Shown here one piece after another: positions 1 to 64,000 of a DNA stretch of 64,000 nucleotides; within the stretch, counting starts at the first letter, position 1, and the number at the start of each line of letters is the position of its first letter. Under the pieces are notes generated by a model. The model was given only the letters and a program-made list of their open reading frames with translations. It had not been told where the DNA came from and searched no databases. The stretch is from positions 2,982-66,981 of the forward strand of contig JBBQFD010000001.1 of the NCBI GenBank assembly GCA_038321575.1, written 5' to 3'. Origin of the DNA: Bacilli bacterium (GTDB lineage Bacteria; Bacillota_I; Bacilli_A; RF39; UBA660). A program made the translations under genes and the position numbers.

Positions 1-287
1 ATACAAACATATAAATATTAAAATATTTAGCAGAAAAATCTATCCCGCTACCGATATTAGGCTTTGATATATAACTGTTGTAAAAAGATAATACATTATT
101 AGTTTGAAACATTAAATACGCAATTAAAAGCGTTAGAATAACGTGTATTAATCTAAAGTATTTAATAAATAATGCATATGGTTTTCTAAGTATCACAATT
201 AGCACACCCTTTATTTTATATATTAAGTATACAACAAAACATTAAAAATTAAAAGAAAAAAACTACAATTAAGTAGTTATAATTATC

Positions 288-376
288 TTGGTGCCGCCCG
301 AGGGACTTGAACCCTCACAATATTACTATCACTGGATTTTGAGTCCAGCGCGTCTACCATTCCGCCAGGGCGGCAC
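288..376 (-). tRNA. tRNA-Leu (anticodon CAA), long variable arm, CCA encoded
   Basis: The reverse complement reads GTGCCGCCCTGGCGGAATGGTAGACGCGCTGGACTCAAAATCCAGTG...GGTTCAAGTCCCTCGGGCGGCACCA. The anticodon loop is CTCAAAA and a type II variable arm is present. Confidence 0.85.
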
Positions 377-434
377 AACAAGATTATAGCATATTTATTT
401 TATTTAGAAAAGAAAAAATCAGTATAAACTGATT

Positions 435-2267
435 TTATTCCTCATCAAATTGACTATTATAAAGTTTAGCATAGAACCCATTTTTTTGAAGAAGTTCTTC
501 GTGTTTACCTTGTTCAACAATATCACCTTCATTAATTACTAATATCAAATCAGCATTACGAATGGTTGATAGACGGTGAGCAATAATAAAACTAGTTCTT
601 CCTTCCATTAATTTATCCATAGCTTTTTGGATTAATACTTCCGTTCTTGTATCAACACTACTAGTAGCTTCATCTAAAATCAAGATTTTAGGATCCGCTA
701 AAATAGCACGAGCAATAGTAAGAAGTTGTTTTTCTCCTTGTGATACATTATTAGCTTCTTCATTTAAAACCATATCATAATCATTTGGTAGAGTTCTAAC
801 AAAGTGATCAACTTGCGCTGCTTTGGCAGCTTTAATGATCTCATCATCAGTAGCATTTAACTTACCATAACGAATATTTTCTCTAATTGTATCGTTATAT
901 AACCATGTATCTTGTAAAACCATTCCAAAGGTTGTTCTTAAATTATTACGTTTTAAATTCTTGATATTAATACCATCAATGGTGATTTCACCACTATTTA
1001 ATTCATAAAAACGCATTAATAATTTAACTAAGGTTGTTTTACCACCACCGGTCGGTCCAACAATCGCAATCTTTTGACCTGGCTTAACTTTAACTGAGAA
1101 ATCTTTAATAACAATCTTTTTTGGATTATATCCAAAACGAACATTCTTAAATTCAACTTCTCCCTTAACATCTTTTAAAACTTTAGCTTTAAATATTTCC
1201 GGAGTTTGTTCTTCTTCTTCTAAGAAAGCAAAAACTCTTTCAGATGCGGCTATCGTTTGTTGTATAACATTTGAGATGTTTGCTAGTTGGGCAATCGGTT
1301 GATTAAATTGACGAACATATTGGATAAATGCTTGGATATCACCAATCGTCATTCTTCCGGTTATTGCAAAATAACCACCAAGAACTGATACAGCAACATA
1401 TCCAATGTTACCAACAAAATTCATTATTGGGAATAATAAACCGGATATGAATTGGCCTTTCCAAGCTGAATCATATAGTTTAGTATTACTTTCCTCAAAA
1501 GTATTCATCGAATCATCTTCACCATTAAAGGCTTTAACGATCACATGACTAGTATACATTTCTTCAACATGACCATTTAGGTTTCCTAAATACTCTTGTT
1601 GATCAGTAAAGTACTTTTGACTTTTTTTCATTACAAATATTACAAAGCCAGCTGACAATGGTAGCATTAATAATGCTACAATGGTCATTTCCCAGCTTAT
1701 CGATAACATCATTACCATAATACCCACTACTGTTACAAATGAAGTAATAATTTGGGTAATACTTTGATTTAAACTTTGGTTAATAGCATCAACATCATTA
1801 GTTATTTTTGACAGTACTTCGCCACTAGTTGTTTTATCATAGTATTTTAATGGTAATTTATTAATTTTTTGTGATATTTCTTCACGTAATTCATAAGTAA
1901 CTTTCATAGCTACTTTGGTCATTAAATGACCTTGGATATAACTTAGAATCGCACTTATTAAATATAGTACAACTAATAACAATAAAATATTACCAATGAT
2001 TGTAAAATTAATGGTTCCAGTTCCTGCAATTAACGCCATAACTCCTTTAAAGAGTTCGGTTGTAGCGCCACCTAATATCTTAGGTCCTACAATTGCAAAG
2101 ATTGTTGAACCAATTGCAAATAGACTAACTACAATAATAATAAAGTGATATTTTGATAAATATTTAATTAATTTTTTTAATGTACCTTTAAAGTCTTTTG
2201 GTTTATCAAGTGAATTACTATTCCCATGACCACCCATTGGACCTACTTTTGGTGTTGTATTAGCCAT
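435..2267 (-). CDS. ABC transporter, fused permease/ATP-binding subunit (type I exporter half, 610 aa)
   Basis: An N-terminal six-helix transmembrane domain is followed by a nucleotide-binding domain with Walker A GPTGGGKTT, signature LSQGEKQLL and Walker B ILILDEAT. Its start overlaps the stop of the upstream partner at 2267. Confidence 0.9.
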   Translation of the reverse strand: MANTTPKVGPMGGHGNSNSLDKPKDFKGTLKKLIKYLSKYHFIIIVVSLFAIGSTIFAIVGPKILGGATTELFKGVMALIAGTGTINFTIIGNILLLLVVLYLISAILSYIQGHLMTKVAMKVTYELREEISQKINKLPLKYYDKTTSGEVLSKITNDVDAINQSLNQSITQIITSFVTVVGIMVMMLSISWEMTIVALLMLPLSAGFVIFVMKKSQKYFTDQQEYLGNLNGHVEEMYTSHVIVKAFNGEDDSMNTFEESNTKLYDSAWKGQFISGLLFPIMNFVGNIGYVAVSVLGGYFAITGRMTIGDIQAFIQYVRQFNQPIAQLANISNVIQQTIAASERVFAFLEEEEQTPEIFKAKVLKDVKGEVEFKNVRFGYNPKKIVIKDFSVKVKPGQKIAIVGPTGGGKTTLVKLLMRFYELNSGEITIDGINIKNLKRNNLRTTFGMVLQDTWLYNDTIRENIRYGKLNATDDEIIKAAKAAQVDHFVRTLPNDYDMVLNEEANNVSQGEKQLLTIARAILADPKILILDEATSSVDTRTEVLIQKAMDKLMEGRTSFIIAHRLSTIRNADLILVINEGDIVEQGKHEELLQKNGFYAKLYNSQFDEE

Positions 2268-4462
2268 TATAATTCCTCCTTACTTAGTTGTGAGGTTGCA
2301 ATTTCTAAATAAGTAGGGCAACTCTTTAACAACTCCTTGTGGGTACCTGAACCCACAATTTTTCCTTGATTTAAAACAATAATCTGATCAGCATTCATAA
2401 TCGTACTAATTCTTTGGGCAACAATTAACACGGTTCCTGCTTTAGTATATTTCTTTAAAGCTAAACGCAAATTAGCGTCTGTCTTAAAATCTAAAGATGA
2501 AAAACTATCATCAAAGATATATATATCCGGTTTTTTAACTAAAGCGCGAGCAATTGATAGGCGTTGTTTTTGTCCACCTGATACATTAGCTCCTGCTTGC
2601 GCAATTGGGGCATCATATTTATTTTTTAATTTATTGATAAAGTCTGATGCTTGGGCAACAACTGATGCTTCATTCATTTCATCAATTGTTGCATCTTTTT
2701 TACCATAACGAATATTAGAATCAATCGTCCCTGAAAGCAATACCCCTTTTTGTGGTATATAACCAATTACATCATGTAAGGTTGCTTGCTTAACATCTTT
2801 TATATCAACGCCATTAACTAAGATCTTACCTTTATTAACATCATAGAATCTTGGTATTAAATTAACTAATGTTGATTTACCGCTACCGGTTGAACCAATA
2901 AATGCAGTTGTTTTTCCTGGTTTAGCTGTAAATGATATATTACATAAAACATTTTCATCAGCATCTTTATATTTAAATGTTACATTCTTAAATTCCACTA
3001 AACCACGTTTACTTTCAATAAATTCTTTTGGTTCAATGGGATCTTTAATTGAAGCATCAGTATCTAATACTTCTTTAATACGTTTTAAAGATACAGCAGC
3101 ACGTGGCACCATAATAAACATAATCGTTATCATAATGAACGCCATAATGATTTGCATTGTATATTGCATAAATGCCATCATATCCCCTATTTGCATAGTC
3201 GAATTAGCTATTTGGTGTGATCCTACCCATACTATAAGTAAAATAACTAAACTCATAATTAACGTTACAATTGGCATCATTAATGCCATGACACGTCCAA
3301 TGAATAAACCGTTATCCGCTAATTCAGTATTGGCTTTATTAAAACGTTTTTCTTCAAACTTTTCACTACCAAAAGCTCTAATAACTAATATTCCTGATAA
3401 ATTTTCACGAGCCACCAAATTTAATTTATCAATTAATTTTTGCATAACTTTAAACTTAGGCATCGCAATAATAAATACCGCTATGATAACCCCGATTAGT
3501 AACATTATAGCAAGGGCTATAATCCAACTCATGGAATTACTCTTTTGTAAGGCCATCATTACTCCACCTATACCTAAAATAGGTGCATAACAAAGAATTC
3601 TAATCCCTAAGAATACTAGTGATTGCACTTGTGTTATATCATTAGTTGTTCGGGTAATTAAAGATGATGCGCCAAATTGTTCAAATTCGGTATTCGCAAA
3701 ACTTGTTACTTTTTCAAATACATCATGACGCATATTTTGAGCGACTCTAGCCGCTATACGTGATGCATAAAAGCCTACTACTACTGCTGATATACCACCA
3801 ACTAAGGCAAGTACCAACATCATTAACCCTTTATTAACAATATAATCAGTTTGAATAGCATCGGTATTAACTCCGGCTTCTTGATAAAACTTCTTTGTTA
3901 AACTAGTTGCCATCTGATTTTGTAGACTAACTTGTAATTTATCTGCTTCAGTTCTTGATTTATCAAAAGCTGTGGTTGGTAATTTTTCTAAAGTTGGTAA
4001 TAATAAATATATTTTCTTAAAATCAACCGCGGTTGTATTTGAACCCGTTGTTGGTGTTTTATTCATGTCCCTTGCAAAATTCATCATCGTTGCGGTAGCA
4101 TGACCAAATATTTTATTTAAAGCTAAAATATTAGTTTTATTTTTTAAGACATATATATTAGATGTTTTCACTAATGAATAAGTCTTAGTATAACTAATAT
4201 CACCCATTTTAATTAATTTATAATTAGCGGCTACTACTTGCTTATCGCTACTAGTCATAAAGACCGTCATTAAACGATAACCATTTTCACTAACTACTTT
4301 AGGTGCTGCTTCAGTAATACCTCCTTGTTGAATACCTACATTGATAATATCTGACATATAATTAGGTAAGCTTAAATCCATTCTTGCTTGAATAAACAAG
4401 AATGCTAATGATAAGATTACTCCAATAGTAAACGGTTTTAAATATTTAATTATTAACTTCAT
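2267..4462 (-). CDS. ABC transporter, fused permease/ATP-binding subunit (731 aa), partner of the previous gene
   Basis: Walker A GSTGSGKST, signature VSGGQKQRLSIARAL and Walker B IYIFDDSFSSLD are present. About 170 extracytoplasmic residues are inserted between TM1 and TM2. The 3036..3590(+) ORF inside it is spurious. Confidence 0.9.
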   Translation of the reverse strand: MKLIIKYLKPFTIGVILSLAFLFIQARMDLSLPNYMSDIINVGIQQGGITEAAPKVVSENGYRLMTVFMTSSDKQVVAANYKLIKMGDISYTKTYSLVKTSNIYVLKNKTNILALNKIFGHATATMMNFARDMNKTPTTGSNTTAVDFKKIYLLLPTLEKLPTTAFDKSRTEADKLQVSLQNQMATSLTKKFYQEAGVNTDAIQTDYIVNKGLMMLVLALVGGISAVVVGFYASRIAARVAQNMRHDVFEKVTSFANTEFEQFGASSLITRTTNDITQVQSLVFLGIRILCYAPILGIGGVMMALQKSNSMSWIIALAIMLLIGVIIAVFIIAMPKFKVMQKLIDKLNLVARENLSGILVIRAFGSEKFEEKRFNKANTELADNGLFIGRVMALMMPIVTLIMSLVILLIVWVGSHQIANSTMQIGDMMAFMQYTMQIIMAFIMITIMFIMVPRAAVSLKRIKEVLDTDASIKDPIEPKEFIESKRGLVEFKNVTFKYKDADENVLCNISFTAKPGKTTAFIGSTGSGKSTLVNLIPRFYDVNKGKILVNGVDIKDVKQATLHDVIGYIPQKGVLLSGTIDSNIRYGKKDATIDEMNEASVVAQASDFINKLKNKYDAPIAQAGANVSGGQKQRLSIARALVKKPDIYIFDDSFSSLDFKTDANLRLALKKYTKAGTVLIVAQRISTIMNADQIIVLNQGKIVGSGTHKELLKSCPTYLEIATSQLSKEEL

Positions 4463-4904
4463 TTTTTACTTCCTTTCCGTGGTCAAAAGCAATACACAAC
4501 TTATCCATAAGATGAATTAGTTGTTCCGTATCCTCTTTACCTAGCTTTTCAGCTACCATATCTAGTGCATGATTAAAGTGAGTGCTAGCTTCATTTAAAA
4601 ACTGCTCACCTTTATTAGTAATTGCCACATCAATAATACGACGATCTAATTTAGACATCGTACGAGCTACTAAATCCTTTGTTTCTAATCCTGATATCAT
4701 TTGCGATACCGCTGCATTAGAAGTTCCTAATTTAGCACTTAATGATGACATATTAACATTTCCTTCTAGATTTTTAATTTCTAAAATCATCTTAAGCATA
4801 AAAAATTCACCTTGTGATACACACATATTTGGTTTATTATGCCCGATAACTTTCTTAACGCTATTAATTGATTCTAATAAACGCTTTCCTTGACTCTTTT
4901 CCAT
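4446..4904 (-). CDS. MarR-family transcriptional regulator
   Basis: The 152-aa protein has a winged-HTH pattern (SQGEFFMLKMI...LSAKLGTSNAAVSQMISGLETKDLVAR...DRR). It lies upstream of the ABC exporter pair and overlaps it, giving the classical MarR-plus-exporter arrangement. Confidence 0.8.
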   Translation of the reverse strand: MEKSQGKRLLESINSVKKVIGHNKPNMCVSQGEFFMLKMILEIKNLEGNVNMSSLSAKLGTSNAAVSQMISGLETKDLVARTMSKLDRRIIDVAITNKGEQFLNEASTHFNHALDMVAEKLGKEDTEQLIHLMDKLCIAFDHGKEVKNEVNN

Positions 4905-4992
4905 ATTTCCTCCAATACTTAATCTGGTTAATATTTAATGTACTTAACTATTTTAGCGCTATTTAAATCAAAAGTCAATAAAAAAGAATCAA

Positions 4993-5559
4993 TTATGATT
5001 CTTTATATTTTGATTTAAATAAATCAGTCTCCATTGGTTCACTTTCTTCTTGCATAATCTTTGGTAATTCGGCAATACTAGCAAGTCCGAAGTAATCTAG
5101 GAAGGTCGAAGTTATTCCAAATAACATAGGACGACCTGGTAAATCAGAACGACCAAGCTCCTTAATAAAATTACGACTTAAAAGCTTTCTTACCATGTGA
5201 CTACTATCAACCCCACGAATATTTTCAATATTCATCCTGGTTACTGGTTCATTATAAGCAATAATCGCTAAAGTTTCTAAAGCTGATTGGCTTAAATATG
5301 AACTTTCTTCATTATCAATTAATTTTTGATAATATTCTTTATGAATAGGTTTTGTAACTAATTTTAAATAGTTACCTAATACCTCCATTTTAATACCACG
5401 ACTATCTTTTTCATATTCGGTTTGTAAATCATCAATTAATTCTGCTAATTTACTACGATCTACTTCTAAAATGGTTTCGGCTTGTTCTAAAGATAAGCCT
5501 TCATCACCTACTACAAATAATAAACCCTCTAAAATGGCTAATAAGTTCACTTTATTCAC
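4993..5559 (-). CDS. scpB: segregation and condensation protein B
   Basis: The N-terminus (LAILEGLLFVVGDEGLSLEQ...) and winged-helix repeats match ScpB. It overlaps scpA by 8 nt. Confidence 0.85.
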   Translation of the reverse strand: MNKVNLLAILEGLLFVVGDEGLSLEQAETILEVDRSKLAELIDDLQTEYEKDSRGIKMEVLGNYLKLVTKPIHKEYYQKLIDNEESSYLSQSALETLAIIAYNEPVTRMNIENIRGVDSSHMVRKLLSRNFIKELGRSDLPGRPMLFGITSTFLDYFGLASIAELPKIMQEESEPMETDLFKSKYKES

Positions 5560-6277
5560 TTCCTTTTAAAACTAAATATATTTCTTTAAAATTATTTTCT
5601 TGTTTTAATTCTAATTCTTGCTTTTTAGCAAGTTCTAAAATTGATAAGAACGTTATTACTACATATTCTTTCGTAAATACATCAAATAACTCATCAAAAG
5701 ATACCTTCTTTTTAGTTTTTAAGATATTTTTGATTTCTAAACTACGTTCAAAAACTGAATACTCTCTTTTTGTAACTGAAGTATTTAATGGTTGATCTAA
5801 TAAACGACGATCTAAAAACTTTTGAAAAGCCGCTAATAAATCATCAACCGTTATTTCACTTTCAAGTTTAGTTTCTTCTTCATCCTGACAGAATCCTAAG
5901 CTAGAAGGCCCTTTGGTATATATCTCTCTGCGAAGTTCTTCTAACCCTTTAAAAACTGACGTAACTTCTTTATATTGTTTATATTCTAATAAACGATTAA
6001 TTAATTGTTCACGTGGATCTTCTTCATATTCATCTTCATCGTTTTTATTATTAGGTAGTAAAATACTTGATTTAATTTCAATTAATTCAGCCGCCATACT
6101 TAAGTATTCGCTAGCGATATTAAGATTCAACTTTTCCATCGCTCTAATATAGCTTAAATATTGTTTAGTTATTTCTTCGATACTTATATCAAAAATATCG
6201 ATGTTTGATTGCTTAATTAAATGGAGCAACAAATCAAGTGGTCCATCAAAGTTATTTATCGTTATTTTATAATCCAT
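5552..6277 (-). CDS. scpA: segregation and condensation protein A
   Basis: The protein (FDGPLDLLLHLIKQSNIDIFDISIEEITKQYLSYI) is kleisin-like and follows the scpA-scpB gene order. Confidence 0.85.
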   Translation of the reverse strand: MDYKITINNFDGPLDLLLHLIKQSNIDIFDISIEEITKQYLSYIRAMEKLNLNIASEYLSMAAELIEIKSSILLPNNKNDEDEYEEDPREQLINRLLEYKQYKEVTSVFKGLEELRREIYTKGPSSLGFCQDEEETKLESEITVDDLLAAFQKFLDRRLLDQPLNTSVTKREYSVFERSLEIKNILKTKKKVSFDELFDVFTKEYVVITFLSILELAKKQELELKQENNFKEIYLVLKGSE

Positions 6278-6333
6278 TTAATCACTTCCAAGTACTTTAA
6301 TTATAGCATACATCATTTATATATGGTATACTT

Positions 6334-6651
6334 TTGATAGGTGATTATATGAAAAAATTTACGATGCGTGATGAAGAATTTGTATGTGAAAACTGTGGTA
6401 TAAAAGTATCTAAACTTGAGTATACAGCTCGTGATCATTGTCCTAGTTGTCTATATTCAAAACATGTTGACTTAAACCCTGGTGACCGTTTAAATGATTG
6501 CTTAGGGCTATTAGAACCGATTGGGATTGAGAAATTTAAAAACACTTATAAAATAATCTATAAGTGTCATAAATGTAAGGGCATTCATAAGAACATTATG
6601 GCAGATGATGATAACATGGATTTAATAATTGAATTATCTAAAATAAACTAA
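6334..6651 (+). CDS. RNHCP-domain zinc-ribbon protein
   Basis: Three CxxC pairs (CENCG, CPSC, CHKCKG) and the motif TARDHCPSC are present. Confidence 0.6.
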   Translation: MIGDYMKKFTMRDEEFVCENCGIKVSKLEYTARDHCPSCLYSKHVDLNPGDRLNDCLGLLEPIGIEKFKNTYKIIYKCHKCKGIHKNIMADDDNMDLIIELSKIN

Positions 6652-6671
6652 AAAAAAGGACTAAGTCCTTT

Positions 6672-7295
6672 TTATTTTAAATTCTTAACTAAATCAGTTA
6701 TATAAGGTAGAGCCACAATGAAAGCTGTTAATATAATAAATAATACTACAATAAAGATTATTCCTACCTTATTGCTTTTTTCTTCACCATTAACATGACT
6801 AATTGAAGCATTGTTAACAACTGCATCCGGATTAATCGCTTGTTTAGCTAATAATAAAGTATTATCTAACTCATCACTTAAATCAGGGCTTTCTACATTA
6901 ACTAATTGATCAACATTAGTAGTCACTTCAATTGCTGGTTCATTTACCACAACTGGCGTTACCACTGGTTGGACAACTGGTTCTTCTGTATTAAAGATAT
7001 TAATTGGATCTGGAACCATTGTTTTTTCAATTACTTCTGGTTCACCAAAAAATATATTAGCATTTGTTGATAACGAATTATCAGCCGTATATGTAGTATC
7101 TGCATAAGTAGTTGGTTGCACAATTGGAGCTACTGTTGGTTGAACAACTGGTTCTATAACTGGTTGTGCAATTGGAGCTACTGTTGGTTGAACAACTGGC
7201 GCTTCTGCAAACAATACTTCAACAGCTGGTGCTGCTACTTCTTCCACGTCATCAATTATTTCAATATCATCATCTAAATTAATTTTATCGTTCAT
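6672..7295 (-). CDS. Pro/Val-rich repetitive protein with C-terminal membrane anchor
   Basis: The protein has an acidic N-terminus, tandem (V/I)(A/V/E)P(I/V)VQPT-type repeats and a C-terminal hydrophobic helix (GIIFIVVLFIILTAFIVALPYI). Confidence 0.6.
   Translation of the reverse strand: MNDKINLDDDIEIIDDVEEVAAPAVEVLFAEAPVVQPTVAPIAQPVIEPVVQPTVAPIVQPTTYADTTYTADNSLSTNANIFFGEPEVIEKTMVPDPINIFNTEEPVVQPVVTPVVVNEPAIEVTTNVDQLVNVESPDLSDELDNTLLLAKQAINPDAVVNNASISHVNGEEKSNKVGIIFIVVLFIILTAFIVALPYITDLVKNLK
7119..7220. repeat. ~51-nt tandem direct repeat (2 copies) inside the Pro/Val-rich gene
   Basis: The 32-mer gcaattggagctactgttggttgaacaactgg occurs twice, 51 nt apart. Confidence 0.7.
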
Positions 7296-7358
7296 AATTA
7301 TAACCTCTCTTTACTCTACCTTGATTATACCAAATATTACAACTAATTAAAAGAGTTA

Positions 7359-8147
7359 TTATAGAGTTAATTCTTTTTTATTATAATTATAATAAATACC
7401 TATTATTGATAACAAAATAATTATTAATGACAATATCAAATATCCTATGTTCATATGATTATTTACTAAAATAAATCTGGCATTAAAATACTCAAATGGT
7501 GAGATATATTTTAAGAAATCAATCTTATCGCTCATCATTGATATTGTTTGAATAAAATATGTACCTAAAACAAGACCTAAACTAATACCCATCATCTTCT
7601 TAGTTTTATTATAATAGGTACTTATGAATAATGTCAGGAAGAAAAACACATATTGCATCATTAATGGAGCTATTGATAGATAAAACCATTTACTAAATTG
7701 CAAAGAATGGCTTAAACTAAAACTAGTATAAGTCATTAAACCAATTAATAAATTAAAAATAAAAATATATATAACCCCAACTATGATTTTATCCGTAATA
7801 ATCTTATTACGACTAATTGGTTTTGAATATAAGAATTCAATTGTCTTATCACTTTCTTCTTTAAGTAAAATATTAGCGCCCATTATCGATGCATAACAAC
7901 CACCAATAATTGTAATCATCATATACCCTTCAGTGGCAAACCAACCAAAGACAGAGCCGACACTAACAATGTCCATATTGAACATCTTCAATACATTCGG
8001 TGGGAAGCTCTTTAGAAATTGATCTAATTGACTAGATTGTAAATTCATAGCTGGATATATTAAAAATACCGTTATTAATATGAATATAATAATTGATGTC
8101 CATATAATTAAACTCTTTAAATTTAATTTAAATTCTCTTTTTAACAT
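7359..8147 (-). CDS. ABC-2 family transporter permease
   Basis: The 262-aa protein has six predicted TM helices and lies immediately downstream of an ABC ATPase. Confidence 0.7.
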   Translation of the reverse strand: MLKREFKLNLKSLIIWTSIIIFILITVFLIYPAMNLQSSQLDQFLKSFPPNVLKMFNMDIVSVGSVFGWFATEGYMMITIIGGCYASIMGANILLKEESDKTIEFLYSKPISRNKIITDKIIVGVIYIFIFNLLIGLMTYTSFSLSHSLQFSKWFYLSIAPLMMQYVFFFLTLFISTYYNKTKKMMGISLGLVLGTYFIQTISMMSDKIDFLKYISPFEYFNARFILVNNHMNIGYLILSLIIILLSIIGIYYNYNKKELTL

Positions 8148-8155
8148 ATTTCCTC

Positions 8156-9019
8156 CTATTTATAATAATGCATAAATACTTCTTCAAGTGTTGGTTCTTC
8201 AATTAATAACACTATAATATTAATCTCACTAATAATTTTAATCAAATCATTAATATTGCCTTTATATATAAAGACAATCTTATCATTATTTTTTTCTTTA
8301 ATAACAATATCTTTCATTGGCAGTAATAAGCGTTTATATTCATCACTTATGATTGTTACAATGCTAAAATCACTCTTTGTAATCTTATCCATTTCCTCAA
8401 TCTTAATAAGATGACCACCCTTAATAATCCCAACACGATTACAAATACGTTTTACTTCTCCTAAAATATGTGATGAGAAGAAAATAGTTGCCCCGCGTTT
8501 TTGTTCTTCTTTTAATAGTTCAAAAAATACTTCTTGCATCAAAGGATCAAGACCACTAGTTGGTTCATCTAAAATAAGTAATTTTGGACTATGCATTAAC
8601 GCTAAAATAATCCCAACTTTTTTTAAGTTCCCAAATGATAATTCATCAATTTTTTTGGTACTATCAACTTCTAATTTTTTAACTAAATAAGCAATACGTG
8701 TTTTTAAATCTTGTTTATAAAAAGTTGCGTTATATTCTAACATTGCTTTAACTGTTAAATCATCATATAGTTGAACTTCAGCTGGTAAATAACCAACAAT
8801 TTCTTTTATTTTAATATTTTCCTTAGTATTAATGCCATCAATATATATTTCACCACTGTTTTTATTAATCATATTCATAATTGCCCTGATAGTAGTACTT
8901 TTACCACTCCCATTAGGCCCAATAAATCCAAATATCTCACCAGTTTTAAGTTTTAAACTGAGATCTTCCACCCCAAGAGTCTTACCATAATATTTTGTTA
9001 GTTTTTCTATCTTTAGCAT
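8156..9019 (-). CDS. ABC transporter ATP-binding protein (ABC-2 type)
   Basis: Walker A GPNGSGKST, signature LSFGNLKKVGIILAL and Walker B LLILDEPTSGLD are present. Confidence 0.9.
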   Translation of the reverse strand: MLKIEKLTKYYGKTLGVEDLSLKLKTGEIFGFIGPNGSGKSTTIRAIMNMINKNSGEIYIDGINTKENIKIKEIVGYLPAEVQLYDDLTVKAMLEYNATFYKQDLKTRIAYLVKKLEVDSTKKIDELSFGNLKKVGIILALMHSPKLLILDEPTSGLDPLMQEVFFELLKEEQKRGATIFFSSHILGEVKRICNRVGIIKGGHLIKIEEMDKITKSDFSIVTIISDEYKRLLLPMKDIVIKEKNNDKIVFIYKGNINDLIKIISEINIIVLLIEEPTLEEVFMHYYK

Positions 9020-9085
9020 TTTATCACCTATTTGAATTATACTCTAAAGTGGCTTTAATTTCAATAAAAAAGCAGATTACTCTGC

Positions 9086-10078
9086 TTATATCCAAACCGC
9101 AAATAAGATAGCGGCCATACTTAATATTAATCCTACAACCCAGAACATTTTAACAATATCACGTTCATCCCATCCTAATTTCTCAAAATGATGATGTAGT
9201 GGTGCCATTAAGAATACTTTTTTATTAAAGTATCTGCCCGCTATCATTTGAATTATACTTGATAAAGTTTCAATAACAAAGACACCAGCTACCACTATTA
9301 ATGTAACTTCATGACTTGTTAAAATAGCGACCGCGGCTAAGGTTGCCCCTAGTGATAATGAACCAGTATCGCCCATAAATATTTTAGCAGGATGAGTATT
9401 GAATAATAAGAAGCCAAATAATGATCCAACTAGAATAAAACAGAAGATTGCTATATCAGTATTACCTGCTGCCCATGTTGAATTCCAACTAATCATCCCA
9501 AAGGCAATAAAAGCAATGGCTGATAAACCAGCCGCAAGCCCATCTAAACCATCAGTTAAATTAACAGCATTACTACTAGCAACTAATACAAATAATAAGA
9601 ATATTCCATAGAACCATCCCATATTAATTGCAATACCTAAAGTATGAATATTTAATACTGGATCTAATCCACTTTGAGTAAAGATATAGAAGAAAATAAT
9701 TGCAATAAATAATTGACCAAATAGTTTTTGCATTTCGCTTAATCCAAAATTATTTTTTCTTTTAATAATTAAATAATCATCTATAAAACCAAGGGCTGCG
9801 TAAGCTACAAAGACAAATAAAACAATAAGTAAATTATCAGAGAACTCTATTTTATTCATAAATAGAAGGATCACTGCGGTTAATAAGGTTGGTATAATGA
9901 AAATTAAACCACCCATGGTTGGTGTCCCATCTTTTTTAGCGTGCTTGTCTTCTAAAAAAACACTTACTTTTTGTCTAACATTCATTTTTTTTAATAAGGG
10001 TATTGCTATTAAACCAGTTATAACTGATAAAACAAACCCAATCATTAACGCTAAAATAGCTTTTGCTAATATTAACAC
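9086..10078 (-). CDS. mraY: phospho-N-acetylmuramoyl-pentapeptide transferase
   Basis: The 330-aa polytopic protein has DDYL, NAVNLTDGLDGLA, FMGDTGSL and HHHFE motifs. Confidence 0.92.
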   Translation of the reverse strand: MLILAKAILALMIGFVLSVITGLIAIPLLKKMNVRQKVSVFLEDKHAKKDGTPTMGGLIFIIPTLLTAVILLFMNKIEFSDNLLIVLFVFVAYAALGFIDDYLIIKRKNNFGLSEMQKLFGQLFIAIIFFYIFTQSGLDPVLNIHTLGIAINMGWFYGIFLLFVLVASSNAVNLTDGLDGLAAGLSAIAFIAFGMISWNSTWAAGNTDIAIFCFILVGSLFGFLLFNTHPAKIFMGDTGSLSLGATLAAVAILTSHEVTLIVVAGVFVIETLSSIIQMIAGRYFNKKVFLMAPLHHHFEKLGWDERDIVKMFWVVGLILSMAAILFAVWI

Positions 10079-10198
10079 AACATCACTCCTAATTCTTTTA
10101 AGGTATAACTATTATAACATTCTAAAGGACTATTTGTATATCTTAAACAGAAATTTTATAGATTACTTGTCAACTAATTGTAGAAAAAATCATATCTT

Positions 10199-11560
10199 TT
10201 AGATATGATTTTTTAAATATTCACTTACTGTTTCAAAATCATTAAATGGTATTTTATGATCTTTCATAATAATAAATTCTTCATGACCTTTACCTAATAT
10301 TAATAACATATCGTTTTCAGTCAGCATATCAATGCCTTTTGCAATCGCTTTAGCGCGATCAAGTTCAACTATATAATTAGTTTTATCAGAACCAGCAATC
10401 ATGTCATTGATAATTTGTTGTTCATCTTCGGTATGTGGATCTTCATTAGTAATAATTGCCAAATCGGCAGCATTCGTAACCATCTTTGTCATAATGGGGC
10501 GTTTTAAACGATCACGATCACCAGTACAACCAAATACTACATATAATTTACCAACTAAAACCTTCTTAGCAATTTCTAAAATCTTTTCAATTGCATCTGG
10601 TGTATGAGCGTAATCGATAATAATCATATTATTTTTATAATTAATTATTTGCATACGTCCTGGCGGCGCTTTTAAAACGGGGATCATTTTACTAATATCT
10701 TTATAGCCCATTTCATACATTAAAGCAATTACTAATAATAAATTATATAAGTTGTATTTACCAATTAAAGTGGTTTCTGTATTATAAACTTCATCTTTAT
10801 ATTGATAAGTAAAAGTTGTATTTTGACTACTCATTTTATAATCAGTAATTCTAAAATCACCACCATTAATACCATATGTATAATTTTGTTTATCTGGTAA
10901 TAAGAAGTAATTCTTATAAGCATCATCAAAATTAACAATTGCCTTACCATCTGTTTTTAATTTTTTAAATAATCTTTGTTTGTCAATCGCATAATTTTCC
11001 ATTGTTAAATGGAAATCTAAATGATCTTGGGTCAGATTAGTGAACGCAGCATAATCGAACTCTAAACCATCAACTCTTTTATATGCTAAGCCTTGACTAC
11101 TTAATTCCATAACCATATTAACACAACCCGCTGCTTTCGCATCAAGCATCATATTATATAGTGCTATTAAATCGGGGGTGGTATTATCTAAACGATTTAT
11201 TTTATCAATAATATAAAAACCAATTGTTCCTATATAGGCTGTCTTTTCGCCTAATTGATTTAACATATTGTGTACTAAAAAAGCACAAGTAGTCTTACCA
11301 TTGGTTCCTGTAATACCAATAAAACGCATCGTTGCAATATCACTACCATATGTATCTTTTAAATATTTAATTAAATATTCCCTAGTATCGGTTACAATTA
11401 AAGCATCAACGCTGTAAGTACCTTCCTCAGCAATTATACGAGTAGCACCATTTTTGATAGCAGCATCAATATATGAATGGCCATCACTTTCAACACCGCG
11501 CAAAGCAATAAAAGTATCCCCTGGGACTACTTTTCTAGAATCATCTTTAATGTTCATCAT
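10199..11560 (-). CDS. murE: UDP-N-acetylmuramoyl-L-alanyl-D-glutamate ligase (MurE-type Mur ligase), atypical specificity motif
   Basis: DSRKVVPGDTFIALRG, GITGTNGKTT and DYAHTPDA are present. The DNPR-motif position reads TNEDPHTED. Confidence 0.75.
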   Translation of the reverse strand: MMNIKDDSRKVVPGDTFIALRGVESDGHSYIDAAIKNGATRIIAEEGTYSVDALIVTDTREYLIKYLKDTYGSDIATMRFIGITGTNGKTTCAFLVHNMLNQLGEKTAYIGTIGFYIIDKINRLDNTTPDLIALYNMMLDAKAAGCVNMVMELSSQGLAYKRVDGLEFDYAAFTNLTQDHLDFHLTMENYAIDKQRLFKKLKTDGKAIVNFDDAYKNYFLLPDKQNYTYGINGGDFRITDYKMSSQNTTFTYQYKDEVYNTETTLIGKYNLYNLLLVIALMYEMGYKDISKMIPVLKAPPGRMQIINYKNNMIIIDYAHTPDAIEKILEIAKKVLVGKLYVVFGCTGDRDRLKRPIMTKMVTNAADLAIITNEDPHTEDEQQIINDMIAGSDKTNYIVELDRAKAIAKGIDMLTENDMLLILGKGHEEFIIMKDHKIPFNDFETVSEYLKNHI

Positions 11561-11642
11561 ACAACCACTCCTATTACTAATATTTTACTATAATTAACTA
11601 TTAATAACAACCAACTATAACAAAAATAGAGTGATGTTCACT

Positions 11643-13073
11643 CTATTTACTTAATCTGTTTATAATTACTTCTTTACCTAATAAATGAATTGTATCAGGT
11701 AATTCTGGTCCGTGCATTTGACCAGATACTTTAATTCTAATTGACATATATAATAATTTGCCTTTAGCACCACTTTTTTCTTTAGTATTATTGATAGCTA
11801 TATTTACGTTATCAATTGTCCAACTATTAATACTATTTATTTCATCTTTAAAAACATTCAAAGTATTACTAATTGATGAATCACTATTCATAAATTCTAA
11901 AGCTTCACCACTAATTTCAATATGTTCTTTAAAAAATAAATCCGTTAATAATACTATTTCTTTACCATATGATAAATGATTTTGATAAATCATAACTAAT
12001 TCTTTAATCCATTCCCCAGTCTTACTATTTAAATCATAAGCAGCTTGTAAATGAGGAACAGTAATTGCTAATAACTCATCAATTGTAAGTTTCTTTATAT
12101 AGTGAGCATTAACCCAATTTAGTTTTTTAACATCATATACCGCAGGTGATCTACTAATACGTTCTGGTGTAAATAACTTCGCTAATTCTTCTAAGCTAAA
12201 TATTTCATCCGTCGTTTCAGGATTCCAACCAAGGAATGCTAAATAATTAACCACTGCTGCTGGTAAGTAACCATCGTTATATAAATCCATAAATGATGAT
12301 GCTCCATGACGTTTACTTAATTTTTGACCATCAGCACCAACTACCATTGGTAAATGAATATAGGCTGGTTTTTCCCATCCAAAAGCATCATAAATTAAAT
12401 TATATTTAGGAGTTGATGATAAATATTCATTACCTCTAATAACATGGGTGATAGCCATTAAATGATCATCAATTACATTGGCAAAATTATATGTTGGATA
12501 GCCATCTGATTTTAATAAGATTTGATCTTCTAATAACTTATTTTCAATACTTATTTCACCATAGACAATATCTATAAAAGTACTTATACCGTCTTTTGGC
12601 ATCATTTGACGAATAACATATGCTTCCCCATTACTAGTTTTAGTAATTATTTCTTCTTTAGTATATTTTTTACAAAACCCATCATATAAAAATGGTATTT
12701 TATTAGTATCAGCTACTGCTCTTAATTCATTAAGACGTTCTTCACTGCAAAAACAGTAATAAGCTTTCCCTAACTCAACTAATTTTAAAGCATACTCTTT
12801 ATATAAAGGTAAGCGTTCACTTTGAATATATGGTCCATATTCTCCCCCATTACGTGGGCCTTCATCAGGGCTTAAACCACATAAAGAACAAGTATCATAG
12901 ATGAAATCAATAGCTCCTTCTACTTTACGTGTTTGATCAGTGTCTTCAATACGAAGAATAAAATCCCCATTATTGTGTTTAGCCACTAAATATTCAAATA
13001 TAGCACTTCTTAAATTACCTACATGCATCATTCCTGTTGGACTTGGCGCAAATCTTGTTCTTACTTTTTCCAT
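11643..13073 (-). CDS. gltX: glutamate--tRNA ligase
   Basis: The protein has RFAPSPTGMMHVGNLRSAIF (HIGH-class) and KLSKRHG motifs. Confidence 0.93.
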   Translation of the reverse strand: MEKVRTRFAPSPTGMMHVGNLRSAIFEYLVAKHNNGDFILRIEDTDQTRKVEGAIDFIYDTCSLCGLSPDEGPRNGGEYGPYIQSERLPLYKEYALKLVELGKAYYCFCSEERLNELRAVADTNKIPFLYDGFCKKYTKEEIITKTSNGEAYVIRQMMPKDGISTFIDIVYGEISIENKLLEDQILLKSDGYPTYNFANVIDDHLMAITHVIRGNEYLSSTPKYNLIYDAFGWEKPAYIHLPMVVGADGQKLSKRHGASSFMDLYNDGYLPAAVVNYLAFLGWNPETTDEIFSLEELAKLFTPERISRSPAVYDVKKLNWVNAHYIKKLTIDELLAITVPHLQAAYDLNSKTGEWIKELVMIYQNHLSYGKEIVLLTDLFFKEHIEISGEALEFMNSDSSISNTLNVFKDEINSINSWTIDNVNIAINNTKEKSGAKGKLLYMSIRIKVSGQMHGPELPDTIHLLGKEVIINRLSK

Positions 13074-13120
13074 TCATATCACCTCTTTAATTTTAACATA
13101 AAAACAAAGAAAAAAACAGT

Positions 13121-13942
13121 TTATAACTGTTTCCCTAATTTATTAGCTTTTACATTATCAAAATGTGCTTGAACATTATCAACTGATTTATACATATTTT
13201 GATTTGCTAAGAACTGTTCACTACGACATGTTAAATATAAATTGAAATCAGCCACTTGTTCTTTAGTTAAATCTTCTTTATTAAAGAATAAATCAATTAA
13301 TTGCATTTCAATTTCACCTAAATTACTTTTTTTAGTATCATGACGATTTTGCATATTATCATACATCGCTACTAATACTTCACTCTCAACTATTTCACCA
13401 TAATGCTTAATTCCAGCTTTATTCAAAAACATATCAGGACTACTCTTTAAGAAACTACCTAAAATAACTTCAGTACCATATATTTTTTCAAATAAACGCG
13501 CAATAATCTTTTCATCATCATATGGCGTAACATAATGATTTTCATTACCTACTGCTGATTCGGCTATGTTATCTAAAATACCTTGATGGAGAGGTTTTAA
13601 GACATTATAACCAGCTAAACCAAGCTTTCCTGTATTATTTCTACTCATCGACACTAAAATTAATCCTTTAGCTAATAATAGATCGATATCACGTTCTTTA
13701 ATGCTATCTAATTTAAAATGGATTTTATTATTTTTAGGGTCGAAACTAACTTCTTGCAAATCATTAACTTCATCACTAACAACGTCTAATACTTCACTTG
13801 ATTTACTAACATAGTTAATATCTATAAGTGATCCATAAGGAGAGTCACTTACCCTACCTAAAATCTTACCGCTGCGATCAATAAATTCACTGTTCAAGTC
13901 TTTAACAACTTGCATCTTTAGTAGTATTTCAGTATTTTCCAT
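13121..13942 (-). CDS. hypothetical protein (273 aa)
   Basis: This is a long ORF with a terminator hairpin directly after its stop. I recognise no motif. Confidence 0.5.
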   Translation of the reverse strand: MENTEILLKMQVVKDLNSEFIDRSGKILGRVSDSPYGSLIDINYVSKSSEVLDVVSDEVNDLQEVSFDPKNNKIHFKLDSIKERDIDLLLAKGLILVSMSRNNTGKLGLAGYNVLKPLHQGILDNIAESAVGNENHYVTPYDDEKIIARLFEKIYGTEVILGSFLKSSPDMFLNKAGIKHYGEIVESEVLVAMYDNMQNRHDTKKSNLGEIEMQLIDLFFNKEDLTKEQVADFNLYLTCRSEQFLANQNMYKSVDNVQAHFDNVKANKLGKQL

Positions 13943-14187
13943 AAATCCACCACTTTCATTAAATTATAAAGTGTTTATTATTTGAAATCCATTTCCCAGT
14001 CAGTTTTCACTCTGTATATTGGTTGTGGGAAATAAAATTTCAGCAACAATATACTCCTTTAAATGAGTTCTATTATATACTTAATTCTATTTTTTTTCAA
14101 GTCCTTTTTAGAAATTCACACCCATATATGATTTAATGTTGATTAATATGGGAAATACTCATAAATAATTTCCCAAATATAATTTAA

Positions 14188-14220
14188 GAAAAGAAAAAAA
14201 CATGAATTATTCATGTTTTA
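14188..14220 (-). terminator. Rho-independent terminator
   Basis: A hairpin (aaacatgaattattcatgttt) is followed on the minus strand by a U7 run. Confidence 0.6.
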
Positions 14221-14460
14221 AGATAGTAAATCTTTTTTAGAAAGATATTCTTTTTCCTCTATCTCCCCACGCGCTAGACGCATTTTTAATTCATCAAGAG
14301 CCGAATTGGATTTATTTGATTCCATATGTTTCATTAGTTCTTTTATTAATATAAATAATAATCCTACAATTAGGATAAAGCTAAACATTCCTAAACCTAA
14401 ATGAATCCAAGGGCCCATACCTGATGCGTAGTCACCTACTGCGTAACGCCCATACATCAT
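14218..14460 (-). CDS. SHOCT-domain small membrane protein
   Basis: One TM helix is followed by LDELKMRLARGEIEEKEYLSKKDLL (SHOCT motif). Confidence 0.65.
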   Translation of the reverse strand: MMYGRYAVGDYASGMGPWIHLGLGMFSFILIVGLLFILIKELMKHMESNKSNSALDELKMRLARGEIEEKEYLSKKDLLS

Positions 14461-14518
14461 AGTAACACCTCCTTGTTTACTTAATCATAACAGGAGATTG
14501 TGTCATAATTATGTCTTA

Positions 14519-15099
14519 TTATAGTTTTTTGTATATTCCTTTTTCAGAATACCAAATACCGTCTTCGTTTTGAATATAAAATTTATTATCAAGTTTATCT
14601 TTTTGAATAATACGAGAACTTTGGCTAACTACTACACAATTATCTGGCACATCAGTTGTGACTACACAATTAGCACCAATGCGACAGTTATTACCAACTG
14701 TTATCTTACCAATTATTTTAGCGCCAGCTCCGATATAACAATTATTACCAACTGTTGGGCCGCCGTTTTTAAGATGATTTAAAATAGTATTAGATCCAAT
14801 TGTTACTTGATGAAATATAACGCAATTATTTCCGATTATAGCATCTTGTGATATAAATATTCCTTGAATACCATGGGGAAAACTGGATATTCACCAATTT
14901 TAGTTTTATAACTAATCCAGCTACCCATCTTATATAACTTACGTTCATAAACTTTAATTAATAACCTCGTTAAAAACTTATCGGAGGGAGCCATAGTAAT
15001 CTTTTTTTTCAATTTTAAAACATCACCATAAATAAGAATAATTATTTCACCAAATAATATTACAATTATTTTAATTATTATATTTTTAAATTGTGCCAT
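14519..15099 (-). pseudogene. WcaB/CysE-like hexapeptide-repeat O-acetyltransferase, frameshifted at a C4/G4 homopolymer
   Basis: The listed 87-aa ORF (14836..15099) ends ...KIGEYPVFPMVFKEYLYHKML. In the -1 frame the same DNA continues PHGIQGIFISQDAIIGNNCVIFHQVTIGSNT...GNNCYIGAGAKIIGKITVGNNCRIGANCVVTTDVPDNCVVV, which is a left-handed beta-helix hexapeptide repeat, and reaches a stop at 14519. The frame break is at gggg 14875..14878. Confidence 0.7.
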
Positions 15100-15113
15100 T
15101 ATTTCACCTACTT

Positions 15114-15611
15114 TTAATTGATTATTTCATTATTAATATGATGTTCAAACTCATAATTTTTACTAGCTAATTTATCACCTATAAATACAGGATTAAATCC
15201 CATTGTTTTTAATTCAGCCGTTGTTGCCCATTTGAAATCCATTTTCATATCACGTTCTGGCCCATGTTCAATAATAATATGATCACTTAGATTCACTTGT
15301 TTAATATCAACTGGCTCAACAATATAGTAAAAACTTATTTCATGAACTTTTTTACCATTATTTTTATAAAAGAAATTCTCAGCAATCGATAAAAGTTTAA
15401 CTATTTTAACTGGATAACCGATTTCTTCTTCCATTTCCCTTAAAACAGCATGTTTAGTATCTTCACCTAACTCAACATGACCCCCAGGCAAACAATAACG
15501 ACCATTATCATTCATCTGAACAGTTAATATTTTATCATCAATGATTACTATTCCGTTAACTCTATATTTAAAATCAATAGCATCAGTACTTATTTTTACA
15601 TCTTTACTCAT
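15114..15611 (-). CDS. NUDIX hydrolase
   Basis: A Nudix box is present (GGHVELGEDTKHAVLREMEEEIG). Confidence 0.85.
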   Translation of the reverse strand: MSKDVKISTDAIDFKYRVNGIVIIDDKILTVQMNDNGRYCLPGGHVELGEDTKHAVLREMEEEIGYPVKIVKLLSIAENFFYKNNGKKVHEISFYYIVEPVDIKQVNLSDHIIIEHGPERDMKMDFKWATTAELKTMGFNPVFIGDKLASKNYEFEHHINNEIIN

Positions 15612-15620
15612 TTTTACTCC

Positions 15621-16850
15621 TTATTTAAGTGTCATTAAAACAACGCATTCAACATGATAAGTATTTGGGAACATATCTACTGGTGTAATTTCTTCAACTT
15701 TATATAATTCCGTTAACAACTTTAAATCACGAGCTAAAGTTGCGGGATCACATGATACATAAATAAATTTGGGTGCTTTCACTTTTAATAAGTGATCAAC
15801 TGCAAATTTATTTAAACCAAGTCTTGGTGGATCGACTACAATTACATCTGGTTTATATTCAAGCGTATTTAAAATCGTTCCAACATCACCACATTTGAAT
15901 CCAATATTAGTTATTTTATTTAATTCTTTATTCTTATTAGCGTCTAACACCGCATATTGATTAGACTCAACACCCAATACTTCTTTAGCATTATTAGCCA
16001 TATATAAACCGATTGATCCAGTTCCACAATATAGATCTAAAACCTTTTCAATACCGCTTAGATTGGCGTATTTTACTATTAAATCATATAACTTGATTGC
16101 TCCTAAAGTATTTATTTGGAAAAATGAATCAGCTGATATAATAAATGAATATTCACCTAGTTTTTCAACAATATAATTTTGACCGCTTAAAGTCGTATAA
16201 TTATTTCGTTCTTTTTTGACAATATTCATATCTTTAAAATGATTTATATAAGCTTCTTCATTAATGGGACCAGTTGTATCAAGTACAATCATTTGATCAG
16301 TTGTATTAATACTTGAACGAAGAATTATTTGATTAATATTTTCGAGTGGCAAGTCCTTAAACTCTTTAATAAGCGCTTCATTTCTTGAATCACTTATTAA
16401 ACAACTATCAATTTCAATAACATCATAACTACGGCGTTTAAAATAACCAACTTTTTCGATTACTTGAAGCGTTATTTTATTACGATAATGTGCTTCTTCA
16501 TTACCAATAATTGGTTGAACTAATGATTCATCAATTCCGCCAAAACGGGTTAATATTTCTTTAACTTTATTTTCTTTATAAGCAAGTTGATCAGTATAAC
16601 CCATATGCATTAAATTACAACCACCACATTCAATATAATATGGACAGCCTGGTTCTACTCTTAGAGGACTCTTTTTAATGTACTCTAAAACTTCCCCTTC
16701 ATAAAAGTTCTTATGATCAGCCGTTATTTCGACTAAAACAACTTCATCAATAAGCGCATTTGGTATAAAGATAATCTTATTATCTATTTTTCCAATACCA
16801 CGACCTTGATGATCAAGGTTTATAATTTGTAATTCTATTTTTTCTTTCAT
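15621..16850 (-). CDS. rlmD: 23S rRNA (uracil-C5)-methyltransferase RlmD/RumA family
   Basis: An N-terminal TRAM domain, a CGGCNLMH iron-sulfur motif, the SAM site DLYCGTGSIG and a C-terminal VDPPR motif are present. Confidence 0.88.
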   Translation of the reverse strand: MKEKIELQIINLDHQGRGIGKIDNKIIFIPNALIDEVVLVEITADHKNFYEGEVLEYIKKSPLRVEPGCPYYIECGGCNLMHMGYTDQLAYKENKVKEILTRFGGIDESLVQPIIGNEEAHYRNKITLQVIEKVGYFKRRSYDVIEIDSCLISDSRNEALIKEFKDLPLENINQIILRSSINTTDQMIVLDTTGPINEEAYINHFKDMNIVKKERNNYTTLSGQNYIVEKLGEYSFIISADSFFQINTLGAIKLYDLIVKYANLSGIEKVLDLYCGTGSIGLYMANNAKEVLGVESNQYAVLDANKNKELNKITNIGFKCGDVGTILNTLEYKPDVIVVDPPRLGLNKFAVDHLLKVKAPKFIYVSCDPATLARDLKLLTELYKVEEITPVDMFPNTYHVECVVLMTLK

Positions 16851-16908
16851 TTTATCACCTCCTTAATTATAACATCTTTTAAGCAATAAAAAGATAAGAC
16901 TTATCGCC

Positions 16909-17721
16909 TTATTTTAAATATATAAATACTGCAAACCCAATTGCTGATGTAATGATAACAGCAATCGTAAAGATTAATAATTTAATTAGGAAGTTATTTT
17001 TCTTTAAAGCCGTACTCATATCTTTCAATCCTTCAAAATCTTGTTCATTAAAGTTTAGACTTGAAGTATAAAATGATTTATCTAAAGTATGGTTTTCAAC
17101 GGCTGGTTCATTACCTGACTCTAATATTTTTCTAATTGGGTCAGTTTGACCAATTATTGTATCGCCACTTGATCTTAAATCACCAAACATATTAAGTGAT
17201 AATTCACGATCACCTAGTTTATTTAACATACTAGTATTAGTAATCGTATTAATTAATCCTTTAAGATCTTCATCATCTTCACCAAGATATTCTTTTTTGT
17301 TCATATGTTCTTGTAAACTAATCCCTTTTAAAATATTATATTGAGTATTTTTTAAACTACGATAATCATTAGTTTCACTAGTCTCATCACGTTCATCTTT
17401 AGCTTTTGATAAAATATCACGAATATCATAATTTTTATCTTCTTCAACAATAACCTCTTCTACAATTGGCGTCACTGATTCTTTAACAATTTGTCGAAGT
17501 TCTTTTTCTCTACGAAAATTTTCACGATTCTTTAACATTTCTTTAATACGAGTAATATCTATCTCATTAGTTTTTTCAATTTCCGCAATGCCTTCAATAT
17601 TTGAATATCCAATTTCACTATATATTGTATTATATAACTCTTCATTAGCACGAGTTCGCTTAGTTGGTTCTGTTTCCTCAGGTTCAGTTGCTTGATAATA
17701 GCGTTCCATGCGGCTTGCCAT
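16909..17721 (-). CDS. hypothetical acidic protein with C-terminal TM anchor
   Basis: The 270-aa protein is Glu/Asp/Lys-rich and ends in a single hydrophobic helix (LIKLLIFTIAVIITSAIGFAVFIYL). Confidence 0.5.
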   Translation of the reverse strand: MASRMERYYQATEPEETEPTKRTRANEELYNTIYSEIGYSNIEGIAEIEKTNEIDITRIKEMLKNRENFRREKELRQIVKESVTPIVEEVIVEEDKNYDIRDILSKAKDERDETSETNDYRSLKNTQYNILKGISLQEHMNKKEYLGEDDEDLKGLINTITNTSMLNKLGDRELSLNMFGDLRSSGDTIIGQTDPIRKILESGNEPAVENHTLDKSFYTSSLNFNEQDFEGLKDMSTALKKNNFLIKLLIFTIAVIITSAIGFAVFIYLK

Positions 17722-17828
17722 ATAATCACCTCATTATTATAATAATAATACCATATTTTAAGATATTATTAAACACTTTACTTGCATTTTATCGTCTTTT
17801 TTTCTATAATGATGTTTAGGAGGAATCT

Positions 17829-18038
17829 ATGGAAAAAGTAAAAGTTATCAAAGATGCTTGTATCGGTTGTGGTTCTTGCCAAGCAATCGCTCCTGCCATT
17901 TTTGAAATAGGTGACGATGGTTTTGCAGACATAAAAAAAGGTGTTGATTTTGAATTGATTACTGAAGAAATAAAAAAAGATATCATGGATGCCTTAGATG
18001 GCTGTCCAACTGGCGCCATTGAATCAACAGAAGAATAA
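17829..18038 (+). CDS. ferredoxin (single 4Fe-4S cluster type)
   Basis: CIGCGSCQAIAP...CPTGAI is present, and the sequence AGGAGG lies upstream of the ATG. The overlapping 17816..18019(-) ORF is spurious. Confidence 0.85.
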   Translation: MEKVKVIKDACIGCGSCQAIAPAIFEIGDDGFADIKKGVDFELITEEIKKDIMDALDGCPTGAIESTEE

Positions 18039-18056
18039 AAAATAAGAACGTTGTTC

Positions 18057-19250
18057 TTATTTTTTTCTTATTAATACTTTATTATTTAAATTACTAATAA
18101 ATAATTGCTCTTCATTGTCAATATTAGTAAAAATAGTGATAACTCCTAGTTTTTGACATAAATTAATAAACTCAGTCAAAACTAATTTTATTCTTTGATC
18201 AGTCTTTGCTTTTTCCAGCATGCTTTTACTTATTTTTATATAATCTATATCTACCAAAGATAAAATGGGGATAATAAATTGTTGGCTTTCTAAGCTCATT
18301 TCGCCGATACCAACTTTTATTCCTGTTTTTTTAATATCAGAAATTATTTTTACTATTTCTCCCGTTGAACCTTGATAATATTGAGTATCTATATTAATAC
18401 ATAATTTATTAGGAACAATCATATTTTTATTTATTGCTGTTTGTAACTCTCCTACAATATCATGCTCTTTAGCAACAATTGTTTGATAACTCACATTAAC
18501 TATATATTCTTTTTCTTTATCATTAGGGATTATTTCTTCTAAGCATCTTTTTAAATTAATCATATCGATTTTTTTAAGCTTATGATTGATTCTAAGAACA
18601 TCATAATGGCCATCACTAAAAAGATTTTTTTCGTGCTCATCAACAATTGTTAAATCAATAATATTTTCATTATTACCATTTATATCATAAAGTGGTCGAT
18701 ACGCATATTTGAATTCATTTTTATCTAACATTTCATCGACTGAATGGATAAAATTTTTGGTATCAGTAAATTTTTTATATATTTGATCATTATAATATTC
18801 AATTAAATTTTCTTTTTTCTTAGCTTCATACATTGTTAAATCAGCCTTTAATAACATTTCATCCAAGTTTTCTTTAGCTAAAACAATTCCACTATTAAAA
18901 GTAAACATAACCGGAATTTGTTCTTTCTCATAATCATTTTTAATATCATTATAAACTGCAATGATTTTATCAGAAATTCCTTCTGGGTTATCATTAGTAA
19001 CAATAACAAACTCATCACCATGAAGTCTAATTAATAGCGAATCAGAGAATCTTTTAGTTACTATTTGCGAAAACAAAATTAAGCACATGTCCCCTACTTT
19101 ATGCCCAAAATTATCATTAATATATTTTAAACTGCGAAAATCAATTGCAATCAAATAGGTTGTTCCATCTTTTTTAATATATTCTTTGTATTGTTCTTTT
19201 AAATATAAAGCGTTGTTTAAACTAGTTAGTTCATCTATATATTGTGTCAT
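18057..19250 (-). CDS. GGDEF domain protein with degenerate HGDEF motif and degenerate EAL-like C-terminal domain
   Basis: The N-terminal half (DFRSLKYINDNFGHKVGD...RLHGDEFVIV) has a GGDEF fold with G-to-H at the first position. The C-terminal half has an EAL-like outline (YRPLYD..., VDYIKISKS) but lacks the EAL and DDFGTG catalytic residues. Confidence 0.65.
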   Translation of the reverse strand: MTQYIDELTSLNNALYLKEQYKEYIKKDGTTYLIAIDFRSLKYINDNFGHKVGDMCLILFSQIVTKRFSDSLLIRLHGDEFVIVTNDNPEGISDKIIAVYNDIKNDYEKEQIPVMFTFNSGIVLAKENLDEMLLKADLTMYEAKKKENLIEYYNDQIYKKFTDTKNFIHSVDEMLDKNEFKYAYRPLYDINGNNENIIDLTIVDEHEKNLFSDGHYDVLRINHKLKKIDMINLKRCLEEIIPNDKEKEYIVNVSYQTIVAKEHDIVGELQTAINKNMIVPNKLCINIDTQYYQGSTGEIVKIISDIKKTGIKVGIGEMSLESQQFIIPILSLVDIDYIKISKSMLEKAKTDQRIKLVLTEFINLCQKLGVITIFTNIDNEEQLFISNLNNKVLIRKK

Positions 19251-19258
19251 GTTTGCTC

Positions 19259-19993
19259 CTATTCATTATTAGTTTCATTATATAATTTTTTGACTTCTTT
19301 TGGCGTTAAAGTTCGATATTCACCAGAATTAAGTCCTTTTAAATCAAGGAAAGCAATTCGTTCTCTTTTAAGTTTTAAAACTTCAAAACCTAAAGCTTCG
19401 AACATATTTTTAATTTGATGATTACGTCCTTCGTGAATGATTACTTCAACAATTGAAGTGTTACCAGCGCGATCAAAACGGCGTAATTTTACTTTCGCTT
19501 TAGCGGTTTTTTTACCATCAATAACAACACCATTAGCTAAACGATGTACAACTGCACCGGTTACAATCCCTTGTACTTTAACAATATATACTTTATCAAT
19601 ACTGTTTTTGGGATGCATCATCATATTCGCAAAATCACCATCATTGGTTAAAATTAGTGCTCCGGTAGTATCATAATCTAAACGACCTACTGGATAGATA
19701 CGCTTATCGGTCGCAATTAAATCAACAACCACTGGGCGATGTTTATCATCACTTGTACTTGTTATATAACTACGTGGTTTATTTAATAAATAATATTCTT
19801 TGTTTTCTTGTGCTAAAACTACACCATTTATAACAATGATGTCCTTATCTTCAACTTTAGTTCCTAAAGTTTGGATAGTTTCGTTATTTACTTTTACTTG
19901 CCCTTTAGTAATTAATTCCTCAGCTTTTCGTCTTGAACAATAACCACTATTAGCAATGACTTTTTGTAGTCGTTCCATATATATCACCTCCAT
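19259..19993 (-). CDS. rluB: rRNA pseudouridine synthase (RluB/RsuA family)
   Basis: An S4 domain is at the N-terminus (LQKVIANSGYCSRRKAEELI), and the catalytic motif GRLDYDTTGALILTNDG is present. Confidence 0.88.
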   Translation of the reverse strand: MEVIYMERLQKVIANSGYCSRRKAEELITKGQVKVNNETIQTLGTKVEDKDIIVINGVVLAQENKEYYLLNKPRSYITSTSDDKHRPVVVDLIATDKRIYPVGRLDYDTTGALILTNDGDFANMMMHPKNSIDKVYIVKVQGIVTGAVVHRLANGVVIDGKKTAKAKVKLRRFDRAGNTSIVEVIIHEGRNHQIKNMFEALGFEVLKLKRERIAFLDLKGLNSGEYRTLTPKEVKKLYNETNNE

Positions 19994-20039
19994 AATTATA
20001 TATTAAAAATCATAAATAATCTATCTTTTTCGCTTGCTA

Positions 20040-20063
20040 AGAAAAAAAGGGAATAAACCCTTA
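20040..20063 (-). terminator. Rho-independent terminator of asnS
   Basis: The hairpin aagggtttattccctt is followed on the minus strand by a U7 run. Confidence 0.6.
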
Positions 20064-21497
20064 AAATTCACAGTTATCTGGTGTTCTTGGGAATGGTATT
20101 ACATCACGAATATTTTCAACCCCTGTTAGATAGATTAACAGTCTCTCAAAGCCCATTCCGAAACCACCGTGTTTACAACCACCATATTTTCTTAAATTAA
20201 TATACCACTCTAATTCTTCAGTTGAAACATTCATTTCTTGCATTCTTTTTTCTAACAATTCTAAACGTTCTTCCCTTTGTGATCCACCCATTAATTCGCC
20301 AGCTCCTGGCACAAGTAAATCAACAGCCGCAACTGTTTTATTATCATCATTTAAACGCATATAGAAAGCTTTAATATCTTTTGGCCAGTCTTTTACAAAA
20401 ACTGGCGATTTAAAGTGTTCTTCTGTTAAATATTTTTCGTGTTCGGTTGCTAAATCAGCACCCTGAACAGGTTTGTTTTCAAAGTTTTTGCCAGAACTTA
20501 ATAATAAGTCAATTGCTTCTTGATGTGTAATTCTAACGGCTTTTTTATCGAGTACCGCTTTTAATTTGTTAAGGATTCCTGGTTCAACAAACTTATCAAA
20601 GAACTCCATTTCAACAGTTGCATTATCTAAAACATATTTAATTAAATATTTTAAGAAGTCTTCTTCAATATCCATAACACCGTTTAAATCACAGAATGCT
20701 ATTTCTGGTTCAATCATCCAGAATTCTGATGCATGCGTTTTAGTATGTGATTTTTCAGCTCTAAAAGTTGGTCCAAAAGTATATACTTTTTTAAAAGCCA
20801 TCGCAAATGCTTCAGCTTGTAATTGACCCGATACTGTAAGTGAAGTATGTTTACCAAAAAAATCTTTAGTGTAATCAACTTCATTACTTTTAGCAATACG
20901 ATCTAAATCAAGAGTAGTTACTTGAAACATTTCCCCTGCACCTTCAGCATCGCTGCCAGTAATGATTGGGGCGTGAAAATATACATAACCACGTTCTTGG
21001 AAATAAGTATGAATAGCTTGTGCTACTATACTACGCATTCTAAAAACCGCTTGAAATAAGTTTGATCTTGGTCTTAAGTATGCCACTTCTCTTAAAAATT
21101 CACGTGTATGTCTTTTTGGTTGAATTGGGTAATCTTCAGGGCAATCACCCTCAAGAACGATACTAGCTAATTCTATTTCAAAAGCTTGCCCTGCAGCTGG
21201 TGAAGGAATTACTTTACCTTCTATTTTAACAGCTGATCCAACACGATATTTTTGAATATCTTCAAATTCTTTTAATCCTTCATGATAAACCACTTGCACT
21301 GATTTAAAATATGTTCCATCATAAAAATCAATAAAACCCATATCTTTTTGTTTACGATGATTCTTAATCCATCCTTCTAAAACAATGGTTTTATCCATTA
21401 AACTTTCTATTTCAGCATATAACTTTTTTACATCTATTATTTCCATAATATCCTCCTGTTTATTAATAAGGTTTTTATATATACAATTATAACACAA
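20061..21497 (-). CDS. asnS: asparagine--tRNA ligase
   Basis: The class II core has FRAEKSHTKTHASEFWMIEPE and GGSQREER. The likely true start is Met17 (MEIIDVKK, about 21449); the first 16 codons are probably an ORF-caller extension. Confidence 0.88.
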   Translation of the reverse strand: MCYNCIYKNLINKQEDIMEIIDVKKLYAEIESLMDKTIVLEGWIKNHRKQKDMGFIDFYDGTYFKSVQVVYHEGLKEFEDIQKYRVGSAVKIEGKVIPSPAAGQAFEIELASIVLEGDCPEDYPIQPKRHTREFLREVAYLRPRSNLFQAVFRMRSIVAQAIHTYFQERGYVYFHAPIITGSDAEGAGEMFQVTTLDLDRIAKSNEVDYTKDFFGKHTSLTVSGQLQAEAFAMAFKKVYTFGPTFRAEKSHTKTHASEFWMIEPEIAFCDLNGVMDIEEDFLKYLIKYVLDNATVEMEFFDKFVEPGILNKLKAVLDKKAVRITHQEAIDLLLSSGKNFENKPVQGADLATEHEKYLTEEHFKSPVFVKDWPKDIKAFYMRLNDDNKTVAAVDLLVPGAGELMGGSQREERLELLEKRMQEMNVSTEELEWYINLRKYGGCKHGGFGMGFERLLIYLTGVENIRDVIPFPRTPDNCEF

Positions 21498-21532
21498 AAT
21501 ATGATTTTAAAAGAAAAAAACAAGCATAATGC

Positions 21533-23509
21533 TTATTTTTTAAAACGATATTTAAAGTAATCTAATCTCTGTGTTTGTTCATAAACATACATATAATCAC
21601 TTACGCGTTTATTTACTGCTTGAATATATGTATCATCGACGGTTGGATCTATTTTCTTATTACCTCCACTTGAGGCATAATACATTGCTCGATTAGTAAT
21701 CCAACTACCATTAGTGAAGATAACGGTTGTTTCTTCATTTGAAAAATAATCTTTACCTTCGTAATAACGAGGATCATAATTTAAATCAAATAAATTAGCA
21801 ATCGTTGGTAAAATATCAAAAGTACTAGCTACTTTACTATAAACAGTTGGTGTTAATTTACTATTATAAATAATAAATGGTAAACGATCAATATTAAAAT
21901 CTTCATAACGATCAATTGGTGATGCTGAATTAAGATTTTCAATTCCCATATTTAATGGGTGATGATCCCCAAATATAGCAATAACTGTATTATCTAGTTT
22001 CCCTTTATCTTTTAAGGTCTTTAATAAATATGCAAGTGACCTATCTAATTCAATAGCTTTGGCCATATAACTTTTTATCTTATTTGAATAAGGTAAACCT
22101 GACACTAAACTCCAATTATGTTTGACAACACCGTTCATATCATCATATGGAAAGTGAGTGGTCGCCGTAATTATAAAACTAAAAAACTTATCTTGATCAA
22201 TAAAATGTGGAAGCGATTCTTCCATTAAATTTAAATCGCTAGGCCAACCTAGAATTGGTTTAATATTTAAGTCATCATTATTATAAAACTTTATTGATCC
22301 CATATTAGCGTGTAATATAGTTCTACTATAAAATTTATCAGAATAACTATGATATGAAGTATTATAATAATTATCGTTTTTAAATAAGTTAAACATTGAT
22401 GTTGTATAATCATTATTACGATATTCGTTTGGCACACATTCAGTAGGTATTGGTACTATTGAAGTAAGCGCAATATATTCACTTTCACCGGTTGTACAAC
22501 TATATTTAGGGGTATAGTAATTATCAAAATACCAACCCTCTTTAGACATCATATATAAAGTTGGTGTTAATTGTTCATTAATAGCAACCATATCAAATGC
22601 TTCAATCATAATTAAAATTAAATTCTTTCCCTTAAACTCACCCGTCATAATATTTTTAGGAGTTATACTTTGATTAATATAAAAATTATTTAAAGTGTTT
22701 AAAGTCGCATTGGTTTCACTAGCAATTGTTTGTTTCCATGTAGTATCATCTATTTTACGAGTAAAATCAGTCTCAACTGGTTTTGGTTTTGGTTTATCAA
22801 TGATAATTTTAGTAGTATCTTTGCTTGGGCTAACCATATAAACAATATCACGCCACAAAAAACGTGTTGCCCCAAATTGTCTAAGTGATAAATCAATTAA
22901 AACTGGTTTATTATATAATTCTTTATTAGTTTTTATTTGATTAGGACTACTAAAAAAGTTCATATTAACAGTAAACATTGATACAAAATGAAGAGAAATG
23001 ATTAATAAAACCGCCATCAAATCAATAAGTTTACTTTTTTTCTTATATACTATAATCTTCTTTTTAAAAATAAATAACAATAAAAATATTATGAATGGTA
23101 AAAAACATAAATAATATTCTAATTTAATATATTTAATAAAAGTAACAACGTATTCGGTCACTCTTCCAGCACCATCACCAGTAGCATTAAGTGACATATA
23201 ATTACCCATAAAATTAAAGAATCCTAATTGTAAAGTGGCATATAATCCAATTACAAAGATGGTAATTAAAATTAATTTCTTACTAATATTAGGTTTGAAA
23301 AAAGAATAAATAAACCCCAAGAAAATACTTAATGTAATACTAAATAATATAATACGAATTGATTCAAAAGCGAATATTTGCTTAAAAGCTATTATTTTGA
23401 AAACTGTTTCAATAAATAATATACTAAACAACAAAAAAATAAATATCTTCATAAAATATCGGGCTTTTGATAGTTGTTGTTCTTTATCTATCATATAATC
23501 ACCTAACAA
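21533..23509 (-). CDS. ltaS: lipoteichoic acid synthase family protein (LtaS-like sulfatase-fold membrane protein)
   Basis: Five N-terminal TM helices are followed by an extracellular alkaline-phosphatase/sulfatase-type domain (GDHHP, TATTHFPY). Confidence 0.75.
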   Translation of the reverse strand: MLGDYMIDKEQQLSKARYFMKIFIFLLFSILFIETVFKIIAFKQIFAFESIRIILFSITLSIFLGFIYSFFKPNISKKLILITIFVIGLYATLQLGFFNFMGNYMSLNATGDGAGRVTEYVVTFIKYIKLEYYLCFLPFIIFLLLFIFKKKIIVYKKKSKLIDLMAVLLIISLHFVSMFTVNMNFFSSPNQIKTNKELYNKPVLIDLSLRQFGATRFLWRDIVYMVSPSKDTTKIIIDKPKPKPVETDFTRKIDDTTWKQTIASETNATLNTLNNFYINQSITPKNIMTGEFKGKNLILIMIEAFDMVAINEQLTPTLYMMSKEGWYFDNYYTPKYSCTTGESEYIALTSIVPIPTECVPNEYRNNDYTTSMFNLFKNDNYYNTSYHSYSDKFYSRTILHANMGSIKFYNNDDLNIKPILGWPSDLNLMEESLPHFIDQDKFFSFIITATTHFPYDDMNGVVKHNWSLVSGLPYSNKIKSYMAKAIELDRSLAYLLKTLKDKGKLDNTVIAIFGDHHPLNMGIENLNSASPIDRYEDFNIDRLPFIIYNSKLTPTVYSKVASTFDILPTIANLFDLNYDPRYYEGKDYFSNEETTVIFTNGSWITNRAMYYASSGGNKKIDPTVDDTYIQAVNKRVSDYMYVYEQTQRLDYFKYRFKK

Positions 23510-23538
23510 TATTATACTACTTATTTATTTTTTTAAAA

Positions 23539-24951
23539 CTATAATTTAATCGTAACTGATGTTCCTTTATTTTTAGAACTCTTAATATCAATGCCATATT
23601 CATGAGCATCAGCAATGTATTTAGCAATGCATAAGCCAAGTCCATAACCTTTCTCTTTACTATCAACTCGGTAATAGCAATTGAATATTTGTTCTAAATC
23701 ATTTTTAGCCATACCAATACCATGATCATTTATTCTCAGCATCTTATCATTAATGATAATTGATATATCCGTGTTTTCATTAGAATATTTAATCGCATTA
23801 TCTAAGAAAATAGTTATTAATTGACGAACCTTAGTATAATCAGCATTGATCATTTGTTTTAATTTAGTTTTAATTATGATATTAATTTTAATATTCTTTT
23901 TTTGTGCTATTTCGCGCATATCAATAACAATATCATTAACTAATTGTTGTAAATCTAAATCTTCTTTTTTTAAGATTACTTTACCAGCTTGGAAATGATT
24001 TAAATCAAGTAATTCATTAACTAATGTTTCTAAAGTTTGTGTGTTATTAATTATTTTATCATACACTTCATCGCTTGCTTTAATTGTTTTATCTTTAAGA
24101 TTTAACGTATAACCACGGATTAAAGTAAGTGGTGTTTTAAACTCATGTGAGACATTCGCTACTAATTCCTTAGCACGACCCTCTAATTCTTTAATATCAT
24201 TAATATTTCGGTCAATTTCAACTGTCATTTGATCTATTGTTTTTGCTAAATCACCAATTTGATCATCACGTATAATATTAGTTTTAATTGCATAATTACC
24301 CTTACGAATCTCATCAGCAACTTCCGTAATTCTTTCAATTGGTTTAGTAAAATAGTTTGAATAAATAATTCCTAAAATAGTACTTACCATTAACGATATT
24401 AATAAACTAATATAAATCAACATGTTAAATGAGCTATACGCTGTATAAACGCTTTCAACATCCCTGTGTAAAAAAATTGTTCCGATAATACTGTTACCAT
24501 TCATTATTGGTGCATAAGCCGTAATTGTTTTAGTCTTAAAATAATCACTATATTTATAAGTAATTCCACTATTGCTATTTTTTATAAAACTGCTGTTCAA
24601 AGTTTTTACATTACTTAAAAAGTTTGAACAACAGGTCGTTAAAACAACTTCGCCATTACTTTCAATGACCCATAAATCGATGTCCGACATATTATGTATT
24701 GATTGCCAAAAAATATCCTTTGGGCGAGGATTTATTGGGTCAATTAATGATCGACCCACATCAGCAAGCTGTTCTGCTTTTATAATTAATTCTTGTTCCG
24801 TTTTATTAATTGATAATTGGCGGTATTGGGTTAAAAAGATAATAGCAATAATTAAAGTTGAAATAAAAACAATCGAAGAAATACCCACTGTTAGTTGGGT
24901 ATTTATATCGTTAAATTTATTTTTTAAATGTTCACTCTTCAAGTTCTTCAA
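23539..24951 (-). CDS. sensor histidine kinase
   Basis: The protein has a TM region, an extracellular loop, a second TM, a HAMP domain, HisKA (VSHEFKTPLT) and HATPase_c (GYGLGLCIAKYI). It overlaps the response-regulator gene. Confidence 0.88.
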   Translation of the reverse strand: MKNLKSEHLKNKFNDINTQLTVGISSIVFISTLIIAIIFLTQYRQLSINKTEQELIIKAEQLADVGRSLIDPINPRPKDIFWQSIHNMSDIDLWVIESNGEVVLTTCCSNFLSNVKTLNSSFIKNSNSGITYKYSDYFKTKTITAYAPIMNGNSIIGTIFLHRDVESVYTAYSSFNMLIYISLLISLMVSTILGIIYSNYFTKPIERITEVADEIRKGNYAIKTNIIRDDQIGDLAKTIDQMTVEIDRNINDIKELEGRAKELVANVSHEFKTPLTLIRGYTLNLKDKTIKASDEVYDKIINNTQTLETLVNELLDLNHFQAGKVILKKEDLDLQQLVNDIVIDMREIAQKKNIKINIIIKTKLKQMINADYTKVRQLITIFLDNAIKYSNENTDISIIINDKMLRINDHGIGMAKNDLEQIFNCYYRVDSKEKGYGLGLCIAKYIADAHEYGIDIKSSKNKGTSVTIKL

Positions 24952-25621
24952 ACTTATAACCTACTCCCCAAACTGTTTTGATATCCCATTTTAATTCATT
25001 AGTTACTAAACAAATTTTTGCACGTAATCGTTTAATATGAGTATCGACAGTTCTTATATCACCAAAGTATTCATCACCCCATAGCATATCCAAAAGGATT
25101 TCTCTAGAATAAACTCTACTTGGGTGTTGAGCAAGTAAATAAAGTATTTCCATTTCTTTTTTAGTTAATACTAATTGATGATTATCAATTGAAGCTGTAT
25201 AATTACGCATGTTAATATCTAAGTTACTGATTTTTAATTCAGCATCACTGCTTTCAACTTTTAATCTACGCATTAAAGCTTTAATTTTAGCAATAACTTG
25301 TTTTGGACTAAAAGGTTTAACAATGTAATCATCAGCTCCAACATCTAATCCCATTATCACATCTTCATCTTGAGTTTTAGCGGTTATCATTATGATTGGA
25401 ATATCGGATTCTGACCTGATTTTTTTACAAACTGTCATGCCATCCATCTTAGGCATCATAACATCTAAGAGTATTAAATCAAATTTGGAAGATTTAAATA
25501 ATTCAAGTGCCATCAGCCCATCATATGCAACAGTAATATGATATTCTTCTAGTTTAAAATGAGGGGTCATTAATTCTATAATATCTTTATTGTCATCAAC
25601 CATTAATATTGATAATTTCAT
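24932..25621 (-). CDS. OmpR-family response regulator
   Basis: The receiver domain has D-D-K residues (LMVDDN...LLDVMMP). The winged-helix output has RVYSREILLDMLWG and a GYKF-like motif. Confidence 0.9.
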   Translation of the reverse strand: MKLSILMVDDNKDIIELMTPHFKLEEYHITVAYDGLMALELFKSSKFDLILLDVMMPKMDGMTVCKKIRSESDIPIIMITAKTQDEDVIMGLDVGADDYIVKPFSPKQVIAKIKALMRRLKVESSDAELKISNLDINMRNYTASIDNHQLVLTKKEMEILYLLAQHPSRVYSREILLDMLWGDEYFGDIRTVDTHIKRLRAKICLVTNELKWDIKTVWGVGYKFEELEE

Positions 25622-26016
25622 AAAATCACCTTTATACTATTTTAACACAAATTGAAGATGTGTGCTTATTTCATTTATTTAGTTTTTTTTCGTTATTAAT
25701 CATTATCAACCCTCTTCCTTGTTTAATCTCCGCAACCATCTTTATCTTTTCTATCAGTATTCATTTCCATTGCGGTGACAATGTTTTAAATCCATCATCT
25801 TTATATATTTGGAAATTACTACTGACGATATAATTTCGATAATTAATTGAATCTACATCAGCTATATCATCCTCCTTAACAATTATTTATACTTAAATAT
25901 TCTTCTTTCTTAACTTAAGTATATTTCTATATTATGTCTTTTTTATGTCATTATAAAAAAACTTTTATTATTTTGTAAATAAAAAAGACCCAAGAAATCT
26001 TGGATCTTTTTATTGT

Positions 26017-26244
26017 TTATTTTACTAAGAAATTAATGATATTAGTTAAGAATAATCCTCCAACTAAACCTGTTAATAAGGCTAAGACTAGAGCATCCGC
26101 ATACCCCTTATTATTATTGATTGGGTATTTACCAATAGTTTTTTGAACACCTTTTTCATGACGTTCTTTATTAACTACCAAGCTATTACGATACTCTTTC
26201 AGTTGTTTAAATAACTGTTCTCTTGGGCTTAAATTCTTTTCCAC
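26017..26244 (-). CDS. small membrane protein (75 aa)
   Basis: A basic N-terminus is followed by one C-terminal TM helix. A terminator hairpin follows. Confidence 0.45.
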   Translation of the reverse strand: MEKNLSPREQLFKQLKEYRNSLVVNKERHEKGVQKTIGKYPINNNKGYADALVLALLTGLVGGLFLTNIINFLVK

Positions 26245-26285
26245 CAGACACCTCTTTCATATATAACATCATTATATCATAATAA

Positions 26286-26314
26286 ATAAAAAAACTACTC
26301 TAATGAGTAGTTTA
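26286..26314 (-). terminator. terminator following tRNA-Ala
   Basis: The hairpin aaactactc-taat-gagtagttt is followed on the minus strand by a U-run. Confidence 0.55.
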
Positions 26315-26325
26315 AATGTCAACCT

Positions 26326-26402
26326 GGTGGAGAATAAGGGACTCGAACCCTTGACCCCCTGCGTGCAAGGCAGGTGCTCTAGCCAACTGAGCTAATTCCC
26401 CA
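26326..26402 (-). tRNA. tRNA-Ala (anticodon TGC)
   Basis: The reverse complement reads GGGGAATTAGCTCAGTTGGCTAGAGCACCTGCCTTGCACGCAGGGGGTCAAGGGTTCGAGTCCCTTATTCTCCACCA. A G3:U70 pair is present. Confidence 0.9.
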
Positions 26403-26429
26403 AAATATAATTTGGTTGAACACTCAAAA

Positions 26430-26458
26430 TTATAGCATATATATATAGTGTTGGCAAT
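26430..26458 (-). promoter_or_regulatory. sigma-A-type promoter for tRNA-Ala
   Basis: On the minus strand a -35 TTGCCA, a 17-nt spacer and a -10 TATAAT lie about 27 nt upstream of the tRNA 5' end. Confidence 0.5.
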
Positions 26459-26534
26459 ATCATTTTAATTATATTTAATATATTATTAAAGAAAAAAGTA
26501 AATTAATGATTTACTTTTTTAAAAATTGTTGTTA

Positions 26535-27251
26535 TTATTTTTTACTCTTATGTTCCACTTTAACATATTCATGATAAATAGGTGCTATCTTAAAGGTTAA
26601 GATAAGGGCAAATATAATCGCAAATCCACACATAATTGATGCAATACCAACCCTTGTTATTGGCAATAGTATATATACTAAAGTAAGTGGTAAGATAAAT
26701 GATAAATACCCTATTATAAGCCATTTAAGAGCCTTTTTAATCTTTTCCTTATTATGTTCCAACTTAATACCTTTAACTGCTTCCCAGATACCTAAAAGCA
26801 AGAATCCAAAGTAATAGAATCCATATAAACTATGTATACTTGTTTGGATATTAAAAATAACATAATTACCACCACAAGATACCCCTTGAATTGATTGCGG
26901 TACAAAGACAAAGTAAGCAGCAAAAGCGATTGCTATAAAGTAATAAAATCTAAGTAAATACGAACCCTTGCCTAATTTAGATATTAAATATAGTCCAACC
27001 ACTGGCAAGAACGTTATACAGAATAACCCAAGTCGTGCCCAGAATAATAAATCTGAACCTCCACATATTTGGTATTCTGATAACTGAAAGATTGCTAAAA
27101 ATACTAATGTAATAACGATTCCAATATCAGATTTAGCTTTATGGCTCTTATAAAGTGTGTATATAGCTAACGCTATTTCTATTACAAATGTAATAATCAT
27201 TATAAGTGGTGAGAAACAATATAAAGTCATTCTTCCTTTGTCTTTTTTCAT
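26535..27251 (-). CDS. seven-helix integral membrane protein (possible 7TM sensor module)
   Basis: The 238-aa protein has seven predicted hydrophobic helices. It lies 66 nt downstream of the HD-domain gene. Confidence 0.5.
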   Translation of the reverse strand: MKKDKGRMTLYCFSPLIMIITFVIEIALAIYTLYKSHKAKSDIGIVITLVFLAIFQLSEYQICGGSDLLFWARLGLFCITFLPVVGLYLISKLGKGSYLLRFYYFIAIAFAAYFVFVPQSIQGVSCGGNYVIFNIQTSIHSLYGFYYFGFLLLGIWEAVKGIKLEHNKEKIKKALKWLIIGYLSFILPLTLVYILLPITRVGIASIMCGFAIIFALILTFKIAPIYHEYVKVEHKSKK

Positions 27252-27317
27252 AAATGTATAGTCTCCAATTCTAATTTAATTGATTTCTTAATTTTACAAT
27301 ATAACTTAAATTATTTT

Positions 27318-27968
27318 CTATGTTTTATTCTCTATATTATTAACCTCTTTAAATTTTTCTATAAATTTGCTTTTATCGATTAATAATTCACTTACTAATC
27401 TTAAATAATTCTTATATGCTTCATCTTGAATATACATCTTGGCATATCCATCGATCCCGAACTTTTCTGTTATGTGCTTATATGATCGTTCTATTTGTTG
27501 ATCTAAAGTTAAGTTTGGGAAATGTTTTAGTCCATATAAGTAAGTTCTTTTAACGGCCATATCAACATCTATATTTCTATCAGCCGAAGATAATAATTTA
27601 CCATAAATACTTCGTGGTTCACTTTTCAAAGAAGCTCTGTGATCTTCAATTGCTTCTTTGATAATCACTAATTCCTGTGGTGTAAAAAAGTCTTTTACTG
27701 CTTCATCTTTAAAAAACATTTGTGCTGAAACCATTTCATGGTTTTTAGCATCTACATGATGCCCAATATCATGATAAGCGGCGGCAGCATATATCATATT
27801 TGAATTAAGATTTAATTCGTGATTTAATTCAAAACTTCTTTTAATAACATAATTAATATGACTAATATCATGTGCTTTATCGTTTTTGTCATATATAGGG
27901 AAAACATTAATTTCTATGTATTTAATTAATTGCTCATTATCCATTGTTTTTTTCAAATTAATCACCAA
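27318..27968 (-). CDS. HD-domain phosphohydrolase
   Basis: YAAAAYHDIGHHVD plus downstream His/Asp residues typical of the HD superfamily are present. Confidence 0.75.
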   Translation of the reverse strand: MVINLKKTMDNEQLIKYIEINVFPIYDKNDKAHDISHINYVIKRSFELNHELNLNSNMIYAAAAYHDIGHHVDAKNHEMVSAQMFFKDEAVKDFFTPQELVIIKEAIEDHRASLKSEPRSIYGKLLSSADRNIDVDMAVKRTYLYGLKHFPNLTLDQQIERSYKHITEKFGIDGYAKMYIQDEAYKNYLRLVSELLIDKSKFIEKFKEVNNIENKT

Positions 27969-28077
27969 GATTATTATAACATGTTTTACAAAAAATGAAG
28001 CAATAGTGAAGTGAAACTTATTTTGGACACCTTATAAAAAACAAAAAAACTCTTATAAAATAAGAGTTCATTATCAA

Positions 28078-28120
28078 ATGGTCGGGAAATAAAGGGGATT
28101 CCCAAATTTTTATTTTTACT
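28078..28120. repeat. degenerate copy of the tRNA-Pro 3' end (att-like direct repeat a)
   Basis: The sequence aatggtcgggaaataaaggggattcccaaattttt shares its first 14 nt with the tRNA-Pro 3' end at 29505..29520 (aatggtcgggaaa). Confidence 0.6.
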
Positions 28121-28682
28121 ATTTAATTATTTTTTTTAACAGCTCGATTAACTTATCAAATACTTCTTCTCTATTTATTGATGTGTCTTTATATATAAAG
28201 CCTTTTTCTTTACATATATTTTTATTTTCTTGCTCTATTTTATGTATATCACCAAAATGAGACTTAATTTTATCATAAGACCAATCATGTGTGTAATCAT
28301 TTCTATTATCATTTTTCATTATATTTTGAATAATATCTTCGTTTGTTAAATTGTTGTGACCTAAAAATATTACTATATCATCATCGTTTAATAGCTTTCT
28401 TGCCATTTCAGAATCAATCAACGAACCCTCAACAATACTACCATATTTATTCTTGTTAAATTCTCTATTCCAATTGACAAATTCAACAAGGAATTCTGGA
28501 AACACAGTTACTCTTGCCTCGCTATATCTATTACCCATATCCAAATTGGGCAATGCTTTTATGAAACCATTCCTAACCGCTTCCATTGATACTAATGTGT
28601 ATTGCGGGAATTTTTCTTTAATCATACTTGCTAAAGTTGACTTGCCACTTCTTGCAGTTCCTAAAATATATATATTTTTCAT
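28119..28682 (-). CDS. P-loop NTPase / small-molecule kinase-like protein (AAA_33 / zeta-toxin-like fold)
   Basis: An N-terminal Walker A (ILGTARSGKSTLA) and a later hhhhD Walker B-like stretch (IVIFLGHNN) are present in a 187-aa protein. Confidence 0.6.
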   Translation of the reverse strand: MKNIYILGTARSGKSTLASMIKEKFPQYTLVSMEAVRNGFIKALPNLDMGNRYSEARVTVFPEFLVEFVNWNREFNKNKYGSIVEGSLIDSEMARKLLNDDDIVIFLGHNNLTNEDIIQNIMKNDNRNDYTHDWSYDKIKSHFGDIHKIEQENKNICKEKGFIYKDTSINREEVFDKLIELLKKIIK

Positions 28683-28800
28683 TTCATACTCCTCTCATTA
28701 TTAATTAAATTATACATTATTATGCCAAAAATTAAAAGTCATAGAACTTTTATATTCCATGACTTATTAATAAAAAACCAACAATTTGGGTATCTTTTAA

Positions 28801-28845
28801 AATGGTCGAGATATAAAAGGGACTCCCAAATTTTTGTTATTTCTT
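28801..28845. repeat. degenerate copy of the tRNA-Pro 3' end and downstream flank (att-like direct repeat b)
   Basis: The sequence aaatggtcgagatataaaagggactcccaaatttttgtt is preceded by cttttaaa, as is the tRNA-Pro 3' end. Confidence 0.6.
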
Positions 28846-28854
28846 GTTTTTAAA

Positions 28855-29412
28855 TTAACGGTTTTTTTCTATTATATTCTTATATACCTCAATTAAATCT
28901 TTATCCATCATATTTTCAGGCAATGTTTCTAAAGAAAAGAATTTTAATCCTCTGGATTCTTTCATAGACTGAAAATATCCATTTCCTTTATCAATTATTT
29001 CTTGATAATTGCTTCCTAATGTTCCAAAGTATTTTTTTGTTATATACAACATTGTATTATTATACACAATATCGCCATTTGGGTATGAATTTTTTCTGGT
29101 TTCGCCAGATACGGCTTTTACAAGCACTAAATTTTCAGCTTCAGCAGTTAGCCCTGTTTCTTCAGCTAGTTCTCTTGTGGCAACCTCTTCAAATGTTTCC
29201 CCTAATTCTTGTAATCCACCAGGAATACACCATAAATCGCGATCAGTACGATGTTGTAATAATATTTCGCCACTCTCATTAACAACAATAATAGCGCTTC
29301 CATTTTGAAATAAAGGCATGTTTCTAAATTCGTTTTTTAATGCGTTTCTCAATTTTAAAATATAGCTCAAAATTTTCTCCATATTAAATCTCCTGCAAAT
29401 ATAATATAACAT
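28855..29412 (-). CDS. NUDIX hydrolase
   Basis: A Nudix box is present (GGLQELGETFEEVATRELAEETG). The true start is probably MEKILSY, about 29382. Confidence 0.8.
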   Translation of the reverse strand: MLYYICRRFNMEKILSYILKLRNALKNEFRNMPLFQNGSAIIVVNESGEILLQHRTDRDLWCIPGGLQELGETFEEVATRELAEETGLTAEAENLVLVKAVSGETRKNSYPNGDIVYNNTMLYITKKYFGTLGSNYQEIIDKGNGYFQSMKESRGLKFFSLETLPENMMDKDLIEVYKNIIEKNR

Positions 29413-29507
29413 AATATATTGTTTTTAGAAAGAAAAACCGTGGAATTTTATATTGCTCCAACGATTTTTTATGTTAATTCCCAAAAAGTTGGGAAACTCT
29501 TTTAAAA

Positions 29508-29584
29508 TGGTCGGGAAAACAGGATTTGAACCTGCAACCTCCTGGTCCCAAACCAGGCGCACTACCAAGTTGTGCTATTTCCCG
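29508..29584 (-). tRNA. tRNA-Pro (anticodon TGG)
   Basis: The reverse complement reads CGGGAAATAGCACAACTTGGTAGTGCGCCTGGTTTGGGACCAGGAGGTTGCAGGTTCAAATCCTGTTTTCCCGACCA. Confidence 0.88.
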
Positions 29585-29588
29585 AAAC

Positions 29589-29665
29589 TGGTGCGCCCGG
29601 TGGGAGTCGAACCTGCAACCTTTTGATCCGTAGTCAAACGCTCTATCCAATTGAGCTACGGGCGC
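29589..29665 (-). tRNA. tRNA-Arg (anticodon ACG)
   Basis: The reverse complement reads GCGCCCGTAGCTCAATTGGATAGAGCGTTTGACTACGGATCAAAAGGTTGCAGGTTCGACTCCCACCGGGCGCACCA. Confidence 0.88.
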
Positions 29666-29686
29666 ACATATATATTTATCATTAAA

Positions 29687-29762
29687 TGGTGGCTTCGGTC
29701 GGAATCGAACCAACGACACCTTGATCTTCAATCAAGTGCTCTACCAACTGAGCTACAAAGCC
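29687..29762 (-). tRNA. tRNA-Phe (anticodon GAA)
   Basis: The reverse complement reads GGCTTTGTAGCTCAGTTGGTAGAGCACTTGATTGAAGATCAAGGTGTCGTTGGTTCGATTCCGACCGAAGCCACCA. Confidence 0.88.
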
Positions 29763-29770
29763 ATAATAAA

Positions 29771-29846
29771 TGGCGGTCCCGACGAGAATCGAACTCGCGA
29801 TCTTCTGCGTGACAGGCAGACGTGATAACCGCTACACTACAGGACC
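29771..29846 (-). tRNA. tRNA-Asp (anticodon GTC)
   Basis: The reverse complement reads GGTCCTGTAGTGTAGCGGTTATCACGTCTGCCTGTCACGCAGAAGATCGCGAGTTCGATTCTCGTCGGGACCGCCA. Confidence 0.88.
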
Positions 29847-29852
29847 AAAATA

Positions 29853-29929
<77 letters not shown>

Positions 29930-29961
29930 ATATTAAATAAGGTTGGTACATAATAAATAGA

Positions 29962-30054
29962 TGGCGGAGAAAGAGGGATTCGAACCCCCGCGCCGTTTTA
30001 CCGACCTCCCGGTTTTCAAGACCGGTCCCTTCAACCAGGCTTGGGTATTTCTCC
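29962..30054 (-). tRNA. tRNA-Ser (anticodon TGA), long variable arm
   Basis: The reverse complement reads GGAGAAATACCCAAGCCTGGTTGAAGGGACCGGTCTTGAAAACCGG...GGGTTCGAATCCCTCTTTCTCCGCCA. Confidence 0.85.
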
Positions 30055-30072
30055 TTGTTAAACATATATAAA

Positions 30073-30161
30073 TGGTGCCTAAGGCCGGACTTGAACCGGC
30101 ATGAAGTATTATCCTCGCAGGATTTTAAGTCCTGTGCGTCTACCTATTCCGCCACTCAGGC
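30073..30161 (-). tRNA. tRNA-Leu (anticodon TAA), long variable arm
   Basis: The reverse complement reads GCCTGAGTGGCGGAATAGGTAGACGCACAGGACTTAAAATCCTGCG...GGTTCAAGTCCGGCCTTAGGCACCA. Confidence 0.85.
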
Positions 30162-30169
30162 AAATTATA

Positions 30170-30245
30170 TGGTGTCTCGTACAAGATTCGAACTTGTGAC
30201 CCTTTGATTAAAAGTCAAATGCTCTACCGGCTGAGCTAACGAGAC
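30170..30245 (-). tRNA. tRNA-Lys (anticodon TTT)
   Basis: The reverse complement reads GTCTCGTTAGCTCAGCCGGTAGAGCATTTGACTTTTAATCAAAGGGTCACAAGTTCGAATCTTGTACGAGACACCA. Confidence 0.88.
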
Positions 30246-30270
30246 ATATTATTATATATGATATCAAAAA

Positions 30271-30346
30271 TGGCTGCCTCGGCTAGAATCGAACTAGCGA
30301 AATGCCACAGTCAAAGTGTGGTGCCTTACCGCTTGGCTACGAGGCA
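30271..30346 (-). tRNA. tRNA-Gln (anticodon TTG)
   Basis: The reverse complement reads TGCCTCGTAGCCAAGCGGTAAGGCACCACACTTTGACTGTGGCATTTCGCTAGTTCGATTCTAGCCGAGGCAGCCA. A U1:A72 pair is present. Confidence 0.85.
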
Positions 30347-30368
30347 ATCTAACCTAGCTATAATTAAA

Positions 30369-30452
30369 TGGTGGAGGGAGATGGATTCGAACCATCGAAC
30401 CCTAAGGAGTTGATTTACAGTCAACTGCGTTTAGCCACTTCGCTACCCCTCC
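30369..30452 (-). tRNA. tRNA-Tyr (anticodon GTA), long variable arm
   Basis: The reverse complement reads GGAGGGGTAGCGAAGTGGCTAAACGCAGTTGACTGTAAATCAACTCCTTAGGGTTCGATGGTTCGAATCCATCTCCCTCCACCA. Confidence 0.85.
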
Positions 30453-30456
30453 AACA

Positions 30457-30532
30457 TGGTGCCGAAAATAGGACTTGAACCCACAACCTACTGATTACAA
30501 ATCAGTTGCTCTACCAGTTGAGCTATTTCGGC
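30457..30532 (-). tRNA. tRNA-Thr (anticodon TGT)
   Basis: The reverse complement reads GCCGAAATAGCTCAACTGGTAGAGCAACTGATTTGTAATCAGTAGGTTGTGGGTTCAAGTCCTATTTTCGGCACCA. Confidence 0.88.
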
Positions 30533-30535
30533 ATC

Positions 30536-30612
30536 TGGTGGGAGATATAGGACTCGAACCTATGACCCCCTGCTTGTAAGGCAGGTGCTCTAACCAACTG
30601 AGCTAATCTCCC
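30536..30612 (-). tRNA. tRNA-Val (anticodon TAC)
   Basis: The reverse complement reads GGGAGATTAGCTCAGTTGGTTAGAGCACCTGCCTTACAAGCAGGGGGTCATAGGTTCGAGTCCTATATCTCCCACCA. Confidence 0.88.
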
Positions 30613-30640
30613 AATCGTCTTAAACGTCTGGACGTAATTA

Positions 30641-30669
30641 AATATAACATTTAAGCCTTTAATTGTCAA
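30641..30669 (-). promoter_or_regulatory. sigma-A-type promoter of the 12-tRNA operon
   Basis: On the minus strand a -35 TTGACA, a 17-nt spacer and an extended -10 TGtTATATT lie about 30 nt upstream of tRNA-Val. Confidence 0.5.
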
Positions 30670-30685
30670 TATAATTTACTTTTTT

Positions 30686-31036
30686 TTATCTTTTTTTTAA
30701 ATATTTGTCAACCCAAATTGGAAGTTTCATAGCTAAGGTTTTAAAACCACTTGCTGTTTCAATAATTTTATGTCTTTTAGGGTTAGCATCACCTTTAAAA
30801 TTAATGTTCTTAATACTCAATTTTAATTGGCTTAATTTTTCGTCAACTTCTAAGATTTCAACATGAATTTGATCACCTATTTTGACAATATCATTAACAT
30901 TTTTCACAAAACCATGTGATATTTCTGAAATATGAATTAAACCTGAGTAATATTCGTCACATGAAACAAAGATGCCGTATGACTCGATACCGGTTACAGT
31001 ACCATCTACAATTTTCCCTTTTTTATACTTTGTCAT
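30686..31036 (-). CDS. S1 RNA-binding domain protein (general stress protein 13 / YugI-like)
   Basis: The S1 fold (GKIVDGTVTGIESYGIFV...GLIHISEISHGFV) sits in a 116-aa protein with a basic C-terminal tail. Confidence 0.8.
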   Translation of the reverse strand: MTKYKKGKIVDGTVTGIESYGIFVSCDEYYSGLIHISEISHGFVKNVNDIVKIGDQIHVEILEVDEKLSQLKLSIKNINFKGDANPKRHKIIETASGFKTLAMKLPIWVDKYLKKR

Positions 31037-31131
31037 TGATACACCTCTTTATAATTATAACATATATATGCTTATTCTAAAAGGTATTTACTTAAGGTTT
31101 AGACTATTGTATAATTGATTTGGTGATGTAA

Positions 31132-31365
31132 ATGACAGATGTCGAAACGCTTATAATTAATATCTTAAATAAACTTCGTCCCTTTCTTATAAATGATGGT
31201 GGCGATGTTGAATTTATTAAATATGAAGATAATATTGTATATATTAAATTATTAGGAGCATGCTCTAATTGTTTAATGGTTGATATGACTTTAAAAGAAG
31301 GTATTGAGGCTGCTATTATAGAAGAAATACCTGAAGTTAAAGAAGTAAGAAATATTACAAATTAA
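31132..31365 (+). CDS. NifU-like (Nfu C-terminal domain) Fe-S cluster protein
   Basis: LRPFLINDGGDVEFIKYEDNIVYIKLLGACSNCLMVDMTLKEGIE contains a CxxC pair. Confidence 0.8.
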   Translation: MTDVETLIINILNKLRPFLINDGGDVEFIKYEDNIVYIKLLGACSNCLMVDMTLKEGIEAAIIEEIPEVKEVRNITN

Positions 31366-31388
31366 AAACAAGCCTAAGCTTGTTTTTT

Positions 31389-32159
31389 TTATTCTAATAT
31401 TTGTTTAATTTGATCTAGTTTTTGTTGTGCTGGTGATGATTGAATATTTGAATTTTCTTCTAAGTCTTCTAATTTGATTTGATATTCAGCTAATTTAATA
31501 CTCATATCACTAGTTACTTGATCAAGTTTAGTTTGATAATTTGCAATTTGTTGATTTAATTCGGTAATGGTTACTGATAAAGCATCAGTTTTTTTCTTTT
31601 CGTCTACATACATAGTTTGATAATCAACAGCTGGTGTAACATCATCTTCTGGCATACCATAAACTGGTGCTGTCATAACTGGTGCTGTCATAACTGGTGT
31701 TGATTCAACTACTGGTTCAGTTGGTTTATTAAAACTTAATAATTCTTCTAAACTGCTTAGTTTAACTGCTTCTACTACTGGTTGTTCCGTAAATACCTTT
31801 TTATTAGCACTTAACATATTAACCACATTGTCAGCAAGTTTAAATAAACGATAAGTATTAACTTTTACTGCTGTCAAATCTTTAAGATTTAAATCAGTAA
31901 CCGTTTTTAATTCGCCCTCTTTTGCTTCTTTTACAATAACCTTAATTAATTCTTTAATGTAATTCCATTCATTTTCATCAACTATTTTTTCTGTTAATGA
32001 AGCGTCACTAATTCTTGATGCATATAGTTTTATATAACCATTTTCATCTTTTTCATTTAGTGTATAGATTAAATATTTAATTGTATTGCTCATAAAATAA
32101 CGAACAACGCTAATATTTAAATTACTATTATTTTGATCTAATATTATCACATTTTCCAT
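31389..32159 (-). CDS. hypothetical protein, DUF1292-like N-terminus with coiled-coil C-terminus
   Basis: The protein starts MENVIILDQNN. It has a PVMTAPVMTAPV dipeptide-block repeat and a heptad-rich C-terminus. Confidence 0.45.
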   Translation of the reverse strand: MENVIILDQNNSNLNISVVRYFMSNTIKYLIYTLNEKDENGYIKLYASRISDASLTEKIVDENEWNYIKELIKVIVKEAKEGELKTVTDLNLKDLTAVKVNTYRLFKLADNVVNMLSANKKVFTEQPVVEAVKLSSLEELLSFNKPTEPVVESTPVMTAPVMTAPVYGMPEDDVTPAVDYQTMYVDEKKKTDALSVTITELNQQIANYQTKLDQVTSDMSIKLAEYQIKLEDLEENSNIQSSPAQQKLDQIKQILE

Positions 32160-32222
32160 TTTGTATCCCCCTATTTACTCTATTGTTTATTATACTCATT
32201 TTATAATTATTATTCAATCATT

Positions 32223-33236
32223 TTAAGCAAAATAATCAATATCCATATTCTTACGAACACGTTTCATAACTTCTTGAGCTTTTTCTTTAGCTTTTTTAGT
32301 ACCTTCTTGTAAGATTTGTTCGACTAATTCTGGACGATCTTCATAATATTTACGTTTTTCTTGAATTGGTTTTAAGAAAGTCATCATATTTTTAATAAGT
32401 TGCTTCTTACAGTCAACACAACCTCTAGTACCCGCCATACATTCTTTTTTAATATCGATTACTTCATCACCACTTACAAGTTGATGATAATAATAAGCCA
32501 TACATACATCAGGATTCCCTTTATCATCTTTTTTAACGCGATTAGGATCAGTTACCGCTTGCATAATTTTTTTGCTTACTTCGGCTTCAGTGTCTGCTAA
32601 ATAAATAGCATTACCTAAACTTTTGCCCATTTTTTCATTACCATCTAAACCTTTAATACGTGGCGTTTTACTTAGTAGATATTCTGGTTCAATAAATGTA
32701 TTGCCATATATCTTATTAAATTTACGAACTATTTCACGTGTTTGTTCAACTTGTGGTATTTGATCATCGCCGGCTGGTATAACCGCACCATCAAATGCTG
32801 TAATATCTGCAGCTTGACTAACGGGATAACCTAAAAAACCATAAGTAACGCTTTCGCCGTCTTGACCAAAGATATATTCTTTTTGCGCTATTTCACTTTT
32901 AACAGTTGGATTACGATGTAATCTTGATATAGTTACTAAGTTAGAAAAATATACTGTTAATTCCGCTATTTCAGGGATCATTGATTGAATAAATATAATT
33001 GATTTAGTTGGATCAATACCAACAGCTAAATTATCTAATGTTACTTCCCTAATATTTTTACTTATTTTTGATGGGTCATTAAAGTTATCAGTTAAAGCTT
33101 GCACATCAGCCACAATAATATAAACATTATATTTGTCTTGTAATGCAACTCTACTTTTTAAAGCACCAAAATAATGTCCAATATGTAATTTACCTGTTGG
33201 GCGTTCTCCTGTTAATACATTTTTTTTATTTTCCAT
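32223..33236 (-). CDS. trpS: tryptophan--tRNA ligase
   Basis: TGERPTGKLHIGHYFG (HIGH) and KMGKSLGN (KMSKS) are present in a 337-aa class I enzyme. Confidence 0.92.
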   Translation of the reverse strand: MENKKNVLTGERPTGKLHIGHYFGALKSRVALQDKYNVYIIVADVQALTDNFNDPSKISKNIREVTLDNLAVGIDPTKSIIFIQSMIPEIAELTVYFSNLVTISRLHRNPTVKSEIAQKEYIFGQDGESVTYGFLGYPVSQAADITAFDGAVIPAGDDQIPQVEQTREIVRKFNKIYGNTFIEPEYLLSKTPRIKGLDGNEKMGKSLGNAIYLADTEAEVSKKIMQAVTDPNRVKKDDKGNPDVCMAYYYHQLVSGDEVIDIKKECMAGTRGCVDCKKQLIKNMMTFLKPIQEKRKYYEDRPELVEQILQEGTKKAKEKAQEVMKRVRKNMDIDYFA

Positions 33237-33305
33237 AAATGCCTCCTTGATTTAGTAATATTATATGAAAATTATATCACATATTCAACAAAAAAAGCAT
33301 TATAA

Positions 33306-34547
33306 TTAATGCTTTCCGATTGTATATAAGTATAATGCTCCCACAAATTCCTTAGGAAAGATAACCGCTAACCCTGCTAAATCACTTTTTACGCGTGGTT
33401 TATCTTGAGTAAACATCTTATCATATAAATAACGAAGTAATAATTGACGACTAAATATTTGTTTAAAATCACCATTTTTAATTTTTTCTTCTAATGATTT
33501 TCTAGTCACCATATCAATCTTATTAATTCCTTTTAATAATTGTTTATGATAATTAAATATCCCATATATATATGAATCATCAATATCTAAAACTTGTCCT
33601 AAATATTCAAGATTATCATTCATAAATTCTTTATAATCATCACCATTTTTAGGAATAACTCTTTTTTCATAAACATTTAATAAAGTATTATTAGTAAAAC
33701 TTTCAATATTTTTTTTAAATTTACCTAAGTTCCACCATAGATTAAATTCTAAATGAAAGTGCTTAAAAGTATATAATTTACCCTTTAGTTTATTAAATGC
33801 TTTCATCGTATCATTATAACCTAAACGAATTGATCTTCTCGATAATTCGGCATCAAAAGCAACAAAAGAACCAATTTTATTTTGTGGAGTTATTACTTTA
33901 ACATTGATATTTTCATTCTTAATTTTTTTAGTAACCCCTAACGCATTCAAATCAATAGCGATTACCTCTTCAGCTCCTAAATCAATTGCTAAATTAATAG
34001 GTAGATTATCATAGTAACCACCATCAATATATTCTTGACTATTAATTTCTCTTTGTTTAAAAATAGGATAACATGTTGCTGATGCTAATAAATACTCCAT
34101 TAACATATCTTCTGGAATTTCTTTTTTAATTAACACTAATGGTTTTAAATCATTTAATTTAACAGTAATTAATCCAAAATCTTTTTTTGATTTATAAAAC
34201 TTTTTAACATCAATAGCACTCATAACTGTTGTTTCTAGATTTTTAACATCCATACCGCCTCTTAAAATAACGGCTGAAAGATAAGTTTTAAATAAATCAG
34301 TTTTGCCTTTTAAAGTATTCATATCAATATTAATATCACGATCAAGAACATCAGCATAATTAAGATTTTCCCACATTTTTTTAGCTTTTTTAAAGTCATT
34401 TTGTAACATTAAACAACCATTTAAGGCACCAATTGATGTCCCAGTTACAATATCATATTTGATACGCATTTTTTTAAGTGCTTTCCATGCACCAAATTGA
34501 TAAGCTCCGCGAGCTCCACCGCCTGATAAAACTATCGCTCTTTTCAC
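33306..34547 (-). CDS. patatin-like phospholipase
   Basis: The oxyanion hole (LSGGGARGAYQFG), the serine nucleophile (GTSIGALNG) and an Asp in a DGG-type motif are present. Confidence 0.85.
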   Translation of the reverse strand: MKRAIVLSGGGARGAYQFGAWKALKKMRIKYDIVTGTSIGALNGCLMLQNDFKKAKKMWENLNYADVLDRDINIDMNTLKGKTDLFKTYLSAVILRGGMDVKNLETTVMSAIDVKKFYKSKKDFGLITVKLNDLKPLVLIKKEIPEDMLMEYLLASATCYPIFKQREINSQEYIDGGYYDNLPINLAIDLGAEEVIAIDLNALGVTKKIKNENINVKVITPQNKIGSFVAFDAELSRRSIRLGYNDTMKAFNKLKGKLYTFKHFHLEFNLWWNLGKFKKNIESFTNNTLLNVYEKRVIPKNGDDYKEFMNDNLEYLGQVLDIDDSYIYGIFNYHKQLLKGINKIDMVTRKSLEEKIKNGDFKQIFSRQLLLRYLYDKMFTQDKPRVKSDLAGLAVIFPKEFVGALYLYTIGKH

Positions 34548-34609
34548 AATATCACCTAATATTATTATATCACTTTTAATATTGCATTAAAAGGTGGCAG
34601 CTTTAATAA

Positions 34610-35797
34610 CTATGATATTTGATGAGCTTTTATATATTCCTCAATATCACTTACACGATCTAATTGTTCCCATTTAACATTTAAATCATTTCTACCCATA
34701 TGACCATAACTTGCTAATTGTTGATATATTGGACTAGTTAATTCTAATGTATTAATGATATTTTGTGGTGTTGAATTCCACAAATCTTTAATTAAAGCAA
34801 TAATATAATCTTCACTATAAAAACTAGTATTAAAAGTCTCAACTAAAATTGATATAGGGTTAGCTACTCCTATTGCATATGATAATTGAATTTCTAATTT
34901 AGAAGCCACCTTTGCCGCCACTAAATTCTTCGCGATATATCTGGCATAATAAGCGGCACTGCGGTCAACTTTAGTAGCGTCTTTACCACTAAAAGCCCCA
35001 CCACCATGGCGAGAGTAACCGCCATAAGTATCAACAATAATCTTACGCCCAGTTAAGCCGCTATCACCAAGTGGACCACCAATTACAAAACGGCCCGTTG
35101 GATTAACTAAGATTTTAGTGTTATCATCGATTAAATTCTTTGGTATTATTTTTAAAATTACTTCGTTTATGATATCATTTTTAATTTGGTCTTGGGTAAT
35201 CTCTTCATCATGTTGAGTTGATACGATTATCGTATCAATTCGCCTAGGAATACCATCTTCATATTCAACTGTTACTTGGGTTTTACCATCAGGTCGAAGG
35301 TAACTTAGAATTTGATTTTTCCTAACTTCTGATAATCTTTTCGCTAACTTATGAGCAAGTGATATTGGTAATGGCATTAACTCTATTGTTTCATTACATG
35401 CATACCCAAACATCATTCCTTGATCACCTGCGCCAATTTGGTTTATAGACCCATCTAATTTAGATTCTAAGGCTTTATTAACACCAATTGCAATATCACT
35501 TGATTGTTTATCAATCTTAATGATTATTTCGCAGGTATCACCATTAAAACCATATAAATCAGTGGTATAACCAATATCCTTAATTGTTTTACGAACAATA
35601 GCTTCGATATCAACTATCTTTGATGAAGTAATCTCCCCCATTACTAAAACAAATTGTTTAGTAACTGCGACTTCACATGCGACATGGCTACTTGGATCAA
35701 CACTTAAATAAGCATCTAATACGGCATCAGATATTTGATCACATATCTTATCAGGATGCCCTTCGGTAACAGATTCGGAAGTAAATAATCTTTTCAT
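34610..35797 (-). CDS. metK: S-adenosylmethionine synthetase
   Basis: [32 protein letters not shown] and the [10 protein letters not shown]-loop are present. Confidence 0.95.
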
Positions 35798-35825
35798 ATT
35801 TTTTCTCCTTCTATATTACCTTAAT

Positions 35826-35962
35826 AAAAAAACTCCGACACATAGTCCGAGTTAGATTCCTTTTTCTTATCTCTCGGCTTTAGCCGCAGGATTTAGCACC
35901 TAATTTAATAGGTTGCTGGGTTTCACAGGACCTGTATCCTCCACCGCTCTTGATAAGGTAAT
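35826..35962 (-). promoter_or_regulatory. SAM-I (S-box) riboswitch with terminator-type expression platform, leader of metK
   Basis: The minus strand reads CTTATCAAGAGCGGTGGAGGATACAGGTCCTGTGAAACCCAGCAACC...GGTGCTAAATCCTGCGGCTAAAGCCGAGAGATAAG. A hairpin (aactcggactatgtgtcggagtt) and a U7 run follow immediately before the metK RBS. Confidence 0.85.
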
Positions 35963-36068
35963 ATTTAATTTATTTACTTATATAGTATCCCAAAAATAAG
36001 GATTATTGTCAAGTATAATTGCTTTATGACCAAGTATATGCTAGAATACATAGCAAACGGAGGCCATT

Positions 36069-36509
36069 ATGAAAGATGTTAAAACAATTGATGTTATATT
36101 AGAAGTTATTTTTGATGAAGAAAGATCTAAAATGGGTGGTAATTTCCACGTAATAAAAGTTACCCCATTTAATACAGATGGCATAGATATTCAATTACCA
36201 AATAAAAGTGGAGCTTTTATCTTGCCCAAAAGTTTTATTGTAAAAAAGATTGCCTTTGTTGGTCGAAATGAAGACGAAACCGTTATTACTAAAAAAGAAG
36301 CAGAAGCAATTAAACAAAAAAATCTTTTAAATAAAAAAATTGATGCAATTGTCAATAACCTTGATACAACAATCATGGAAATGGAAAAAGGTTATAAAAC
36401 AATTGGTAAAAAGATAAACATTTTAAAAGAAGAACGTGCTAAACTTGAAGCTATTCAATCATTAACAAGTAAAATTACTGAGGGATCTAAAAAAACAATT
36501 AAAAAATAA
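36069..36509 (+). CDS. hypothetical protein (146 aa), coiled-coil C-terminus
   Basis: This ORF has an AGGAGG-like RBS (acggaggcc) and a strong terminator at 36508..36535. Confidence 0.5.
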   Translation: MKDVKTIDVILEVIFDEERSKMGGNFHVIKVTPFNTDGIDIQLPNKSGAFILPKSFIVKKIAFVGRNEDETVITKKEAEAIKQKNLLNKKIDAIVNNLDTTIMEMEKGYKTIGKKINILKEERAKLEAIQSLTSKITEGSKKTIKK

Positions 36510-36535
36510 AAAACCTAGTGGTTTTTTTATTTTGG
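36508..36535 (+). terminator. Rho-independent terminator
   Basis: The hairpin aaaaacc-tagt-ggttttt is followed by T-rich sequence. Confidence 0.65.
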
Positions 36536-36576
36536 TTAATTTAGGAGTATAATGTTATTAGGAATGAGGTAACGAT

Positions 36577-37317
36577 ATGAAAAAATTAATTATCCTTTTC
36601 TTAACCATTATGTTTATTACAACTGGTTGTACAAATACTAATTACAACGGCAAAGAAACCACTCTTTCTAAGATGTTTTTAGATAAAGGTTATACTATTA
36701 ACATTTATAGATCAAGTGAAGAACTAAGTAGCAACGTTGAAGATTTTGGTAAATCATATATAAATATTAATTATAATATTCTAGCTGAATATACATCAAC
36801 TGCTGCTTATAATATGAATGCCAATTATAATATTAAAAAAGTTATTGTAAATAATGTACGCGTAATATCTACATCAAAAATGGGTACCGTTGGCGAACTT
36901 GCTATCTTGAAAAGATATTCTGGTTCAACTGCCGATTCACACGTTGATGTCGTTGGTACTAGCGATAAATATGTTGAGAACATTGCCATACCCAATACAT
37001 CAGGTTACCAAATCGGGATTATGGTTGAATTAAATAAAATAGCCCTTTATGATCAAAACAAATATACCAATATATCTTATGCTACTTCAACTGAACCTAC
37101 TTTAGAAATGATATATGATAAACTTGGTATCGATTCTAGTACAGTTAGATTAAAAATAGGTTTTCGAATTGAATTACTGACGGTTGATAATATAACTTTA
37201 TACAAAGACTATGAAATTACAGTCCCACCAACTGGAGTTGATATTAAAAATGAAGAATTTCATTATGAATATTATCAAACTGATGTAAAAAAAATGGCAC
37301 CATTTTTACAAAAATAA
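36577..37317 (+). CDS. lipoprotein (hypothetical)
   Basis: The signal peptide carries a lipobox (LFLTIMFITTGC). Confidence 0.65.
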   Translation: MKKLIILFLTIMFITTGCTNTNYNGKETTLSKMFLDKGYTINIYRSSEELSSNVEDFGKSYININYNILAEYTSTAAYNMNANYNIKKVIVNNVRVISTSKMGTVGELAILKRYSGSTADSHVDVVGTSDKYVENIAIPNTSGYQIGIMVELNKIALYDQNKYTNISYATSTEPTLEMIYDKLGIDSSTVRLKIGFRIELLTVDNITLYKDYEITVPPTGVDIKNEEFHYEYYQTDVKKMAPFLQK

Positions 37318-37332
37318 ATAATGCTAATTTTA

Positions 37333-37362
37333 TAAAAAAAAGATACAATGTATCTTTTTTTA
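37333..37362. terminator. bidirectional terminator between convergent lipoprotein gene and pgi
   Basis: The hairpin aaaagataca-atg-tatctttt is flanked by A and T runs. Confidence 0.6.
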
Positions 37363-38556
37363 TTCAGCTAATATCTTCTTCATTGTTTCTTTGTATTTTT
37401 CGACTCCTTCTTGATTGAAGGCATCAACATCACTAAGATGACCATTAACCGCACAAGAAATCATAAAGAATTGAAGTATATATCCTAAATTAAAAGTTGT
37501 TAGTTTATCAACATTAATAATATTATTAATAACACCATCTTTAAAGTGGGCAATCGAGGTTGCTTTAGATGCAATATTATTTATTTCATTTAGACTCTTC
37601 TTATATTCATCAACTTCAATATCTTTTTCAACTTCTAAAATATTTATAACGGTTTCAAATAAAATATGACTACCGTCTTGAATAAATTGTCCCATCGAAT
37701 GAAGATCTCTCGTATTTATAATCCCAATTGGTAAAGTACCTTTACCATCTTTACCTAATGATTCTGAATATAATTGTTTTAACCATTCAGTAAGTGCATC
37801 TAATTTTGGTTCATAAGCAACAAAAGCTTCAACCATCGTTCCCTTTTTATAAAGAATATCTCTAATAATAGCATATTTAATTTGATTATTAACAGTCTTT
37901 TGTGATTCGATGGCACCATCTAATAACTCTTCAATATTGATACCAGCTACTGCGATTGGTAATAAACCAACCGGTGTAAAGACTGAATATCTACCACCAA
38001 TATCATTAGGAATATCAAATGTCTTATAACCTTCAGCATTTGCTTTTCCATTACCACCCGTTAAAATAATACGTTCTTTTAACTCTTCACTTGAATATTT
38101 TTCTTTCATAATATCTAAAATAAGGTCAAATACAACTCTAGTTTCAAAAGTTGTTCCTGATTTAGATATGTAATTAACAATAATGTCTTTGTTTTTAATC
38201 AATTCTTTTAATTCAATCAAATATTCACTTGATAGAGAAGTCCCCAGAAAATATATTTCTGGTTTTTTTTGTTCGTTATAGAAATATGGACTCAATGATT
38301 CAATTACTGCTAATGAACCTAAGTAAGAACCGCCAATTCCTACTACTAAAAATGCATCACAGTTGTTTTTAATCTGTAAACTAGTCTTTTTAATCTCATC
38401 AATCAGTTCTTGCTTTTTTAGATTTTTAGGATAAGCCCAACCCATCATATTTTGATGAGTTTTAAAATAATTACTTAATTCTTTGATTTTTGGATCATAG
38501 GTCGCAATCTCTTCATCAGTAATATCACTATAGGTTTTAAAATCAAAACTTATCAT
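37360..38556 (-). CDS. pgi: glucose-6-phosphate isomerase (Bacillus-type Pgi)
   Basis: VVGIGGSYLGSLA, SKSGTTFET, GGRYSVFTPVGLLPIAVAG and EWLKQLYSESLGKDGKG are present. It overlaps the giant upstream gene by 4 nt. Confidence 0.85.
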   Translation of the reverse strand: MISFDFKTYSDITDEEIATYDPKIKELSNYFKTHQNMMGWAYPKNLKKQELIDEIKKTSLQIKNNCDAFLVVGIGGSYLGSLAVIESLSPYFYNEQKKPEIYFLGTSLSSEYLIELKELIKNKDIIVNYISKSGTTFETRVVFDLILDIMKEKYSSEELKERIILTGGNGKANAEGYKTFDIPNDIGGRYSVFTPVGLLPIAVAGINIEELLDGAIESQKTVNNQIKYAIIRDILYKKGTMVEAFVAYEPKLDALTEWLKQLYSESLGKDGKGTLPIGIINTRDLHSMGQFIQDGSHILFETVINILEVEKDIEVDEYKKSLNEINNIASKATSIAHFKDGVINNIINVDKLTTFNLGYILQFFMISCAVNGHLSDVDAFNQEGVEKYKETMKKILAE

Positions 38557-41500
38557 TCTTTACCTCCCATATTTACTATTATTATATGTTTTTTCTTATC
38601 ATCAATCAAGTTTATAAGATTATCTTTAACTTTTTTTTCATCAATCATTATACTACTTACACCTTCAGATACATGGTCTTTATTATTTACTTTAATATCA
38701 TAAATAGTATTAAGATACTTATAAGTAAACTCAAAATTTAACCATGTTGAATCAATATGAGGATTGATTGTTAAAGTATTACCTGTTTTTTCTAAACCAA
38801 TAATTTTTTCGATACCTATTTTATAAGCCCAACTAGCCGAACCGGTATACCAAGTCCAACCACCGCGACCAGCGTAATTATTTTTTGAATAAATATCGGC
38901 TGCAATAACATACGGTTCAGTTTTATATTTTAAAACATCTATTGCATTAGTAGTACGATTAATTGGATTAATCATTTTTAAATAGCCGTATGCTTTATTT
39001 ATTTCACCAATCTTAATTAATGACATAATATACCATAAGGTTGCATGGGTATATTGAGCTCCATTTTCTCTAACTCCCGGTAGGTAATCACTTATATAAC
39101 CAGGGTCATTTTTTTCTTCAAAGAAAGCGGGGCTTAATAATTTAATTAAATGATTATCGTTGTCAACTAATCTATTGTCGATTTCTTTAATTAATGGTTT
39201 TATATTACGTGGATCAATAACATTGCTTAAAATACTCCATGATTGTGATAATAAATCTATTTGGCATGAAGCATTATTCTTAGAACCAAGGGTGTCACCA
39301 TTATCAAAGAAAGCTCTTAGATACCAACTACCATCCCAAGCATTAGCATTAATTGATTTTTTTAATTCAATAGCTGATTCATGACACGTTTTAATAAAAT
39401 CAACATCTTCTTTAGGGGCAATTTCTTCTATCTTATTTAAAAGATCATATAAGAAAAATCCTACCCAAACACTCTCTCCGATACCTTTATTACCAACTTT
39501 ATTCATACCATCATTCCAGTCACCACTACCCATCAAAGGTAGGCCGTTGGTCCCTAGTTGATTTAACGCTTTAGTAATTGATAATTTTAAATGATAGTAA
39601 AGTGTTTCTTGAGTTGCACTATATGAATAATTAATGCCTTTTTCGTCTTGTTGTTCACCTAAGTGTTCACCTTCAACAAAAACTACTTTTTCATCTAAAA
39701 TGGTGTAATTATTAGTTACTTTTAAATATTCATATGTTACATATAATAGCCATAAATAATCATCAGAGAACTTAGTGCGTGCCCCTAACGATAATTCTTC
39801 ATGCCACCAATGTAGAACATCTCCTTCAATGAATTGGTGTTTGGCATGTTTTAAGATTTGATCTCTGGTAAAAGTTGGATTACTATATATTAAACTCATT
39901 GAGTCTTGTAATTGATCTCTAAAACCAATTGCGCCACCAACTTGATAGAAAGCTGATTTAGCATATAATCTTGATGCATAAACTTGATATAAATACCAAC
40001 CGTTCATCATATAATCAAATGATTTATCAGGTGTCTTTATAACAATGTTTGATAGTTTTTCTTTCCAGTATTCAACTACTTCAATAAATTCATTAGCGAT
40101 AAACTCTTTAGTTTGATACTTGTTAATAATATCTTCGGTGTTATTAGCACAACCAAGCATAAATGATAATTCTTTACTTTCATCTTTAAATAGATCAATA
40201 CTAATCGAGATTGTTTTTGTTGAGACATCATTTAAATCATATTTTACAATCTTTTCGCTTGATGACATAAATACTTTTTCATTTCTAAAGACTTTATTAT
40301 AAACATTTTGCATAATCAAACTATTTTGTGTAACATCAAAATCAACTAAAATATGAGAGTTAGTTTGTTCTTCCGTTTCACCTAAAACCGGTTTAATAAC
40401 AAAGTCGATATCTAATTTAATTTTAGTACTCTTCTTATTGTTAATTTTTATGTCATAAAGTTTTAGATTATCACTTCTGGGGACAAATACTTTTATTTCC
40501 ATATCATAATCTTCAGTATTAGCAATAAAAATCGAATACCCAAATCCGTGTTTTACTAGACTTGGAATAAACTTTTGTTTATTAATATAAATAGCTTCAC
40601 TAGCAGGATCACCTACTGCATCATTGCTCCATGATGTTAATTTAAACTGACGACTATTGTATGCATAAGTAAATCCACCTAGATTGTTAGTTATAACGGT
40701 TCCGAAAGTCTCATTAGCAATTATATTTGACCATGGCGCTGGTGTATCATTATTAAAAACGTGATACTCACTACCATTTTTACTAAACCCACCATATTGA
40801 TTGTCAAAATCAATCTTTGGAGATTTAGTTTCTAACAACGTTATTAAATTAGAAGTTTTGCTTACTTCTAATTTAATTGGTTCTAAAAGATCTAAATCAA
40901 ATATTTGTTGATTTAATGACTTATGAATTGAAGCATCAAAATATATTTTAGTAATTGTTTTAAACAACACTAATTCTTCATTACTCAATTCTGATATTGT
41001 ATATACATTCCCTGGTGAGTTTTCAAAATAATTTAAATTATTAATACGATACATCAAATTATTAATGTATTTAGCAACTAATTCTTTTTTACCATCAACT
41101 TCATTATTTATAATAACCACATCTAAATAAATAGCGCGGCTCTTATAAAACTCATAAGCTTGTAAGATTTCTTTTATAAAACCTGAATCCTCAGCATTAT
41201 CAATATTAACTAAGATTAATGGTAAATCACCAGATACTCCAAACTTCCATAAATTATCTTGCGATAAATTATTAATATGTAAGATTTCATGACGTTTTAT
41301 GCTAATTGGTAGTGTTTGATAAATGTACTTAAGCATAGTGTTATATGACATTAACTCACGACCATTTAAACCAGCATAGTGATTGCGCATATTATTTAAT
41401 ATAGTTGCCATTTCAAACGCAACATCAACTATTTTCTTATTATTATAAGTGTTAACTATTTCATCAATTTGTTCTCTTGACTTGCCGAAACCAACTAATA

Positions 41501-44500
41501 AGTAAATTATCTTTTTACTATTAGCTTTAATTTTAATATTCTTACGAATACTCATGATCGGATCAATCAAGTCATCAATATCACATGACAAACGTTCACT
41601 ATTACATATTTTAAAAGGATTCGCCGTAGTATTGTTACGACCAATGAAATTAGCGCGTGATGTTTCAAATTCAAAATTGATACTATCTTCACCATCAATA
41701 AACATACGATTAACCACAAAATACTTAGTATTTTCTTTAGTGCGTGAACTTCTCTTAAAGATTAATGATGATGTTTTCTCATCTATTTCACTAGCAATTG
41801 TTAAACTGTTAAAAGCACGATGTGCAATATCTTCTTCATTACGAGCCATAATAATTTCAGAATAAGACGTTACTTCTAAATTAATATCATCATTACTAGT
41901 ATTTTCAAAAGTAATTTTACGTATTTCCGCATTATGTTCCTTGGTAACCATGATTTCCGTATTAGTAATTATATCTTCATCTTCTCTTGTATACTTGATT
42001 CGATCACTAGCAAAAACCACACGATATTTATCAGGTGCTTTCTTTGCTGGTAAATACGTATTGGTCCAAAAATTATTAGTTTTAAGATTTTTAATATATA
42101 TAAACACTCCGTAATTCTCATCCGTTACATTGCGGTAACGATTAATAAATAAATTTTTATATTTACTAAAACCTATACCGCGATCATTGATGAAAGTAGA
42201 GTAAAAACCATTAGATAAAACTCCCACACTAGGCATTGGCATAATACCAGTTTGTTCTCTAACGTCAGTATCTTGAATATCTCGTTTATAAGAATATTTC
42301 TTATAACGTTCTATTTTTAGATCAATATATGGTCTAATTTGAACTTTTTCTTTTAATAATAATTCAATTGCTTTAATGTTTTTATCAGCATGAAAATATT
42401 CTTGAATAATATTTTCGTGAAAATAATTAGCGATACTAGATAGTATCATCCCTTGATGATGTGAATAATAAGCTTTAACAACAACTTTATCTTCATTGTC
42501 ATAAGCTTCATATAAACCATATTTACCATACATATCTAATTTTTTAAGTTTCTTAATATTTTCATATACACCATTTGGATATCTACCCAAAGCCATTAAT
42601 GATCCATATGGAGCAATAACAATTAACGGGGTTTCACTATCTTGGAACTTTAAATGTGGGACCCCAAAAGCTTTATATTTATAATTTTGTGAGTCATCTA
42701 ATTCATTATAAGCTGATTCAGTTATACCCCATGGTAATTTGGGATCAGCTTCACGCATAAATTCTTTTTGAGCATAATACGCAAATAAATAAGTTTCATC
42801 TAATAAAGTGTGCTTATATGTTTTCATAAATATTAATGGCATATAATATTCAAACATTGTTCCAGTCCATGAAACAACACCTTTATATAGTTTATATTTA
42901 GTTAACGTCTTATCTAAGCAAAACCAATGTTTAAAAGGTACATCCCCTTTAGCAATAGCAATAAAACTAGAAAGGCGTGACTCTGATAAGAAATTATTAT
43001 AATGATATGGAACTAATTTACCTTCATTAATCGTATAACCAACACTAAAGACATCAAGATCATGATTATATAACTTAGAGAAATCAGTAGCAGCAATTAA
43101 TTTATTAACACGATATTCTAAAACTTTATAATGAGTTAAGTGTTCTAAGAATCCTTTTAAGACATATAACGATGAAACAAAATTACCACTATCAGCAGTT
43201 GATATAAAGAATGGTGGTATTGCTTTCATTTCATAAATATTATACCAATTATATAAATGACCATTCCATTTAGCTAAACCCTCAACACTCTTTAAAATAT
43301 TAGCTAATAAATCGATTGCGACAGTTTCGTTAATAATTTTTAATTCATAAGCTGAAATAACACTGGTTATCGATAAACCAACATTAGTTGGCGAAGTACG
43401 ATAATCTATCTTTTCTTCACGATTTGATTGAAAATTATCTGGCATCAAATAATTAAATTCTCTTGTTAAATAGTCCTCAAAGAAACTCCAAGTTCTGATA
43501 GCAATATCTCTAATTTCACCTTTAGCTTTGCCACTCAACGGTTGTGATTCATACTTAATATCAAGACTTATAAAGAACATTAAGAATGGCGCAAATATCC
43601 ATATCGAAGCCAAGAAGTATGCTACATAAATATAATCTTGTTTAAAATAGTATGCAAGCCATATTATTAATAATGTAAATAAATAATTAGCTTTAAAATT
43701 ATTAATATAAGTTAACAGATTATTTTTAGAACGCTTTTCCACTTCTTCCGAAGTAATCCAATTTAGTAAATTCTTTTTACTTATTAGCATGCGATAAACT
43801 GATTTAATAATCGCATCTAAATATAAACAAGTTTCATATGGCAATAGAGCTAAAATAATAAATGATTTTATAACTACTGCAAATATACCAGTAATTAAAT
43901 TCAAATAATACTTTAAAAATATATCATATTTTTGTTTTGAAAATATCTTAGCAAATAAATAAAAGAAGATTGGGGTCGCTATTATAATCATAACTATAAC
44001 CAAAGATATTGTTGGATTAAGTTTACTAATAGTAAATCCATATATGATTAATAACAGCAATGCTAAACTCTTTAAACTTCTAACTAAATTATCAAATATT
44101 TTCCACTTTTCAATTAAATTGATCGGATTTTTAACAACTTCGTTCTTTTTATTTCTTACTTTGTTTTTAAGCCAACTAATAATTTGCCAGTCACCTCTGG
44201 TCCAACGATGATGTCGACCAGCATCATTTAAGTATTTAGATGGGAATCCATCAAAGAATTCAACATCACTAACAAATCCACAACGTAAGTAATTTCCCTC
44301 TAACAAATCGTGGCTTAAAATAAGATTATCAGGGAAGTTATTATTGATTATTTCATCAAAAATCTCTAAATCATATATTCCTTTGCCAACAAAACTACCT
44401 TCATTAAAAACATCTTGATATAAATCAAAACTCTTGGTCGTATATATATCTAAACCTCCAAGACCTGCGAATAACTGTGTATATTGTGACTTATCAGTCG

Positions 44501-46259
44501 CTTCTAATTCAATACTAATTCGTGGTTGCATAATTGCATAACCAGCAATAACCTTCTTGCGGTCTTTTGATAAAACTGGTTTGTTCATTGGGTGAATCAT
44601 TGCCCCAATTAATTTTAAAGCAGTATTCAAAAGCAGTTTAGTATCTGCATCTAAAGTTATAACATATTTTATTTTAGTTTTAAAATCTTTAAAAGTATGA
44701 TAATTAAAATATAAATCTTGATCTTCTTTATTTAATTTGTGTAATAATAATTGATTAAAATGTAATAAAGCTCCTCTTTTTCTTTCATAACCTAAATAAG
44801 AAGCCTCACTTTCATTATAAAAGCGATTACGATACGCAAAATTAAATACCTTACTACCATATTTTTCGTTAAGTTGATTAACTTTCTTAATGCCAGCATC
44901 GATAACTATTTGATCCATAGCAACATTTTCTGTTGTCTCGCTAGTTACATCACCAAGCAAAGTAAAGTATAAATTAGTTGTACGGTTTGATAAATAATAT
45001 AACTCTAAATTATCAAACATTTGGTTAACTTTGTTAGCGCTATTTAAAATAGTTGGAATAACTACCATCGTACTATATTCAGCCGGAAAACTTTCTTCAA
45101 CTTTGATTTTAAATAGACTTTTCGTATTTACTGTTTTTAATAGTATTTGGTTTACTATATCAATAACATATCCTAATGACGGAATAAGTAAAAGCAGGAA
45201 CCCCGTTATTCCAAAAAAGTATGAACCTATAAACGACAAAATCAATGTTAATGCAAACACGGTTGTAATATACACAACAGTTCTTGTTTTATAATCTTTT
45301 TCTTCAAATAAATAAAATCCGATATGTTTTTCGTTATTGTCAGCAACTTTTACTAAGTTCTTAATGTATTGATACTCATTAATTTTATTATTTTTAACTG
45401 TTTTCTTAATTTGATTACGATATTCTGCTTTCGAACTTTCATACATCGAATCATATATATTAACTTTCTCATTAATTAATGCTTTTTCTGTATAACTAAC
45501 ACTAGAATATAGTAATTCCATCTTAACTTTAATCATTTTTTTAAGTGATTCAAACAAATTAACCATTAATAAATTCTCGTTTAATTTTTCTTCGTGTTGT
45601 TCTTTAATAATATCCTTTAATGACATACTATTTTTAATTAATAATTCATTTAATTTTTTAAAGACTGATTCTGAAATAGAATCAAGTTCACTTAATTTAT
45701 AGTTTAATTCTTCAATATAATAATGATTATCTAAAATCGAATTATTGATTTTTATATAATCATATATATTACGATTTTTCTTTTGATATTGATTTTTTTC
45801 GATTATTTTAAAAGCACGATCAATACTATGTGTTTCATCAAGTTTGTTGTTTAATTTCATTGCTAGTTTCTTAAGCTCATTAATTATGATAATTCTGAGA
45901 ACAATATTTATATAATCAAATTCATCATAAGAAAAATAATCTTTATTTGCCTCTTGGTAATTATTAATTTGTTCAAATACTATCGCCAAACTAAATTTGA
46001 AATTTTGTTGCACTAAAAAACTATAGAGTAATTCCCTTATTTGTTTCTTTCGACTATTTTTAATTTTTAAGATACTTTTCTTTTTTAAACTACCTTCAAT
46101 TTGAATTTGTTGTTCACTTATTAAATAGTAGTTATCAATAATCCATTCATTAATACTACCAACGCTTTGGTTTTGCTTTGTATATGAGACTAATTTTTTA
46201 TAATACACCGTTATATAATGAATATCCAAATTTAATTTTTTTAATACGATATTATTCAT
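38553..46259 (-). CDS. giant membrane glycosyltransferase-GH94 glycoside phosphorylase fusion, cyclic beta-1,2-glucan synthase (Cgs/NdvB/ChvB)-like, 2568 aa
   Basis: The N-terminal third has TM clusters flanking a GT-A-type region (LDADT DxD motif, HRWTRGDWQ). The C-terminal ~1000 aa has GH94 hallmarks (MGSGDWNDGMN, GGWTWYTGSASWAY). A middle alpha-helical region links them. Confidence 0.75.
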   Translation of the reverse strand: MNNIVLKKLNLDIHYITVYYKKLVSYTKQNQSVGSINEWIIDNYYLISEQQIQIEGSLKKKSILKIKNSRKKQIRELLYSFLVQQNFKFSLAIVFEQINNYQEANKDYFSYDEFDYINIVLRIIIINELKKLAMKLNNKLDETHSIDRAFKIIEKNQYQKKNRNIYDYIKINNSILDNHYYIEELNYKLSELDSISESVFKKLNELLIKNSMSLKDIIKEQHEEKLNENLLMVNLFESLKKMIKVKMELLYSSVSYTEKALINEKVNIYDSMYESSKAEYRNQIKKTVKNNKINEYQYIKNLVKVADNNEKHIGFYLFEEKDYKTRTVVYITTVFALTLILSFIGSYFFGITGFLLLLIPSLGYVIDIVNQILLKTVNTKSLFKIKVEESFPAEYSTMVVIPTILNSANKVNQMFDNLELYYLSNRTTNLYFTLLGDVTSETTENVAMDQIVIDAGIKKVNQLNEKYGSKVFNFAYRNRFYNESEASYLGYERKRGALLHFNQLLLHKLNKEDQDLYFNYHTFKDFKTKIKYVITLDADTKLLLNTALKLIGAMIHPMNKPVLSKDRKKVIAGYAIMQPRISIELEATDKSQYTQLFAGLGGLDIYTTKSFDLYQDVFNEGSFVGKGIYDLEIFDEIINNNFPDNLILSHDLLEGNYLRCGFVSDVEFFDGFPSKYLNDAGRHHRWTRGDWQIISWLKNKVRNKKNEVVKNPINLIEKWKIFDNLVRSLKSLALLLLIIYGFTISKLNPTISLVIVMIIIATPIFFYLFAKIFSKQKYDIFLKYYLNLITGIFAVVIKSFIILALLPYETCLYLDAIIKSVYRMLISKKNLLNWITSEEVEKRSKNNLLTYINNFKANYLFTLLIIWLAYYFKQDYIYVAYFLASIWIFAPFLMFFISLDIKYESQPLSGKAKGEIRDIAIRTWSFFEDYLTREFNYLMPDNFQSNREEKIDYRTSPTNVGLSITSVISAYELKIINETVAIDLLANILKSVEGLAKWNGHLYNWYNIYEMKAIPPFFISTADSGNFVSSLYVLKGFLEHLTHYKVLEYRVNKLIAATDFSKLYNHDLDVFSVGYTINEGKLVPYHYNNFLSESRLSSFIAIAKGDVPFKHWFCLDKTLTKYKLYKGVVSWTGTMFEYYMPLIFMKTYKHTLLDETYLFAYYAQKEFMREADPKLPWGITESAYNELDDSQNYKYKAFGVPHLKFQDSETPLIVIAPYGSLMALGRYPNGVYENIKKLKKLDMYGKYGLYEAYDNEDKVVVKAYYSHHQGMILSSIANYFHENIIQEYFHADKNIKAIELLLKEKVQIRPYIDLKIERYKKYSYKRDIQDTDVREQTGIMPMPSVGVLSNGFYSTFINDRGIGFSKYKNLFINRYRNVTDENYGVFIYIKNLKTNNFWTNTYLPAKKAPDKYRVVFASDRIKYTREDEDIITNTEIMVTKEHNAEIRKITFENTSNDDINLEVTSYSEIIMARNEEDIAHRAFNSLTIASEIDEKTSSLIFKRSSRTKENTKYFVVNRMFIDGEDSINFEFETSRANFIGRNNTTANPFKICNSERLSCDIDDLIDPIMSIRKNIKIKANSKKIIYLLVGFGKSREQIDEIVNTYNNKKIVDVAFEMATILNNMRNHYAGLNGRELMSYNTMLKYIYQTLPISIKRHEILHINNLSQDNLWKFGVSGDLPLILVNIDNAEDSGFIKEILQAYEFYKSRAIYLDVVIINNEVDGKKELVAKYINNLMYRINNLNYFENSPGNVYTISELSNEELVLFKTITKIYFDASIHKSLNQQIFDLDLLEPIKLEVSKTSNLITLLETKSPKIDFDNQYGGFSKNGSEYHVFNNDTPAPWSNIIANETFGTVITNNLGGFTYAYNSRQFKLTSWSNDAVGDPASEAIYINKQKFIPSLVKHGFGYSIFIANTEDYDMEIKVFVPRSDNLKLYDIKINNKKSTKIKLDIDFVIKPVLGETEEQTNSHILVDFDVTQNSLIMQNVYNKVFRNEKVFMSSSEKIVKYDLNDVSTKTISISIDLFKDESKELSFMLGCANNTEDIINKYQTKEFIANEFIEVVEYWKEKLSNIVIKTPDKSFDYMMNGWYLYQVYASRLYAKSAFYQVGGAIGFRDQLQDSMSLIYSNPTFTRDQILKHAKHQFIEGDVLHWWHEELSLGARTKFSDDYLWLLYVTYEYLKVTNNYTILDEKVVFVEGEHLGEQQDEKGINYSYSATQETLYYHLKLSITKALNQLGTNGLPLMGSGDWNDGMNKVGNKGIGESVWVGFFLYDLLNKIEEIAPKEDVDFIKTCHESAIELKKSINANAWDGSWYLRAFFDNGDTLGSKNNASCQIDLLSQSWSILSNVIDPRNIKPLIKEIDNRLVDNDNHLIKLLSPAFFEEKNDPGYISDYLPGVRENGAQYTHATLWYIMSLIKIGEINKAYGYLKMINPINRTTNAIDVLKYKTEPYVIAADIYSKNNYAGRGGWTWYTGSASWAYKIGIEKIIGLEKTGNTLTINPHIDSTWLNFEFTYKYLNTIYDIKVNNKDHVSEGVSSIMIDEKKVKDNLINLIDDKKKHIIIVNMGGKE

Positions 46260-46360
46260 CTTAAGCCTCCTATATTAACTATATTAATTATAACATATAA
46301 CACCAATTAACAAATATATATTTATATTCGATAATTTGTTATAATATAATTGGTGATAAA

Positions 46361-47722
46361 ATGAAAGAATTTAATGAGAATATTTTTAGAGCTTATGATA
46401 TAAGGGGTATTTACGGAAGTGAACTTACGGATGATTTGGCCTACAACCTTGGATTAGCATTTGGTACCAAATTAAAATTAGAGCACAAGACAAGAACTGT
46501 TGTTGGGTATGATAACCGCACTTCTTCAGTGTCGCTTTTTAATGCCCTCACTAAAGGTATTAAAGAAACAGGCATTGATGTTATTAATATTGGATTAGTC
46601 ACTACTCCGATGTATTATTTTGCTTGGCAACTATTTCAAGTTGATTCTGGCATTATGATTACGGCTTCACACAATCCTAAAGAACACAATGGTTTTAAAA
46701 TATCATTTAATGGCACCTTTAATGCCTATGGTGAGATGATTCAAGAATTCAAGGAATTCATCAAAAAAGGAAAATTTATAAGCGGTCAAGGACTTACTAT
46801 TAATGAAGATATAAAAGACCGTTATATTGACTTTGTTTTAAAATCAATTAAATTAGGTGAAAGACGACTAAAAATTGTAGTTGATTCAGGTAATGGTACT
46901 TCAGCCATTATTATAAAAGATGTTTTAAATAAATTAAATATTGATTATATCCCTCTTTATACAGAATCAGATCCTAATTTTCCTAATCATCATCCTGATC
47001 CTAGTGTTCCAAAAAACATGGAAATGCTTAGTGAAGTTGTTAGAAGTAAACAAGCTGATGTTGGATTTGCATATGATGGTGATGCTGATCGTATGGGTTT
47101 AGTTGATGAATCCGGCAACATGATTAGTAATGATCACTTTATGATTATGATTGTGAGAGATATTATTAATAACTTAAGCGATAAACGTATTTTGTTTGAT
47201 GTTAAATGTTCAAAGAGTTTAGAAGATGAAATTATTAAATTAGGTGGAACCCCAGTTATTTCAAGGACTGGTAATTCATATCTTAGAGCAAGAATCGTTG
47301 ATGATAATATCCCTTTTGGCGGTGAGTTATCAGGACATATTTTCTTTAATGATAAATTCCCTGGTTATGATGATGGTATTTATGCATCACTTAGAATGAT
47401 GGAAATATTAAGCAATACTAATAAAAAGGTTAGTGAATTATTAAGTGGTATCACTAAATATTACTCAACACCTGAATTAAAGATGAATGTTAGCGATGAT
47501 AAAAAATTCGCTTTAATTGAACAAGTAAAAACTTACTGCCAATCTAAAAATTATAAATTTTTAGATATTGATGGTTGTAAAGTCATATTCGATGATGGCT
47601 TTGTTCTTGTTAGAGCATCAAATACCGGTCCTCAAATAACCTTAAGGTTTGAAGCGACAACTGAATTAAGACTTAATGAAATGAAAACTGAATTTGAAAA
47701 TGTTATTAATAAAATGCAATAA
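46361..47722 (+). CDS. phosphoglucomutase/phosphomannomutase family protein
   Basis: The active-site serine loop (TASHNPKEHNGFK), the metal loop (DGDADR) and GELSGH are present. It is divergent from the giant synthase gene. Confidence 0.88.
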   Translation: MKEFNENIFRAYDIRGIYGSELTDDLAYNLGLAFGTKLKLEHKTRTVVGYDNRTSSVSLFNALTKGIKETGIDVINIGLVTTPMYYFAWQLFQVDSGIMITASHNPKEHNGFKISFNGTFNAYGEMIQEFKEFIKKGKFISGQGLTINEDIKDRYIDFVLKSIKLGERRLKIVVDSGNGTSAIIIKDVLNKLNIDYIPLYTESDPNFPNHHPDPSVPKNMEMLSEVVRSKQADVGFAYDGDADRMGLVDESGNMISNDHFMIMIVRDIINNLSDKRILFDVKCSKSLEDEIIKLGGTPVISRTGNSYLRARIVDDNIPFGGELSGHIFFNDKFPGYDDGIYASLRMMEILSNTNKKVSELLSGITKYYSTPELKMNVSDDKKFALIEQVKTYCQSKNYKFLDIDGCKVIFDDGFVLVRASNTGPQITLRFEATTELRLNEMKTEFENVINKMQ

Positions 47723-47723
47723 A

Positions 47724-47754
47724 AGAAAAATCTAGGTTATCCTAGATTTTTTTA
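47724..47754. terminator. bidirectional terminator between convergent PGM and GLUG-pilin genes
   Basis: The hairpin aaaatctagg-ttat-cctagatttt is followed by T-rich sequence. Confidence 0.6.
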
Positions 47755-50700
47755 ATTTGCTTCAACTGAAATACTTGTACCACTCAGTTTCCAAATAAAC
47801 TCTAAAGTAGTTGTATCTGTAAAATTAAATGAAGCATAATTCGTATAAATAGTTGTTTCTAATAACGCTTCTGCTGTAGAATTAATTCCATTTGGATCAT
47901 ACGTGTTAGCACTAATTACTGTACTACCGTTAATTGTTGATGTGGCTAAAGCAACCCCTTCTGATAACGGATTGTTGTCCTTAGCACTAATACGGTAAAC
48001 ATTTGCAGTTCCTACTATTGCACCACCGCGATATAATGATCCGCGTATTGACCCATTTGTATATCCCCAGCTGCTTGGCCAGCCACTATCGTAGGTATAT
48101 CCAGCAATTCCACCAACATAATTTGTTCCTGTTACATTTCCTTCTGACATAACATCAGAAGCATTACCATAATTATAACCAATTACTAATCCTGTATATG
48201 TAGTTCCCACTATGTTTCCAGATACATATATATCAGAAACATTGGTGCTACTTCCTTGATTATATCCAACTACTCCTCCAGTATGTGTCCCTGTTGCTGT
48301 TACAGCCAAGGTTTTTATATTCATTCCTTTTACTGAACCAGATCCGGTATTATTTCCGACTATTCCTCCGGTATAGTTACTACCATTTACAACAGTATTT
48401 GTAACATTGATTTTACTTATTATTCCTATATTTACACCGGCAATAGCACCAGTATAATTATCACCATTAATATTTAATCCTGTTAAATTAAAATTAGTAA
48501 CAGTCCCACTATTATATCCGAATATTCCGGTATTATAGGCACCGCTCAAGACAATATTATTTAAAGTCTTCCCATTACCATTAAAATTACCAGTAAATCT
48601 ATTGTTATCGCTTGATAATGTATAAAAGTATTTATCACTAAAATTGATATTATTCATTAATTTATAATAAGATCCTGGTGATAAACTAATTTGATTAAAT
48701 TCTTCGTAATTAGTTATCAAATACGGATCATCACTAGCGCCAGTACCGCTCATCGTAATAGCGGTATTGGCTATTTTAGGAATTATAACACCGCTGCTAT
48801 TGTAATCAAAATAATAACCATCAGCATCATTATCACCACCAATTATAGTATCTAGAGTTATTTCGTAAGTATTAATACTTGATATTCTAGAAGGACTAAT
48901 ATCAGAACCGTCAACTCCATAAAAACTAGTACCATTGATAGCTACACCATTAACTAAAATATCACTAGCCGACATAGCTTTATTAATTGTTCCGGCATTA
49001 CCAGTTGGTGATATTTTATTATAATTTGACGTCGCTGTAATATTGCCTTTTTTATAAATAACACCATTTATATAGCCATTTATATAACCATATGATTCTG
49101 GCCAACCACTATTATGATTATATCCAGCAATTCCTCCAACATAATTTATGCCAGTTACATTACCTTCAGTTGTAACACTCTTAATATTTCCTTTGTTATA
49201 ACCGGTAACTAATCCAACAAAATTAACCCCTGTTACGTTTCCTTTGTAAGAAACTGTTGATACATATGCATTGAGACCTCCGTCTAATAATCCAGCAATT
49301 CCACCAGTATTATCTCCAGTTCCCGTAATAGTTGCGTCAATTACATATGCACCGATAATTTTACCGCCACTGTTGCATCCTACTATTCCGCCGGTATTAG
49401 AAACGCCATTTACATTAAGATTTGTAACATTAATTTTACTAATTGTTCCTGCATTTAAGCCTGCCATTGCACCAGTACAATTTCCTCCACTAATGGTTAA
49501 TCCTGTTAAATTAACACTGGTAATAGTTCCACCATTGTATCCAAATATTCCAGTATTATAAGCACCATTTAAAACAATATTACTTAATGTCTTTCCGTTG
49601 CCATTAAAATTACCAGTGAATCTGTTATTATCACTAGATAATGTATAGAAATACTTGTTACTGAAACTAATGCTATTCATTAATTTATAATAAGACCCTA
49701 GCGAGAAACTAATTTGATTAAGTTCTTCATAATTAGTTATCAAATATGGATCATCACTAGCACCAGTACCGCTCATCGTAATAGCGGTATTAGCTATTTT
49801 AGGGATTATAACACCGCTGCTATTGTAATCAAAATAATAGCCATCAGCGTCATTGTCACCACCAATTATGGTATCTAGAGTTATTTCATAAGTATTAATA
49901 TCTGTTATTTTAGAAGAACTAATATCAGAGCCATCAGCTCCATAAAAACTAGTACCATTGATAGCTACACCATTAACTAAAATATCACTAGCCGACATAG
50001 CTTTACTAATTGTTCCGGCATTATCAGTTGGTGTTATTTTGTTATAAGTTGATTCGGCTGTAATATTTCCTTTTTTATAAAAAACACCAGCTATATAACC
50101 ATTCATATAACCATATGATTCTGGCCAACCACTATTATAAGTGTATCCAGCAATTCCTCCAATATGATTTTGACCACTTATGTTGCCTTCAGTGGTAACA
50201 TTTTTGATACTACCTCTATTATAACCAGTAACTAATCCAAGATAACACCATCCTGTTACATCACCTTTATAAGAAGTATTTGAAATATAAGCGTTAGAAC
50301 CTCCTATAAGAAATCCAACAAGTCCGCCAACATAGTTGGTACCGATAACATTTGTATCAATTACATATGCACCGATAATTTTACCACCTTCATTATATCC
50401 GGCAATTGACCCAGTATAAGTATTACCAGTAATTAACGAATTACTTAAACTCAAATCTTTAATCGTTCCGCTGTTGTATGCGAATAAACCCACATAATTT
50501 TGCGTTGGTCTATTAATGTAAAGATTATTAATAAATTTATTGTTGCCATTAAAAGTTCCAGAAAAAATGTAAGTATTATTATTTATCGGCAAGAACCCTA
50601 GGCCCGTTGTAAGTTCGGTTTTCAATGATTCAATGATAGTGTTACCATTTATATCACCAAAAGCAATTGTTGAACTATTAATATACGATTTATCATCTTG

Positions 50701-51339
50701 ATAATTTAAATTATAATTTAAATAAATTGTTTTGCCATTAAAATTTTCAGTCTTAGCGAGATTCGAAAAAGCCACTAAATCTTCAATGCTGTTTATATTA
50801 CATGTTGTATTTCCAGCATAGTTTTCAGTTGCTCCTGATCCGCATATAACTCCAGGATTAGAATCAACTACTTGTGAATATATAACGGTATCGCTATGAA
50901 TACCCATAATATCTGCTAAAAAGGTTGTCTCATCAAGAATTGATTCAACAATAGTTGGTTCTACATCAGTGTAATCTTTTACAACAGCAATTTGTAGGTC
51001 ATTGTTCCAAATACCCAAATAAACAACTCCTTCGTTATTTACTTCAACTTTACCACTATCAGGGAGTTTACCTTTAATATTTAATTTAATTTCACTTGTT
51101 TGAACACCATCTTCAAAAGTTACAACAAAACTAGAAACTGTCGTTTCTGTACTATTTAATTCGGCATACTTCATTTCAGCAGCTGAAACAATATTATCAG
51201 CACTTCTTAAAAAAACATCTGCTCTTGCTTTTTGAATGACACCAAAGATGGTTGGTGTTGCTATTAATGCAATAACCGACAAAATCACAATTACTGCTAA
51301 TAACTCGATTAAAGTAAATCCTCTTTTAATATTTTTCAA
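47752..51339 (-). CDS. giant class-III-signal-peptide (type IV pilin/ComGC-like N-terminus) protein with GLUG-motif repeats, 1195 aa, TTG start
   Basis: The N-terminus MKNIKRGFTLIELLAVIVILSVIALIATP is a prepilin peptidase site (G|FTLIE). The body has more than 20 GLUG motifs (NYVGGLVGF, NHIGGIAGY, NTGGIVGCN, NFVGLVTGYN) and an internal ~340-aa duplication. The start codon is TTG, preceded by AAGGGGG. Confidence 0.8.
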   Translation of the reverse strand: MKNIKRGFTLIELLAVIVILSVIALIATPTIFGVIQKARADVFLRSADNIVSAAEMKYAELNSTETTVSSFVVTFEDGVQTSEIKLNIKGKLPDSGKVEVNNEGVVYLGIWNNDLQIAVVKDYTDVEPTIVESILDETTFLADIMGIHSDTVIYSQVVDSNPGVICGSGATENYAGNTTCNINSIEDLVAFSNLAKTENFNGKTIYLNYNLNYQDDKSYINSSTIAFGDINGNTIIESLKTELTTGLGFLPINNNTYIFSGTFNGNNKFINNLYINRPTQNYVGLFAYNSGTIKDLSLSNSLITGNTYTGSIAGYNEGGKIIGAYVIDTNVIGTNYVGGLVGFLIGGSNAYISNTSYKGDVTGWCYLGLVTGYNRGSIKNVTTEGNISGQNHIGGIAGYTYNSGWPESYGYMNGYIAGVFYKKGNITAESTYNKITPTDNAGTISKAMSASDILVNGVAINGTSFYGADGSDISSSKITDINTYEITLDTIIGGDNDADGYYFDYNSSGVIIPKIANTAITMSGTGASDDPYLITNYEELNQISFSLGSYYKLMNSISFSNKYFYTLSSDNNRFTGNFNGNGKTLSNIVLNGAYNTGIFGYNGGTITSVNLTGLTISGGNCTGAMAGLNAGTISKINVTNLNVNGVSNTGGIVGCNSGGKIIGAYVIDATITGTGDNTGGIAGLLDGGLNAYVSTVSYKGNVTGVNFVGLVTGYNKGNIKSVTTEGNVTGINYVGGIAGYNHNSGWPESYGYINGYINGVIYKKGNITATSNYNKISPTGNAGTINKAMSASDILVNGVAINGTSFYGVDGSDISPSRISSINTYEITLDTIIGGDNDADGYYFDYNSSGVIIPKIANTAITMSGTGASDDPYLITNYEEFNQISLSPGSYYKLMNNINFSDKYFYTLSSDNNRFTGNFNGNGKTLNNIVLSGAYNTGIFGYNSGTVTNFNLTGLNINGDNYTGAIAGVNIGIISKINVTNTVVNGSNYTGGIVGNNTGSGSVKGMNIKTLAVTATGTHTGGVVGYNQGSSTNVSDIYVSGNIVGTTYTGLVIGYNYGNASDVMSEGNVTGTNYVGGIAGYTYDSGWPSSWGYTNGSIRGSLYRGGAIVGTANVYRISAKDNNPLSEGVALATSTINGSTVISANTYDPNGINSTAEALLETTIYTNYASFNFTDTTTLEFIWKLSGTSISVEAN
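48355..50394. repeat. ~1.02 kb near-identical tandem duplication (2 copies) inside the GLUG-pilin gene
   Basis: Long DNA stretches in 48550..48960 and 49570..49980 are near-identical at a 1020-nt offset. Protein residues about 316-655 and 656-995 are collinear with few substitutions. Confidence 0.8.
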
Positions 51340-51452
51340 AATATGCCCCCTTATTGTTATTAATAAAATTATAACATTATTTTCTGTTTTTGAAAAGAAA
51401 AAGACTAATTATTAGTCCTTTTATGATACATATAAATATAAATTTATAAAAA

Positions 51453-52205
51453 CTACTTTTTTTTATTTTTTTGAATATTATAAGTCATTTGAAGAATTAA
51501 CTTAGTTGGTACTATACGGCCAATATAATAAGCTATCTTCATGTACCATCCCGGTATAATAATTAATTTCTTCTTAAACATTTGATCAATTGCATATTTA
51601 GCAACATAACTACTTTTTAAGGGTTTCATACTAAAATCAACATTAGCTACTTTACTAAAATTAGTAGAAACTGGTCCTGGGCATAATACTGAGACTACTA
51701 CTTGAGAGTTATCTCTTTTTAATTCTTCATATAAAGCAGTTGTTAGTCTTAAAACATAGGCTTTAGTTGCATAATAGGTAGCCATTAAAGGACCTGGTTG
51801 AAATGCTGCTGCCGATGCGACATTTAAGATATAACCACTATTTCTTTTTTTCATATTTTTTAAAAATAGCTTACTCAATATATGGACAGCTTTGATATTT
51901 AAATCAATCATATCTAATTCTTTATAAATATCCGTATCATTAAATTTACCGAATAAGCCAAAACCAGCATTATTTACTAAAATATCAATCTTATCATTTT
52001 CATACATATCATAAAGTTTATTACAGTTATTTTCTTTACTTAAATCTAAAGTTACTATTTCAGTTTTACCTTTTAACTCTTTAGCAACTTCTTTTAGTTG
52101 CACTGTATTTCTAGCTACTAATACTAAATCATAACCTAGAGTATCTAAATATCTTGAGATATCACGGCCAATACCACTTGATGCGCCTGTTACTATTGCT
52201 TTCAT
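51453..52205 (-). CDS. SDR-family oxidoreductase
   Basis: TGASSGIG, NNAG and a S...YxxxK catalytic triad (YYATK) are present. Confidence 0.85.
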   Translation of the reverse strand: MKAIVTGASSGIGRDISRYLDTLGYDLVLVARNTVQLKEVAKELKGKTEIVTLDLSKENNCNKLYDMYENDKIDILVNNAGFGLFGKFNDTDIYKELDMIDLNIKAVHILSKLFLKNMKKRNSGYILNVASAAAFQPGPLMATYYATKAYVLRLTTALYEELKRDNSQVVVSVLCPGPVSTNFSKVANVDFSMKPLKSSYVAKYAIDQMFKKKLIIIPGWYMKIAYYIGRIVPTKLILQMTYNIQKNKKK

Positions 52206-52244
52206 TACAACACCTCTATAATAAGTATAACATAATTATAGCCA

Positions 52245-52272
52245 TAAAAAAATCTAGATAAACTAGATTTTT
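52245..52272 (-). terminator. terminator after heliorhodopsin gene
   Basis: The hairpin aaaatctag-ataa-actagatttt lies directly after the stop codon. Confidence 0.55.
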
Positions 52273-52278
52273 AAATTA

Positions 52279-53058
52279 TTATGGTTGCATTACTCCGAAG
52301 AATACTAACCATGCCAATACTGATTTAGCAACTAAGCTAAGAATAATATAAGCACGTTCGCCATATAGATAATCTGCCCATTTGCCTTTTTCTTTATATT
52401 GTAAGATCATATTAATTGGGAATAGATTAAAGAATACTAAATATGATCCAAATACCGCATAAACAAACCATGGTATTTGAGTAGGATCAGAATTACCAAA
52501 GGCATACATAATAACTACTATCCAAGGAATTAAGCCGGCGATTGATCCAAATATAAATGGTAACCAATCAATTTTCTTGTGATTTTGATTCATTTTTTCC
52601 ATTAATAAACCAAATAGATTCATGGTTGCATTTAAACCAAAGATCAACATTAATGACCCAATGTCTTTAACGCCGAATAATACAGCAATTAAGACAATCA
52701 TTAGTGATGAGCTAAGAGCATATTCATACCATCTAAACATATTCATATTATTACTTATTTGTTTAATGTATCCCTTATTAAATCTAGGTGATGCTACTAT
52801 AAAGTGAAACATCGCTGATAAGAATAGAAATACTGATACTAATATCCCAAATGGTAAAGTAAACAATACCTTTTGAACATTTACTAAATGCATTGTTGCT
52901 TTATCAAAAGTTAAAAAGTTTGAATATATATCTGGTCTAAAATTAGCCACCTTTGCCACATTTAACGCTACATATAGCATAAATGCTCCTTGAATAAAGT
53001 GGAAAAATCCCATAAATAAATTAAATCTTGTTAGGGCCTTAAATTTGTTTTCTAACAT
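52279..53058 (-). CDS. heliorhodopsin
   Basis: Seven TM helices are present. The 259-aa protein has FRWYEYALSSSLMIVLIA (TM3, Glu counterion) and GERAYIILSLVAKSVLAW (TM7, Schiff-base Lys), the hallmark blocks of heliorhodopsins. Confidence 0.85.
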   Translation of the reverse strand: MLENKFKALTRFNLFMGFFHFIQGAFMLYVALNVAKVANFRPDIYSNFLTFDKATMHLVNVQKVLFTLPFGILVSVFLFLSAMFHFIVASPRFNKGYIKQISNNMNMFRWYEYALSSSLMIVLIAVLFGVKDIGSLMLIFGLNATMNLFGLLMEKMNQNHKKIDWLPFIFGSIAGLIPWIVVIMYAFGNSDPTQIPWFVYAVFGSYLVFFNLFPINMILQYKEKGKWADYLYGERAYIILSLVAKSVLAWLVFFGVMQP

Positions 53059-53099
53059 AAATAACCTCCTTTAATATAATAATACCACTTTTTGCATTA

Positions 53100-53138
53100 T
53101 TTGCAAGTAAATAAAAAACCATATTTAATATGGTTTTT
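53100..53138 (-). terminator. Rho-independent terminator
   Basis: The hairpin aaaaaccatattt-aa-tatggttttt is followed on the minus strand by a U-run. Confidence 0.6.
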
Positions 53139-53144
53139 AACATG

Positions 53145-53318
53145 TTATTCTCTAAAATTTCTCTTTCCGAAAATAACGGAAAGAACAAATAGTACTAAGA
53201 ATACTAGGAATAGTACTTTAGCAATTTCAGTTGCTGCGCCGGCAATTCCTCCAAAACCAAGAATACCTGCTATTATAGCAATTATAAAAAAGGTTATTGC
53301 ATATCTAAGCATAATCAT
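53145..53318 (-). CDS. DUF1328 (UPF0391) family small membrane protein, 57 aa, not in ORF track
   Basis: The minus strand encodes [57 protein letters not shown], preceded by GAGGGGG. The 53092..53334(+) ORF opposite it is low complexity. Confidence 0.65.
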
Positions 53319-53380
53319 AACCCCCTCTCGTTAATGAATATAATATATGATTACATCATTACCTTAAGTATAGCATGATA

Positions 53381-54088
53381 TCACTTATAAACGAAATTGA
53401 GTTCTTTATTTATTAGTATGTATATTCCATATAAAATAGTAAACAAAGTAATTAAAAGTAGATATAACACTACAAGATACCCTATTGGACCAAATAATTT
53501 AAACATATTCTCTAAGACAGTCCCTTTTGGTCCTTCCATTAAATACATAAAATTAGCATGTGTAATTGTATTGAAAATATATATTAATGCCATAATAATT
53601 ACAGATAATATATAATATGAATATAAATCTTTCTTTGTTATTTTAAACTTATAAGTTATTAACATATAAATAGTTCCCATAACCAGCATCATATGACTCA
53701 TAATAAAGAAAATAGCTCTTAAAAGTCCTGGGTCGGGATGTAATTTCCCTGGCATTAAAGCTACTGCTAACGCCGTTGGGATTCCTATTAAAAAAGTAAA
53801 AGTAAATAACTTATTATTTGGCCATATAAGACATATAATAAGGAAAATAAAATCTAAATTGCATACATGAAGAGACAATAAATCTTGGATTTTAAATACT
53901 CCAATTGAAATATCAAATCCATATCTAACACTTCTTATCAAAATAATAGTAAGTGCTAAGAAAATCCCAATCATTCTTACTTTATCAGGATATTTTTTAG
54001 CTATTAATATAAATATAATTCCTAAAAGAATTGGTATAATCATCGATATAATATGTTCGTAACCAAATAGATTTAGATTATATATCAT
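53381..54088 (-). CDS. polytopic membrane protein, YwaF/TIGR02206-like
   Basis: Seven to eight TM helices and an LHVCNL motif are present. Confidence 0.5.
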   Translation of the reverse strand: MIYNLNLFGYEHIISMIIPILLGIIFILIAKKYPDKVRMIGIFLALTIILIRSVRYGFDISIGVFKIQDLLSLHVCNLDFIFLIICLIWPNNKLFTFTFLIGIPTALAVALMPGKLHPDPGLLRAIFFIMSHMMLVMGTIYMLITYKFKITKKDLYSYYILSVIIMALIYIFNTITHANFMYLMEGPKGTVLENMFKLFGPIGYLVVLYLLLITLFTILYGIYILINKELNFVYK

Positions 54089-54089
54089 A

Positions 54090-54878
54090 CTATTTTATAA
54101 TTCTTTCTAGTGATGATGGTACACGACCTTTGAATAATATCTTACCATCAACTACCGCAATCTTATCAAAATTTGATCCCGTTTTATTATTATATTTAGT
54201 CATTAAATTATTAACACCATTAGTAAGTGTTTGTATAGCTTCACTTGATGCTACATAATTAGTTGGAATTGGTATTCCTTGAACTGAAACAGATTTTAAA
54301 CTACCTGTTGATATATTATTAGTTACTGATCCTTCAAAACTTAAGTACAAATTAACACTACTAGGTAAAAATCCTAGAGCTGGTATCTCTTTTTTAATTT
54401 GATCTCTAGAATATTTACTGCCTAATACTTCATTTAAGAAATAATCAACATTAGCAGCTCCTGATGCTTCAATCGAACCATCATTATTAATTTTTACTTG
54501 AACATTTTTAACAGCAAAATAACTAGGGCGGTTCATATTAAGGAATGATGTTATTTCTGCACTTGTAAATGATACTTCAATTGGTTTAGCAACTCCAAAT
54601 ACATAATTGTATTTAGCCTCTGAATCACCAGTAGGTACTGCATCTTTTACATATTGTAATTTACTCATCATGCTATCATAATCAGCTTTGGTATAAGTAA
54701 CACCTAGGCTTTTAGTCCATAATAAACCAGGCATCATAAATCCTAATATCAATATAATAACAATATTAATAACTATAAAAATCATAAATCTTCTTAGAAA
54801 TTTATGTTTCTTTTTAGGTTTTGGTTTCATTGTGACTTCTACTATTTCTTCGTTTTTAATAGGTGTTTCTTGGTCCAT
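54090..54878 (-). CDS. hypothetical protein with N-terminal TM anchor
   Basis: A basic N-terminus and one TM helix are followed by an extracytoplasmic Ser/Thr/Asn-rich domain. Confidence 0.5.
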   Translation of the reverse strand: MDQETPIKNEEIVEVTMKPKPKKKHKFLRRFMIFIVINIVIILILGFMMPGLLWTKSLGVTYTKADYDSMMSKLQYVKDAVPTGDSEAKYNYVFGVAKPIEVSFTSAEITSFLNMNRPSYFAVKNVQVKINNDGSIEASGAANVDYFLNEVLGSKYSRDQIKKEIPALGFLPSSVNLYLSFEGSVTNNISTGSLKSVSVQGIPIPTNYVASSEAIQTLTNGVNNLMTKYNNKTGSNFDKIAVVDGKILFKGRVPSSLERIIK

Positions 54879-54970
54879 AACTATACCTCTTCTCTAAAGA
54901 TAATTATATTCCTTAAAATAAAATAAATCAATTCAATAAAAAATCTAACTTATTATAGTTAGATTTTTAT

Positions 54971-55132
54971 TTATTTGTTAGCTTCCTTAGCTGCTTTTGC
55001 TTTTCGATCTGCTTTAGCTTTTTCAGCTTTTGGTCCATAATATAATGAATTTAATATTTTCATTTTTTTACCAATTTTAATAACAAATTTTTTTCTTACA
55101 CCTTCTGGTAATTCTCTTTTTACTACTTTCAT
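54971..55132 (-). CDS. small basic protein (53 aa), not in ORF track
   Basis: The minus strand reads AGGAG, 9 nt, then ATG. The product is MKVVKRELPEGVRKKFVIKIGKKMKILNSLYYGPKAEKAKADRKAKAAKEANK. A perfect terminator hairpin follows at 54938..54969. Confidence 0.45.
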   Translation of the reverse strand: MKVVKRELPEGVRKKFVIKIGKKMKILNSLYYGPKAEKAKADRKAKAAKEANK

Positions 55133-55238
55133 GTAATTCATCTCCTATACGTAATATATTATATCATTAAATGTATATAAAAAACAATATTTAATTGGTT
55201 AAGTCGTAATAATATGGCTTTCCATCATTACATAAATC

Positions 55239-55730
55239 TTATTTATAAATTTTTCTTATTTTAATTGTGCTTGCACTTGTCTTAAGATTATTTAAATGCT
55301 CTATTTGCCAATTTCTTTCAGCTTCCAATATATCATCCACATTAGCGTTATCTTTATTTAAATAATATAATGCTGAAATAACATACATTGCTGATCCTTC
55401 TGAATGAGTTTTAACGTGACAAGTAGCAAGGGCATGACTACACGCTCTAGCGATTTGACATGCAACTTTATCGGTTGCCTCAAGTTCTCTAGCAACTGCA
55501 AGCGTGGGATATGTAAATTTTCTTGCATCCCACATTTTAACTTCATCACTTAGCCATTTATTTAACATATTAAGCGCATCACGAGGTCTTGTTTCATTAG
55601 GATATTTATCTTCAATTAAATATAAATACTTTGTCACACAATCAAATGCCCATCTTGCCAATAATTTTTGATCGGTATCTTTTATTAATTCAACTAATCG
55701 CGGATCATGTCGTAATTTTTTTAAATCCAT
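55239..55730 (-). CDS. hypothetical alpha-helical protein (163 aa)
   Basis: It is an intact ORF upstream of the FAD oxidoreductase. I recognise no catalytic motif. Confidence 0.5.
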   Translation of the reverse strand: MDLKKLRHDPRLVELIKDTDQKLLARWAFDCVTKYLYLIEDKYPNETRPRDALNMLNKWLSDEVKMWDARKFTYPTLAVARELEATDKVACQIARACSHALATCHVKTHSEGSAMYVISALYYLNKDNANVDDILEAERNWQIEHLNNLKTSASTIKIRKIYK

Positions 55731-55746
55731 AACAACACCTCCTTAG

Positions 55747-57126
55747 TTATTTCATTTTTCTAGCAACTTGAATACCATTCATACTGGCTTGCATTAACCC
55801 TCTAGTAATTCCAGCCCCATCACCTAGTGCATAAAGATTTTTGATGTTAGTTTCGAAATTATTATTAACCATTACTTTATTAGAATAGAATTTTACTTCT
55901 ACACCATAAATTAGCGTTTCATCATTAGCAAAACCAGGCATCATAAGATCAAGTTTTCCCATTGTTTCAATTATATCAGTCATAATTCTGGTTGGAAAAA
56001 CTAAACTAAAGTCCCCTGCCACTGCATCTTTTAAAGTTGGTTTTAATTTATTATTCATAAATTCTTGTTGACTTGTTTTTCGATAATTCTTAAAATCACC
56101 ATAGCGTTGAACCATAACTTTGTTATTAGTAAATAAATTAGCTAATTGCGCGATTGTTTTACCATATGTTACCGCATCTTCAAATGGATCTTCCATTTCT
56201 AATGAAACAAGGAGAGCAAGATTAGTATTATTAGATTTTAAGTTTTCTTGTTTATAACTGTGTCCGTTAGCAACCGCTAGATCGTTATCATAACGTTCTT
56301 CACTAACTTCACCACGAGGATTCCAACAAAAGGTACGGACTTTATCATTAAATTTATCAGTATAATTAACGATTTTGCTCTCATAACTAATGTCATCTAT
56401 TTCTTTAGTAATTTTGCTATCAACTTCAACTCGCACTCCTATATCGATAATACCCGTTTTAGATTCAATATGATGTTCATGACAAATCTTGCTTAACCAG
56501 CTACAACCATCACGGCCAACACTAACAATTACTTTTTTCGCCATATAACTTTGGTTATTAACTAATACACCATATATAATATTATCTTTAATTAATAAAT
56601 TTGATACCGGAGAATTAAATAACATATCAATTCCCATATCACTTAATTTATCTTCAATTTTAGAATATATTTCAAATGATGCTTCCGTACCTAAATGTCT
56701 AATGCCTGATTCAATGACTTTTAAACCAACTTTCTTGGCTTTTTCTTGAATACTAGGATTACCATGTTCACCATATACTTTTTTATCAGCACCAAATGAT
56801 AAATAAATATCATCCGTATATTTTAATAACGTATTAAATTCTTCTAAAGTCATATAATTAATAAGATTCCCGCCCACTTCACCATGACCATTAATACTAA
56901 GTTTACCATCAGAAAAAGCTCCAGCACCTGAAAACCCCGTTATAATATTACAAGGAACACAATTAACACATTTACCAATATGTCTTTTAGGGCATACTCT
57001 TTTTTTAATTGATCTTCCCTTTTCAATCATTAAAATATGACTTTTCGGATACAATAATTTGTATTCGTATGCTGCAAAAATACCACTAGGGCCAGCACCA
57101 ACAATTATTAAATCATATTCATTCAT
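55747..57126 (-). CDS. FAD-dependent oxidoreductase (COG2509-type)
   Basis: A Rossmann GxGxxG is present (DLIIVGAGPSGIFAA). The protein is 459 aa. Confidence 0.75.
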   Translation of the reverse strand: MNEYDLIIVGAGPSGIFAAYEYKLLYPKSHILMIEKGRSIKKRVCPKRHIGKCVNCVPCNIITGFSGAGAFSDGKLSINGHGEVGGNLINYMTLEEFNTLLKYTDDIYLSFGADKKVYGEHGNPSIQEKAKKVGLKVIESGIRHLGTEASFEIYSKIEDKLSDMGIDMLFNSPVSNLLIKDNIIYGVLVNNQSYMAKKVIVSVGRDGCSWLSKICHEHHIESKTGIIDIGVRVEVDSKITKEIDDISYESKIVNYTDKFNDKVRTFCWNPRGEVSEERYDNDLAVANGHSYKQENLKSNNTNLALLVSLEMEDPFEDAVTYGKTIAQLANLFTNNKVMVQRYGDFKNYRKTSQQEFMNNKLKPTLKDAVAGDFSLVFPTRIMTDIIETMGKLDLMMPGFANDETLIYGVEVKFYSNKVMVNNNFETNIKNLYALGDGAGITRGLMQASMNGIQVARKMK

Positions 57127-57171
57127 ATTATCACCACAAGTATTATAGCAAAAAAAACTAACTTTTTATAG

Positions 57172-57870
57172 TTAGTTTTTTTCTTCTTTTAAAATGCTAT
57201 CCAGAAACTGAACATTTATATGCTCAGCATCACAAAACGGTTTATTATCAGAATGTCCACATCTACATAAAGTAATACGGTTCCTTGGTTCTAATATGTT
57301 ACCATGCTCATCTTCAATAGTAATATCGCCTCTTACCCAAATTGGACCACTACATCCCTTTAATGGATCTTGAAGTATTACAATACTCGGATCATATACC
57401 GGTTCAATGACTTGATTAGTATTTTTATCATACATAACAAGTCTTCCTGATGGGCAATCGCAAGCTAATTTAATAGCTAACTTTTCATCTTCAGCATTGT
57501 TCGCTTCTTCAGTTAAAGTCCAAGCATTACCTTTTTTAGAATGACAAAATCTGGACAATGAACACAACTCTTCAACATCTTCCATGATAAGATTCTTACC
57601 ATAATATTTTAAAGCATCTTCTTTAAATGGTTTCATAGTAGGACTTAGGGTGCCATCAAAATGGGTTGCAACGTGAGCACCATCACAAAAAGGTGCATTC
57701 TTTGATTTACCACATCTGCACAATGCGTAAGCAGTACTAACTTCAAATTTCCTGCCTTGTTTATATATATAACCAGTCGTATTTAAATCAATGATCATTT
57801 CTTCTAATGATATATTCCCTGATACTAAATATGGGCCATTCTTGGTTATCTTTATTTTATTTATATTCAT
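57172..57870 (-). CDS. tandem CDGSH iron-sulfur domain protein
   Basis: Two CDGSH-type motifs are present: CRCGKSKNAPFCDGAH and CRCGHSDNKPFCDAEH. Confidence 0.8.
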   Translation of the reverse strand: MNINKIKITKNGPYLVSGNISLEEMIIDLNTTGYIYKQGRKFEVSTAYALCRCGKSKNAPFCDGAHVATHFDGTLSPTMKPFKEDALKYYGKNLIMEDVEELCSLSRFCHSKKGNAWTLTEEANNAEDEKLAIKLACDCPSGRLVMYDKNTNQVIEPVYDPSIVILQDPLKGCSGPIWVRGDITIEDEHGNILEPRNRITLCRCGHSDNKPFCDAEHINVQFLDSILKEEKN

Positions 57871-57918
57871 TTTTTATCACCTGATTACATTATAACAAAA
57901 AAATCTAACTTATAAAAG

Positions 57919-58311
57919 TTAGATTTTGTATATATAATAAGTTATTAGTGACACAATAGTTGATAATGAGCTTCCCCAAATCAAATCTATAATTGTAATC
58001 TTTAAAGGCCATTCTTTTAAAGTAGCTAGATTAGTAAGATCATATGTTGCATATGTTACTAATCCAAATAATAAGGCTGAAATAATTAATTGAATAACAT
58101 CTTGTTTAACAATAGCTGGATTAATTACAAAGTATACTAATCCTACTAAAAAGATTAAATAAAATATCCCTGCTGCAATTAAATTAGGGCTATTAGTCAT
58201 TAAATGTCCTATGGCATTCTTATAAAAATCTTTTGAGATTAATAAAAGCCATATACCATCAATAACTAAAAAAGCTATAAGTGCTATAAAATACATTTTT
58301 AAATAATTCAT
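57919..58311 (-). CDS. DUF2177-like small membrane protein
   Basis: Four TM helices are present. The likely start is Met10 (MNYLKMYF), giving an ATGA overlap with the upstream gene. The ORF track extends it to 58338. Confidence 0.55.
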
Positions 58312-59123
58312 TTTCTCACTCCTTTCTTCGGAAACCAAGGAATAAACTTGCTTGTTATCTTACTATATTTTTGATATTCCTCATCATCCTTATATTTTTT
58401 TTCGAGTAATGGAACTCCTGATACAAATAATAATAAAAAAGTTATTACTATCGGACTAATTATTATTAAAAGATTTTGACTATAAGCTGCTATAAAAAAG
58501 CCCCACCATAGTAATGACTCTCCAAAATAATTTGGATGTCTGGTATATTTCCATAAACCAGTTTTCATTAATCGATTATTTTTATCTCTATTTTTTATAA
58601 AATAAGCTAATTGGTAATCACCAATAACTTCGAATAAGTATCCTGTGATCCAAATTAATATCCCAACAACATTAATTAAACTTAATTTTGTAAAAGAAGC
58701 ATTGCTATATTGCATCGGTAAAGATATAATCCACATAAACATTCCTTGTAAAATAAATATTTGGAAGTATGCTCTTATATTAACCCATTTACCCCATTCG
58801 CTTCGCCAATTAGCGTATCTAAAGTCTTCTTTCTTTCCATAATTACGTTTAAATACATAATATGAAAGTCTTAATCCCCAAAGCATTATTAGCATTAATA
58901 GAATAATGTTTTTTAAAGAGTAAACTCCAAATATTAACATCGTTATTATTGAAACTACTACAAAACCTAGTCCCCATCCAATATCAATCAAACCATTATT
59001 CTTCTTAACTCTAGCCATAATATAAAATAAATTCATATATATAAATATTATTATCGCACTTGTTAAATATACGTTCATATTATCACTCCTTTTACAAAAC
59101 TTTTTTATATTTATATTATACAC
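58308..59123 (-). CDS. DUF1295 / steroid 5-alpha-reductase-like membrane protein
   Basis: A polytopic protein with C-terminal [20 protein letters not shown]. Confidence 0.7.
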
Positions 59124-59147
59124 CTTTTATAAAATTAGTAATAATTA

Positions 59148-59774
59148 TTACTTAGTCTTTTCGTAATAGTAATTTATAAAAGAAATTATTGCATAACATA
59201 GCTTTTCCATGTTGCCATCGTTATCTCTAAATTTCTTATTTATTTCTATTTGAATTACATCAATATCTGTATTTGAATATATATATTGAGTAATTCCACC
59301 GCCTTTAAAAGGATCATTATATTTAATATTGTTTATTCCATACTTATTAAATGCTTCCTCTAGTTCTTTTATTACACTGAAGTCAGCAGAAAGATTATTT
59401 AAAGTTCCAAATTCAACATCAAAATCTCTATCAATGCCTGCCCCGTGAATATCTATTAATAGCTTAACGTTATCTTTTTTGATAACAGCAAGTAAACTCT
59501 CTTTGAATTCATCAATAATATTTGAATTTGAATCTATTCCGTTATCTTTTAACTTAATATAGTATGAACAATTAACTTTATCGGCTACATATTGTGCTAT
59601 TTCCTTAGTAAATGGTTCACTCTTTTTTAAACCGTTTTCTTTTTGTTGTCTCATAGTGTGTACAGCCGTTAAAATTACAGGTATTTTACCTTCTTTTGTT
59701 AAATACATGTCAGTATTTTCTTTATCATTATAATTATTTATTTCATCTTTAAAATTCATGTTATCACCTCGCAT
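59148..59774 (-). CDS. hypothetical protein, possibly N-formylglutamate amidohydrolase-like fold
   Basis: IPVILTAVHT...LLIDIHGAG...VIQIEINKKFR gives weak similarity only. Confidence 0.4.
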   Translation of the reverse strand: MRGDNMNFKDEINNYNDKENTDMYLTKEGKIPVILTAVHTMRQQKENGLKKSEPFTKEIAQYVADKVNCSYYIKLKDNGIDSNSNIIDEFKESLLAVIKKDNVKLLIDIHGAGIDRDFDVEFGTLNNLSADFSVIKELEEAFNKYGINNIKYNDPFKGGGITQYIYSNTDIDVIQIEINKKFRDNDGNMEKLCYAIISFINYYYEKTK

Positions 59775-59795
59775 TCATTATAATAAAAAAAGTTT

Positions 59796-60581
59796 TTATG
59801 AACCTGTTCCTTGATAATGTTTTAATGAATAATTAAAAATTAATACCGCTGGCACAATAATTAACATACCAAGTAGTGGTGATATAATCGAAATAATACT
59901 GTTGCTTTTTCCTAAAAGATATAATAGTGGATAATAATTAATACAGGCGATTGGGATAATATAAGTAAAGAATTTCAAGACAACATCGTTAAATATTCCT
60001 ATTGGATATTGTCCCATCTCTTTAGAACCGTCCGTAAAAATATTAACAACCTCAAGTCCCTCAATTGTATAAAATGTGATAGCTGCACCAATTATAAACA
60101 ATGATAAAAATATAATTATTGATGATAAACACATAATAGCAATTATCCAAACACGACTCATAACAATTGTATCGCTTTTAGAAATCGCATATATCAGTAT
60201 TATAACAGTACCTATTACTCTACCAATTTTTTCATAAGCAATATTACTACCAATAATTTGCAAATAGATATTCCTTGGTTTAATCAATAATAAATCAAAT
60301 GTCCCACTTTTAATCAATTTTTTAAAGCGATCAAAGCCGCGACCGATAAACTCTGCTGATGAAAAACCAATATTAATAACCGAAAATGATATTAAAACAT
60401 CATATAAAGTAAACCCCTTAATACTGCCAAAACGACTAAAAAGTGAATACATAGCTATATATGATGTACCTATAGTAAGTGTTTGAGCAATTACAATTAA
60501 TATGAAGGGTACTTTATACTCAAGTTTACTACGTAAATGCATACTTAAATACTTTAATAACATACTAACCTCCTTGTACAT
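59796..60581 (-). CDS. ABC-2 family transporter permease
   Basis: A six-TM protein. Its start overlaps the upstream permease. Confidence 0.65.
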   Translation of the reverse strand: MYKEVSMLLKYLSMHLRSKLEYKVPFILIVIAQTLTIGTSYIAMYSLFSRFGSIKGFTLYDVLISFSVINIGFSSAEFIGRGFDRFKKLIKSGTFDLLLIKPRNIYLQIIGSNIAYEKIGRVIGTVIILIYAISKSDTIVMSRVWIIAIMCLSSIIIFLSLFIIGAAITFYTIEGLEVVNIFTDGSKEMGQYPIGIFNDVVLKFFTYIIPIACINYYPLLYLLGKSNSIISIISPLLGMLIIVPAVLIFNYSLKHYQGTGS

Positions 60582-61365
60582 ATATGCGTTTAACTATTAT
60601 TTTCAAAAATGTTGTGCCGATAAACATAATGACGGCTATCCAAGCAATTTGAAGTACAAGACTAAATAATGCTTCATTAATAAGCATATTACCAGTATAT
60701 ACACGCAACGGTAAATCAGCAATTAAACGGAACGGTAAGTAATATGTTAAATTTTTAATTATTTCGGGCAAAAATGGCAACGGTAAGTGGCTACCTGATA
60801 ATAACTTTATAACAATAAAAATGATATCTGTTATACCGTCTCCCGTATTATTATAAAAAGATAACATAGTTACTAACATTACAATAACACCAATCATAAT
60901 CGATCCTAAGAATAATGATATTATAAATAATATAAACGCAAAAAACGATATGGGTAATGTTAAATTATAGGGGGCTGGCAAAAAAATGGCAACAACTATA
61001 ATTGGTAAAAACCTTAAAGAGGTTGCAGCGTATTTTTTAGCAAGAAGTCTAATAAACCAAAACCAATATAATTTATATGGTTTAGTTAACTCATAACATA
61101 CATTACCTGATTTAAATGATTCTATTATATCGTCATCTGCCATTAAATATAACATCGCAAAAAAAGCTTGATTAATCCACACATAAGGAACCATTTGACT
61201 AAAACTAATAATTTGGTTTTGATTCCCACTTGTATAAAACGACTGAAAAACAAAAATTAGTAACGTCCCCCAAAAGAATTGTGCTAGAATACCAGATAAA
61301 GCAGCAGAACGATATTGTAAAGCATTAATAATTTGAAGCTTGAAATATGTAACATAACTTCTCAT
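60565..61365 (-). CDS. ABC-2 family transporter permease
   Basis: A six-TM protein that overlaps the ATPase gene stop. Confidence 0.65.
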   Translation of the reverse strand: MRSYVTYFKLQIINALQYRSAALSGILAQFFWGTLLIFVFQSFYTSGNQNQIISFSQMVPYVWINQAFFAMLYLMADDDIIESFKSGNVCYELTKPYKLYWFWFIRLLAKKYAATSLRFLPIIVVAIFLPAPYNLTLPISFFAFILFIISLFLGSIMIGVIVMLVTMLSFYNNTGDGITDIIFIVIKLLSGSHLPLPFLPEIIKNLTYYLPFRLIADLPLRVYTGNMLINEALFSLVLQIAWIAVIMFIGTTFLKIIVKRIYVQGG

Positions 61366-62345
61366 ATCTGATGTTCCTTGTATAGTTTAACAATTATTTC
61401 TTCAATATCTTCCTCATAAACATTAATATCGTTTATTTCAAATACTTTAGTATATTCACTTATTACATTAGAAATTGTTTGTTTCTTTAAATCAATTTTG
61501 AGTAGTAAACGATTTGTTGTTAATTCGCCAACAGTAACGCCATCTAAATTTGTTATCTCGAAAAGATTGTGACCATATATTTCTAATTTTTTAAAAGTTA
61601 AAAACTTTTTTTTAATTTTAGAAATACTACCATCATATAAAATTTTACCTTTGCCAATTAAAATAATTCTTTTAGCTAAAGCTTCAATATCTGCCATATC
61701 ATGAGTAGTTAATATAACTGTTACTTTTCTTGTTTTATTAATATCTTTAATTATATTTCTAATTGCTAACTTATTGACGGCGTCAAGACCGATGGTTGGT
61801 TCATCAAGAAATAAAATGTTTGGTTTATGAAGCAATGCCGCCGCTATTTCAGCGCGCATCTTTTGGCCAAGACTAAGTTGTCTAACAGGCATTTCAACTA
61901 TATCGTAAAGATCGAAAGCTTCAATTAACTCTTTTTTTGTTTCTTCGTATTCTAAAGCATCCAATTTATAAATATCACGTAAAAGATCATAAGAATCTCC
62001 AACTGGTATATCCCACCATAATTGAGATTTTTGGCCAAATACTACTCCGATTTTTGCAACATATTTTTCGCGATCAGCGAAAGGGTCCATACCATCAACA
62101 ATACATTCTCCACTATCAGGATACAATATACCTGATAACATTTTTATTGTTGTTGACTTACCAGCACCATTAGGCCCAATATAACCAATAATTTCTCCCT
62201 TATCAATTTTAAAAGAGATGTTATCAACAGCTTTAATGATGGTTTTGTTTGATTTGAAAAAATTTTTAATAGCTGCTTTTAAACCGCTTTTTCTTTTATT
62301 AACTTTGTAAAATTTGCTAATATTTTTCACTTCAATAAAACTCAT
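61362..62345 (-). CDS. ABC transporter ATP-binding protein
   Basis: Walker A GPNGAGKST, signature LSLGQKMRAEIAAAL and Walker B ILFLDEPTIGLD are present, with a C-terminal extension. Confidence 0.9.
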   Translation of the reverse strand: MSFIEVKNISKFYKVNKRKSGLKAAIKNFFKSNKTIIKAVDNISFKIDKGEIIGYIGPNGAGKSTTIKMLSGILYPDSGECIVDGMDPFADREKYVAKIGVVFGQKSQLWWDIPVGDSYDLLRDIYKLDALEYEETKKELIEAFDLYDIVEMPVRQLSLGQKMRAEIAAALLHKPNILFLDEPTIGLDAVNKLAIRNIIKDINKTRKVTVILTTHDMADIEALAKRIILIGKGKILYDGSISKIKKKFLTFKKLEIYGHNLFEITNLDGVTVGELTTNRLLLKIDLKKQTISNVISEYTKVFEINDINVYEEDIEEIIVKLYKEHQI

Positions 62346-62523
62346 AAAGTCCTCCTATTAAATATACATAGAAAGTATTAAATGGTATATATAAAATTAA
62401 CTATTAAGATTATAACATAAGTGAGATTAAAATTTACAAATTTTTTAATTTTATTAGAGCATTAAATTAAAGATGATCATCAGATTTGTATTTTTTTTTA
62501 ATATTAATTAAATGGTGATTCAA

Positions 62524-63105
62524 TTAATAAAACTTCTTTTCATCTAGTTCTAAATTTTTGCCACTTAAAACGTGCTTTAAATATTCTTTAACTCCAATAT
62601 TAGGATTGGGTTGACTATATTCAAAACATTTAAGAATAGATATATCACTTGGTTTGGCAATTCCATTATTTATTGCATATTCCAGGTGTTTTAACTTAAC
62701 TGTTTGTATCGCTTCGTTTATCGTATCAAATTCATGGATTCCTTTTTCTGTTTCAAATGAATGTTCAAACCAAAAGATTTTGTGATTATTTTCGAATAAT
62801 AAAAATGTGTGAGTAGGATAATTATTAGGCGTATCTATTAAGAAAATCATAAATATAGTCCTAATTGTATATCCATGCTCCCTAAACCAATTTCTTTCTA
62901 ATTCAACTTGATCCCAGCATGTACCATAGTGACTCTCTATTAGTCTTTCTGGTTCTTGAATAATACAATTATTATACCAATTCTTATTCCATTCCTCATC
63001 TTGATCGATGTATATTTTATTATCTTTTGATAAAAAACCATAATATATATTTTCATGCATATATTTTAATAGCTGATGCGGGGTTTTAATTTCTTGATAT
63101 TTCAT
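62524..63105 (-). CDS. hypothetical protein, possible papain-like Cys/His fold
   Basis: Conserved Cys (GTCWDQ) and downstream His residues are present in a 193-aa protein. Confidence 0.4.
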   Translation of the reverse strand: MKYQEIKTPHQLLKYMHENIYYGFLSKDNKIYIDQDEEWNKNWYNNCIIQEPERLIESHYGTCWDQVELERNWFREHGYTIRTIFMIFLIDTPNNYPTHTFLLFENNHKIFWFEHSFETEKGIHEFDTINEAIQTVKLKHLEYAINNGIAKPSDISILKCFEYSQPNPNIGVKEYLKHVLSGKNLELDEKKFY

Positions 63106-63201
63106 TTAATCACCTATCAATATTATATCAAAAAAACTTGATATTCTCATATCAAGTTCAACTAATTCATATTTGGTATGGAGGCAAAAGGAATTACTGA
63201 T

Positions 63202-63822
63202 TTATTTTTTATTTTTTAAATCAATTAGACCATTACTATTTTCACGCTTTAATTCATTCCATCTTTGTTTGCTCATTACTGATTCATATGTAGTGATAGG
63301 AATGCCGTTTTTGACCCAGGATTCATCAATTACATTAAAAAGTTCAAACCCTAGTTTTTCACTAACTCTTTTTGATTTTTTATTACCTTCATCCCATCCA
63401 GATATAACATTGTCATACCCTATGCTGAATAAGTGATTTAAAACCGCAGAAATTGCCTCAGGCATGTACCCTTGACCCCAATAATCGGGGTGTAAATTAT
63501 AAGCAAGTTCAATCGCTTTAATATCTTCTCTTTCTCGGTCGGATGTAATATTCCCAATGGGAGCCATGTTTGTTTTTAAATAAATAATCCAATCAAATGA
63601 TTTCTTTTCACTGACACATTGTTCATAATGTTTATCCATACCATCACTAAACCAAGCTCTAATTTCTTTAGGATCTTGTTTTTTAAATTCAAACTCCCCG
63701 TTGATATCTCTAACTTTTCGCATATCATATTCATAAACTGAAATATAATCTTCAATCGTTCCTTTTTTTAATATTAATCTATTTGTCTCAATCTCAATAG
63801 TTTCATAATTTTCAATGTTCAT
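63202..63822 (-). CDS. GNAT-family N-acetyltransferase (RimJ/RimL-like)
   Basis: The acetyl-CoA binding region is present (WGQGYMPEAISAVLNHLF). Confidence 0.8.
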   Translation of the reverse strand: MNIENYETIEIETNRLILKKGTIEDYISVYEYDMRKVRDINGEFEFKKQDPKEIRAWFSDGMDKHYEQCVSEKKSFDWIIYLKTNMAPIGNITSDREREDIKAIELAYNLHPDYWGQGYMPEAISAVLNHLFSIGYDNVISGWDEGNKKSKRVSEKLGFELFNVIDESWVKNGIPITTYESVMSKQRWNELKRENSNGLIDLKNKK

Positions 63823-63939
63823 AGGTCACCTCACATATATTATAGCATGTTCTTCTTTGCTTTTTATAAAACGAAAACCATGGAAATTGCCCTTATTTAC
63901 ATGGTTTTAATTGTGTTTTGTCCCAATAATTGGGAGTGA

Positions 63940-63990
63940 CTTTTAATTTGGCATGGAATCAAAGGGGATTTTCAAATTTATTTATTTTTG
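63940..63990. repeat. third degenerate copy of the tRNA-Pro 3'-end/flank repeat (d)
   Basis: The sequence cccaataattggga...cttttaatttggcatggaatcaaaggggattttcaaattt parallels cccaaaaagttggga...cttttaaaatggtcgggaaaac at the tRNA-Pro 3' end and repeats a/b. Confidence 0.5.
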
Positions 63991-64000
63991 TAATAATCAA

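Follow-up and report, generated by a model that had tools for sequence, protein, structure and literature searches.

The window analyzed here, the whole stretch of 64,000 nucleotides, carries a promoter (TTGACA-17-TATATT at 30669-30641) and, behind it, 12 tRNA genes on the minus strand (30612 to 29508; ARAGORN). ARAGORN confirmed that tRNA-Pro is the last gene of this operon, as the initial annotation had stated. Beyond it lie a hairpin and two single-gene units, each followed by a repeat of the tRNA 3' end. In minus-strand order, the features are as follows:

29508-29584, minus strand: tRNA-Pro(UGG), intact, CCA encoded, last of the 12-tRNA operon (ARAGORN; Rfam tRNA, 69.6 bits)
29478..29507, minus strand: left-end motif 1, TTTTAAAAGAG plus the hairpin TTCCCAA-CTTT-TTGGGAA
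29386..29471, minus strand: second hairpin/terminator, CGTTGGAG...TTCCACGG plus a T-run, with an AT-rich -10-like region and the NUDIX ribosome binding site (RBS)
28855..29382, minus strand: cargo 1, a NUDIX hydrolase of 175 aa from the probable start ATG 29382 (Pfam PF00293, E 2.6e-15)
28800..28842, minus strand: repeat b, made up of right-end motif CAAAAATTTGGGAGTCCCTTTTAT and ATCTCGACCATTT, a degenerate version of the tRNA-Pro 3' end
28689..28799, minus strand: left region of unit 2, TTAAAAGATACCCAAATTGTTGG, terminator hairpin, extended -10 and RBS
28119..28682, minus strand: cargo 2, a P-loop protein of 187 aa with an NMP-kinase (adenylate / UMP-CMP kinase-like) fold
28076..28118, minus strand: repeat a, made up of right-end motif ATAAAAATTTGGGAATCCCCTTTAT and TTTCCCGACCATTT; the latter matches the tRNA-Pro end exactly over 14 nt
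28036..28075, minus strand: probable native operon terminator, GATAATGAAC lead-in plus the hairpin AACTCTTAT-TTT-ATAAGAGTT and a T-run
27318..27947, minus strand: HD-domain phosphohydrolase gene, the first gene past the array

tRNA-Pro is the attL/attB-like anchor for the array, and the first unit begins 1 nt past the complete gene, CCA included. The hairpin that had been reported 3' of tRNA-Pro is present at 29478..29507; a repeat search identified it as an inverted copy of the T-arm-like GGGAATCCC segment of the repeats. Left-end motif 1 is kept after tRNA-Pro in the relative L071 and is missing in a second relative, L070, as a 28-nt indel. Both repeats had been described as carrying the tRNA-Pro 3' end, and this proved correct: the last 12-14 nt of the gene are copied in each, with an exact match over 14 nt in repeat a (AAATGGTCGGGAAA, at 28076-28089 and 29505-29518) and a match of 18/19 nt, flank included, in repeat b (28793-28811 against 29498-29516). 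In the same repeat search, the regions around repeats a (28071-28120) and b (28795-28844) formed a 50-nt direct repeat that was 82% identical, and a 22-nt motif, TAAARGGGAYTCCCAAATTTTT, had three occurrences against 0.01 expected. Repeat a is not an assembly artifact, because an independent Logan assembly (L065) matches its region base for base; a self-match (P0015) was to a 2-kb Logan contig from the same strain as the window, which is present in run SRR19962012. The terminator that follows repeat a has the same layout as those after the tRNA-Leu and tRNA-Ala genes of the window and looks native; the tRNA operon probably ended in it originally. A flank motif, TTGATAATGAAC, was considered as a site common to the window, L002 and L009 and was rejected; it is the ordinary A-rich lead-in of tRNA terminators.

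Each repeat opens a junction module of roughly 160 nt that recurs between different ORFs and has four components: a conserved 24-nt right end, which starts at the stop codon or just past it; the tRNA 3' copy; a terminator part with one or two hairpins; and a -10 promoter. Homology from unit to unit spans the tRNA-like core, the terminator and the promoter as far as the start codon. An alignment of five left regions, from units that have four kinds of cargo among them, runs from the core to the ATG. The 29386..29471 stretch is homologous to its equivalents in L070, in L071 and in the second unit of the window. The left region of unit 2, with its 12-bp terminator hairpin (28765-28736) and extended -10 (TGTATAAT, 28716-28709), is 77% identical to the L071 stretch between tRNA-Pro and a methyltransferase gene. 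The terminator stems vary in sequence among copies of the module, with pairing maintained. Imperfect inverted repeats of 18-22 nt lie on either side of the core, and the apparent crossover point is central, between these inverted arms, because the left arm stays with the next unit. Each unit consists of one ORF, co-oriented with the other and provided with its own extended -10 and terminator.

The initial annotation had identified the two ORFs as a NUDIX hydrolase and a P-loop kinase-like protein, and both identities stood; however, the NUDIX start is more likely to be ATG 29382 than 29412, the start of the program-called ORF, because the homologues have 175 aa. The NUDIX protein is 85% identical to its L070 counterpart (84% at the nucleotide level), and the gene is, to judge from these identities, a member of a conserved family under purifying selection. 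That family is large, and its members also occur in ordinary chromosomal contexts. The P-loop protein belongs to a rare family, and no Pfam family was matched. The suggestion that such cargo might serve resistance or anti-phage functions found no pointer in its favor: PADLOC returned only a weak match to the NUDIX protein, a family that is also found in ordinary contexts.

Among the relatives, the combination of right end and core bounds different genes: a cupin gene and an S51 peptidase gene in L069, the NUDIX gene and a second P-loop gene (P-loop B) in L070, an EamA gene in L001, a NUDIX gene plus a DUF3795 gene in L079, and the methyltransferase gene in L071. The order tRNA-Pro to NUDIX is common to the window and L070, and the NUDIX gene is third in L071. 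Copies of the NUDIX gene without the module were found in L071, L072, L073 and L079. The second cargo differs between the window and L070, where its position is taken by a P-loop paralogue that is only 31% identical; the repeat that follows is identical at 38/43 positions. Set against an identity of 60% at the four-fold sites of the NUDIX gene in the same two genomes, the 38/43 value has a P of about 3.5e-5. Terminal repeats from three genomes share 38-39/43 positions, against 33-36/43 for repeats within one genome, and their cargo and flanks are unrelated. Breakpoints coincide with the core: homology between the window and L070 ends at CGACCAT, and L001 matches L069 at 100% for the 84 nt that lead up to CCCGACCATT, past which the two are unrelated. 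Members of the module family came from only about six genomes or contigs, and a strict pattern matched only two metagenome contigs.

The locus was compared across relatives through the HD gene, over which the nearest relatives are 72-73% identical and rearranged; the HD gene also lies downstream of tRNA-Pro in L066 and L068, with other genes intervening. The content after tRNA-Pro differs among the relatives; an empty site, as the initial annotation had described it, was not seen. Neither a circular or excised form nor strain-level presence or absence was seen among these sequences, of which the nearest are 72-85% identical at the protein level.

The units had been described as having one gene each and no recombinase, and this was borne out, since neither the NUDIX unit nor the P-loop unit contains an integrase or transfer gene. 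Pfam gave no recombinase or transposase match among about 40 window ORFs, all of them smaller than the five largest, and phmmer with the L066 integrase as the query found nothing in the window. Elements with tyrosine integrase genes (Arm-DNA-bind_4 / SAM_3 / Phage_integrase) lie at exactly the tRNA-Pro end in relatives. In L066, the integrase gene adjoins tRNA-Pro within an element of 6.5 kb, whose far boundary downstream is a direct repeat that matches at 28/31 nt. In L070, the integrase has a Phage_integrase domain, shares 45% identity with the L066 enzyme and is interrupted by an in-frame stop; it abuts the NUDIX and P-loop units, and a copy of the tRNA end is 150 nt away. L072, L068 and L066 have a conserved arm in common beside degenerate tRNA-Pro ends. 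These sequence arrangements support the tRNA-Pro 3' end as an attachment site for tyrosine-integrase elements in the relatives. The arm-type sites of L066-type elements, ATTCTCTTA, are absent from the cassettes; trans-mobilization of the cassettes by an L066-type integrase is therefore unproven. In addition, the right end of the cassettes is unlike the right ends of the integrase-bearing elements. In searches of viral contigs, two right-end/core patterns found nothing, the three hits of a third pattern were fortuitous ones inside coding sequence, and neither integrase query found a relative; plasmid and phage BLAST searches gave no match. An IS200/IS605-type (PATE-like) mechanism was considered and set aside, since the left and right hairpins are unlike each other and no TnpA was seen.

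Because relatives carry the same repeat around different genes, together with integrase elements at the tRNA-Pro end, it is concluded that the locus is an unusually small, integrase-less form of mobile DNA insertion at tRNA genes. The reading that we favor, with moderate confidence, is more specific: the stretch would be the tRNA-proximal part of an integration hotspot at the tRNA-Pro 3' end, occupied by two miniature cassettes that lack a recombinase, measure about 0.72 kb apiece and are similar to cis-mobilizable elements (CIMEs). Each cassette comprises a left region (one or two hairpins, its own -10 and RBS), one ORF, the right end of 24 nt and the repeated tRNA-Pro terminus, with the hairpins of the left region serving as a terminator for whatever precedes them. 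It can be envisioned that DNA circles made up of a right end, a tRNA-like core and a left region recombined successively with the tRNA-Pro 3' end, and that every insertion rebuilt the tRNA and displaced the earlier 3' end downstream. Since a native-looking terminator lies past repeat a, such displacement would make repeat a the original tRNA end and repeat b the junction of the two units. A recombinase supplied in trans would be the likeliest route, because relatives encode tyrosine integrases at exactly this tRNA end; alternatively, ORFs may have been exchanged by homologous recombination between the ~160-nt junction modules. Serial integration into the tRNA gene, which the initial annotation had proposed, is supported in part, by the integrase elements at the same tRNA-Pro end in relatives, the breakpoints at the repeats and the native-looking terminator after repeat a. 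Against it stand the lack of an empty site among the relatives compared, the missing arm-type sites and differing right end of the cassettes, junction copies at 63.2-64.0 kb that do not adjoin tRNA-Pro, the occurrence of the cargo ORFs without the repeat, and an unremarkable GC content.

Further copies of the junction were detected in the window away from tRNA-Pro:

63918..63984, minus strand: junction module copy, AAATTTGAAAATCCCCTTTGATTCCATGCCAAATTAAAAG plus the hairpin TCCCAATTATTGGGA (nhmmer E 7e-13)
63164..63204, minus strand: weak, degenerate junction-like copy after a GNAT gene, AGTAATTCCTTTTGCCTCCATACCAAAT plus a terminator (nhmmer E 0.03)

The first of these starts where an ORF cut off by the window edge has its stop codon; a terminator, a -10 and the GNAT gene (63202-63822) come after it, so that the two copies stand on either side of that gene, 34 kb from tRNA-Pro.

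This distant pair gives some weight to an explanation in which the junction module itself spreads, as a MITE- or SINE-like intergenic element derived from tRNA-Pro (an acceptor-stem mimic, CCA, trailer and hairpin), between genes that are themselves ordinary. Genes do occur with and without the module: the P-loop gene (P-loop A) has it in the window and lacks it in L001, where a 77% identical gene runs from its stop codon directly into a terminator resembling the post-core terminator of L069, and the NUDIX gene has it in the window and L070 and lacks it in L071, L072 and L079. The imperfect inverted repeats around the core and the difference of exactly one hairpin, the 28-nt indel, between the window and L070 would also suit such an element. 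The duplicated sequence is the tRNA end rather than a stretch of fixed short length. However, tRNA-Pro itself or true 3' fragments of it anchor the arrays, and integrase elements occupy the same site. Moreover, L001 and L069 diverge exactly at the core and have unrelated genes past it, and a P-loop gene has been swapped for a 31% identical paralogue between conserved repeats. The nhmmer profile found only 3-5 junction copies in the 64 kb, and there is no transposase among the window ORFs scanned. We regard a spreading module as improbable.

A role at the RNA level is very unlikely in our estimation. Here the repeat would form a microhelix (UGGGAA...UUCCCG-ACCA) in the mRNA 3' untranslated region that, with the trailer and terminator, mimics a tRNA end for processing or stabilization; RNase P, 3' exonucleases and the CCA-adding enzyme would be the candidate enzymes, and conservation would stem from function, not from recombination. 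The repeat is always on the sense strand, between stop codon and terminator, and its conservation is far over the neutral level. Minimum-free-energy folds of repeat a and of the first L070 copy contain a 7-bp microhelix followed by CCA, and two compensatory changes were found, from G:C to A:U (L070_1) and from G:C to U:A (L071_x). Covariation did not exceed that of shuffled controls, however: for helix P1, 78/500 shuffles matched the observed percentage paired and 100/500 matched the number of pairs in which both partners had changed, and the GGGAATCCC palindrome, with two compensatory changes, was likewise not above shuffles. Uncompensated breaks of the helix occur in L069_2, W_c and L001_x, the predicted folds are inconsistent among copies, and the repeat had no relevant Rfam match at E<=5. 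The true tRNA-Pro fragments and the integrase elements at the same locus would also be left unexplained.

Equally unlikely is a purely vertical history, in which the tRNA-Pro 3' end, terminator and promoter were duplicated in tandem by unequal crossing-over or slippage and then decayed around fixed genes that were never mobile: the GC content of the units (0.22-0.33, the same as that of the flanks, hence no anomaly of composition), the purifying selection on the NUDIX gene, the arrangement common to the window and L070 and the absence of a recombinase among the ORFs scanned would all allow it, but the ORFs between the same repeats differ by genome, the NUDIX gene is first after tRNA-Pro in the window and L070 and third in L071, and terminal repeats are more alike across three genomes than within one.

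That mobile DNA inserts at tRNA 3' ends, and that decayed islands pile up at such sites, is textbook knowledge. What sets the present array apart from textbook islands is its small scale and its regular one-ORF units in a conserved frame; distinctive, too, are the constancy of this frame from genome to genome around changing ORFs and a repeat that is about 90-97% conserved beside cargo of 31% identity. In integron arrays and CALINs, co-oriented, mostly single-ORF and usually promoterless cassettes are tightly packed, each with a conserved 3' recombination site, from a fixed anchor; such arrays can lack a nearby integrase, and their repeats are more alike than their cargo. The array in the window resembles them in its single-ORF, co-oriented units, its one fixed anchor and its repeats that are more alike than the cargo. 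Unlike integrons, it has no IntI among the ORFs scanned and no attC signature (R''/L''-L'/R', GTTRRRY) on reading of the sequence, its apparent crossover falls between the inverted arms and not at one end, promoter and terminator come with every unit, a tRNA gene serves as the anchor, and the host belongs to the low-GC Bacilli. The pdif modules of Acinetobacter plasmids are likewise small, with one or a few genes and no recombinase among them, and have at their borders short sites on which a host tyrosine recombinase acts in trans; these sites are dif-like 28-mers for XerC/XerD, in inverted orientation, on plasmids. In contrast, the repeats in the window are direct, derive from a chromosomal tRNA 3' end and show no dif-like sequence.

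In Dehalococcoides, several ssrA-specific islands lie in tandem behind one small-RNA gene (tmRNA), with a conserved, element-derived motif just upstream of each repeat that is unmatched in the gene itself; the islands vary in content among strains, and some that are without integration genes were proposed to be cis-mobilizable (PMC3146451). The likeness to our array is close in that the islands are stacked, each is bounded by a short direct repeat of the gene 3' end with a right-end motif just before it, and some members have no integration genes; unlike it, they are many kb long, hold several genes and mostly have a serine-recombinase module (PMC3146451). The units described here are about 0.7 kb long, with one ORF and no recombinase, target tRNA-Pro, and have a repeated part that reaches the size of a ~160-nt terminator/promoter module. 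CIMEs have attL and attR flanks and no integrase or transfer genes, accrete in tandem at tRNA and other 3' ends in streptococci, and are thought to become mobile once a cognate integrase arrives in trans (PMC5704250). At the sequence level, the window units are like CIMEs in their retained att-like repeats, missing integration and transfer genes and tandem placement. CIMEs, however, are by definition decay products of ICEs or IMEs, usually kb-long and with recognizable remnants (PMC5704250). No remnants or pseudogenes of integration or transfer genes were found in the units, whose noncoding parts are the conserved terminator/promoter module. With cargo ORFs of different families in a conserved frame, the units look designed rather than decayed.

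A broader and more tentative proposal, which we consider possible but rather unlikely, is that a small clade of low-GC Bacilli runs an integron-like cassette system. Its entry site would be the tRNA-Pro 3' end, its recombination site a ~36-nt mimic of the tRNA acceptor stem within the ~160-nt junction, and its cargo unrelated single ORFs, which a phage-type tyrosine integrase in trans, or else homologous recombination between junctions, would capture and shuffle. To our knowledge, integrons are essentially unknown in Firmicutes-type genomes. If the units are still exchanged, they would constitute a cassette system outside integrons in such genomes, and recombination between the junction and the tRNA-Pro end would be a testable substrate for single-gene packaging. 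If they are fossil, the locus would be a clean example of a tRNA hotspot that builds a variable region gene by gene.

An independent case in favor of the cassette reading was observed at another tRNA gene. In L002, the genes behind tRNA-Leu(CAA) are a P-loop homologue and a NUDIX gene, and after them the tRNA end recurs as a direct repeat of 30 nt (87%). The possibility that the P-loop and NUDIX genes form a functional pair found no support, since the L002 NUDIX protein belongs to a different subfamily and has only the Nudix box in common with that of the window; each of the two genes is also found without the other.

In the low-GC chromosomal DNA of the window, which carries housekeeping genes (ScpA/B, MraY, Mur ligase, several aminoacyl-tRNA synthetases, and MetK), a good promoter stands in front of a tRNA operon, and two single-ORF units follow its last gene. 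Read along the minus strand, the order is as follows.

30612 to 29508: 12 tRNA genes, with tRNA-Pro(UGG) at the end
first after tRNA-Pro: TTTTAAAAGAG and a 7-bp hairpin
next: second hairpin with a T-run
29382 to 28855: NUDIX ORF
next: repeat b
next: further hairpins, one of them a 12-bp terminator
next: extended -10 (TGTATAAT)
28682 to 28119: P-loop ORF, 187 aa
next: repeat a
next: clean terminator
next: HD-domain gene

The initial annotation had described tRNA-Pro followed by two units with repeats a and b; this observation stands. The repeat a region is identical in L065, an independent assembly of the same strain. The NUDIX gene is present as described, but its start is most likely at 29382 rather than 29412, giving a 175-aa product like its homologues. 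Repeats a and b share 82% identity across 50 nt; repeat a includes an exact copy of the final 14 nt of the tRNA region, and repeat b matches the tRNA-Pro end, flank included, at 18 of 19 nt. A 22-nt T-arm-like segment occurs three times in the window (0.01 expected), the third copy being inverted and forming the hairpin directly after tRNA-Pro.

A strict pattern derived from both repeats (TTTGGGANTCCCNTTTATNTCNCGACCA) matched two of the metagenome contigs searched, L069 and L070. The former has three elements on one strand:

element 1: true 22-nt tRNA-Pro fragment (TCAAATCCTGTCTTCCCGACCA)
element 2: cupin gene, then AAAAATTTGAAAATCCCTTTTGTTTCCCGACCATT
element 3: S51-peptidase gene, then AAAAATTTGGGAATCCCTTTTATATCCCGACCATT

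L070 is closer to the window locus, and the similarity between them stops at CGACCAT, after its last repeat. Its order is:

tRNA-Pro, 3' two-thirds only, preceded by an NN gap
NUDIX gene, protein 85% identical to the window's
degenerate repeat
P-loop gene (P-loop B), just 31% identical to the window's (P-loop A)
repeat 38/43 identical to repeat a (central block, 35/36)

Between the window and L070, four-fold sites of the NUDIX gene are only 60% identical; the terminal repeat (38/43) is therefore conserved far beyond neutral sequence (P about 3.5e-5). Profile searches found additional copies:

L001: after an EamA gene
L079: after NUDIX and DUF3795
L071: degenerate, after a methyltransferase gene directly following tRNA-Pro

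The stop codon of the cargo gene falls within or just ahead of the motif ATAAAAATTT in several units. The repeat family is rare, with about six genomes or contigs and none in viral, plasmid, or phage collections.

We aligned the sequence from the core (the tRNA-Pro copy) to the next start codon in five units: units 1 and 2 of the window, the first unit of L071, and the first and second of L070. Between them they carry NUDIX, P-loop A, methyltransferase, and P-loop B genes. The full 110 to 140 nt is homologous across all five. A first hairpin is optional, being a 28-nt indel when the window is compared with L070; the other parts are a terminator hairpin, a T-run, a -10 box, and an RBS. The terminator has a conserved loop (ATAAAAGT) and stems that vary among copies without losing their pairing. 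Adding the 24-nt right end and the 12- to 14-nt tRNA copy to this left region gives a junction of roughly 160 nt, and from one junction to the next essentially just the ORF differs.

The same tRNA-Pro end serves larger elements in relatives. In L066, whose HD protein is 73% identical to the window's and whose tRNA-Pro ... HD order is the same, a tyrosine integrase gene adjoins tRNA-Pro, and the tRNA end plus flank is copied at 28/31 nt 6.5 kb downstream; this classical integrase element (795-7367) encloses HNH, Rep-like, and SLFN/NB-ARC genes. Its SLFN/AlbA_2-NB-ARC protein, of 800 aa, is a defence-like cargo, and two ATTCTCTTA repeats lie near its integrase end. An arm of ~130 nt with two ATTCTCTTA repeats is common to L066, L068, and L072, directly upstream of degenerate tRNA-Pro ends. 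In L070, an ORF of excisionase size accompanies an integrase with the domains Arm-DNA-bind_4, SAM_3, and Phage_integrase. This integrase is 45% identical to that of L066 and is interrupted by a single in-frame stop; its end lies 150 nt from a copy of CTGTTTTCCCGACCATTTATAAATAAAAAAC, directly ahead of the NUDIX unit. At 1440-1500 and 2355-2365 of this contig are an NN gap between two tRNA-Pro-end copies and the in-frame stop; the gap may have arisen when the assembler collapsed two alleles, one carrying the integrase element and one lacking it. L001 and L069 are 100% identical across 84 nt as far as CCCGACCATT; past it the two are unrelated, one having adh_short and EamA and the other the cupin unit. 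In two contigs, a tRNA-Pro 3' fragment closes a run of defence-type genes: L001 1-6100 (type I restriction-modification, GmrSD/HNH) and L072 1-1700 (HEPN, DUF2806). This suggests use of the site by defence islands too. This tRNA-Pro end is thus used by three or more kinds of element, with differing crossover points, and the region behind it is variable across the whole clade.

Most of these features are jointly explained if site-specific recombination took place several times in succession at the 3' end of tRNA-Pro. It accounts for a tRNA that is intact and tRNA ends that are displaced, for a terminator of native appearance behind the final repeat, for the conserved, element-derived motif that immediately precedes every repeat, for the relatives' integrase elements at the same site, and for the breakpoints at the core. 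The agent may be a tyrosine integrase acting in trans; exchange by homologous recombination between the ~160-nt junctions is a conceivable alternative. Dehalococcoides ssrA islands have a conserved element-derived motif upstream of each repeat, exactly as in the window units (PMC3146451). Operationally, the units also qualify as cis-mobilisable elements (PMC5704250), but they bear no sign of being decayed ICEs or IMEs. As a family they resemble minimal cassettes, and they may still be moving today. The initial annotation, which proposed tRNA-site integration of units lacking an integrase, was largely right in kind, and no recombinase was found among ~40 window ORFs scanned. Neither an empty site nor an excised form was seen for the window units, the collections searched held no close relative, and the window cassettes lack the arm sites of L066-type elements and differ from them in their right ends. 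The rarity of the repeat family, junction copies that lie 34 kb from tRNA-Pro, and cargo ORFs that occur elsewhere with no repeat beside them are further grounds for caution. On balance, we consider it probable that integration-derived cassettes explain the two units; a working integron-like cassette system at tRNA-Pro is doubtful. Integration at tRNA ends is itself of a known kind; the variant here, from a Bacilli lineage that has been little sampled, has cassettes of one ORF each in a conserved frame, located at a tRNA-Pro hotspot.

Alternatively, the junction itself could be a MITE-like mobile unit. This would account for the repeat's presence or absence beside related genes: in L001, P-loop A (77% identical) has no repeat and a terminator directly follows, and L071, L072, L073, and L079 have NUDIX genes without the repeat in other positions or contexts. 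It would also account for a junction copy at 63.9 kb, in the following region (minus strand).

62524-64000: possible second small array, junction-like repeats around a GNAT gene
63918-63984: good junction copy, 34 kb from tRNA-Pro
63202-63822: GNAT acetyltransferase gene, bracketed by the junction copies
63164-63204: weak junction copy, 34 kb from tRNA-Pro

By its repeats, this region looks like a second small array; a very degenerate third tRNA-end-like stretch (TTGAATCACCATTTAATTAAT) follows a 193-aa ORF (62524-63105), and the DNA upstream of the array falls outside the window. A mobile junction, however, leaves unexplained both the tRNA-anchored arrays and the gene replacement between conserved repeats. 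A role at the RNA level is possible, in that the right end and core can fold into a microhelix like the acceptor stem of tRNA-Pro, with ACCA at its end, but covariation was not above shuffled controls and Rfam gave no support.

We saw no evidence for the resistance or anti-phage cargo proposed initially: PADLOC matched neither the P-loop protein nor the HD protein, and its one NUDIX match was weak. NUDIX itself is an ordinary Nudix-box enzyme from a large, well-conserved family (1736 matches at E<1e-30, many with 60-84% identity). The P-loop protein has few relatives (n=14 in a search of 5.8 billion proteins) and matched no Pfam family; its confident AlphaFold model (pLDDT 93) resembles adenylate and UMP-CMP kinases (TM 0.65-0.70, identity 12-20%), which predicts an NMP-kinase fold. 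GC content of the units equals that of the flanks.

Genes related to the P-loop gene tend to lie behind tRNA genes. Behind tRNA-Leu(CAA) in contig L002 come a P-loop homologue, a NUDIX gene that differs from the window's, and 30 nt that copy (87%) the tRNA end and flank; in L007, 34 nt separate tRNA-Arg(CCG) from the start of the P-loop gene; and in L009, a syntenic tRNA operon is split after tRNA-Phe by a P-loop gene, followed by a tRNA-Arg-like end.

L002, 9552-11290: 1.7-kb islet at tRNA-Leu(CAA), bounded by the 30-nt direct repeat (87%)
L009, 7300-10200: split tRNA operon, P-loop homologue inserted after tRNA-Phe

On the reverse strand of the L002 islet is a very hydrophobic ORF of ~27 aa (about 9750-9830), also found in L006, which could encode a small toxin-like peptide. 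L009 has a reverse-strand 137-aa ORF between tRNA-Lys and tRNA-Arg and, at about 7660-7735, a tRNA-like sequence that ARAGORN did not call.

Other minus-strand features of the window are listed below.

15114-15611: second, unrelated NUDIX gene
35864-35959: SAM riboswitch (RF00162, 75 bits), upstream of the S-adenosylmethionine synthetase (MetK) gene, 34610-35797
38553-46259: 2568-aa ORF; L066 and L068 counterparts have Glycoamylase/GH94 domains (cyclic beta-1,2-glucan synthase-like)
52279-53058: heliorhodopsin gene (PF18761, E 1.3e-98), adjoining a short-chain dehydrogenase gene
55239-55730: Imm5-like immunity-protein gene

In L068, an Imm5-like gene directly follows the degenerate tRNA-Pro end, and the L066 and L068 counterparts of the 2568-aa ORF share about 88% nucleotide identity.

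Follow-up and report, generated by a model that had tools for sequence, protein, structure and literature searches.

[quoted passage not shown]

Cyclic beta-1,2-glucans are known as osmoprotectants of the periplasm and, in Brucella, Agrobacterium and rhizobia, as factors in the interaction with the host. A locus from a low-GC member of the Bacilli, in which a 2568-aa ORF resembling the synthases of these glucans (cgs, 38553..46259, minus strand) is flanked by two genes of hexose-phosphate metabolism, raises the question of whether such a glucan is made by a monoderm cell and, if so, whether its synthesis is tied to its neighbors. Downstream on the same strand, pgi (37360..38556, minus strand), which encodes a glucose-6-phosphate isomerase of 398 aa identified by the Pfam PGI domain, overlaps the cgs stop by 4 nt (ATGA), and the ATG codons of both genes are preceded at 6 nt by GGAGG. 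On the other side, a gene for a PGM/PMM-family alpha-D-phosphohexomutase of 453 aa with all four PGM_PMM Pfam domains (46361..47722, plus strand) is transcribed divergently from cgs across an AT-rich intergenic region of 101 bp (46260..46360), which presumably contains the promoters, and is followed by a bidirectional terminator-like hairpin (47724..47753) consisting of a 13-pair stem and then a T-run on both strands. This layout agrees, to the exact ORF coordinates, with the first-pass annotation. A promoter consensus scan was uninformative in such AT-rich DNA (74 sites vs 88 expected in shuffles), and a Rfam scan returned no riboswitch or other element upstream of cgs, its matches being confined to tRNAs and to the SAM riboswitch that precedes metK. 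The host had also been described as a low-GC monoderm, in keeping with a GC range of 26-33% across the window (the whole stretch of 64,000 nucleotides that was analyzed) and with the cell-wall genes, LtaS-like gene, heliorhodopsin gene and S-box riboswitch found in it; a wall-less, Mollicutes-like host is ruled out by the MraY, Mur ligase and LtaS-like genes of the window and by the presence of Ddl, a Mur ligase and a class A PBP in relatives.

Homology over essentially the full length of the protein provides the first part of the answer. A phmmer comparison with the solved Agrobacterium tumefaciens Cgs (AtCgs; 8rf0/8rf9) yielded E=0 in four collinear stretches covering residues 29-2529, a family profile scored 1882 bits against AtCgs in two stretches (positions 8-1034 and 1043-2525), and Pfam recognized two GH94 domains, the catalytic (E 2e-105) and the supersandwich (E 3e-84), as well as a Glycoamylase/SGL-like domain (E 2e-23); no NCBIfam model matches the 2568-aa protein, of which a 100% identical copy (P0001) is present in NCBI-derived data. 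The Cgs/NdvB/ChvB-type architecture proposed earlier, in which a glycosyltransferase is followed by a middle region and, at the C terminus, by GH94, is thus upheld by full-length collinear homology in which the mapped catalytic residues are kept, and the domain order is that of AtCgs and of the Brucella and Sinorhizobium enzymes: NTD, two TM segments, GT84, four TM segments, cyclization domain and GH94 region (PMC10901819; 2024). For GT84, the Asp residues that bind UDP, the catalytic base, the RW motif and the primer Tyr of AtCgs are conserved, as are the acids of the cyclization domain and the catalytic Asp of GH94, and every mapped catalytic residue, the primer tyrosine included, is unchanged across 20 relatives that are 46-61% identical to the query. 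[quoted passage not shown]

The N-terminal half is readily assigned on this basis. What had been taken for a ~330-aa N-terminal extension is actually the conserved Cgs NTD (residues 1-~325; 45285..46259, minus strand), which is ~87 aa shorter than in Agrobacterium and is recognized by both phmmer (29-306 vs At 82-357) and the profile, where it falls inside one continuous alignment (positions 8-1034 vs chain 43-1097, 637 bits); its K/N richness is attributable to the AT bias of the genome. A first hydrophobic cluster (residues ~326-374; 45138..45284, minus strand), detected by a Kyte-Doolittle scan and aligned to the At segment after the NTD, is the counterpart of TM1-2, and a second (residues ~726-901; 43557..44084, minus strand), in gap-poor alignment with At 783-981, corresponds to TM3-6 plus an intervening amphipathic stretch; the two clusters are collinear with the At TM regions (two and four segments around the GT), the hydropathy scan locating clusters rather than counting helices. 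Between them lies the GT84 domain (residues ~375-725; 44085..45137, minus strand), in which alignment to At equates D437, D537/D539, D651 and R685-W686 with At D527, D624/D626, D739 (catalytic base) and R773-W, all of them invariant in the 20 relatives. The primer tyrosine, Y606 in GGLDIYTT, aligns with At Y694 in GIDPYVF of the IF1-homology loop and is equally invariant. The DxD, RW and GDWND motifs cited in the first-pass annotation are accordingly found at D537/D539, R685/W686 and 2246-2250.

The middle region, which had previously been named without further description, can now be identified as a compact GH189-type cyclization domain (residues 905-1330; 42270..43547, minus strand) with its catalytic Glu intact and the 4-helix insert absent, on the basis of phmmer, an AF2 model and Foldseek; its key residues are D1023, E1093, E1137, E1181 and H1267-H1268. 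Its closest solved relative is the cyclization domain of TiCGS from Thermoanaerobacter italicus, a member of the Bacillota and the founding member of GH189 (PDB 8WY1; Tanaka et al., 2024; PMC10834661), with which it shares the nucleophile, acid/base, pKa-tuning Glu and His-His pair: phmmer to the 8wy1 Cy domain gave E 3e-104 in two blocks, and E1093, E1137, E1181 and H1267/H1268 correspond to TiCGS E1356, E1400, E1442 and H1536/H1537, all invariant in the 20 relatives. Unlike the query, TiCGS keeps the long alpha5 and extra alpha4-alpha5 helices (chain ~195-308), features reported to be "conserved only within GH189" (PMC12102758); chain 195-308 is left unmatched by phmmer, and the short query segment ~1033-1048 stands for both At 1114-1255 and TiCGS chain ~195-308, so that the 4-helix motif of ~120 aa is missing. 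AF2 modeled the domain with moderate quality (pTM 0.81, pLDDT 72) and with low confidence around segment residues 181-303, and Foldseek superimposes the model on 8wy1 with a TMq of 0.82 and a TMt of 0.62. With the SGL clan (GH144 CpSGL, GH162 TfSGL and Group 1 EeSGL1, 8XUJ), scores are more symmetrical (~0.70/0.70), the (alpha/alpha)6 barrel and compact size being common to both, and EeSGL1 matches the query domain collinearly in sequence (E 3e-10); the SGLs are nevertheless inverting hydrolases without the GH189 nucleophile arrangement, and their identity to the query is 12-18%. The compact form is not an isolated case, as the domain measures 423-434 aa in 19 of the 20 aligned relatives. Nor is it unique to the clade, a possibility dismissed because the compact form also occurs in 70 of the 145 closest representative clusters in which the domain is fully covered, one of them from an Oscillospiraceae MAG. 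Overall, GH189 is present in 2355 representative clusters.

As the missing motif is a hallmark of GH189 in published work, the enzyme could differ in the size of its rings, in its oligomeric state or even in how efficiently it cyclizes. This consideration leads to a rival reading, in which the beta-1,2-glucan product is not the classical ring of DP 17-25 and is instead linear or of another ring size, or serves as a cytoplasmic store from which GH94 would release glucose-1-P into glycolysis via the mutase and PGI. In its favor, the insert is missing across the clade, no exporter is linked, AtCgs products are shortened by phosphate (PMC10901819), the linear or cyclic outcome with TiCGS is set by substrate length (PMC10834661), and both pgi, which is tightly linked, and the mutase gene, linked in the nearest clade, encode reversible enzymes equally fit for glucose-1-P catabolism. 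The insert of AtCgs, however, points outward and makes dimer contacts without lining the pocket, the catalytic residues of the GH189 pocket are all invariant, and AtCgs functions in vivo without the catalytic Asp of GH94, from which it follows that trimming is not the main activity of that enzyme (PMC10901819). A non-classical product is regarded as improbable.

The C-terminal GH94 phosphorylase (GP) region (residues 1331-2568; 38556..42269, minus strand), delineated by Pfam PF06165 (1341-1590) and PF17167 (2064-2488), contains R2114-D2115, W2248/D2250, E2398, Y2403, H2405 and S2474. D2115 and the catalytic acid D2250 align with At D2393 and D2528. By motif and spacing, with no direct alignment to LpSOGP in the PDB searches, the catalytic acid and the -1 subsite and phosphate residues also match the stand-alone GH94 1,2-beta-oligoglucan phosphorylases of Listeria innocua and Lachnoclostridium phytofermentans (PMC5309861), with R2114-D2115, W2248/D2250, E2398, Y2403 and H2405 equivalent to LpSOGP R630/D631, W758/D760, E917, Y922 and H924, and S2474 likewise conserved; R2114, W2248, E2398, Y2403, H2405 and S2474 are invariant in the 20 relatives. 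Both SOGPs act on beta-1,2-glucan and come from Gram-positive hosts, and they are soluble, catabolic proteins of ~1100 aa encoded in sugar-uptake clusters (PMC5309861), whereas the GH94 of the query constitutes the C-terminal portion of a membrane synthase.

Altogether, the query falls 250 residues short of the 2818 in the deposited chain of AtCgs, a difference distributed as approximately -87 in the NTD and linker, -126 in the 4-helix dimerization motif, approximately -70 in the GH94 region and linker, and +29 in a C-terminal tail; loss of the 4-helix motif hence accounts for about half of the deficit. Within the GH94 stretch, profile positions 1043-2525 align with 1554 At residues at a deficit of only 71, and the Rossmann-fold-like subdomain (At 1847-2012, 166 aa) therefore cannot be wholly missing. 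That the shortened protein is a decaying or non-catalytic relic, or a scaffold devoid of synthase activity, is scarcely credible: nothing beyond the lack of linked accessory genes speaks for it, the 7.7-kb ORF is uninterrupted and preceded by a good ribosome-binding site, full-length relatives of 2505-2574 aa number in the hundreds, and each of the three active sites keeps its catalytic residues invariant.

If the A. tumefaciens enzyme is taken as the model, the membrane-anchored Cgs would act at the cytoplasmic face, where GT84 would glucosylate its own Tyr606 from UDP-glucose and then extend a beta-1,2 chain, GH94 would trim over-long chains with phosphate to give glucose-1-phosphate, and GH189, with E1181 as nucleophile and E1093 as acid/base, would transfer the chain onto itself to close a ring of ~17-25 glucoses. 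There are published precedents: AtCgs, once purified, needs no partner to turn UDP-Glc into cyclic glucan (PMC10901819), and the isolated cyclization domain of TiCGS forms rings unaided (PMC10834661). The probably co-translated pgi and, in the nearest sub-clade, the divergent PGM/PMM mutase may tie Cgs to central hexose-phosphate metabolism, supplying fructose-6-P via glucose-6-P and glucose-1-P towards UDP-glucose, on the assumption that galU is encoded outside the window, and may also return the glucose-1-P from trimming.

The surroundings of cgs differ from those in Proteobacteria, where Cgs is accompanied by Cgt/ChvA/NdvA and Cgm. Neither a linked Cgt/ChvA-type exporter nor a succinyl/phosphoglycerol modifier occurs in the window, no exporter family is kept beside cgs in 80 related loci, and no glucan-modifying gene is conserved next to cgs in relatives; with respect to AtCgs, the host is moreover a walled monoderm without a periplasm, and pgi is in the operon. 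The absence of UDP-glucose pyrophosphorylase from the window, noted previously, holds among the ORFs that were scanned (those of 100 aa or more, apart from small ones lying within larger genes), none of which encodes an NTP_transferase or galU-like protein, and the window likewise contains no glucan-modifying gene, as had been stated. The claim that no ChvA/NdvA-type exporter is present stands insofar as no Cgt-like one was found in the window and requires qualification in that an ABC_membrane+ABC_tran exporter pair does occur (435..4462, minus strand). The best solved relatives of this pair are TM287/288-type multidrug exporters, with no Cgt entry among the best 60 of 273 matches, and it was rejected as a ChvA/Cgt-type exporter on the grounds of its TM287/288 and ABCB1-type relatives, the adjoining MarR gene, its distance of 34 kb and its not being kept near cgs elsewhere.

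The identity and linkage of the neighboring genes bear on whether the locus is a functional unit. The 398-aa protein matches Geobacillus PGI (1b0z) with E 2e-89 and contains GGRYS, ESLGK, LHS and FNQEGVEKYK, which, following the PROSITE PGI signatures, are the motifs of the catalytic Glu, His, Arg and C-terminal Lys; its score against NCBIfam PRK14097 (387.9 bits) lies below the cut-off of 443 owing to the protein being ~45 aa shorter. The mutase has the TASHNP (S103), DGDADR, GELSGH and RASNT loops of the PGM/PMM/GlmM superfamily in addition to all four Pfam domains, and as it falls under every NCBIfam equivalog cut-off (best match PgmG 428.9/600, archaeal GlmM 357/439, bacterial GlmM 215/448), its substrate may be a glucose, mannose or glucosamine phosphate. 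In the nearest relative (57% identity), the order mutase-cgs-pgi and the 4-nt overlap are identical. Across related loci, the previously noted association of both genes with cgs proves general for pgi, found behind cgs in the same orientation at 63 of the 68 loci whose flank is long enough, and confined to the nearest sub-clade for the mutase (9 of 80 loci). When conserved accessory genes were sought in the 80 loci, no galU, exporter, SOGP or glucanase emerged and pgi alone was general, the Ddl, Mur ligase, PAP2, HAD phosphatase and GH3 genes near cgs representing sub-clade synteny.

It is quite possible, if not the reading that we favor, that the locus is no functional unit at all and that pgi and the mutase gene are housekeeping neighbors through gene order inherited among related small genomes. 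PGI is a central glycolytic enzyme, probably single-copy in genomes of ~1.3 Mb (one relative has a chromosome of 1,309,958 bp), and pgi may simply be the housekeeping copy of the genome; unrelated small genes intervene between cgs and pgi in 13 of the 65 loci with a pgi match, the companions of pgi in gut relatives are a PAP2 and a HAD phosphatase gene, not sugar-nucleotide genes, the mutase is rarely linked, and galU is linked nowhere, whether in the window or in related loci. Against this, the adjacency of cgs and pgi is kept down to 44-47% Cgs identity while the other neighbors all change, and pgi overlaps the cgs stop or starts within 30 nt of it in 45 of 65 loci by a crude start-codon call. 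Such spacing indicates that cgs and pgi are co-transcribed and, as far as gene arrangement can tell, that their translation is probably coupled.

Cgs-type synthases had been considered known mainly from alpha-proteobacteria, a view that no longer holds: at least 566 species genomes, nearly all labeled as uncultured Bacilli or Tenericutes, contain close relatives of the predicted synthase, CAZy-based inventories already list GT84/GH94 fusions in Clostridia, and TiCGS has been studied. In the searchable literature, we found no report of cyclic beta-1,2-glucan production by a Gram-positive-type cell, nor any paper on such a glucan for RF39. It might be supposed, tentatively and with more doubt than conviction, that a compact Cgs without dimerization helices, hard-wired to pgi, belongs to the core traits of a vast radiation of uncultured Bacilli with small genomes from gut, rumen and soda-lake habitats and of some Clostridia, and that its rings serve a non-periplasmic purpose, be it as a cytoplasmic or wall-zone osmolyte, a carbon buffer cycling through glucose-1-P, or a host-directed glycan secreted via a non-Cgt route.

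The locus extends a well-described enzyme family without overturning current understanding; what is new lies in the detail, namely the conserved cgs-pgi linkage and the loss of the 4-helix motif in a common compact form of Cgs. Together, the findings suggest that the capacity for cyclic beta-1,2-glucan synthesis is widespread among uncultured Bacilli of the gut and the environment, that it is exerted via a trimmed-down enzyme, and that this enzyme is co-expressed with a gene of central glycolysis. If active, this enzyme would give structural studies and synthetic biology a smaller natural Cgs to work with, would imply that GH189 chemistry is possible without the 4-helix insert, and would raise the question of how rings are used in a cell without a periplasm.

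The gene cgs (38553..46259, minus strand) encodes a protein of 2568 aa; it is followed on the same strand by pgi (37360..38556, 398 aa, Pfam PGI) and flanked on its 5′ side by a divergent gene for a PGM/PMM-family mutase (46361..47722, plus strand, 453 aa) with all four PGM_PMM Pfam domains, the three having been re-found by ORF scan exactly where the first-pass annotation placed them. The 4-nt overlap behind the translational coupling claimed for pgi is visible as an ATGA in which the cgs stop overlaps the pgi start; a GGAGG lies 6 nt 5′ of the pgi ATG, within the final cgs codons, and the cgs ATG is likewise preceded by its own GGAGG, 6 nt upstream. As the ORFs, ribosome-binding GGAGGs, Pfam domains, and DxD, RW, and GDWND motifs were all found, the observation is genuine and a chance ORF is excluded.

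Within Cgs, Pfam recognizes a Glycoamylase/SGL-like domain (residues 1090-1291), a GH94 supersandwich (1341-1590), and a GH94 catalytic domain (2064-2488). A PDB sequence search found the protein to be collinear along its full length with the Agrobacterium tumefaciens Cgs cryo-EM structures 8rf0 and 8rf9 (E=0), while a profile from 20 relatives lifted the score to 1882 bits and matched the Agrobacterium chain in two long stretches (positions 8-1034 and 1043-2525); residues 326-374 and 726-901 form hydrophobic clusters that line up with its two membrane-helix groups. The proposed order of glycosyltransferase, middle region, and C-terminal GH94 is thereby borne out, the glycosyltransferase belongs to no other family, and the GH94 Asp and phosphate-binding residues are in place. 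The protein is a new member of the Cgs family, as first identified; such proteins are already auto-annotated as Cgs in public data (the JGI label reads 'cyclic beta-1,2-glucan synthetase'), and the family identity itself is not new.

Functionally tested residues from two structural papers were transferred via alignments and then confirmed in the translated Cgs (PMC10901819; PMC10834661). In GT84, these comprise D437 (Agrobacterium D527, UDP binding), D537/D539 (D624/D626, DxD), Y606 (Y694, the glucan-primer-carrying tyrosine), D651 (D739, catalytic base), and R685-W686 (R773-W, RW motif). The cyclization domain retains D1023 (Agrobacterium D1104, pocket acid), E1093 (Agrobacterium E1300, Thermoanaerobacter italicus E1356, acid/base), E1137 (T. 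italicus E1400, pKa tuning), E1181 (T. italicus E1442, nucleophile), and the His-His pair H1267/H1268 (T. italicus H1536/H1537), and GH94 retains D2115 (Agrobacterium D2393, the active-site Asp altered in the inactive D2393A GP construct) and D2250 (D2528, the catalytic acid within GDWND). The glucose-1-phosphate binders of the Lachnoclostridium beta-1,2-oligoglucan phosphorylase, R630/D631, W758/D760, E917, and Y922/H924 (PMC5309861), have equally spaced counterparts in R2114/D2115, W2248/D2250, E2398, and Y2403/H2405, a mapping made by motif and spacing rather than by direct alignment. All mapped catalytic positions are invariant across the 20-sequence alignment (46-61% identity to the query).

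That the protein is shorter than its Agrobacterium counterpart, previously put at ~300 aa, holds in direction, the measured deficit being 250 residues against the deposited 2818-residue chain. Block arithmetic on the PDB-search alignment apportions this as −87 residues before the first membrane helices, +6 in GT84 and the membrane region, −126 at a single point within the cyclization domain, −72 in the GH94 region and linker, and +29 in the C-terminal tail. The supposed ~330-aa N-terminal extension is no extension: the region aligns to the Agrobacterium N-terminal domain, described as a side scaffold (Sedzicki et al.), and is itself ~87 residues shorter; its richness in Lys and Asn (14% and 11%, vs 9% and 8% protein-wide) is attributable to the AT-rich genome.

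The 126-residue gap (query ~1033-1048 vs Agrobacterium 1114-1255 and T. italicus chain ~195-308) coincides with the 4-helix insert that mediates back-to-back dimers in the Agrobacterium enzyme (PMC10901819); judged from sequence, its lack is the one real structural difference between the two proteins. To the Nakajima group these are extra helices, 'unique to CGSs'; they also describe them as 'conserved only within GH189' (the cyclization domain family), a feature that sets it apart from a neighbouring glucanase group (PMC12102758). An AlphaFold2 model of residues 905-1330 (mean pLDDT 72, pTM 0.81, some central loops of low confidence) gave a TM score of 0.82 against 8wy1 when normalised to the query and 0.62 when normalised to the larger target, as opposed to ~0.70 in both directions against insert-free beta-1,2-glucanases. 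Among this protein and its relatives, 19 of 20 have a domain of 423-434 aa, and 2355 clusters contain the domain at E<=1e-30 when 1.84 billion representative proteins are searched by profile. Among the best 150 of these clusters plus the query, 145 gave whole-domain coverage: 70 are compact (392-457 aa), one of them from an Oscillospiraceae MAG, and 75 expanded (470-623 aa), with median full-length proteins of 2546 and 2820 aa, respectively, and the split falls exactly at profile position ~138-140 (P0122-P0269, representative proteins). Given that 70 of 145 clusters share it, the compact form is no quirk of this genome; it is a large, previously unremarked subgroup, published GH189 descriptions mentioning the expanded class alone. 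With every pocket residue in place and the insert facing outward, catalysis is expected to be retained without it; oligomeric state and ring-size distribution may differ.

Nineteen window proteins were searched against the best 80 related loci, and PGI alone proved generally linked to cgs. Of the 68 informative loci (>=1.3 kb flank), 63 have pgi 3′ of cgs in the same orientation, and in 46 the two genes are direct neighbours; overlap or a gap of <=30 nt was found in 45/65 by a crude start-codon call, and gaps, where present, are filled by variable small genes. The main rival reading of the locus is mere inherited synteny of a housekeeping pgi. Genes for Ddl, a Mur ligase, PAP2, a Cof-type HAD, and GH3 also recur near cgs, as sub-clade synteny. 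A gut/rumen sub-clade (e.g., L074 9268..11736, L060 9836..12414, and L007 19192..21782) carries after pgi a conserved PAP2 membrane phosphatase (16 loci) and a Cof-type HAD phosphatase (19 loci), with a secreted GH3 ~6 kb downstream (8 loci); all three are absent after pgi in the window. The divergent 5′ mutase is linked to cgs in 9/80 loci, the 6 closest relatives having it divergently upstream and the remaining 3 loci having it downstream. A 57%-identical relative shows the same order of mutase, cgs, and pgi and again a 4-nt overlap. The PGI is of the compact Bacillus type (E 2e-89 to 1b0z) with intact signature motifs, its short length explaining a score under the NCBIfam cut-off; in the mutase, the four active-site loops are all present, and assignment reaches family level, NCBIfam yielding no substrate. 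Converging on the mutase gene, with a shared bidirectional hairpin terminator, is a gene for a 1195-aa protein (47752..51339, minus strand) in which only a prepilin-type N-terminal cleavage/methylation motif (residues 5-28) could be recognised; the nearest relative has N_methyl and Fib_succ_major proteins on the equivalent side (L081, 5080..8252).

Neither a galU-like gene among the window ORFs scanned nor a recognisable cyclic glucan exporter (Cgt) within the window was seen, as the first-pass annotation had reported, and when all flanking ORFs of the 80 loci were clustered without supervision, neither galU nor any exporter, phosphorylase, or glucanase gene emerged as conserved. The window's only ABC exporters are a side-by-side pair of ABC_membrane+ABC_tran half-transporters, of 610 and 731 aa, with a MarR regulator upstream (435..4904, minus strand), 34 kb from cgs; among solved structures, the TM287/288 heterodimeric exporter and ABCB1 match them best, and the pair was rejected as Cgt-like since it resembles a generic drug/lipid exporter. 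A GGDEF-EAL protein (c-di-GMP turnover; 18057..19250, minus strand) implies no tie to the synthase, since Cgs showed no c-di-GMP-binding element, whether PilZ or another.

Despite the 'Tenericutes/Mycoplasma' labels of some relatives, MraY, a MurF-like Mur ligase, and an LtaS-like sulfatase-family membrane protein (9086..11560 and 21533..23509, minus strand) show that the host is no wall-less Mollicute; it makes peptidoglycan and probably lipoteichoic acid. A 259-aa heliorhodopsin (52279..53058, minus strand; PF18761, E 1e-98) points to a habitat exposed to light and agrees with a monoderm host, heliorhodopsins having been reported to be absent from diderms. Together with these genes, a SAM (S-box) riboswitch (35864..35959, minus strand, 75 bits) directly upstream of metK (S-adenosylmethionine synthetase; 34610..35797, minus strand) and the class A PBP, DivIVA, and RecU that adjoin the mutase-cgs-pgi trio in the nearest relative fit a walled monoderm of Bacillota. 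Elsewhere lie 13 tightly clustered tRNA genes (29508..30612, minus strand; among them Pro, Arg, Phe, Asp, Met, Ser, Leu, Lys, Gln, Tyr, Thr, and Val) and two isolated ones (289..374 and 26325..26401). An Imm5-like putative immunity protein is also encoded (55239..55730, minus strand; PF21805, E 1e-33); the scanned ORFs next to it include no obvious toxin gene.

The view that such synthases are known mainly from alpha-proteobacteria proved wrong at the gene level: scanning a single genome per species gave at least 566 loci with a Cgs relative, and the best 80 (43-60% identity; guts, rumen, saline lakes) are nearly all labelled as uncultured Bacilli, Tenericutes, Mollicutes, or Erysipelotrichia MAGs, a minority bearing Bacteroidales/Muribaculaceae labels, taken as recorded and possibly reflecting binning or labelling error. 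CAZyme inventories already list Clostridia with GT84/GH94 fusions; a literature search returned no paper on the cyclic glucan itself from such monoderm organisms.

Beyond the homology and residue conservation documented here, we infer that the 2568-aa protein, taken as working like Agrobacterium Cgs, would self-glucosylate Tyr606 from UDP-glucose, elongate the beta-1,2 chain processively by GT84, trim it with phosphate by GH94 to release glucose-1-phosphate, and free a ring on the cytoplasmic side by GH189 intramolecular transglycosylation; for the enzyme, the chief competing reading is that its product differs or that it serves to store and release glucan. If the Agrobacterium-like reading holds, co-translated PGI, and here the mutase, would tie glucan synthesis to fructose-6-P, glucose-6-P, and glucose-1-P, and could serve supply, recycling, or both. 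In summary, the biology of this family gains two modest additions: an operon of cgs and pgi that is conserved among uncultured Bacilli, and a widespread insert-free GH189 subgroup.

Follow-up and report, generated by a model that had tools for sequence, protein, structure and literature searches.

A candidate modular type IV pilin with a three-module beta-solenoid body in an uncultured Bacilli genome

Introduction

The locus considered here lies in a 64 kb stretch of DNA (the window) from an uncultured Bacilli bacterium and raises the question of how a very large protein with the N-terminus of a pilin is displayed at the surface of its host, and what it does there. The protein has 1195 residues and was originally predicted to combine a ComGC-type prepilin leader with a body of GLUG repeats. 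Modular pilins were defined in S. sanguinis by Raynaud et al. (2021; PMC8179133), who catalogued more than 1200 proteins with 264 architectures, among them IPR012902–IPR011493 (GLUG) with six proteins. Both this protein type and its N_methyl–GLUG architecture are already on record, and the gene itself adds mainly a well-supported annotation, not a surprise.

The gene and its flanking elements

The gene and the elements around it are as follows:
47752..51339, minus strand: gene of the 1195-aa candidate modular type IV pilin (ORF listing; stop codon at 47752-47754)
51346..51352, minus strand: Shine-Dalgarno sequence AAGGGGG, 6 nt 5' of the TTG start, a strong ribosome-binding site (direct sequence reading)
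51368..51396, minus strand: promoter-like site, TTTTCA, 17 nt and a TG-extended TATAAT (consensus scan only, 10/12 matches)
51398..51422, minus strand: hairpin with a U-run, ending the upstream SDR gene (RNA fold -8.4 kcal/mol, z -2.6)
47724..47753, both strands: bidirectional intrinsic terminator, which also serves the convergent phosphoglucomutase gene (terminator scan of both strands; fold -14.9 kcal/mol, z -5.6)

According to the ORF listing, translation starts at a TTG codon (51339-51337, minus strand). Because the listing opens each ORF with the first start codon that follows a stop, no upstream in-frame start is possible, which excludes a longer protein with an internal hydrophobic segment. 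The hairpin at 51398..51422 sets the gene apart transcriptionally from the SDR gene. The original prediction of a solitary gene between two hairpins is borne out, both hairpins folding and the gene being monocistronic. The consensus scan found promoter-like sites in the region in numbers not above the shuffled expectation.

Prepilin signal and pilin module

The N-terminal part of the protein is divided into the following features:
51319..51339, minus strand: leader peptide MKNIKRG, residues 1-7, with predicted prepilin-peptidase cleavage after Gly7 (N_methyl and TIGR02532 matches)
50902..51339, minus strand: pilin module, residues 1-146 (alpha1 helix 10-63, 4-5-stranded sheet 71-131, short helix 137-146)
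50833..50901, minus strand: linker, residues 147-169, with pLDDT below 50 at 147-151 (structure model)

Cleavage after MKNIKRG would leave a mature protein beginning with FTLIELLAVIVILSVIALIATP, with Phe at position 1, Glu at 5 and Pro at 22. The class III signal peptide with Gly at -1 and Glu at +5 is real, as both Pfam N_methyl (E 1.8e-7; 30.9 bits, cutoff 21.2) and TIGR02532 (E 5e-8; 32.4 bits, cutoff 16.3) match above their cutoffs. It is the sole prepilin motif in the six frames of the 64 kb window. The single hydrophobic segment of the protein lies at the N-terminus, and a motif search of all 1195 residues found no LPXTG, in agreement with the anchorless protein first described.

The label "ComGC-type" does not hold. 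With the NCBIfam ComGC model (NF040999) the score is 22.2 bits, the cutoff being 75, and the match is confined to the generic N-terminal motif; the GspG and PpdD models match in the same way. ComGC, the major competence pilin of Bacillota, shares the leader and the alpha1N motif (KGFTLIE...), but it has ~100 residues and is encoded in the comG operon, whereas the window protein has 1195 and its gene is solitary.

Conservation of the signal was followed in an alignment of 42 sequences, the overall identity of which is just 29-46%. Gly at -1 is present in 41/42, Phe1 and Glu5 in 42/42, and Pro22 in 30/42. Glu5 and Pro22 have roles in the assembly of type IV pilus (T4P) filaments and not in simple anchoring.

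In the AlphaFold model, the pilin module consists of a 54-residue alpha1 helix and a beta-sheet, and it is modelled with the pilin fold, an extended alpha1 on an antiparallel beta-sheet. When the family profile was searched against PDB sequences, S. sanguinis PilE1 came first (8pfb; E 3.3e-12, profile positions 12-113), and the next matches were MshA, PilA and GspG. The profile matches indicate that homology to bona fide pilins extends past the leader. With its IPR012902 module, short linker and further module that is not specific to T4P, the protein falls within the definition of modular pilins.

The beta-solenoid body

Behind the linker, the body consists of three modules of ~341 residues, which are mutually 60-62% identical and correspond to a DNA period of 1023 nt (self-comparison):
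49783..50832, minus strand: beta-solenoid module 1, residues ~170-519 (self-comparison, model, fold matches, DxDxDG motif)
48760..49782, minus strand: beta-solenoid module 2, residues ~520-860 (self-comparison, model)
47755..48759, minus strand: beta-solenoid module 3, residues ~861-1195 (self-comparison, model)

Module 1 has an N-terminal cap (SIEDLV...) and the loop GGDNDADGYYFDY at residues 495-500. Module 2, 61.5% identical to module 1, has its DxDxDG loop at 836-841. Module 3 is 59.7% identical to module 2, diverges at its C-terminal end and has no DxDxDG loop. A misassembly of internal repeats was considered and rejected because the DNA copies are just 66-79% identical.

AlphaFold models the three modules, after the short disordered linker, as beta-solenoids at pLDDT ~90. 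The best Foldseek match of the body model is 3n6z (E 1.4e-6, TM 0.56 on the target, probability 1.0), and the N-terminal domain of IgA1 protease is also matched (6xja, 6xjb, 7uvk; E 3e-3 to 7e-3, probability 1.0), the sequence identity to these structures being only 13-17%. On the model, the body is a right-handed beta-solenoid like the solved GLUG-containing domains.

The earlier description of a GLUG-repeat body stands as to fold. As a motif call it is sub-threshold: the Pfam Glug model, which matches in 7 stretches, scores only 8.3 bits (E 4.5; cutoff 20.5). The body is built of three modules and not of a uniform array. Homologues match PF07581 and PF05342 (Peptidase_M26_N), and one from an Erysipelotrichia MAG (L011) scores 84.6 bits for Glug. 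The predicted abundance of NxT/S sites is at chance level (32 seen against 28.1 +/- 4.5 in shuffles, p 0.23), and a glycosylation-rich reading was rejected on this ground.

The homologue family and pilus machinery

In a public protein collection, 420 homologues of the protein were found. Among the homologues listed, 112 of 121 begin with the same leader, as do 71 of the top 150 representatives at the 50% identity level. On sequence evidence, the pilin–GLUG fusion is conserved across a large unstudied family in uncultured Bacilli. The view that such proteins are rare and largely undescribed in Bacillota has to be abandoned: the fusion is abundant in metagenomes, and the protein type had been defined in S. 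sanguinis. A scan of genome contigs with the family alignment used the generic peptide GFTL[IV]ELLA and returned mostly assorted pilin-led proteins. A small lipoprotein follows many family members; a hidden-Markov search of the 64 kb window found no counterpart of it.

Among the ~50 ORFs of the window there is none for a prepilin peptidase, a T2SSE ATPase or a T2SSF platform protein, and comG and Tad genes are likewise missing from its 64 kb. Pilus machinery is also absent within 10 kb of the family members at seven loci of relatives (L001, L002, L086, L085, L087, L088 and L003). In the Erysipelotrichia MAG, the GLUG protein has as neighbours a PilB-like ATPase (T2SSE, 2e-129) and several pilin-like genes in tandem, of which four have canonical leaders, one a weaker N_methyl match and one a divergent GY-type N-terminus. 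This is the only GLUG protein found adjoining a machine, and the ATPase is PilB-like, not CpaF-like.

Gut Bacilli MAGs encode, in or beside Tad-type operons, proteins with a pilin module related to that of the window protein; the modules at L017 and L074 share 33-39% identity with its residues 1-116/124. The operon, found at L017, L074 and L090-L092, encodes an N_methyl protein (337-519 aa), TadE, a TadE-like protein, ParA/CpaE, CpaF and two T2SSF proteins, with more N_methyl proteins nearby. The operon-linked N_methyl proteins have no GLUG bodies. The best 120 matches of a CpaF query all come from gut relatives and are at least 83% identical.

Display at the cell surface

The best explanation, to which we give an even chance, is that the protein is a modular type IV pilin in which the pilin module is the carrier and a three-module beta-solenoid rod of ~1050 residues the cargo. 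By analogy of fold, the three beta-helix modules most likely serve adhesion. The gene would be transcribed alone, and the N-terminal hydrophobic helix of its product would insert in the membrane, leaving the body outside the cell. A prepilin peptidase would then cut off MKNIKRG and methylate Phe1, and a type IV filament machine may take up the pilin module as a subunit of low abundance, whose place is probably the tip. Held off the cell in this way, the beta-helix rod could bind a ligand, for instance a protein or a glycan, the protein being a putative non-catalytic adhesin.

Several points count against display on a filament. The cargo of ~125 kDa exceeds that of any modular pilin experimentally shown to be polymerised, it would have to pass a Gram-positive wall, and machinery genes are missing from the 64 kb window and from the vicinity of most relatives. 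The pilin–GLUG family offers a clean test of the cargo limit for a type IV filament that passes through such a wall. If displayed on filaments, these proteins would be the largest modular pilins known, and they would form a main class of adhesins in uncultured Bacilli that are abundant and include gut lineages.

A tentative alternative, which we regard as possible but somewhat unlikely, is a surface fibril anchored in the membrane without any filament. The prepilin signal and alpha1 would be export signal and anchor only, the three-module rod alone would span the wall and expose its tip as an adhesin, and in this lineage the pilin module would take the place of sortase-type anchoring as a general means of display. 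The solitary gene, the lack of pilus genes nearby and in most relatives, the one hydrophobic segment without another anchor and the rod-like architecture are consistent with such a fibril. The same holds for the paralogues, which form tandem arrays of two to five, and for the leader, with which many large unrelated proteins (300-2670 aa) begin in these uncultured Bacilli/"Tenericutes" MAGs. Among the 150 best representatives, the GLUG body also follows ordinary signal peptides in other phyla, and therefore the body does not require a pilus. However, a simple anchor needs no invariant Glu5, frequent Pro22 or complete, well-conserved globular pilin domain, a combination which suggests subunit–subunit packing, and type IV filament machines do adjoin such proteins in some relatives.

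A broader, doubtful proposal makes the pilin module a general-purpose carrier of varied giant surface proteins in uncultured, often genome-reduced Bacilli, operating via a Tad-type machine switched to N_methyl subunits or with no filament at all. The range of this carrier may include human and animal gut "Tenericutes"/RF39-like MAGs, and GLUG beta-helix rods may be its most prominent cargo. If true, it would be a surface-display strategy of its own, different both from anchoring by sortase and from the classical adhesins of pilus tips, and analogous to the use of class III signals in archaea. Archaeal surface proteins with class III signal peptides, such as the sugar-binding proteins of the Sulfolobus "bindosome", show a pilin-type signal on functionally diverse extracellular proteins, much as the GFTLIELLA leader is widely used in these MAGs on proteins of 100-2670 aa. 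They belong to another domain of life, are processed by the PibD peptidase and are without a full bacterial-type pilin globular domain.

An enzyme tethered to a pilus or to the surface, with the beta-helix modules acting as a glycan lyase or hydrolase or as a peptidase, is improbable. Polysaccharide lyases and hydrolases are commonly built on a right-handed beta-helix, and such enzymes occur among the weak Foldseek matches (GH55, PL6, AlgG, tailspikes; E 0.02-0.5, probability at most 0.28). Peptidase_M26_N is found in some homologues, and the IPR012902–IPR011493 architecture was read as a predicted M26 peptidase by Raynaud et al., a reading not borne out here, as no catalytic motif is present. 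Of the original "IgA1-protease-type" assignment, only the non-catalytic beta-helix survives: motif searches found no HExxH, either in the 1195 residues, which contain only 4 His, or among the 112 homologues with a pilin leader, and the M26 catalytic Pfam domains give no match even at E 10. Peptidase_M26_N is itself a non-catalytic N-terminal region, and the confident fold matches are to non-catalytic GLUG helices only. The invariant positions of the family alignment, mostly Gly and the DxDxDG-type loop, form a scaffold pattern and not an active site. The family would correct the database-driven label "M26 peptidases" on N_methyl–GLUG proteins.

Equally remote is a Tad-type (type IVc-like) subunit or substrate, its N_methyl module recognised by a CpaF/TadB/TadC machine and not by a Com or T4aP system: the gut operons and the related pilin modules at L017 and L074 favour it, but the operon-linked proteins have no GLUG bodies, the window has no Tad genes, canonical Tad systems rely on Flp pilins, which carry a different motif, and on a TadV peptidase, and the one GLUG protein beside a machine has a PilB-like ATPase.

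Comparison with known systems

The modular type IV pilin proposed here has its closest counterparts in S. sanguinis PilB (vWA) and PilC (lectin) (PMC8179133; PMC9934059). Like it, they occur in a monoderm host of the Bacillota, begin with a canonical class III signal and join a small pilin module by a short linker to a bulky module that is not pilus-specific; a predicted adhesin role is common to them as well. PilB, onto which a vWA module is grafted, was shown to be polymerised into pili and to act as an adhesin (PMC8179133). The cargo of the window protein, in contrast, comprises three beta-solenoids of ~341 aa (~1050 aa in all), several times the size of the vWA or lectin module; its gene lies outside a pil locus, and the protein is known from sequence and models alone.

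A different parallel is offered by the large tip minor pilins CofB/TcpB (T4bP), GspK (T2SS) and Thermus ComZ, in which a pilin module is likewise combined with extra domains that are thought to cap the filament and bind ligands (PMC8179133). ComZ also has a beta-solenoid module. These are diderm systems, however, with genes in pilus or secretion operons, and ComZ and GspK have their extra domain inside the pilin fold, whereas the window protein has a long tandem rod appended to it.

The beta-solenoid fold class is shared with the N-terminal beta-helix of Gram-positive IgA1 metalloproteases (6xja, 6xjb, 7uvk) and with BACOVA_03286 (3n6z). The IgA1 protease beta-helix is non-catalytic and binds the IgA1 Fab in a solved complex, the catalytic residues being located in the middle and C-terminal domains (PMC7695701). 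Unlike these enzymes, the window protein has no M26 middle or C-terminal domain, HExxH, G5 domain or LPXTG; it has three tandem beta-helix copies, and an N-terminal pilin replaces the Sec signal.

Genomic neighbourhood

The position of the gene beside a GH94 glucan synthase locus had been taken as a sign of a surface-structure module. The neighbourhoods of relatives do not support this, and a functional linkage to the glucan synthase was rejected. One relative retains the GH94 and PGI block nearby, with its pilin genes inserted at a different point, and other family members are surrounded by unrelated housekeeping genes. A protein identical to the 1195-aa product is present in the public protein collection (P0001), where it and ten other window proteins form singleton clusters.

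The pilin-led gene and its three modules

The gene under study encodes a 1195-aa protein that begins with a class III prepilin leader and is flanked by the following signals.

Features of the pilin-GLUG gene and its flanks (window positions)
47752..51339, minus strand: pilin-GLUG ORF of the ORF listing, 1195 aa, TTG start at 51339
51422-51398: weak hairpin with U-run after the upstream SDR gene, -8.4 kcal/mol
51396-51368: promoter-like TG-extended -10, consensus match only
47724-47753: strong bidirectional terminator, common to the pilin-GLUG gene and the convergent phosphoglucomutase gene, -14.9 kcal/mol

The TTG start and the position between two hairpins, both part of the original prediction, were confirmed. 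The motif AAGGGGG can be read 6 nt 5' of the TTG, and an in-frame stop precedes this codon. The single hydrophobic segment of the protein therefore cannot be internal and lies at the N-terminus, as had been proposed; the LPXTG motif is absent from the protein, also as predicted.

The N-terminus, MKNIKRG/FTLIELLAVIVILSVIALIATP, scores 30.9 bits with Pfam N_methyl (cutoff 21.2) and also passes TIGR02532, which upholds the class III prepilin signal; a six-frame scan of the window shows no other prepilin motif. Judged from sequence, the "ComGC-type" label is not specific, since the ComGC equivalog model, whose cutoff is 75 bits, gives 22 bits, and the GspG and PpdD models score just as well. Compared with solved pilins, the family profile matches S. 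sanguinis PilE1 best (8pfb, E 3e-12, positions 12-113), with geopilin, MshA, PilA and GspG next, so that the similarity extends well past the leader. In the alignment, F1 and E5 occur in 42/42 sequences, G-1 in 41/42 and P22 in 30/42. A separate model of residues 1-160 reached a pLDDT of 89.8, and Foldseek returned no match for it.

Self-comparison of the protein revealed a tandem of three ~341-aa modules, which begin at about residues 170, 520 and 861 and are 60-62% identical to one another at the protein level. The coding DNA has a period of 1023 nt with copies 66-79% identical, a divergence too large for a repeat-collapse artefact, which was ruled out. A full-length AlphaFold model (42 homologues, pLDDT 87.1, pTM 0.74) contains the first four elements listed here.

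Structural elements of the 1195-aa protein
residues 10-63: 54-residue helix
residues 71-131: 4-5-stranded sheet
residues 147-151: short low-confidence linker
after the linker: three beta-solenoids, pLDDT ~90
residues 495-500 (window 49840-49857): DxDxDG-type loop (GGDNDADGYYFDY), end of module 1
residues 836-841 (window 48817-48834): DxDxDG-type loop (GGDNDADGYYFDY), end of module 2

The loop ...DTIIGGDNDADGYYFDY... that closes modules 1 and 2 is invariant across the closest homologues; module 3 has no DxDxDG loop. By their motif, these loops look like calcium sites and could possibly stiffen the module junctions. The "many NxT/S sites" noted earlier are not above chance (32 observed versus 28.1 +/- 4.5 in shuffles).

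Spread of the fusion

A word-indexed search returned 420 homologues, and of the best 120 almost every one has N_methyl and a length of 700-1900 aa; the leader stands at the start of 112/121 homologues among the matches listed. Their sole name is [quoted passage not shown]. An exhaustive search with the beta-helix against 1.84 billion representatives at 50% identity found 32,454 relatives at E <= 1e-3 and 974 at E <= 1e-30. Among the best 150, 71 are pilin-led, and the rest are mostly giant proteins (2-7 kaa) of other phyla with ordinary signal peptides.

Modular pilins were defined from S. sanguinis PilB and comprise > 1200 proteins in 264 architectures, among them IPR012902-IPR011493 (GLUG) with 6 proteins, taken as predicted M26 peptidase (Raynaud et al. 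2021, PMC8179133). The concept is thus already published, and the 1195-aa protein is an unusually large new example of it. These counts and this precedent argue against the claim of a rare and largely undescribed fusion; the pilin-led GLUG family is much bigger than databases showed in 2021. A full-text literature search found no dedicated study of GLUG together with pilin.

The GTDB genomes with relatives are titled uncultured Bacilli, "Tenericutes" (e.g. UMGS872), Erysipelotrichia, Mollicutes and Bacillota. At their loci, the same leader opens proteins whose lengths run from ~100 to 2670 aa, and their genes often stand in tandem. Five ~675-aa paralogous pilin-led genes follow one another in L075 (3409-14200), paralogous giant ones in L086 (3699-12209), and at least five of 1247-1904 aa in L087 (1-25607), the last with an rve integrase fragment. 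These arrays suggest rapid duplication and turnover of a surface repertoire.

Proteins of a human-gut "Tenericutes" lineage fall into size classes of ~710, ~890, ~1187 and ~1488 aa (P0031-P0037, P0054-P0071, P0080-P0099, P0116, P0120; UMGS872 locus L003 9983-13309). Their first ~45 residues (MNRKGFTLVELLAVIVILAIIALITTVVVINIIETVKIRKYKVEE) are near-identical, so one carrier module would bear differing numbers of body modules. The homologues P0012, P0100 and P0276 join the same beta-helix body to another N-terminus (...LSIAFAAMSGALNIKGTG... / ...AVVGITLNINGTGSF...). This N-terminus is not a prepilin leader, and it is no obvious signal peptide of the standard kind; it may serve as another type of export or anchor signal.

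Filament subunit or anchored fibril

The likeliest reading, with about an even chance, is that the 1195-aa protein is a modular type IV pilin presenting a ligand-binding rod. It would insert via alpha1N, be processed by prepilin peptidase and enter a type IV filament as a rare, probably tip-located, subunit, where the rod of three beta-helix modules would be shown to, and bind, a ligand. The main competing explanation, tentative and clearly less probable, is that the protein does not polymerise and forms a membrane-anchored, wall-spanning fibril, the pilin module being the lineage's general display anchor. Such a fibril is favoured by the isolated position of the gene and by how widely the lineage uses the leader; the invariant E5, the frequent P22 and the full pilin domain speak against it and favour polymerisation. 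At stake is whether a 125 kDa cargo can be taken across the Gram-positive wall on a filament, and by which machine, if any.

A probable binding scaffold rather than a peptidase

The description of the body as GLUG repeats of IgA1-protease type was correct in part. Pfam Glug remains sub-threshold on the protein (8.3 bits versus a cutoff of 20.5); PF07581 and PF05342 are present in homologues. The only confident structural matches of the full-length model are BACOVA_03286 (3n6z, E 1.4e-6) and the N-terminal beta-helix of the IgA1 proteases of S. pneumoniae and G. haemolysans (probability 1.0). In the solved IgA1 protease complex, IgA1 Fab is bound by this beta-helix, which also gates the active site, whereas the middle and C-terminal domains supply the catalytic residues (PMC7695701). 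Both of these domains are absent from the 1195-aa protein, and HExxH occurs neither in it nor in any of 112 pilin-led homologues. Since, in addition, Gly and the DxDxDG loop make up most of the conserved positions, and the match is to a non-catalytic beta-helix, the most plausible role of the body is that of a non-catalytic binding scaffold. This corrects the functional reading as a peptidase, and an enzymatic role is improbable.

Filament machinery near relatives

T2SSE, T2SSF and A24 genes are absent among the ~50 window ORFs. In the Erysipelotrichia locus L011, a truncated GLUG protein adjoins a PilB-like ATPase (T2SSE 2e-129) and six small pilin-like ORFs; 4/6 have a canonical GFTL[IV]E leader, 1/6 a weaker N_methyl match, and the sixth a divergent GY-type N-terminus without Pfam match. 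Gut Bacilli MAGs carry conserved Tad-type operons in the order N_methyl protein-TadE-TadE-like-ParA/CpaE-CpaF-T2SSF-T2SSF.

Tad-type operons in gut Bacilli MAGs
L017: 9992-16075
L074: 4977-12798
L090-L092: 6862-13536

The wider group thus does possess type IV filament machines. The first operon gene in L017 and L090/L091 encodes a large (337-519 aa) N_methyl "GFTLIELLA" protein, not a small Flp pilin; in L092, this position holds a 490-aa ORF without recorded Pfam match. The flanking N_methyl proteins of L017 and L074 have pilin modules 33-39% identical to residues 1-116/124 of the window protein, and the 10 kb around the operons showed no A24 peptidase. That the 1195-aa protein depends on a Tad-type machine is doubtful, about as much so as an enzymatic role; this is a sub-question of the modular-pilin reading and no separate alternative, and the probabilities expressed here are not meant to add up to certainty.

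Genomic surroundings

The window has a GC content of 29%, and the genome is Bacilli-like. That the organism has a cell wall follows from window genes for MraY, Mur ligases and an LtaS-like sulfatase. Upstream of the pilin gene, at a distance of two genes, stands a heliorhodopsin gene (PF18761, E 1e-98; 52279-53058, minus strand), which suggests a light-exposed habitat. On the other side lies a GH94 locus.

GH94 locus (window positions)
37360-38556, minus strand: phosphoglucose isomerase (PGI), flanking the GH94 gene
38553-46259, minus strand: GH94 protein, 2568 aa, cyclic beta-1,2-glucan synthase-like, with Glycoamylase, GH94 supersandwich and GH94 catalytic domains
46361-47722, plus strand: phosphoglucomutase (PGM), flanking the GH94 gene

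Close relatives (JGI sample 3300076802; L002, L086) keep the GH94 giant and PGI block nearby. In the JGI sample, one or two pilin-GLUG paralogues lie between metK and a patatin gene, unlike the insertion point in the window; other family members stand among housekeeping genes, often as tandem duplicates.

Directly 3' of large pilin-led genes, there is often a gene for a 135-157-aa lipoprotein with a signal peptide and a lipobox such as ITGCG.

Lipoprotein genes after pilin-led genes
L001: 14679-15098 and 18821-19240
L085: 13574-14047
L087: 8469-8891 and 15621-16046
L088: 5209-5616

These lipoproteins have no Pfam match and no counterpart in the window; homology between the copies in L001 and L087 is clear. 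The window also encodes an Imm5-like immunity protein (55239-55730, minus strand), with no obvious toxin partner adjoining, and a GGDEF-EAL c-di-GMP protein (18057-19250, minus strand).

Follow-up and report, generated by a model that had tools for sequence, protein, structure and literature searches.

A diverged one-module tandem duplication in a giant beta-helix prepilin gene of an uncultured Bacilli-like bacterium

The window, by which we mean the whole 64-kb stretch of DNA analysed, counted from its first letter, comes from an uncultured Bacilli/'Mollicutes'-like bacterium of low GC content (29%). No other protein found exceeds 81% identity to its GltX, and the named matches are from Bacilli or Mollicutes MAGs. 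Since a Mur ligase and a family-4 glycosyltransferase (MraY-type) are encoded on the same 29% GC, Bacilli-like chromosome, the organism is probably wall-bearing. On the minus strand lies a large gene for a prepilin-type protein, read from a TTG start codon at 51339 to a stop codon at 47752-47754 (Table 1). Upstream are two matches to consensus only: a promoter-like TTTTCA-17-TATAAT with TG (51396-51368) and a Shine-Dalgarno sequence, AAGGGGG, at 51352-51346, 6 nt 5' of the TTG. The terminator-like hairpin behind the stop codon is bidirectional and common to the pilin gene and the convergent PGM gene. The pilin gene is solitary, its neighbours being the genes for a giant GH94 protein, PGM, an SDR and a heliorhodopsin. 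The 64-kb window has no other prepilin motif or second pilin, no peptidase A24, T2SSE or T2SSF gene and no other type IV pilus machinery, so that assembly of the protein into a filament is putative.

Several other features of the window were noted in passing. The heliorhodopsin gene (52279-53058, minus strand; PF18761, E 1.3e-98) lies two genes upstream of the pilin gene. The GH94 gene (38553-46259, minus strand) encodes a 2,568-aa protein whose GH94 catalytic, GH94 supersandwich and glucoamylase-like domains recall the architecture of cyclic beta-1,2-glucan synthase. On either side of the gene are a PGI-like gene (37360-38556, minus strand) and a phosphoglucomutase gene (46361-47722, plus strand), and the region may be a glucan-synthesis cluster adjoining the pilin gene. 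Farther away are 12 tRNA genes in about 1.1 kb (29508-30612, minus strand; Pro, Arg, Phe, Asp, Met, Ser, Leu, Lys, Gln, Tyr, Thr, Val) and a gene for an Imm5-like putative immunity protein (55239-55730, minus strand; PF21805, E 1e-33); none of the nearby ORFs scanned is an obvious toxin partner for it.

The N-terminus of the pilin gene product has the features of a class III signal peptide: a short, polar leader with a terminal Gly, followed by F at +1, E at +5 and a hydrophobic alpha-1N stretch (MKNIKRG followed by FTLIELLAVIVILSVIALIA). This region matches the Pfam N_methyl profile at 1.8e-7 and TIGR02532 at 5.2e-8, and in a sequence search of the PDB pilins match at aa 5-60, i.e., at the pilin N-terminus only. 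For the rest of the head we relied on an AlphaFold2 model built on 41 family members (mean pLDDT 87.5 and pTM 0.75 for the whole protein). The model predicts an alpha-1 helix at aa 10-64 and then beta-strands at aa 71-131, with pLDDT of about 73-86, which is the pilin arrangement of a long N-terminal alpha-helix on a small beta-sheet head. Two Cys columns in the pilin head are nearly invariant among the homologues (at least 90% of those aligned in alignment A2). The window protein has no Cys before aa 166 and so lacks this pair; its Cys residues are at 166, 180, 365, 621 and 655, and the first two fall at the start of module D1. The conserved pair is not a defining feature of monoderm pilins.

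Behind the head, the model predicts three long right-handed beta-helical modules, D1 to D3, which together comprise about 1,030 aa. The best Foldseek match in the PDB is 3N6Z, a putative IgA1 protease of Bacteroides ovatus (BACOVA_03286; E 1.8e-6, TM-target 0.54), followed by the streptococcal (S. pneumoniae) IgA1 protease structures 6XJA/6XJB at E 3-4e-4, all at probability 1.0. Lower-ranked matches are generic right-handed beta-helices (Ag43, tailspikes, PL6 lyases). The predicted fold is thus a right-handed beta-helix like that of 3N6Z and the IgA1 protease N-terminal domain. GG[IV][AV]G-type turns are present in the window protein, and Pfam Glug matches it in seven weak stretches under the cut-off (E 4.5); among the homologues, 10 of 41 match Glug (PF07581) and 7 of 41 match Peptidase_M26_N (PF05342). 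A peptidase function was considered and ruled out because the protein has no HExxH motif, and Pfam gave no match to an M26 catalytic domain. At about 128 kDa, the gene product is a standalone modular type IV prepilin, with a signal peptide, a small pilin head and a rod predicted to consist of three beta-helix modules.

Comparison of the gene with itself identified the repeat. When the gene was shifted against itself, a single outlier appeared at 1,023 nt, with 54% identity gene-wide; all other shifts gave at most 37%. The period corresponds to 341 codons, and the repeat is in frame, tandem and collinear. Shifted by 341 residues, aa ~338-658 align with ~679-999, and allowing a one-residue indel lengthens the match, there being a one-codon indel near the start of the copies. 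The two copies meet at 49365/49366, where GGIVGCNSG is followed by GKIIGAYVID (in the DNA, GGATGCAACAGTGGC next to GGTAAAATTATCGGT). A repeat search also returned several families with 1,023-nt spacing, and TRF reported two trivial short repeats only. Over the 963-nt ungapped core the copies have 83.2% DNA identity (162 mismatches); 420 other in-frame shifts gave a mean of 33% and a maximum of 38%, so the repeat is far beyond chance. An earlier note on this DNA had described a ~1-kb in-frame tandem collinear duplication in a prepilin-type gene with GLUG-like repeats, at 48355-50394 (aa ~316-655 and 656-995). The outlier at 1,023 nt bears this out, and our refined limits lie within about 12 nt of those positions.

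Table 1. Features of the pilin gene and its internal repeat. Coordinates are window positions; residues are those of the window protein.
Feature	Coordinates	Strand	Residues	Basis or remarks
Whole gene, modular prepilin-type protein	47752..51339	-	1,195 aa in all	ORF list, translation
Expression signals, consensus matches only	51346..51396	-		Sequence reading and consensus scan
Terminator-like hairpin and T-run	47726..47751	-		Directly 3' of the stop codon
Class III (prepilin) signal peptide and N-methylation motif, MKNIKRG followed by FTLIELLAVIVIL	51259..51339	-	1-27	Profile matches
Pilin module	50860..51339	-	1 to ~160	AlphaFold2 model
Module D1, GLUG/M26-N-type beta-helix (predicted); C-terminal half within copy A	49777..50847	-	~165-521	Three-module alignment, model, fold matches
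Module D2, starts MSGTGASDDPY; chimera	48754..49776	-	522-862	Three-module alignment
Module D3; N-half within copy B, C-half the diverged original	47755..48753	-	863-1195	Three-module alignment
Duplicate copy A, begins GKIIGAYVID	49366..50385	-	319-658	Self-comparison
Duplicate copy B, begins GKIIGAYVID	48343..49365	-	659-999	Self-comparison
Low-divergence tract in copy A, putative gene-conversion patch	49675..50169	-	391-555	Partner in copy B 48652-49146
Longest perfect DNA match between copies, 68 nt	49938..50005	-		Partner 48915-48982
Segment of copy A			338-399	dS 0.74, dN 0.25, omega 0.33
Segment of copy A			400-539	dS 0.22, dN 0.057, omega 0.26
Segment of copy A			540-599	dS about 2.1, dN 0.057, omega 0.03
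Segment of copy A			600-658	dS 0.66, dN 0.22, omega 0.33

The copies had also been called near-identical, and here the alignment disagrees. A near-identical array should exceed roughly 95% DNA identity over hundreds of nucleotides, a level that 83.2% over 963 nt does not reach. Stretches of 20 codons vary between 63% and 98% in identity, and about 92% is attained only in the central ~420 nt. Apart from the longest perfect match, the next longest are 35, 34 and 29 nt. At the protein level, BLASTP identity of copy A to copy B is 80%.

The boundaries of the copies are offset from those of the modules. In the three-module alignment, the N-half of D2 is sister to, and nearly the same as, the N-half of D3, while the C-half of D2 stands in the same relation, again nearly the same, to the C-half of D1. 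The outer halves, D1-N and D3-C, are diverged, and every segment of D2 has a relative in D1 or D3. The middle module is thus a chimera of its neighbours. A diverged partial third copy, missed by the earlier note, lies in the C-half of D3, where aa 1041-1111 have about 62% nt identity to aa 700-770 in D2.

How old is the duplication? Nei-Gojobori estimates over 321 codons gave an overall dS of 0.53 and dN of 0.12 (omega 0.22). In the flanks of the repeat, dS is 0.66-2.1, near synonymous saturation, while the protein is conserved. These values point to an old duplication under purifying selection, not a very recent one. The center is different: in a test of synonymous clustering over 254 conserved degenerate codons, synonymous differences occupy 19 of the 141 conserved codons inside the low-divergence tract (13%) versus 49 of the 113 outside (43%; permutation p about 0.003). 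Because flank dS is high, omega is low and the synonymous differences are clustered, we favor an old duplication and a later conversion patch, with a single gene-conversion event over ~500 nt as the simplest account of the central tract. Local codon or nucleotide constraint, instead of conversion, could account for part of the lower central dS.

The same numbers bear on the proposal, made in the earlier note, that the duplication is very recent, its copies still near-identical and the array readily expanded or contracted by RecA. That ~420 nt in the center are 92% identical, including the 68-nt perfect run, fits such an origin, as do close relatives elsewhere in the family that differ by one unit. 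However, 83% identity, 162 differences in 963 nt and a dS of 0.53 do not, and flanks near synonymous saturation around a conserved protein refute it for the block as a whole. We consider a very recent origin highly improbable. The further suggestion that the repeat might be an assembly artefact, i.e., a single-copy region written twice or two strain haplotypes joined in tandem by a metagenome assembler, draws on the source, which looks like a MAG contig from an uncultured Bacilli-like organism. Copies generated in this way would be identical, yet here 17% of positions differ, every 150-nt window containing 8 or more differences and every 100-nt window 3 or more, so that short reads distinguish the copies. 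Moreover, the reading frame and fold are kept across the junction, which falls in a turn between predicted strands 653-657 and 660-673 (residues 653-673 have pLDDT >90 in the AlphaFold2 model). The omega of 0.22 indicates purifying selection, and the same multi-module layout is found in dozens of independently assembled homologues. An artefact is very unlikely, less probable still than a very recent duplication.

To place the repeat in its family, we searched 5.8 billion proteins. The identical protein is present once in NCBI, on a contig of 78,008 nt, and the next-closest homologue is 39% identical. Among the candidates tested, 420 proteins matched at E <= 0.001, most of them with N_methyl and from Bacilli MAGs. 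By comparison, public relatives of the host GltX (11643-13073, minus strand) are at 79-81% identity, which leaves either very rapid evolution of the pilin or the lack of an orthologue in the sister lineages as the explanation. The homologues have 1-5 units, each 271-345 aa long, and a partial unit at the terminus. Units were compared by masked sliding-window BLAST, whole-protein self-BLAST giving the diagonal only. The best within-protein unit identity is 64-100% in most homologues, compared to 30-45% between proteins, and after dereplication 43 of 53 units found their best match inside the same protein. Unit number differs even between close relatives: the alignment of P0031 (1,488 aa) with P0050 (1,192 aa) covers 1,191 residues at 97.2% identity, and its sole gap, of 295 aa, is one unit. 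P0023 and P0034 differ in the same way. In L001, a 32%-identical homologue from the 'Tenericutes' MAG UMGS872, a tandem repeat of 915 nt at 10804-12066 has 94-100% DNA identity; judged by sequence, it is much fresher than the window repeat and independent of it. Taken together, the comparisons indicate that module gain, loss and homogenization recur in this family, of which the window gene is a comparatively old and diverged instance.

Scans of contigs returned little more. A 38-nt probe from the perfectly repeated core had no matches in the metagenome contigs scanned. In genome contigs, the generic prepilin peptide GFTL[IV]ELLA mostly retrieved unrelated small pilins and missed the genome of the window itself, and among the large pilins in that scan the unit was found only in L001 and L002. 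The closest homologues, P0002 and P0008, were considered as positional orthologues for dating and rejected because their loci lack synteny with the window: they lie among tandemly arrayed large pilin paralogues, either downstream of prfA/prmC or beside a PrmC-like methyltransferase gene. Two such arrays hold three giant prepilin-type paralogues each, whereas the window gene is solitary: L082 5988-14980 (1,113, 1,016 and 811 aa), directly downstream of prfA and a PrmC-like methyltransferase gene, and L081 1287-11668 (846, 1,453 and >1,112 aa), with only the PrmC-like methyltransferase gene upstream. A Bacilli MAG contig, at L073 3408-14200, has five consecutive prepilin-type paralogues of ~685 aa with near-identical N-termini.

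The structure of the repeat suggests how it arose. A single tandem duplication of one period in a two-module ancestor would give the chimera pattern of D2; it would have been an in-frame duplication of one module-length (341 codons), most likely through unequal crossover between two homologous modules that created the new D2. All three breakpoints directly follow GLUG-like glycine turns (AGYNEG to the left of A, VGCNSG between A and B, VGNNTG to the right of B). Such a crossover would have joined equivalent structural rungs, and because the breakpoints follow these turns, the extra middle module would be a structurally seamless chimera. A rule that duplication edges always lie at GLUG turns was tried on the homologues and rejected: several do, not all. 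The event is old, with a flank dS of about 0.7-2 under purifying selection, and the ~500-nt conversion patch would have re-homogenized the center later.

A three-module ancestor and gene conversion alone would leave the same chimera pattern. On this account, nothing was duplicated in the window lineage, and adjacent modules of an ancient three-module protein were repeatedly homogenized. It gains from the pervasive within-protein homogenization in the family, from the mosaic divergence along the block, and from the closest homologues, which already have 3 or more modules. However, the block is continuous and collinear, spans exactly one period and breaks off sharply at equivalent GLUG turns, and a D2 with no private segment is more simply explained by a single duplication. 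We therefore regard conversion alone as a serious but distinctly less probable alternative, and an old one-module duplication in a modular prepilin, later partly homogenized, as the best explanation overall, with a probability of roughly 0.7.

The repeat had been called an obvious substrate for RecA-mediated expansion or contraction. The 68-nt perfect match and the 92% core permit recombination, and further RecA-dependent change in copy number is possible; however, it should be inefficient at 17% divergence, given the general homology requirements of recombination. Copy-number change is seen in relatives (P0031/P0050), not for the window gene. In the protein, the extra module would lengthen a rigid beta-helix rod on, or anchored by, a type IV pilin module. 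The rod probably has a role in adhesion, and with the added length an adhesin-like rod displayed on a type IV filament may reach farther or gain in valency.

Modular pilins and surface proteins with tandem duplications the size of a domain are of a kind already known. PilB and PilC of Streptococcus sanguinis are modular type IV pilins, and such proteins were surveyed by Raynaud et al. 2021 (PMC8179133). The window protein is a modular pilin in the sense of that survey, i.e., a pilin module with domains that are not specific to type IV filaments. Like those proteins, it has a class III signal peptide, a small pilin module and grafted non-pilin modules, and its host is a monoderm of the Bacilli lineage. 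Unlike modular pilins with one vWA or lectin module, it has three large beta-helix modules, and its gene is solitary, away from any pilus operon. Dataset S1 of the survey already lists this architecture class, as IPR012902-IPR011493 with 6 proteins, which the text calls M26-related (PMC8179133). With the GLUG/Peptidase_M26_N beta-helix (IgA1 protease N-terminal domain, 6XJA; 3N6Z) the window protein has in common the predicted fold and the GG[IV][AV]G turns. It differs from M26 IgA1 proteases in having neither HExxH nor the M26 catalytic domain, and its N-terminus is a prepilin signal, not an LPXTG or Sec signal.

Long tandem-repeat surface proteins of Gram-positive bacteria, such as alpha C/Rib of group B streptococci, Esp, and SasG/Aap, vary in repeat number through recombination. 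Their repeats are present in many copies that are near-identical at the DNA level. As in those proteins, the repeats described here are domain-sized, in frame and tandem, belong to a predicted surface protein, and resemble one another more closely inside one gene than across genes; the number of repeats varies between close relatives within the pilin family. In contrast, the window gene has two copies at 83% identity, and the anchor would be the pilin module instead of sortase attachment.

In itself the duplication is of little consequence: it is an old domain duplication kept by selection, neither an assembly error nor an ongoing rearrangement, and duplication of one module is ordinary for this protein family. 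The family-level behavior is the more interesting lead. GLUG/M26-N modular pilins have so far only been catalogued (the 6 entries of the 2021 survey); here they comprise at least several hundred proteins from uncultured Bacilli-like MAGs, in a family with 1-5 modules that shows clear signs of concerted evolution and of changes in module number between near-identical orthologues. Its members are therefore candidates for work on how the adhesins of type IV filaments alter their length and surface. We tentatively raise a broader reading, for which the odds are well short of even. Giant GLUG-beta-helix prepilins could be a fast-evolving 'accordion' family of uncultured low-GC Bacilli/Mollicutes-like bacteria, often encoded by orphan genes or tandem paralogue arrays, in which unequal recombination at GLUG rungs keeps changing module number and homogenizing modules. 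The outcome might be programmable length or antigenic variation of a pilus-tip adhesin; or the product might be an adhesin of the cell surface that uses its pilin helix only as an anchor, like the archaeal class III signal-peptide 'bindosome' proteins. If this were true, the window gene would be one frozen snapshot of module-number change.
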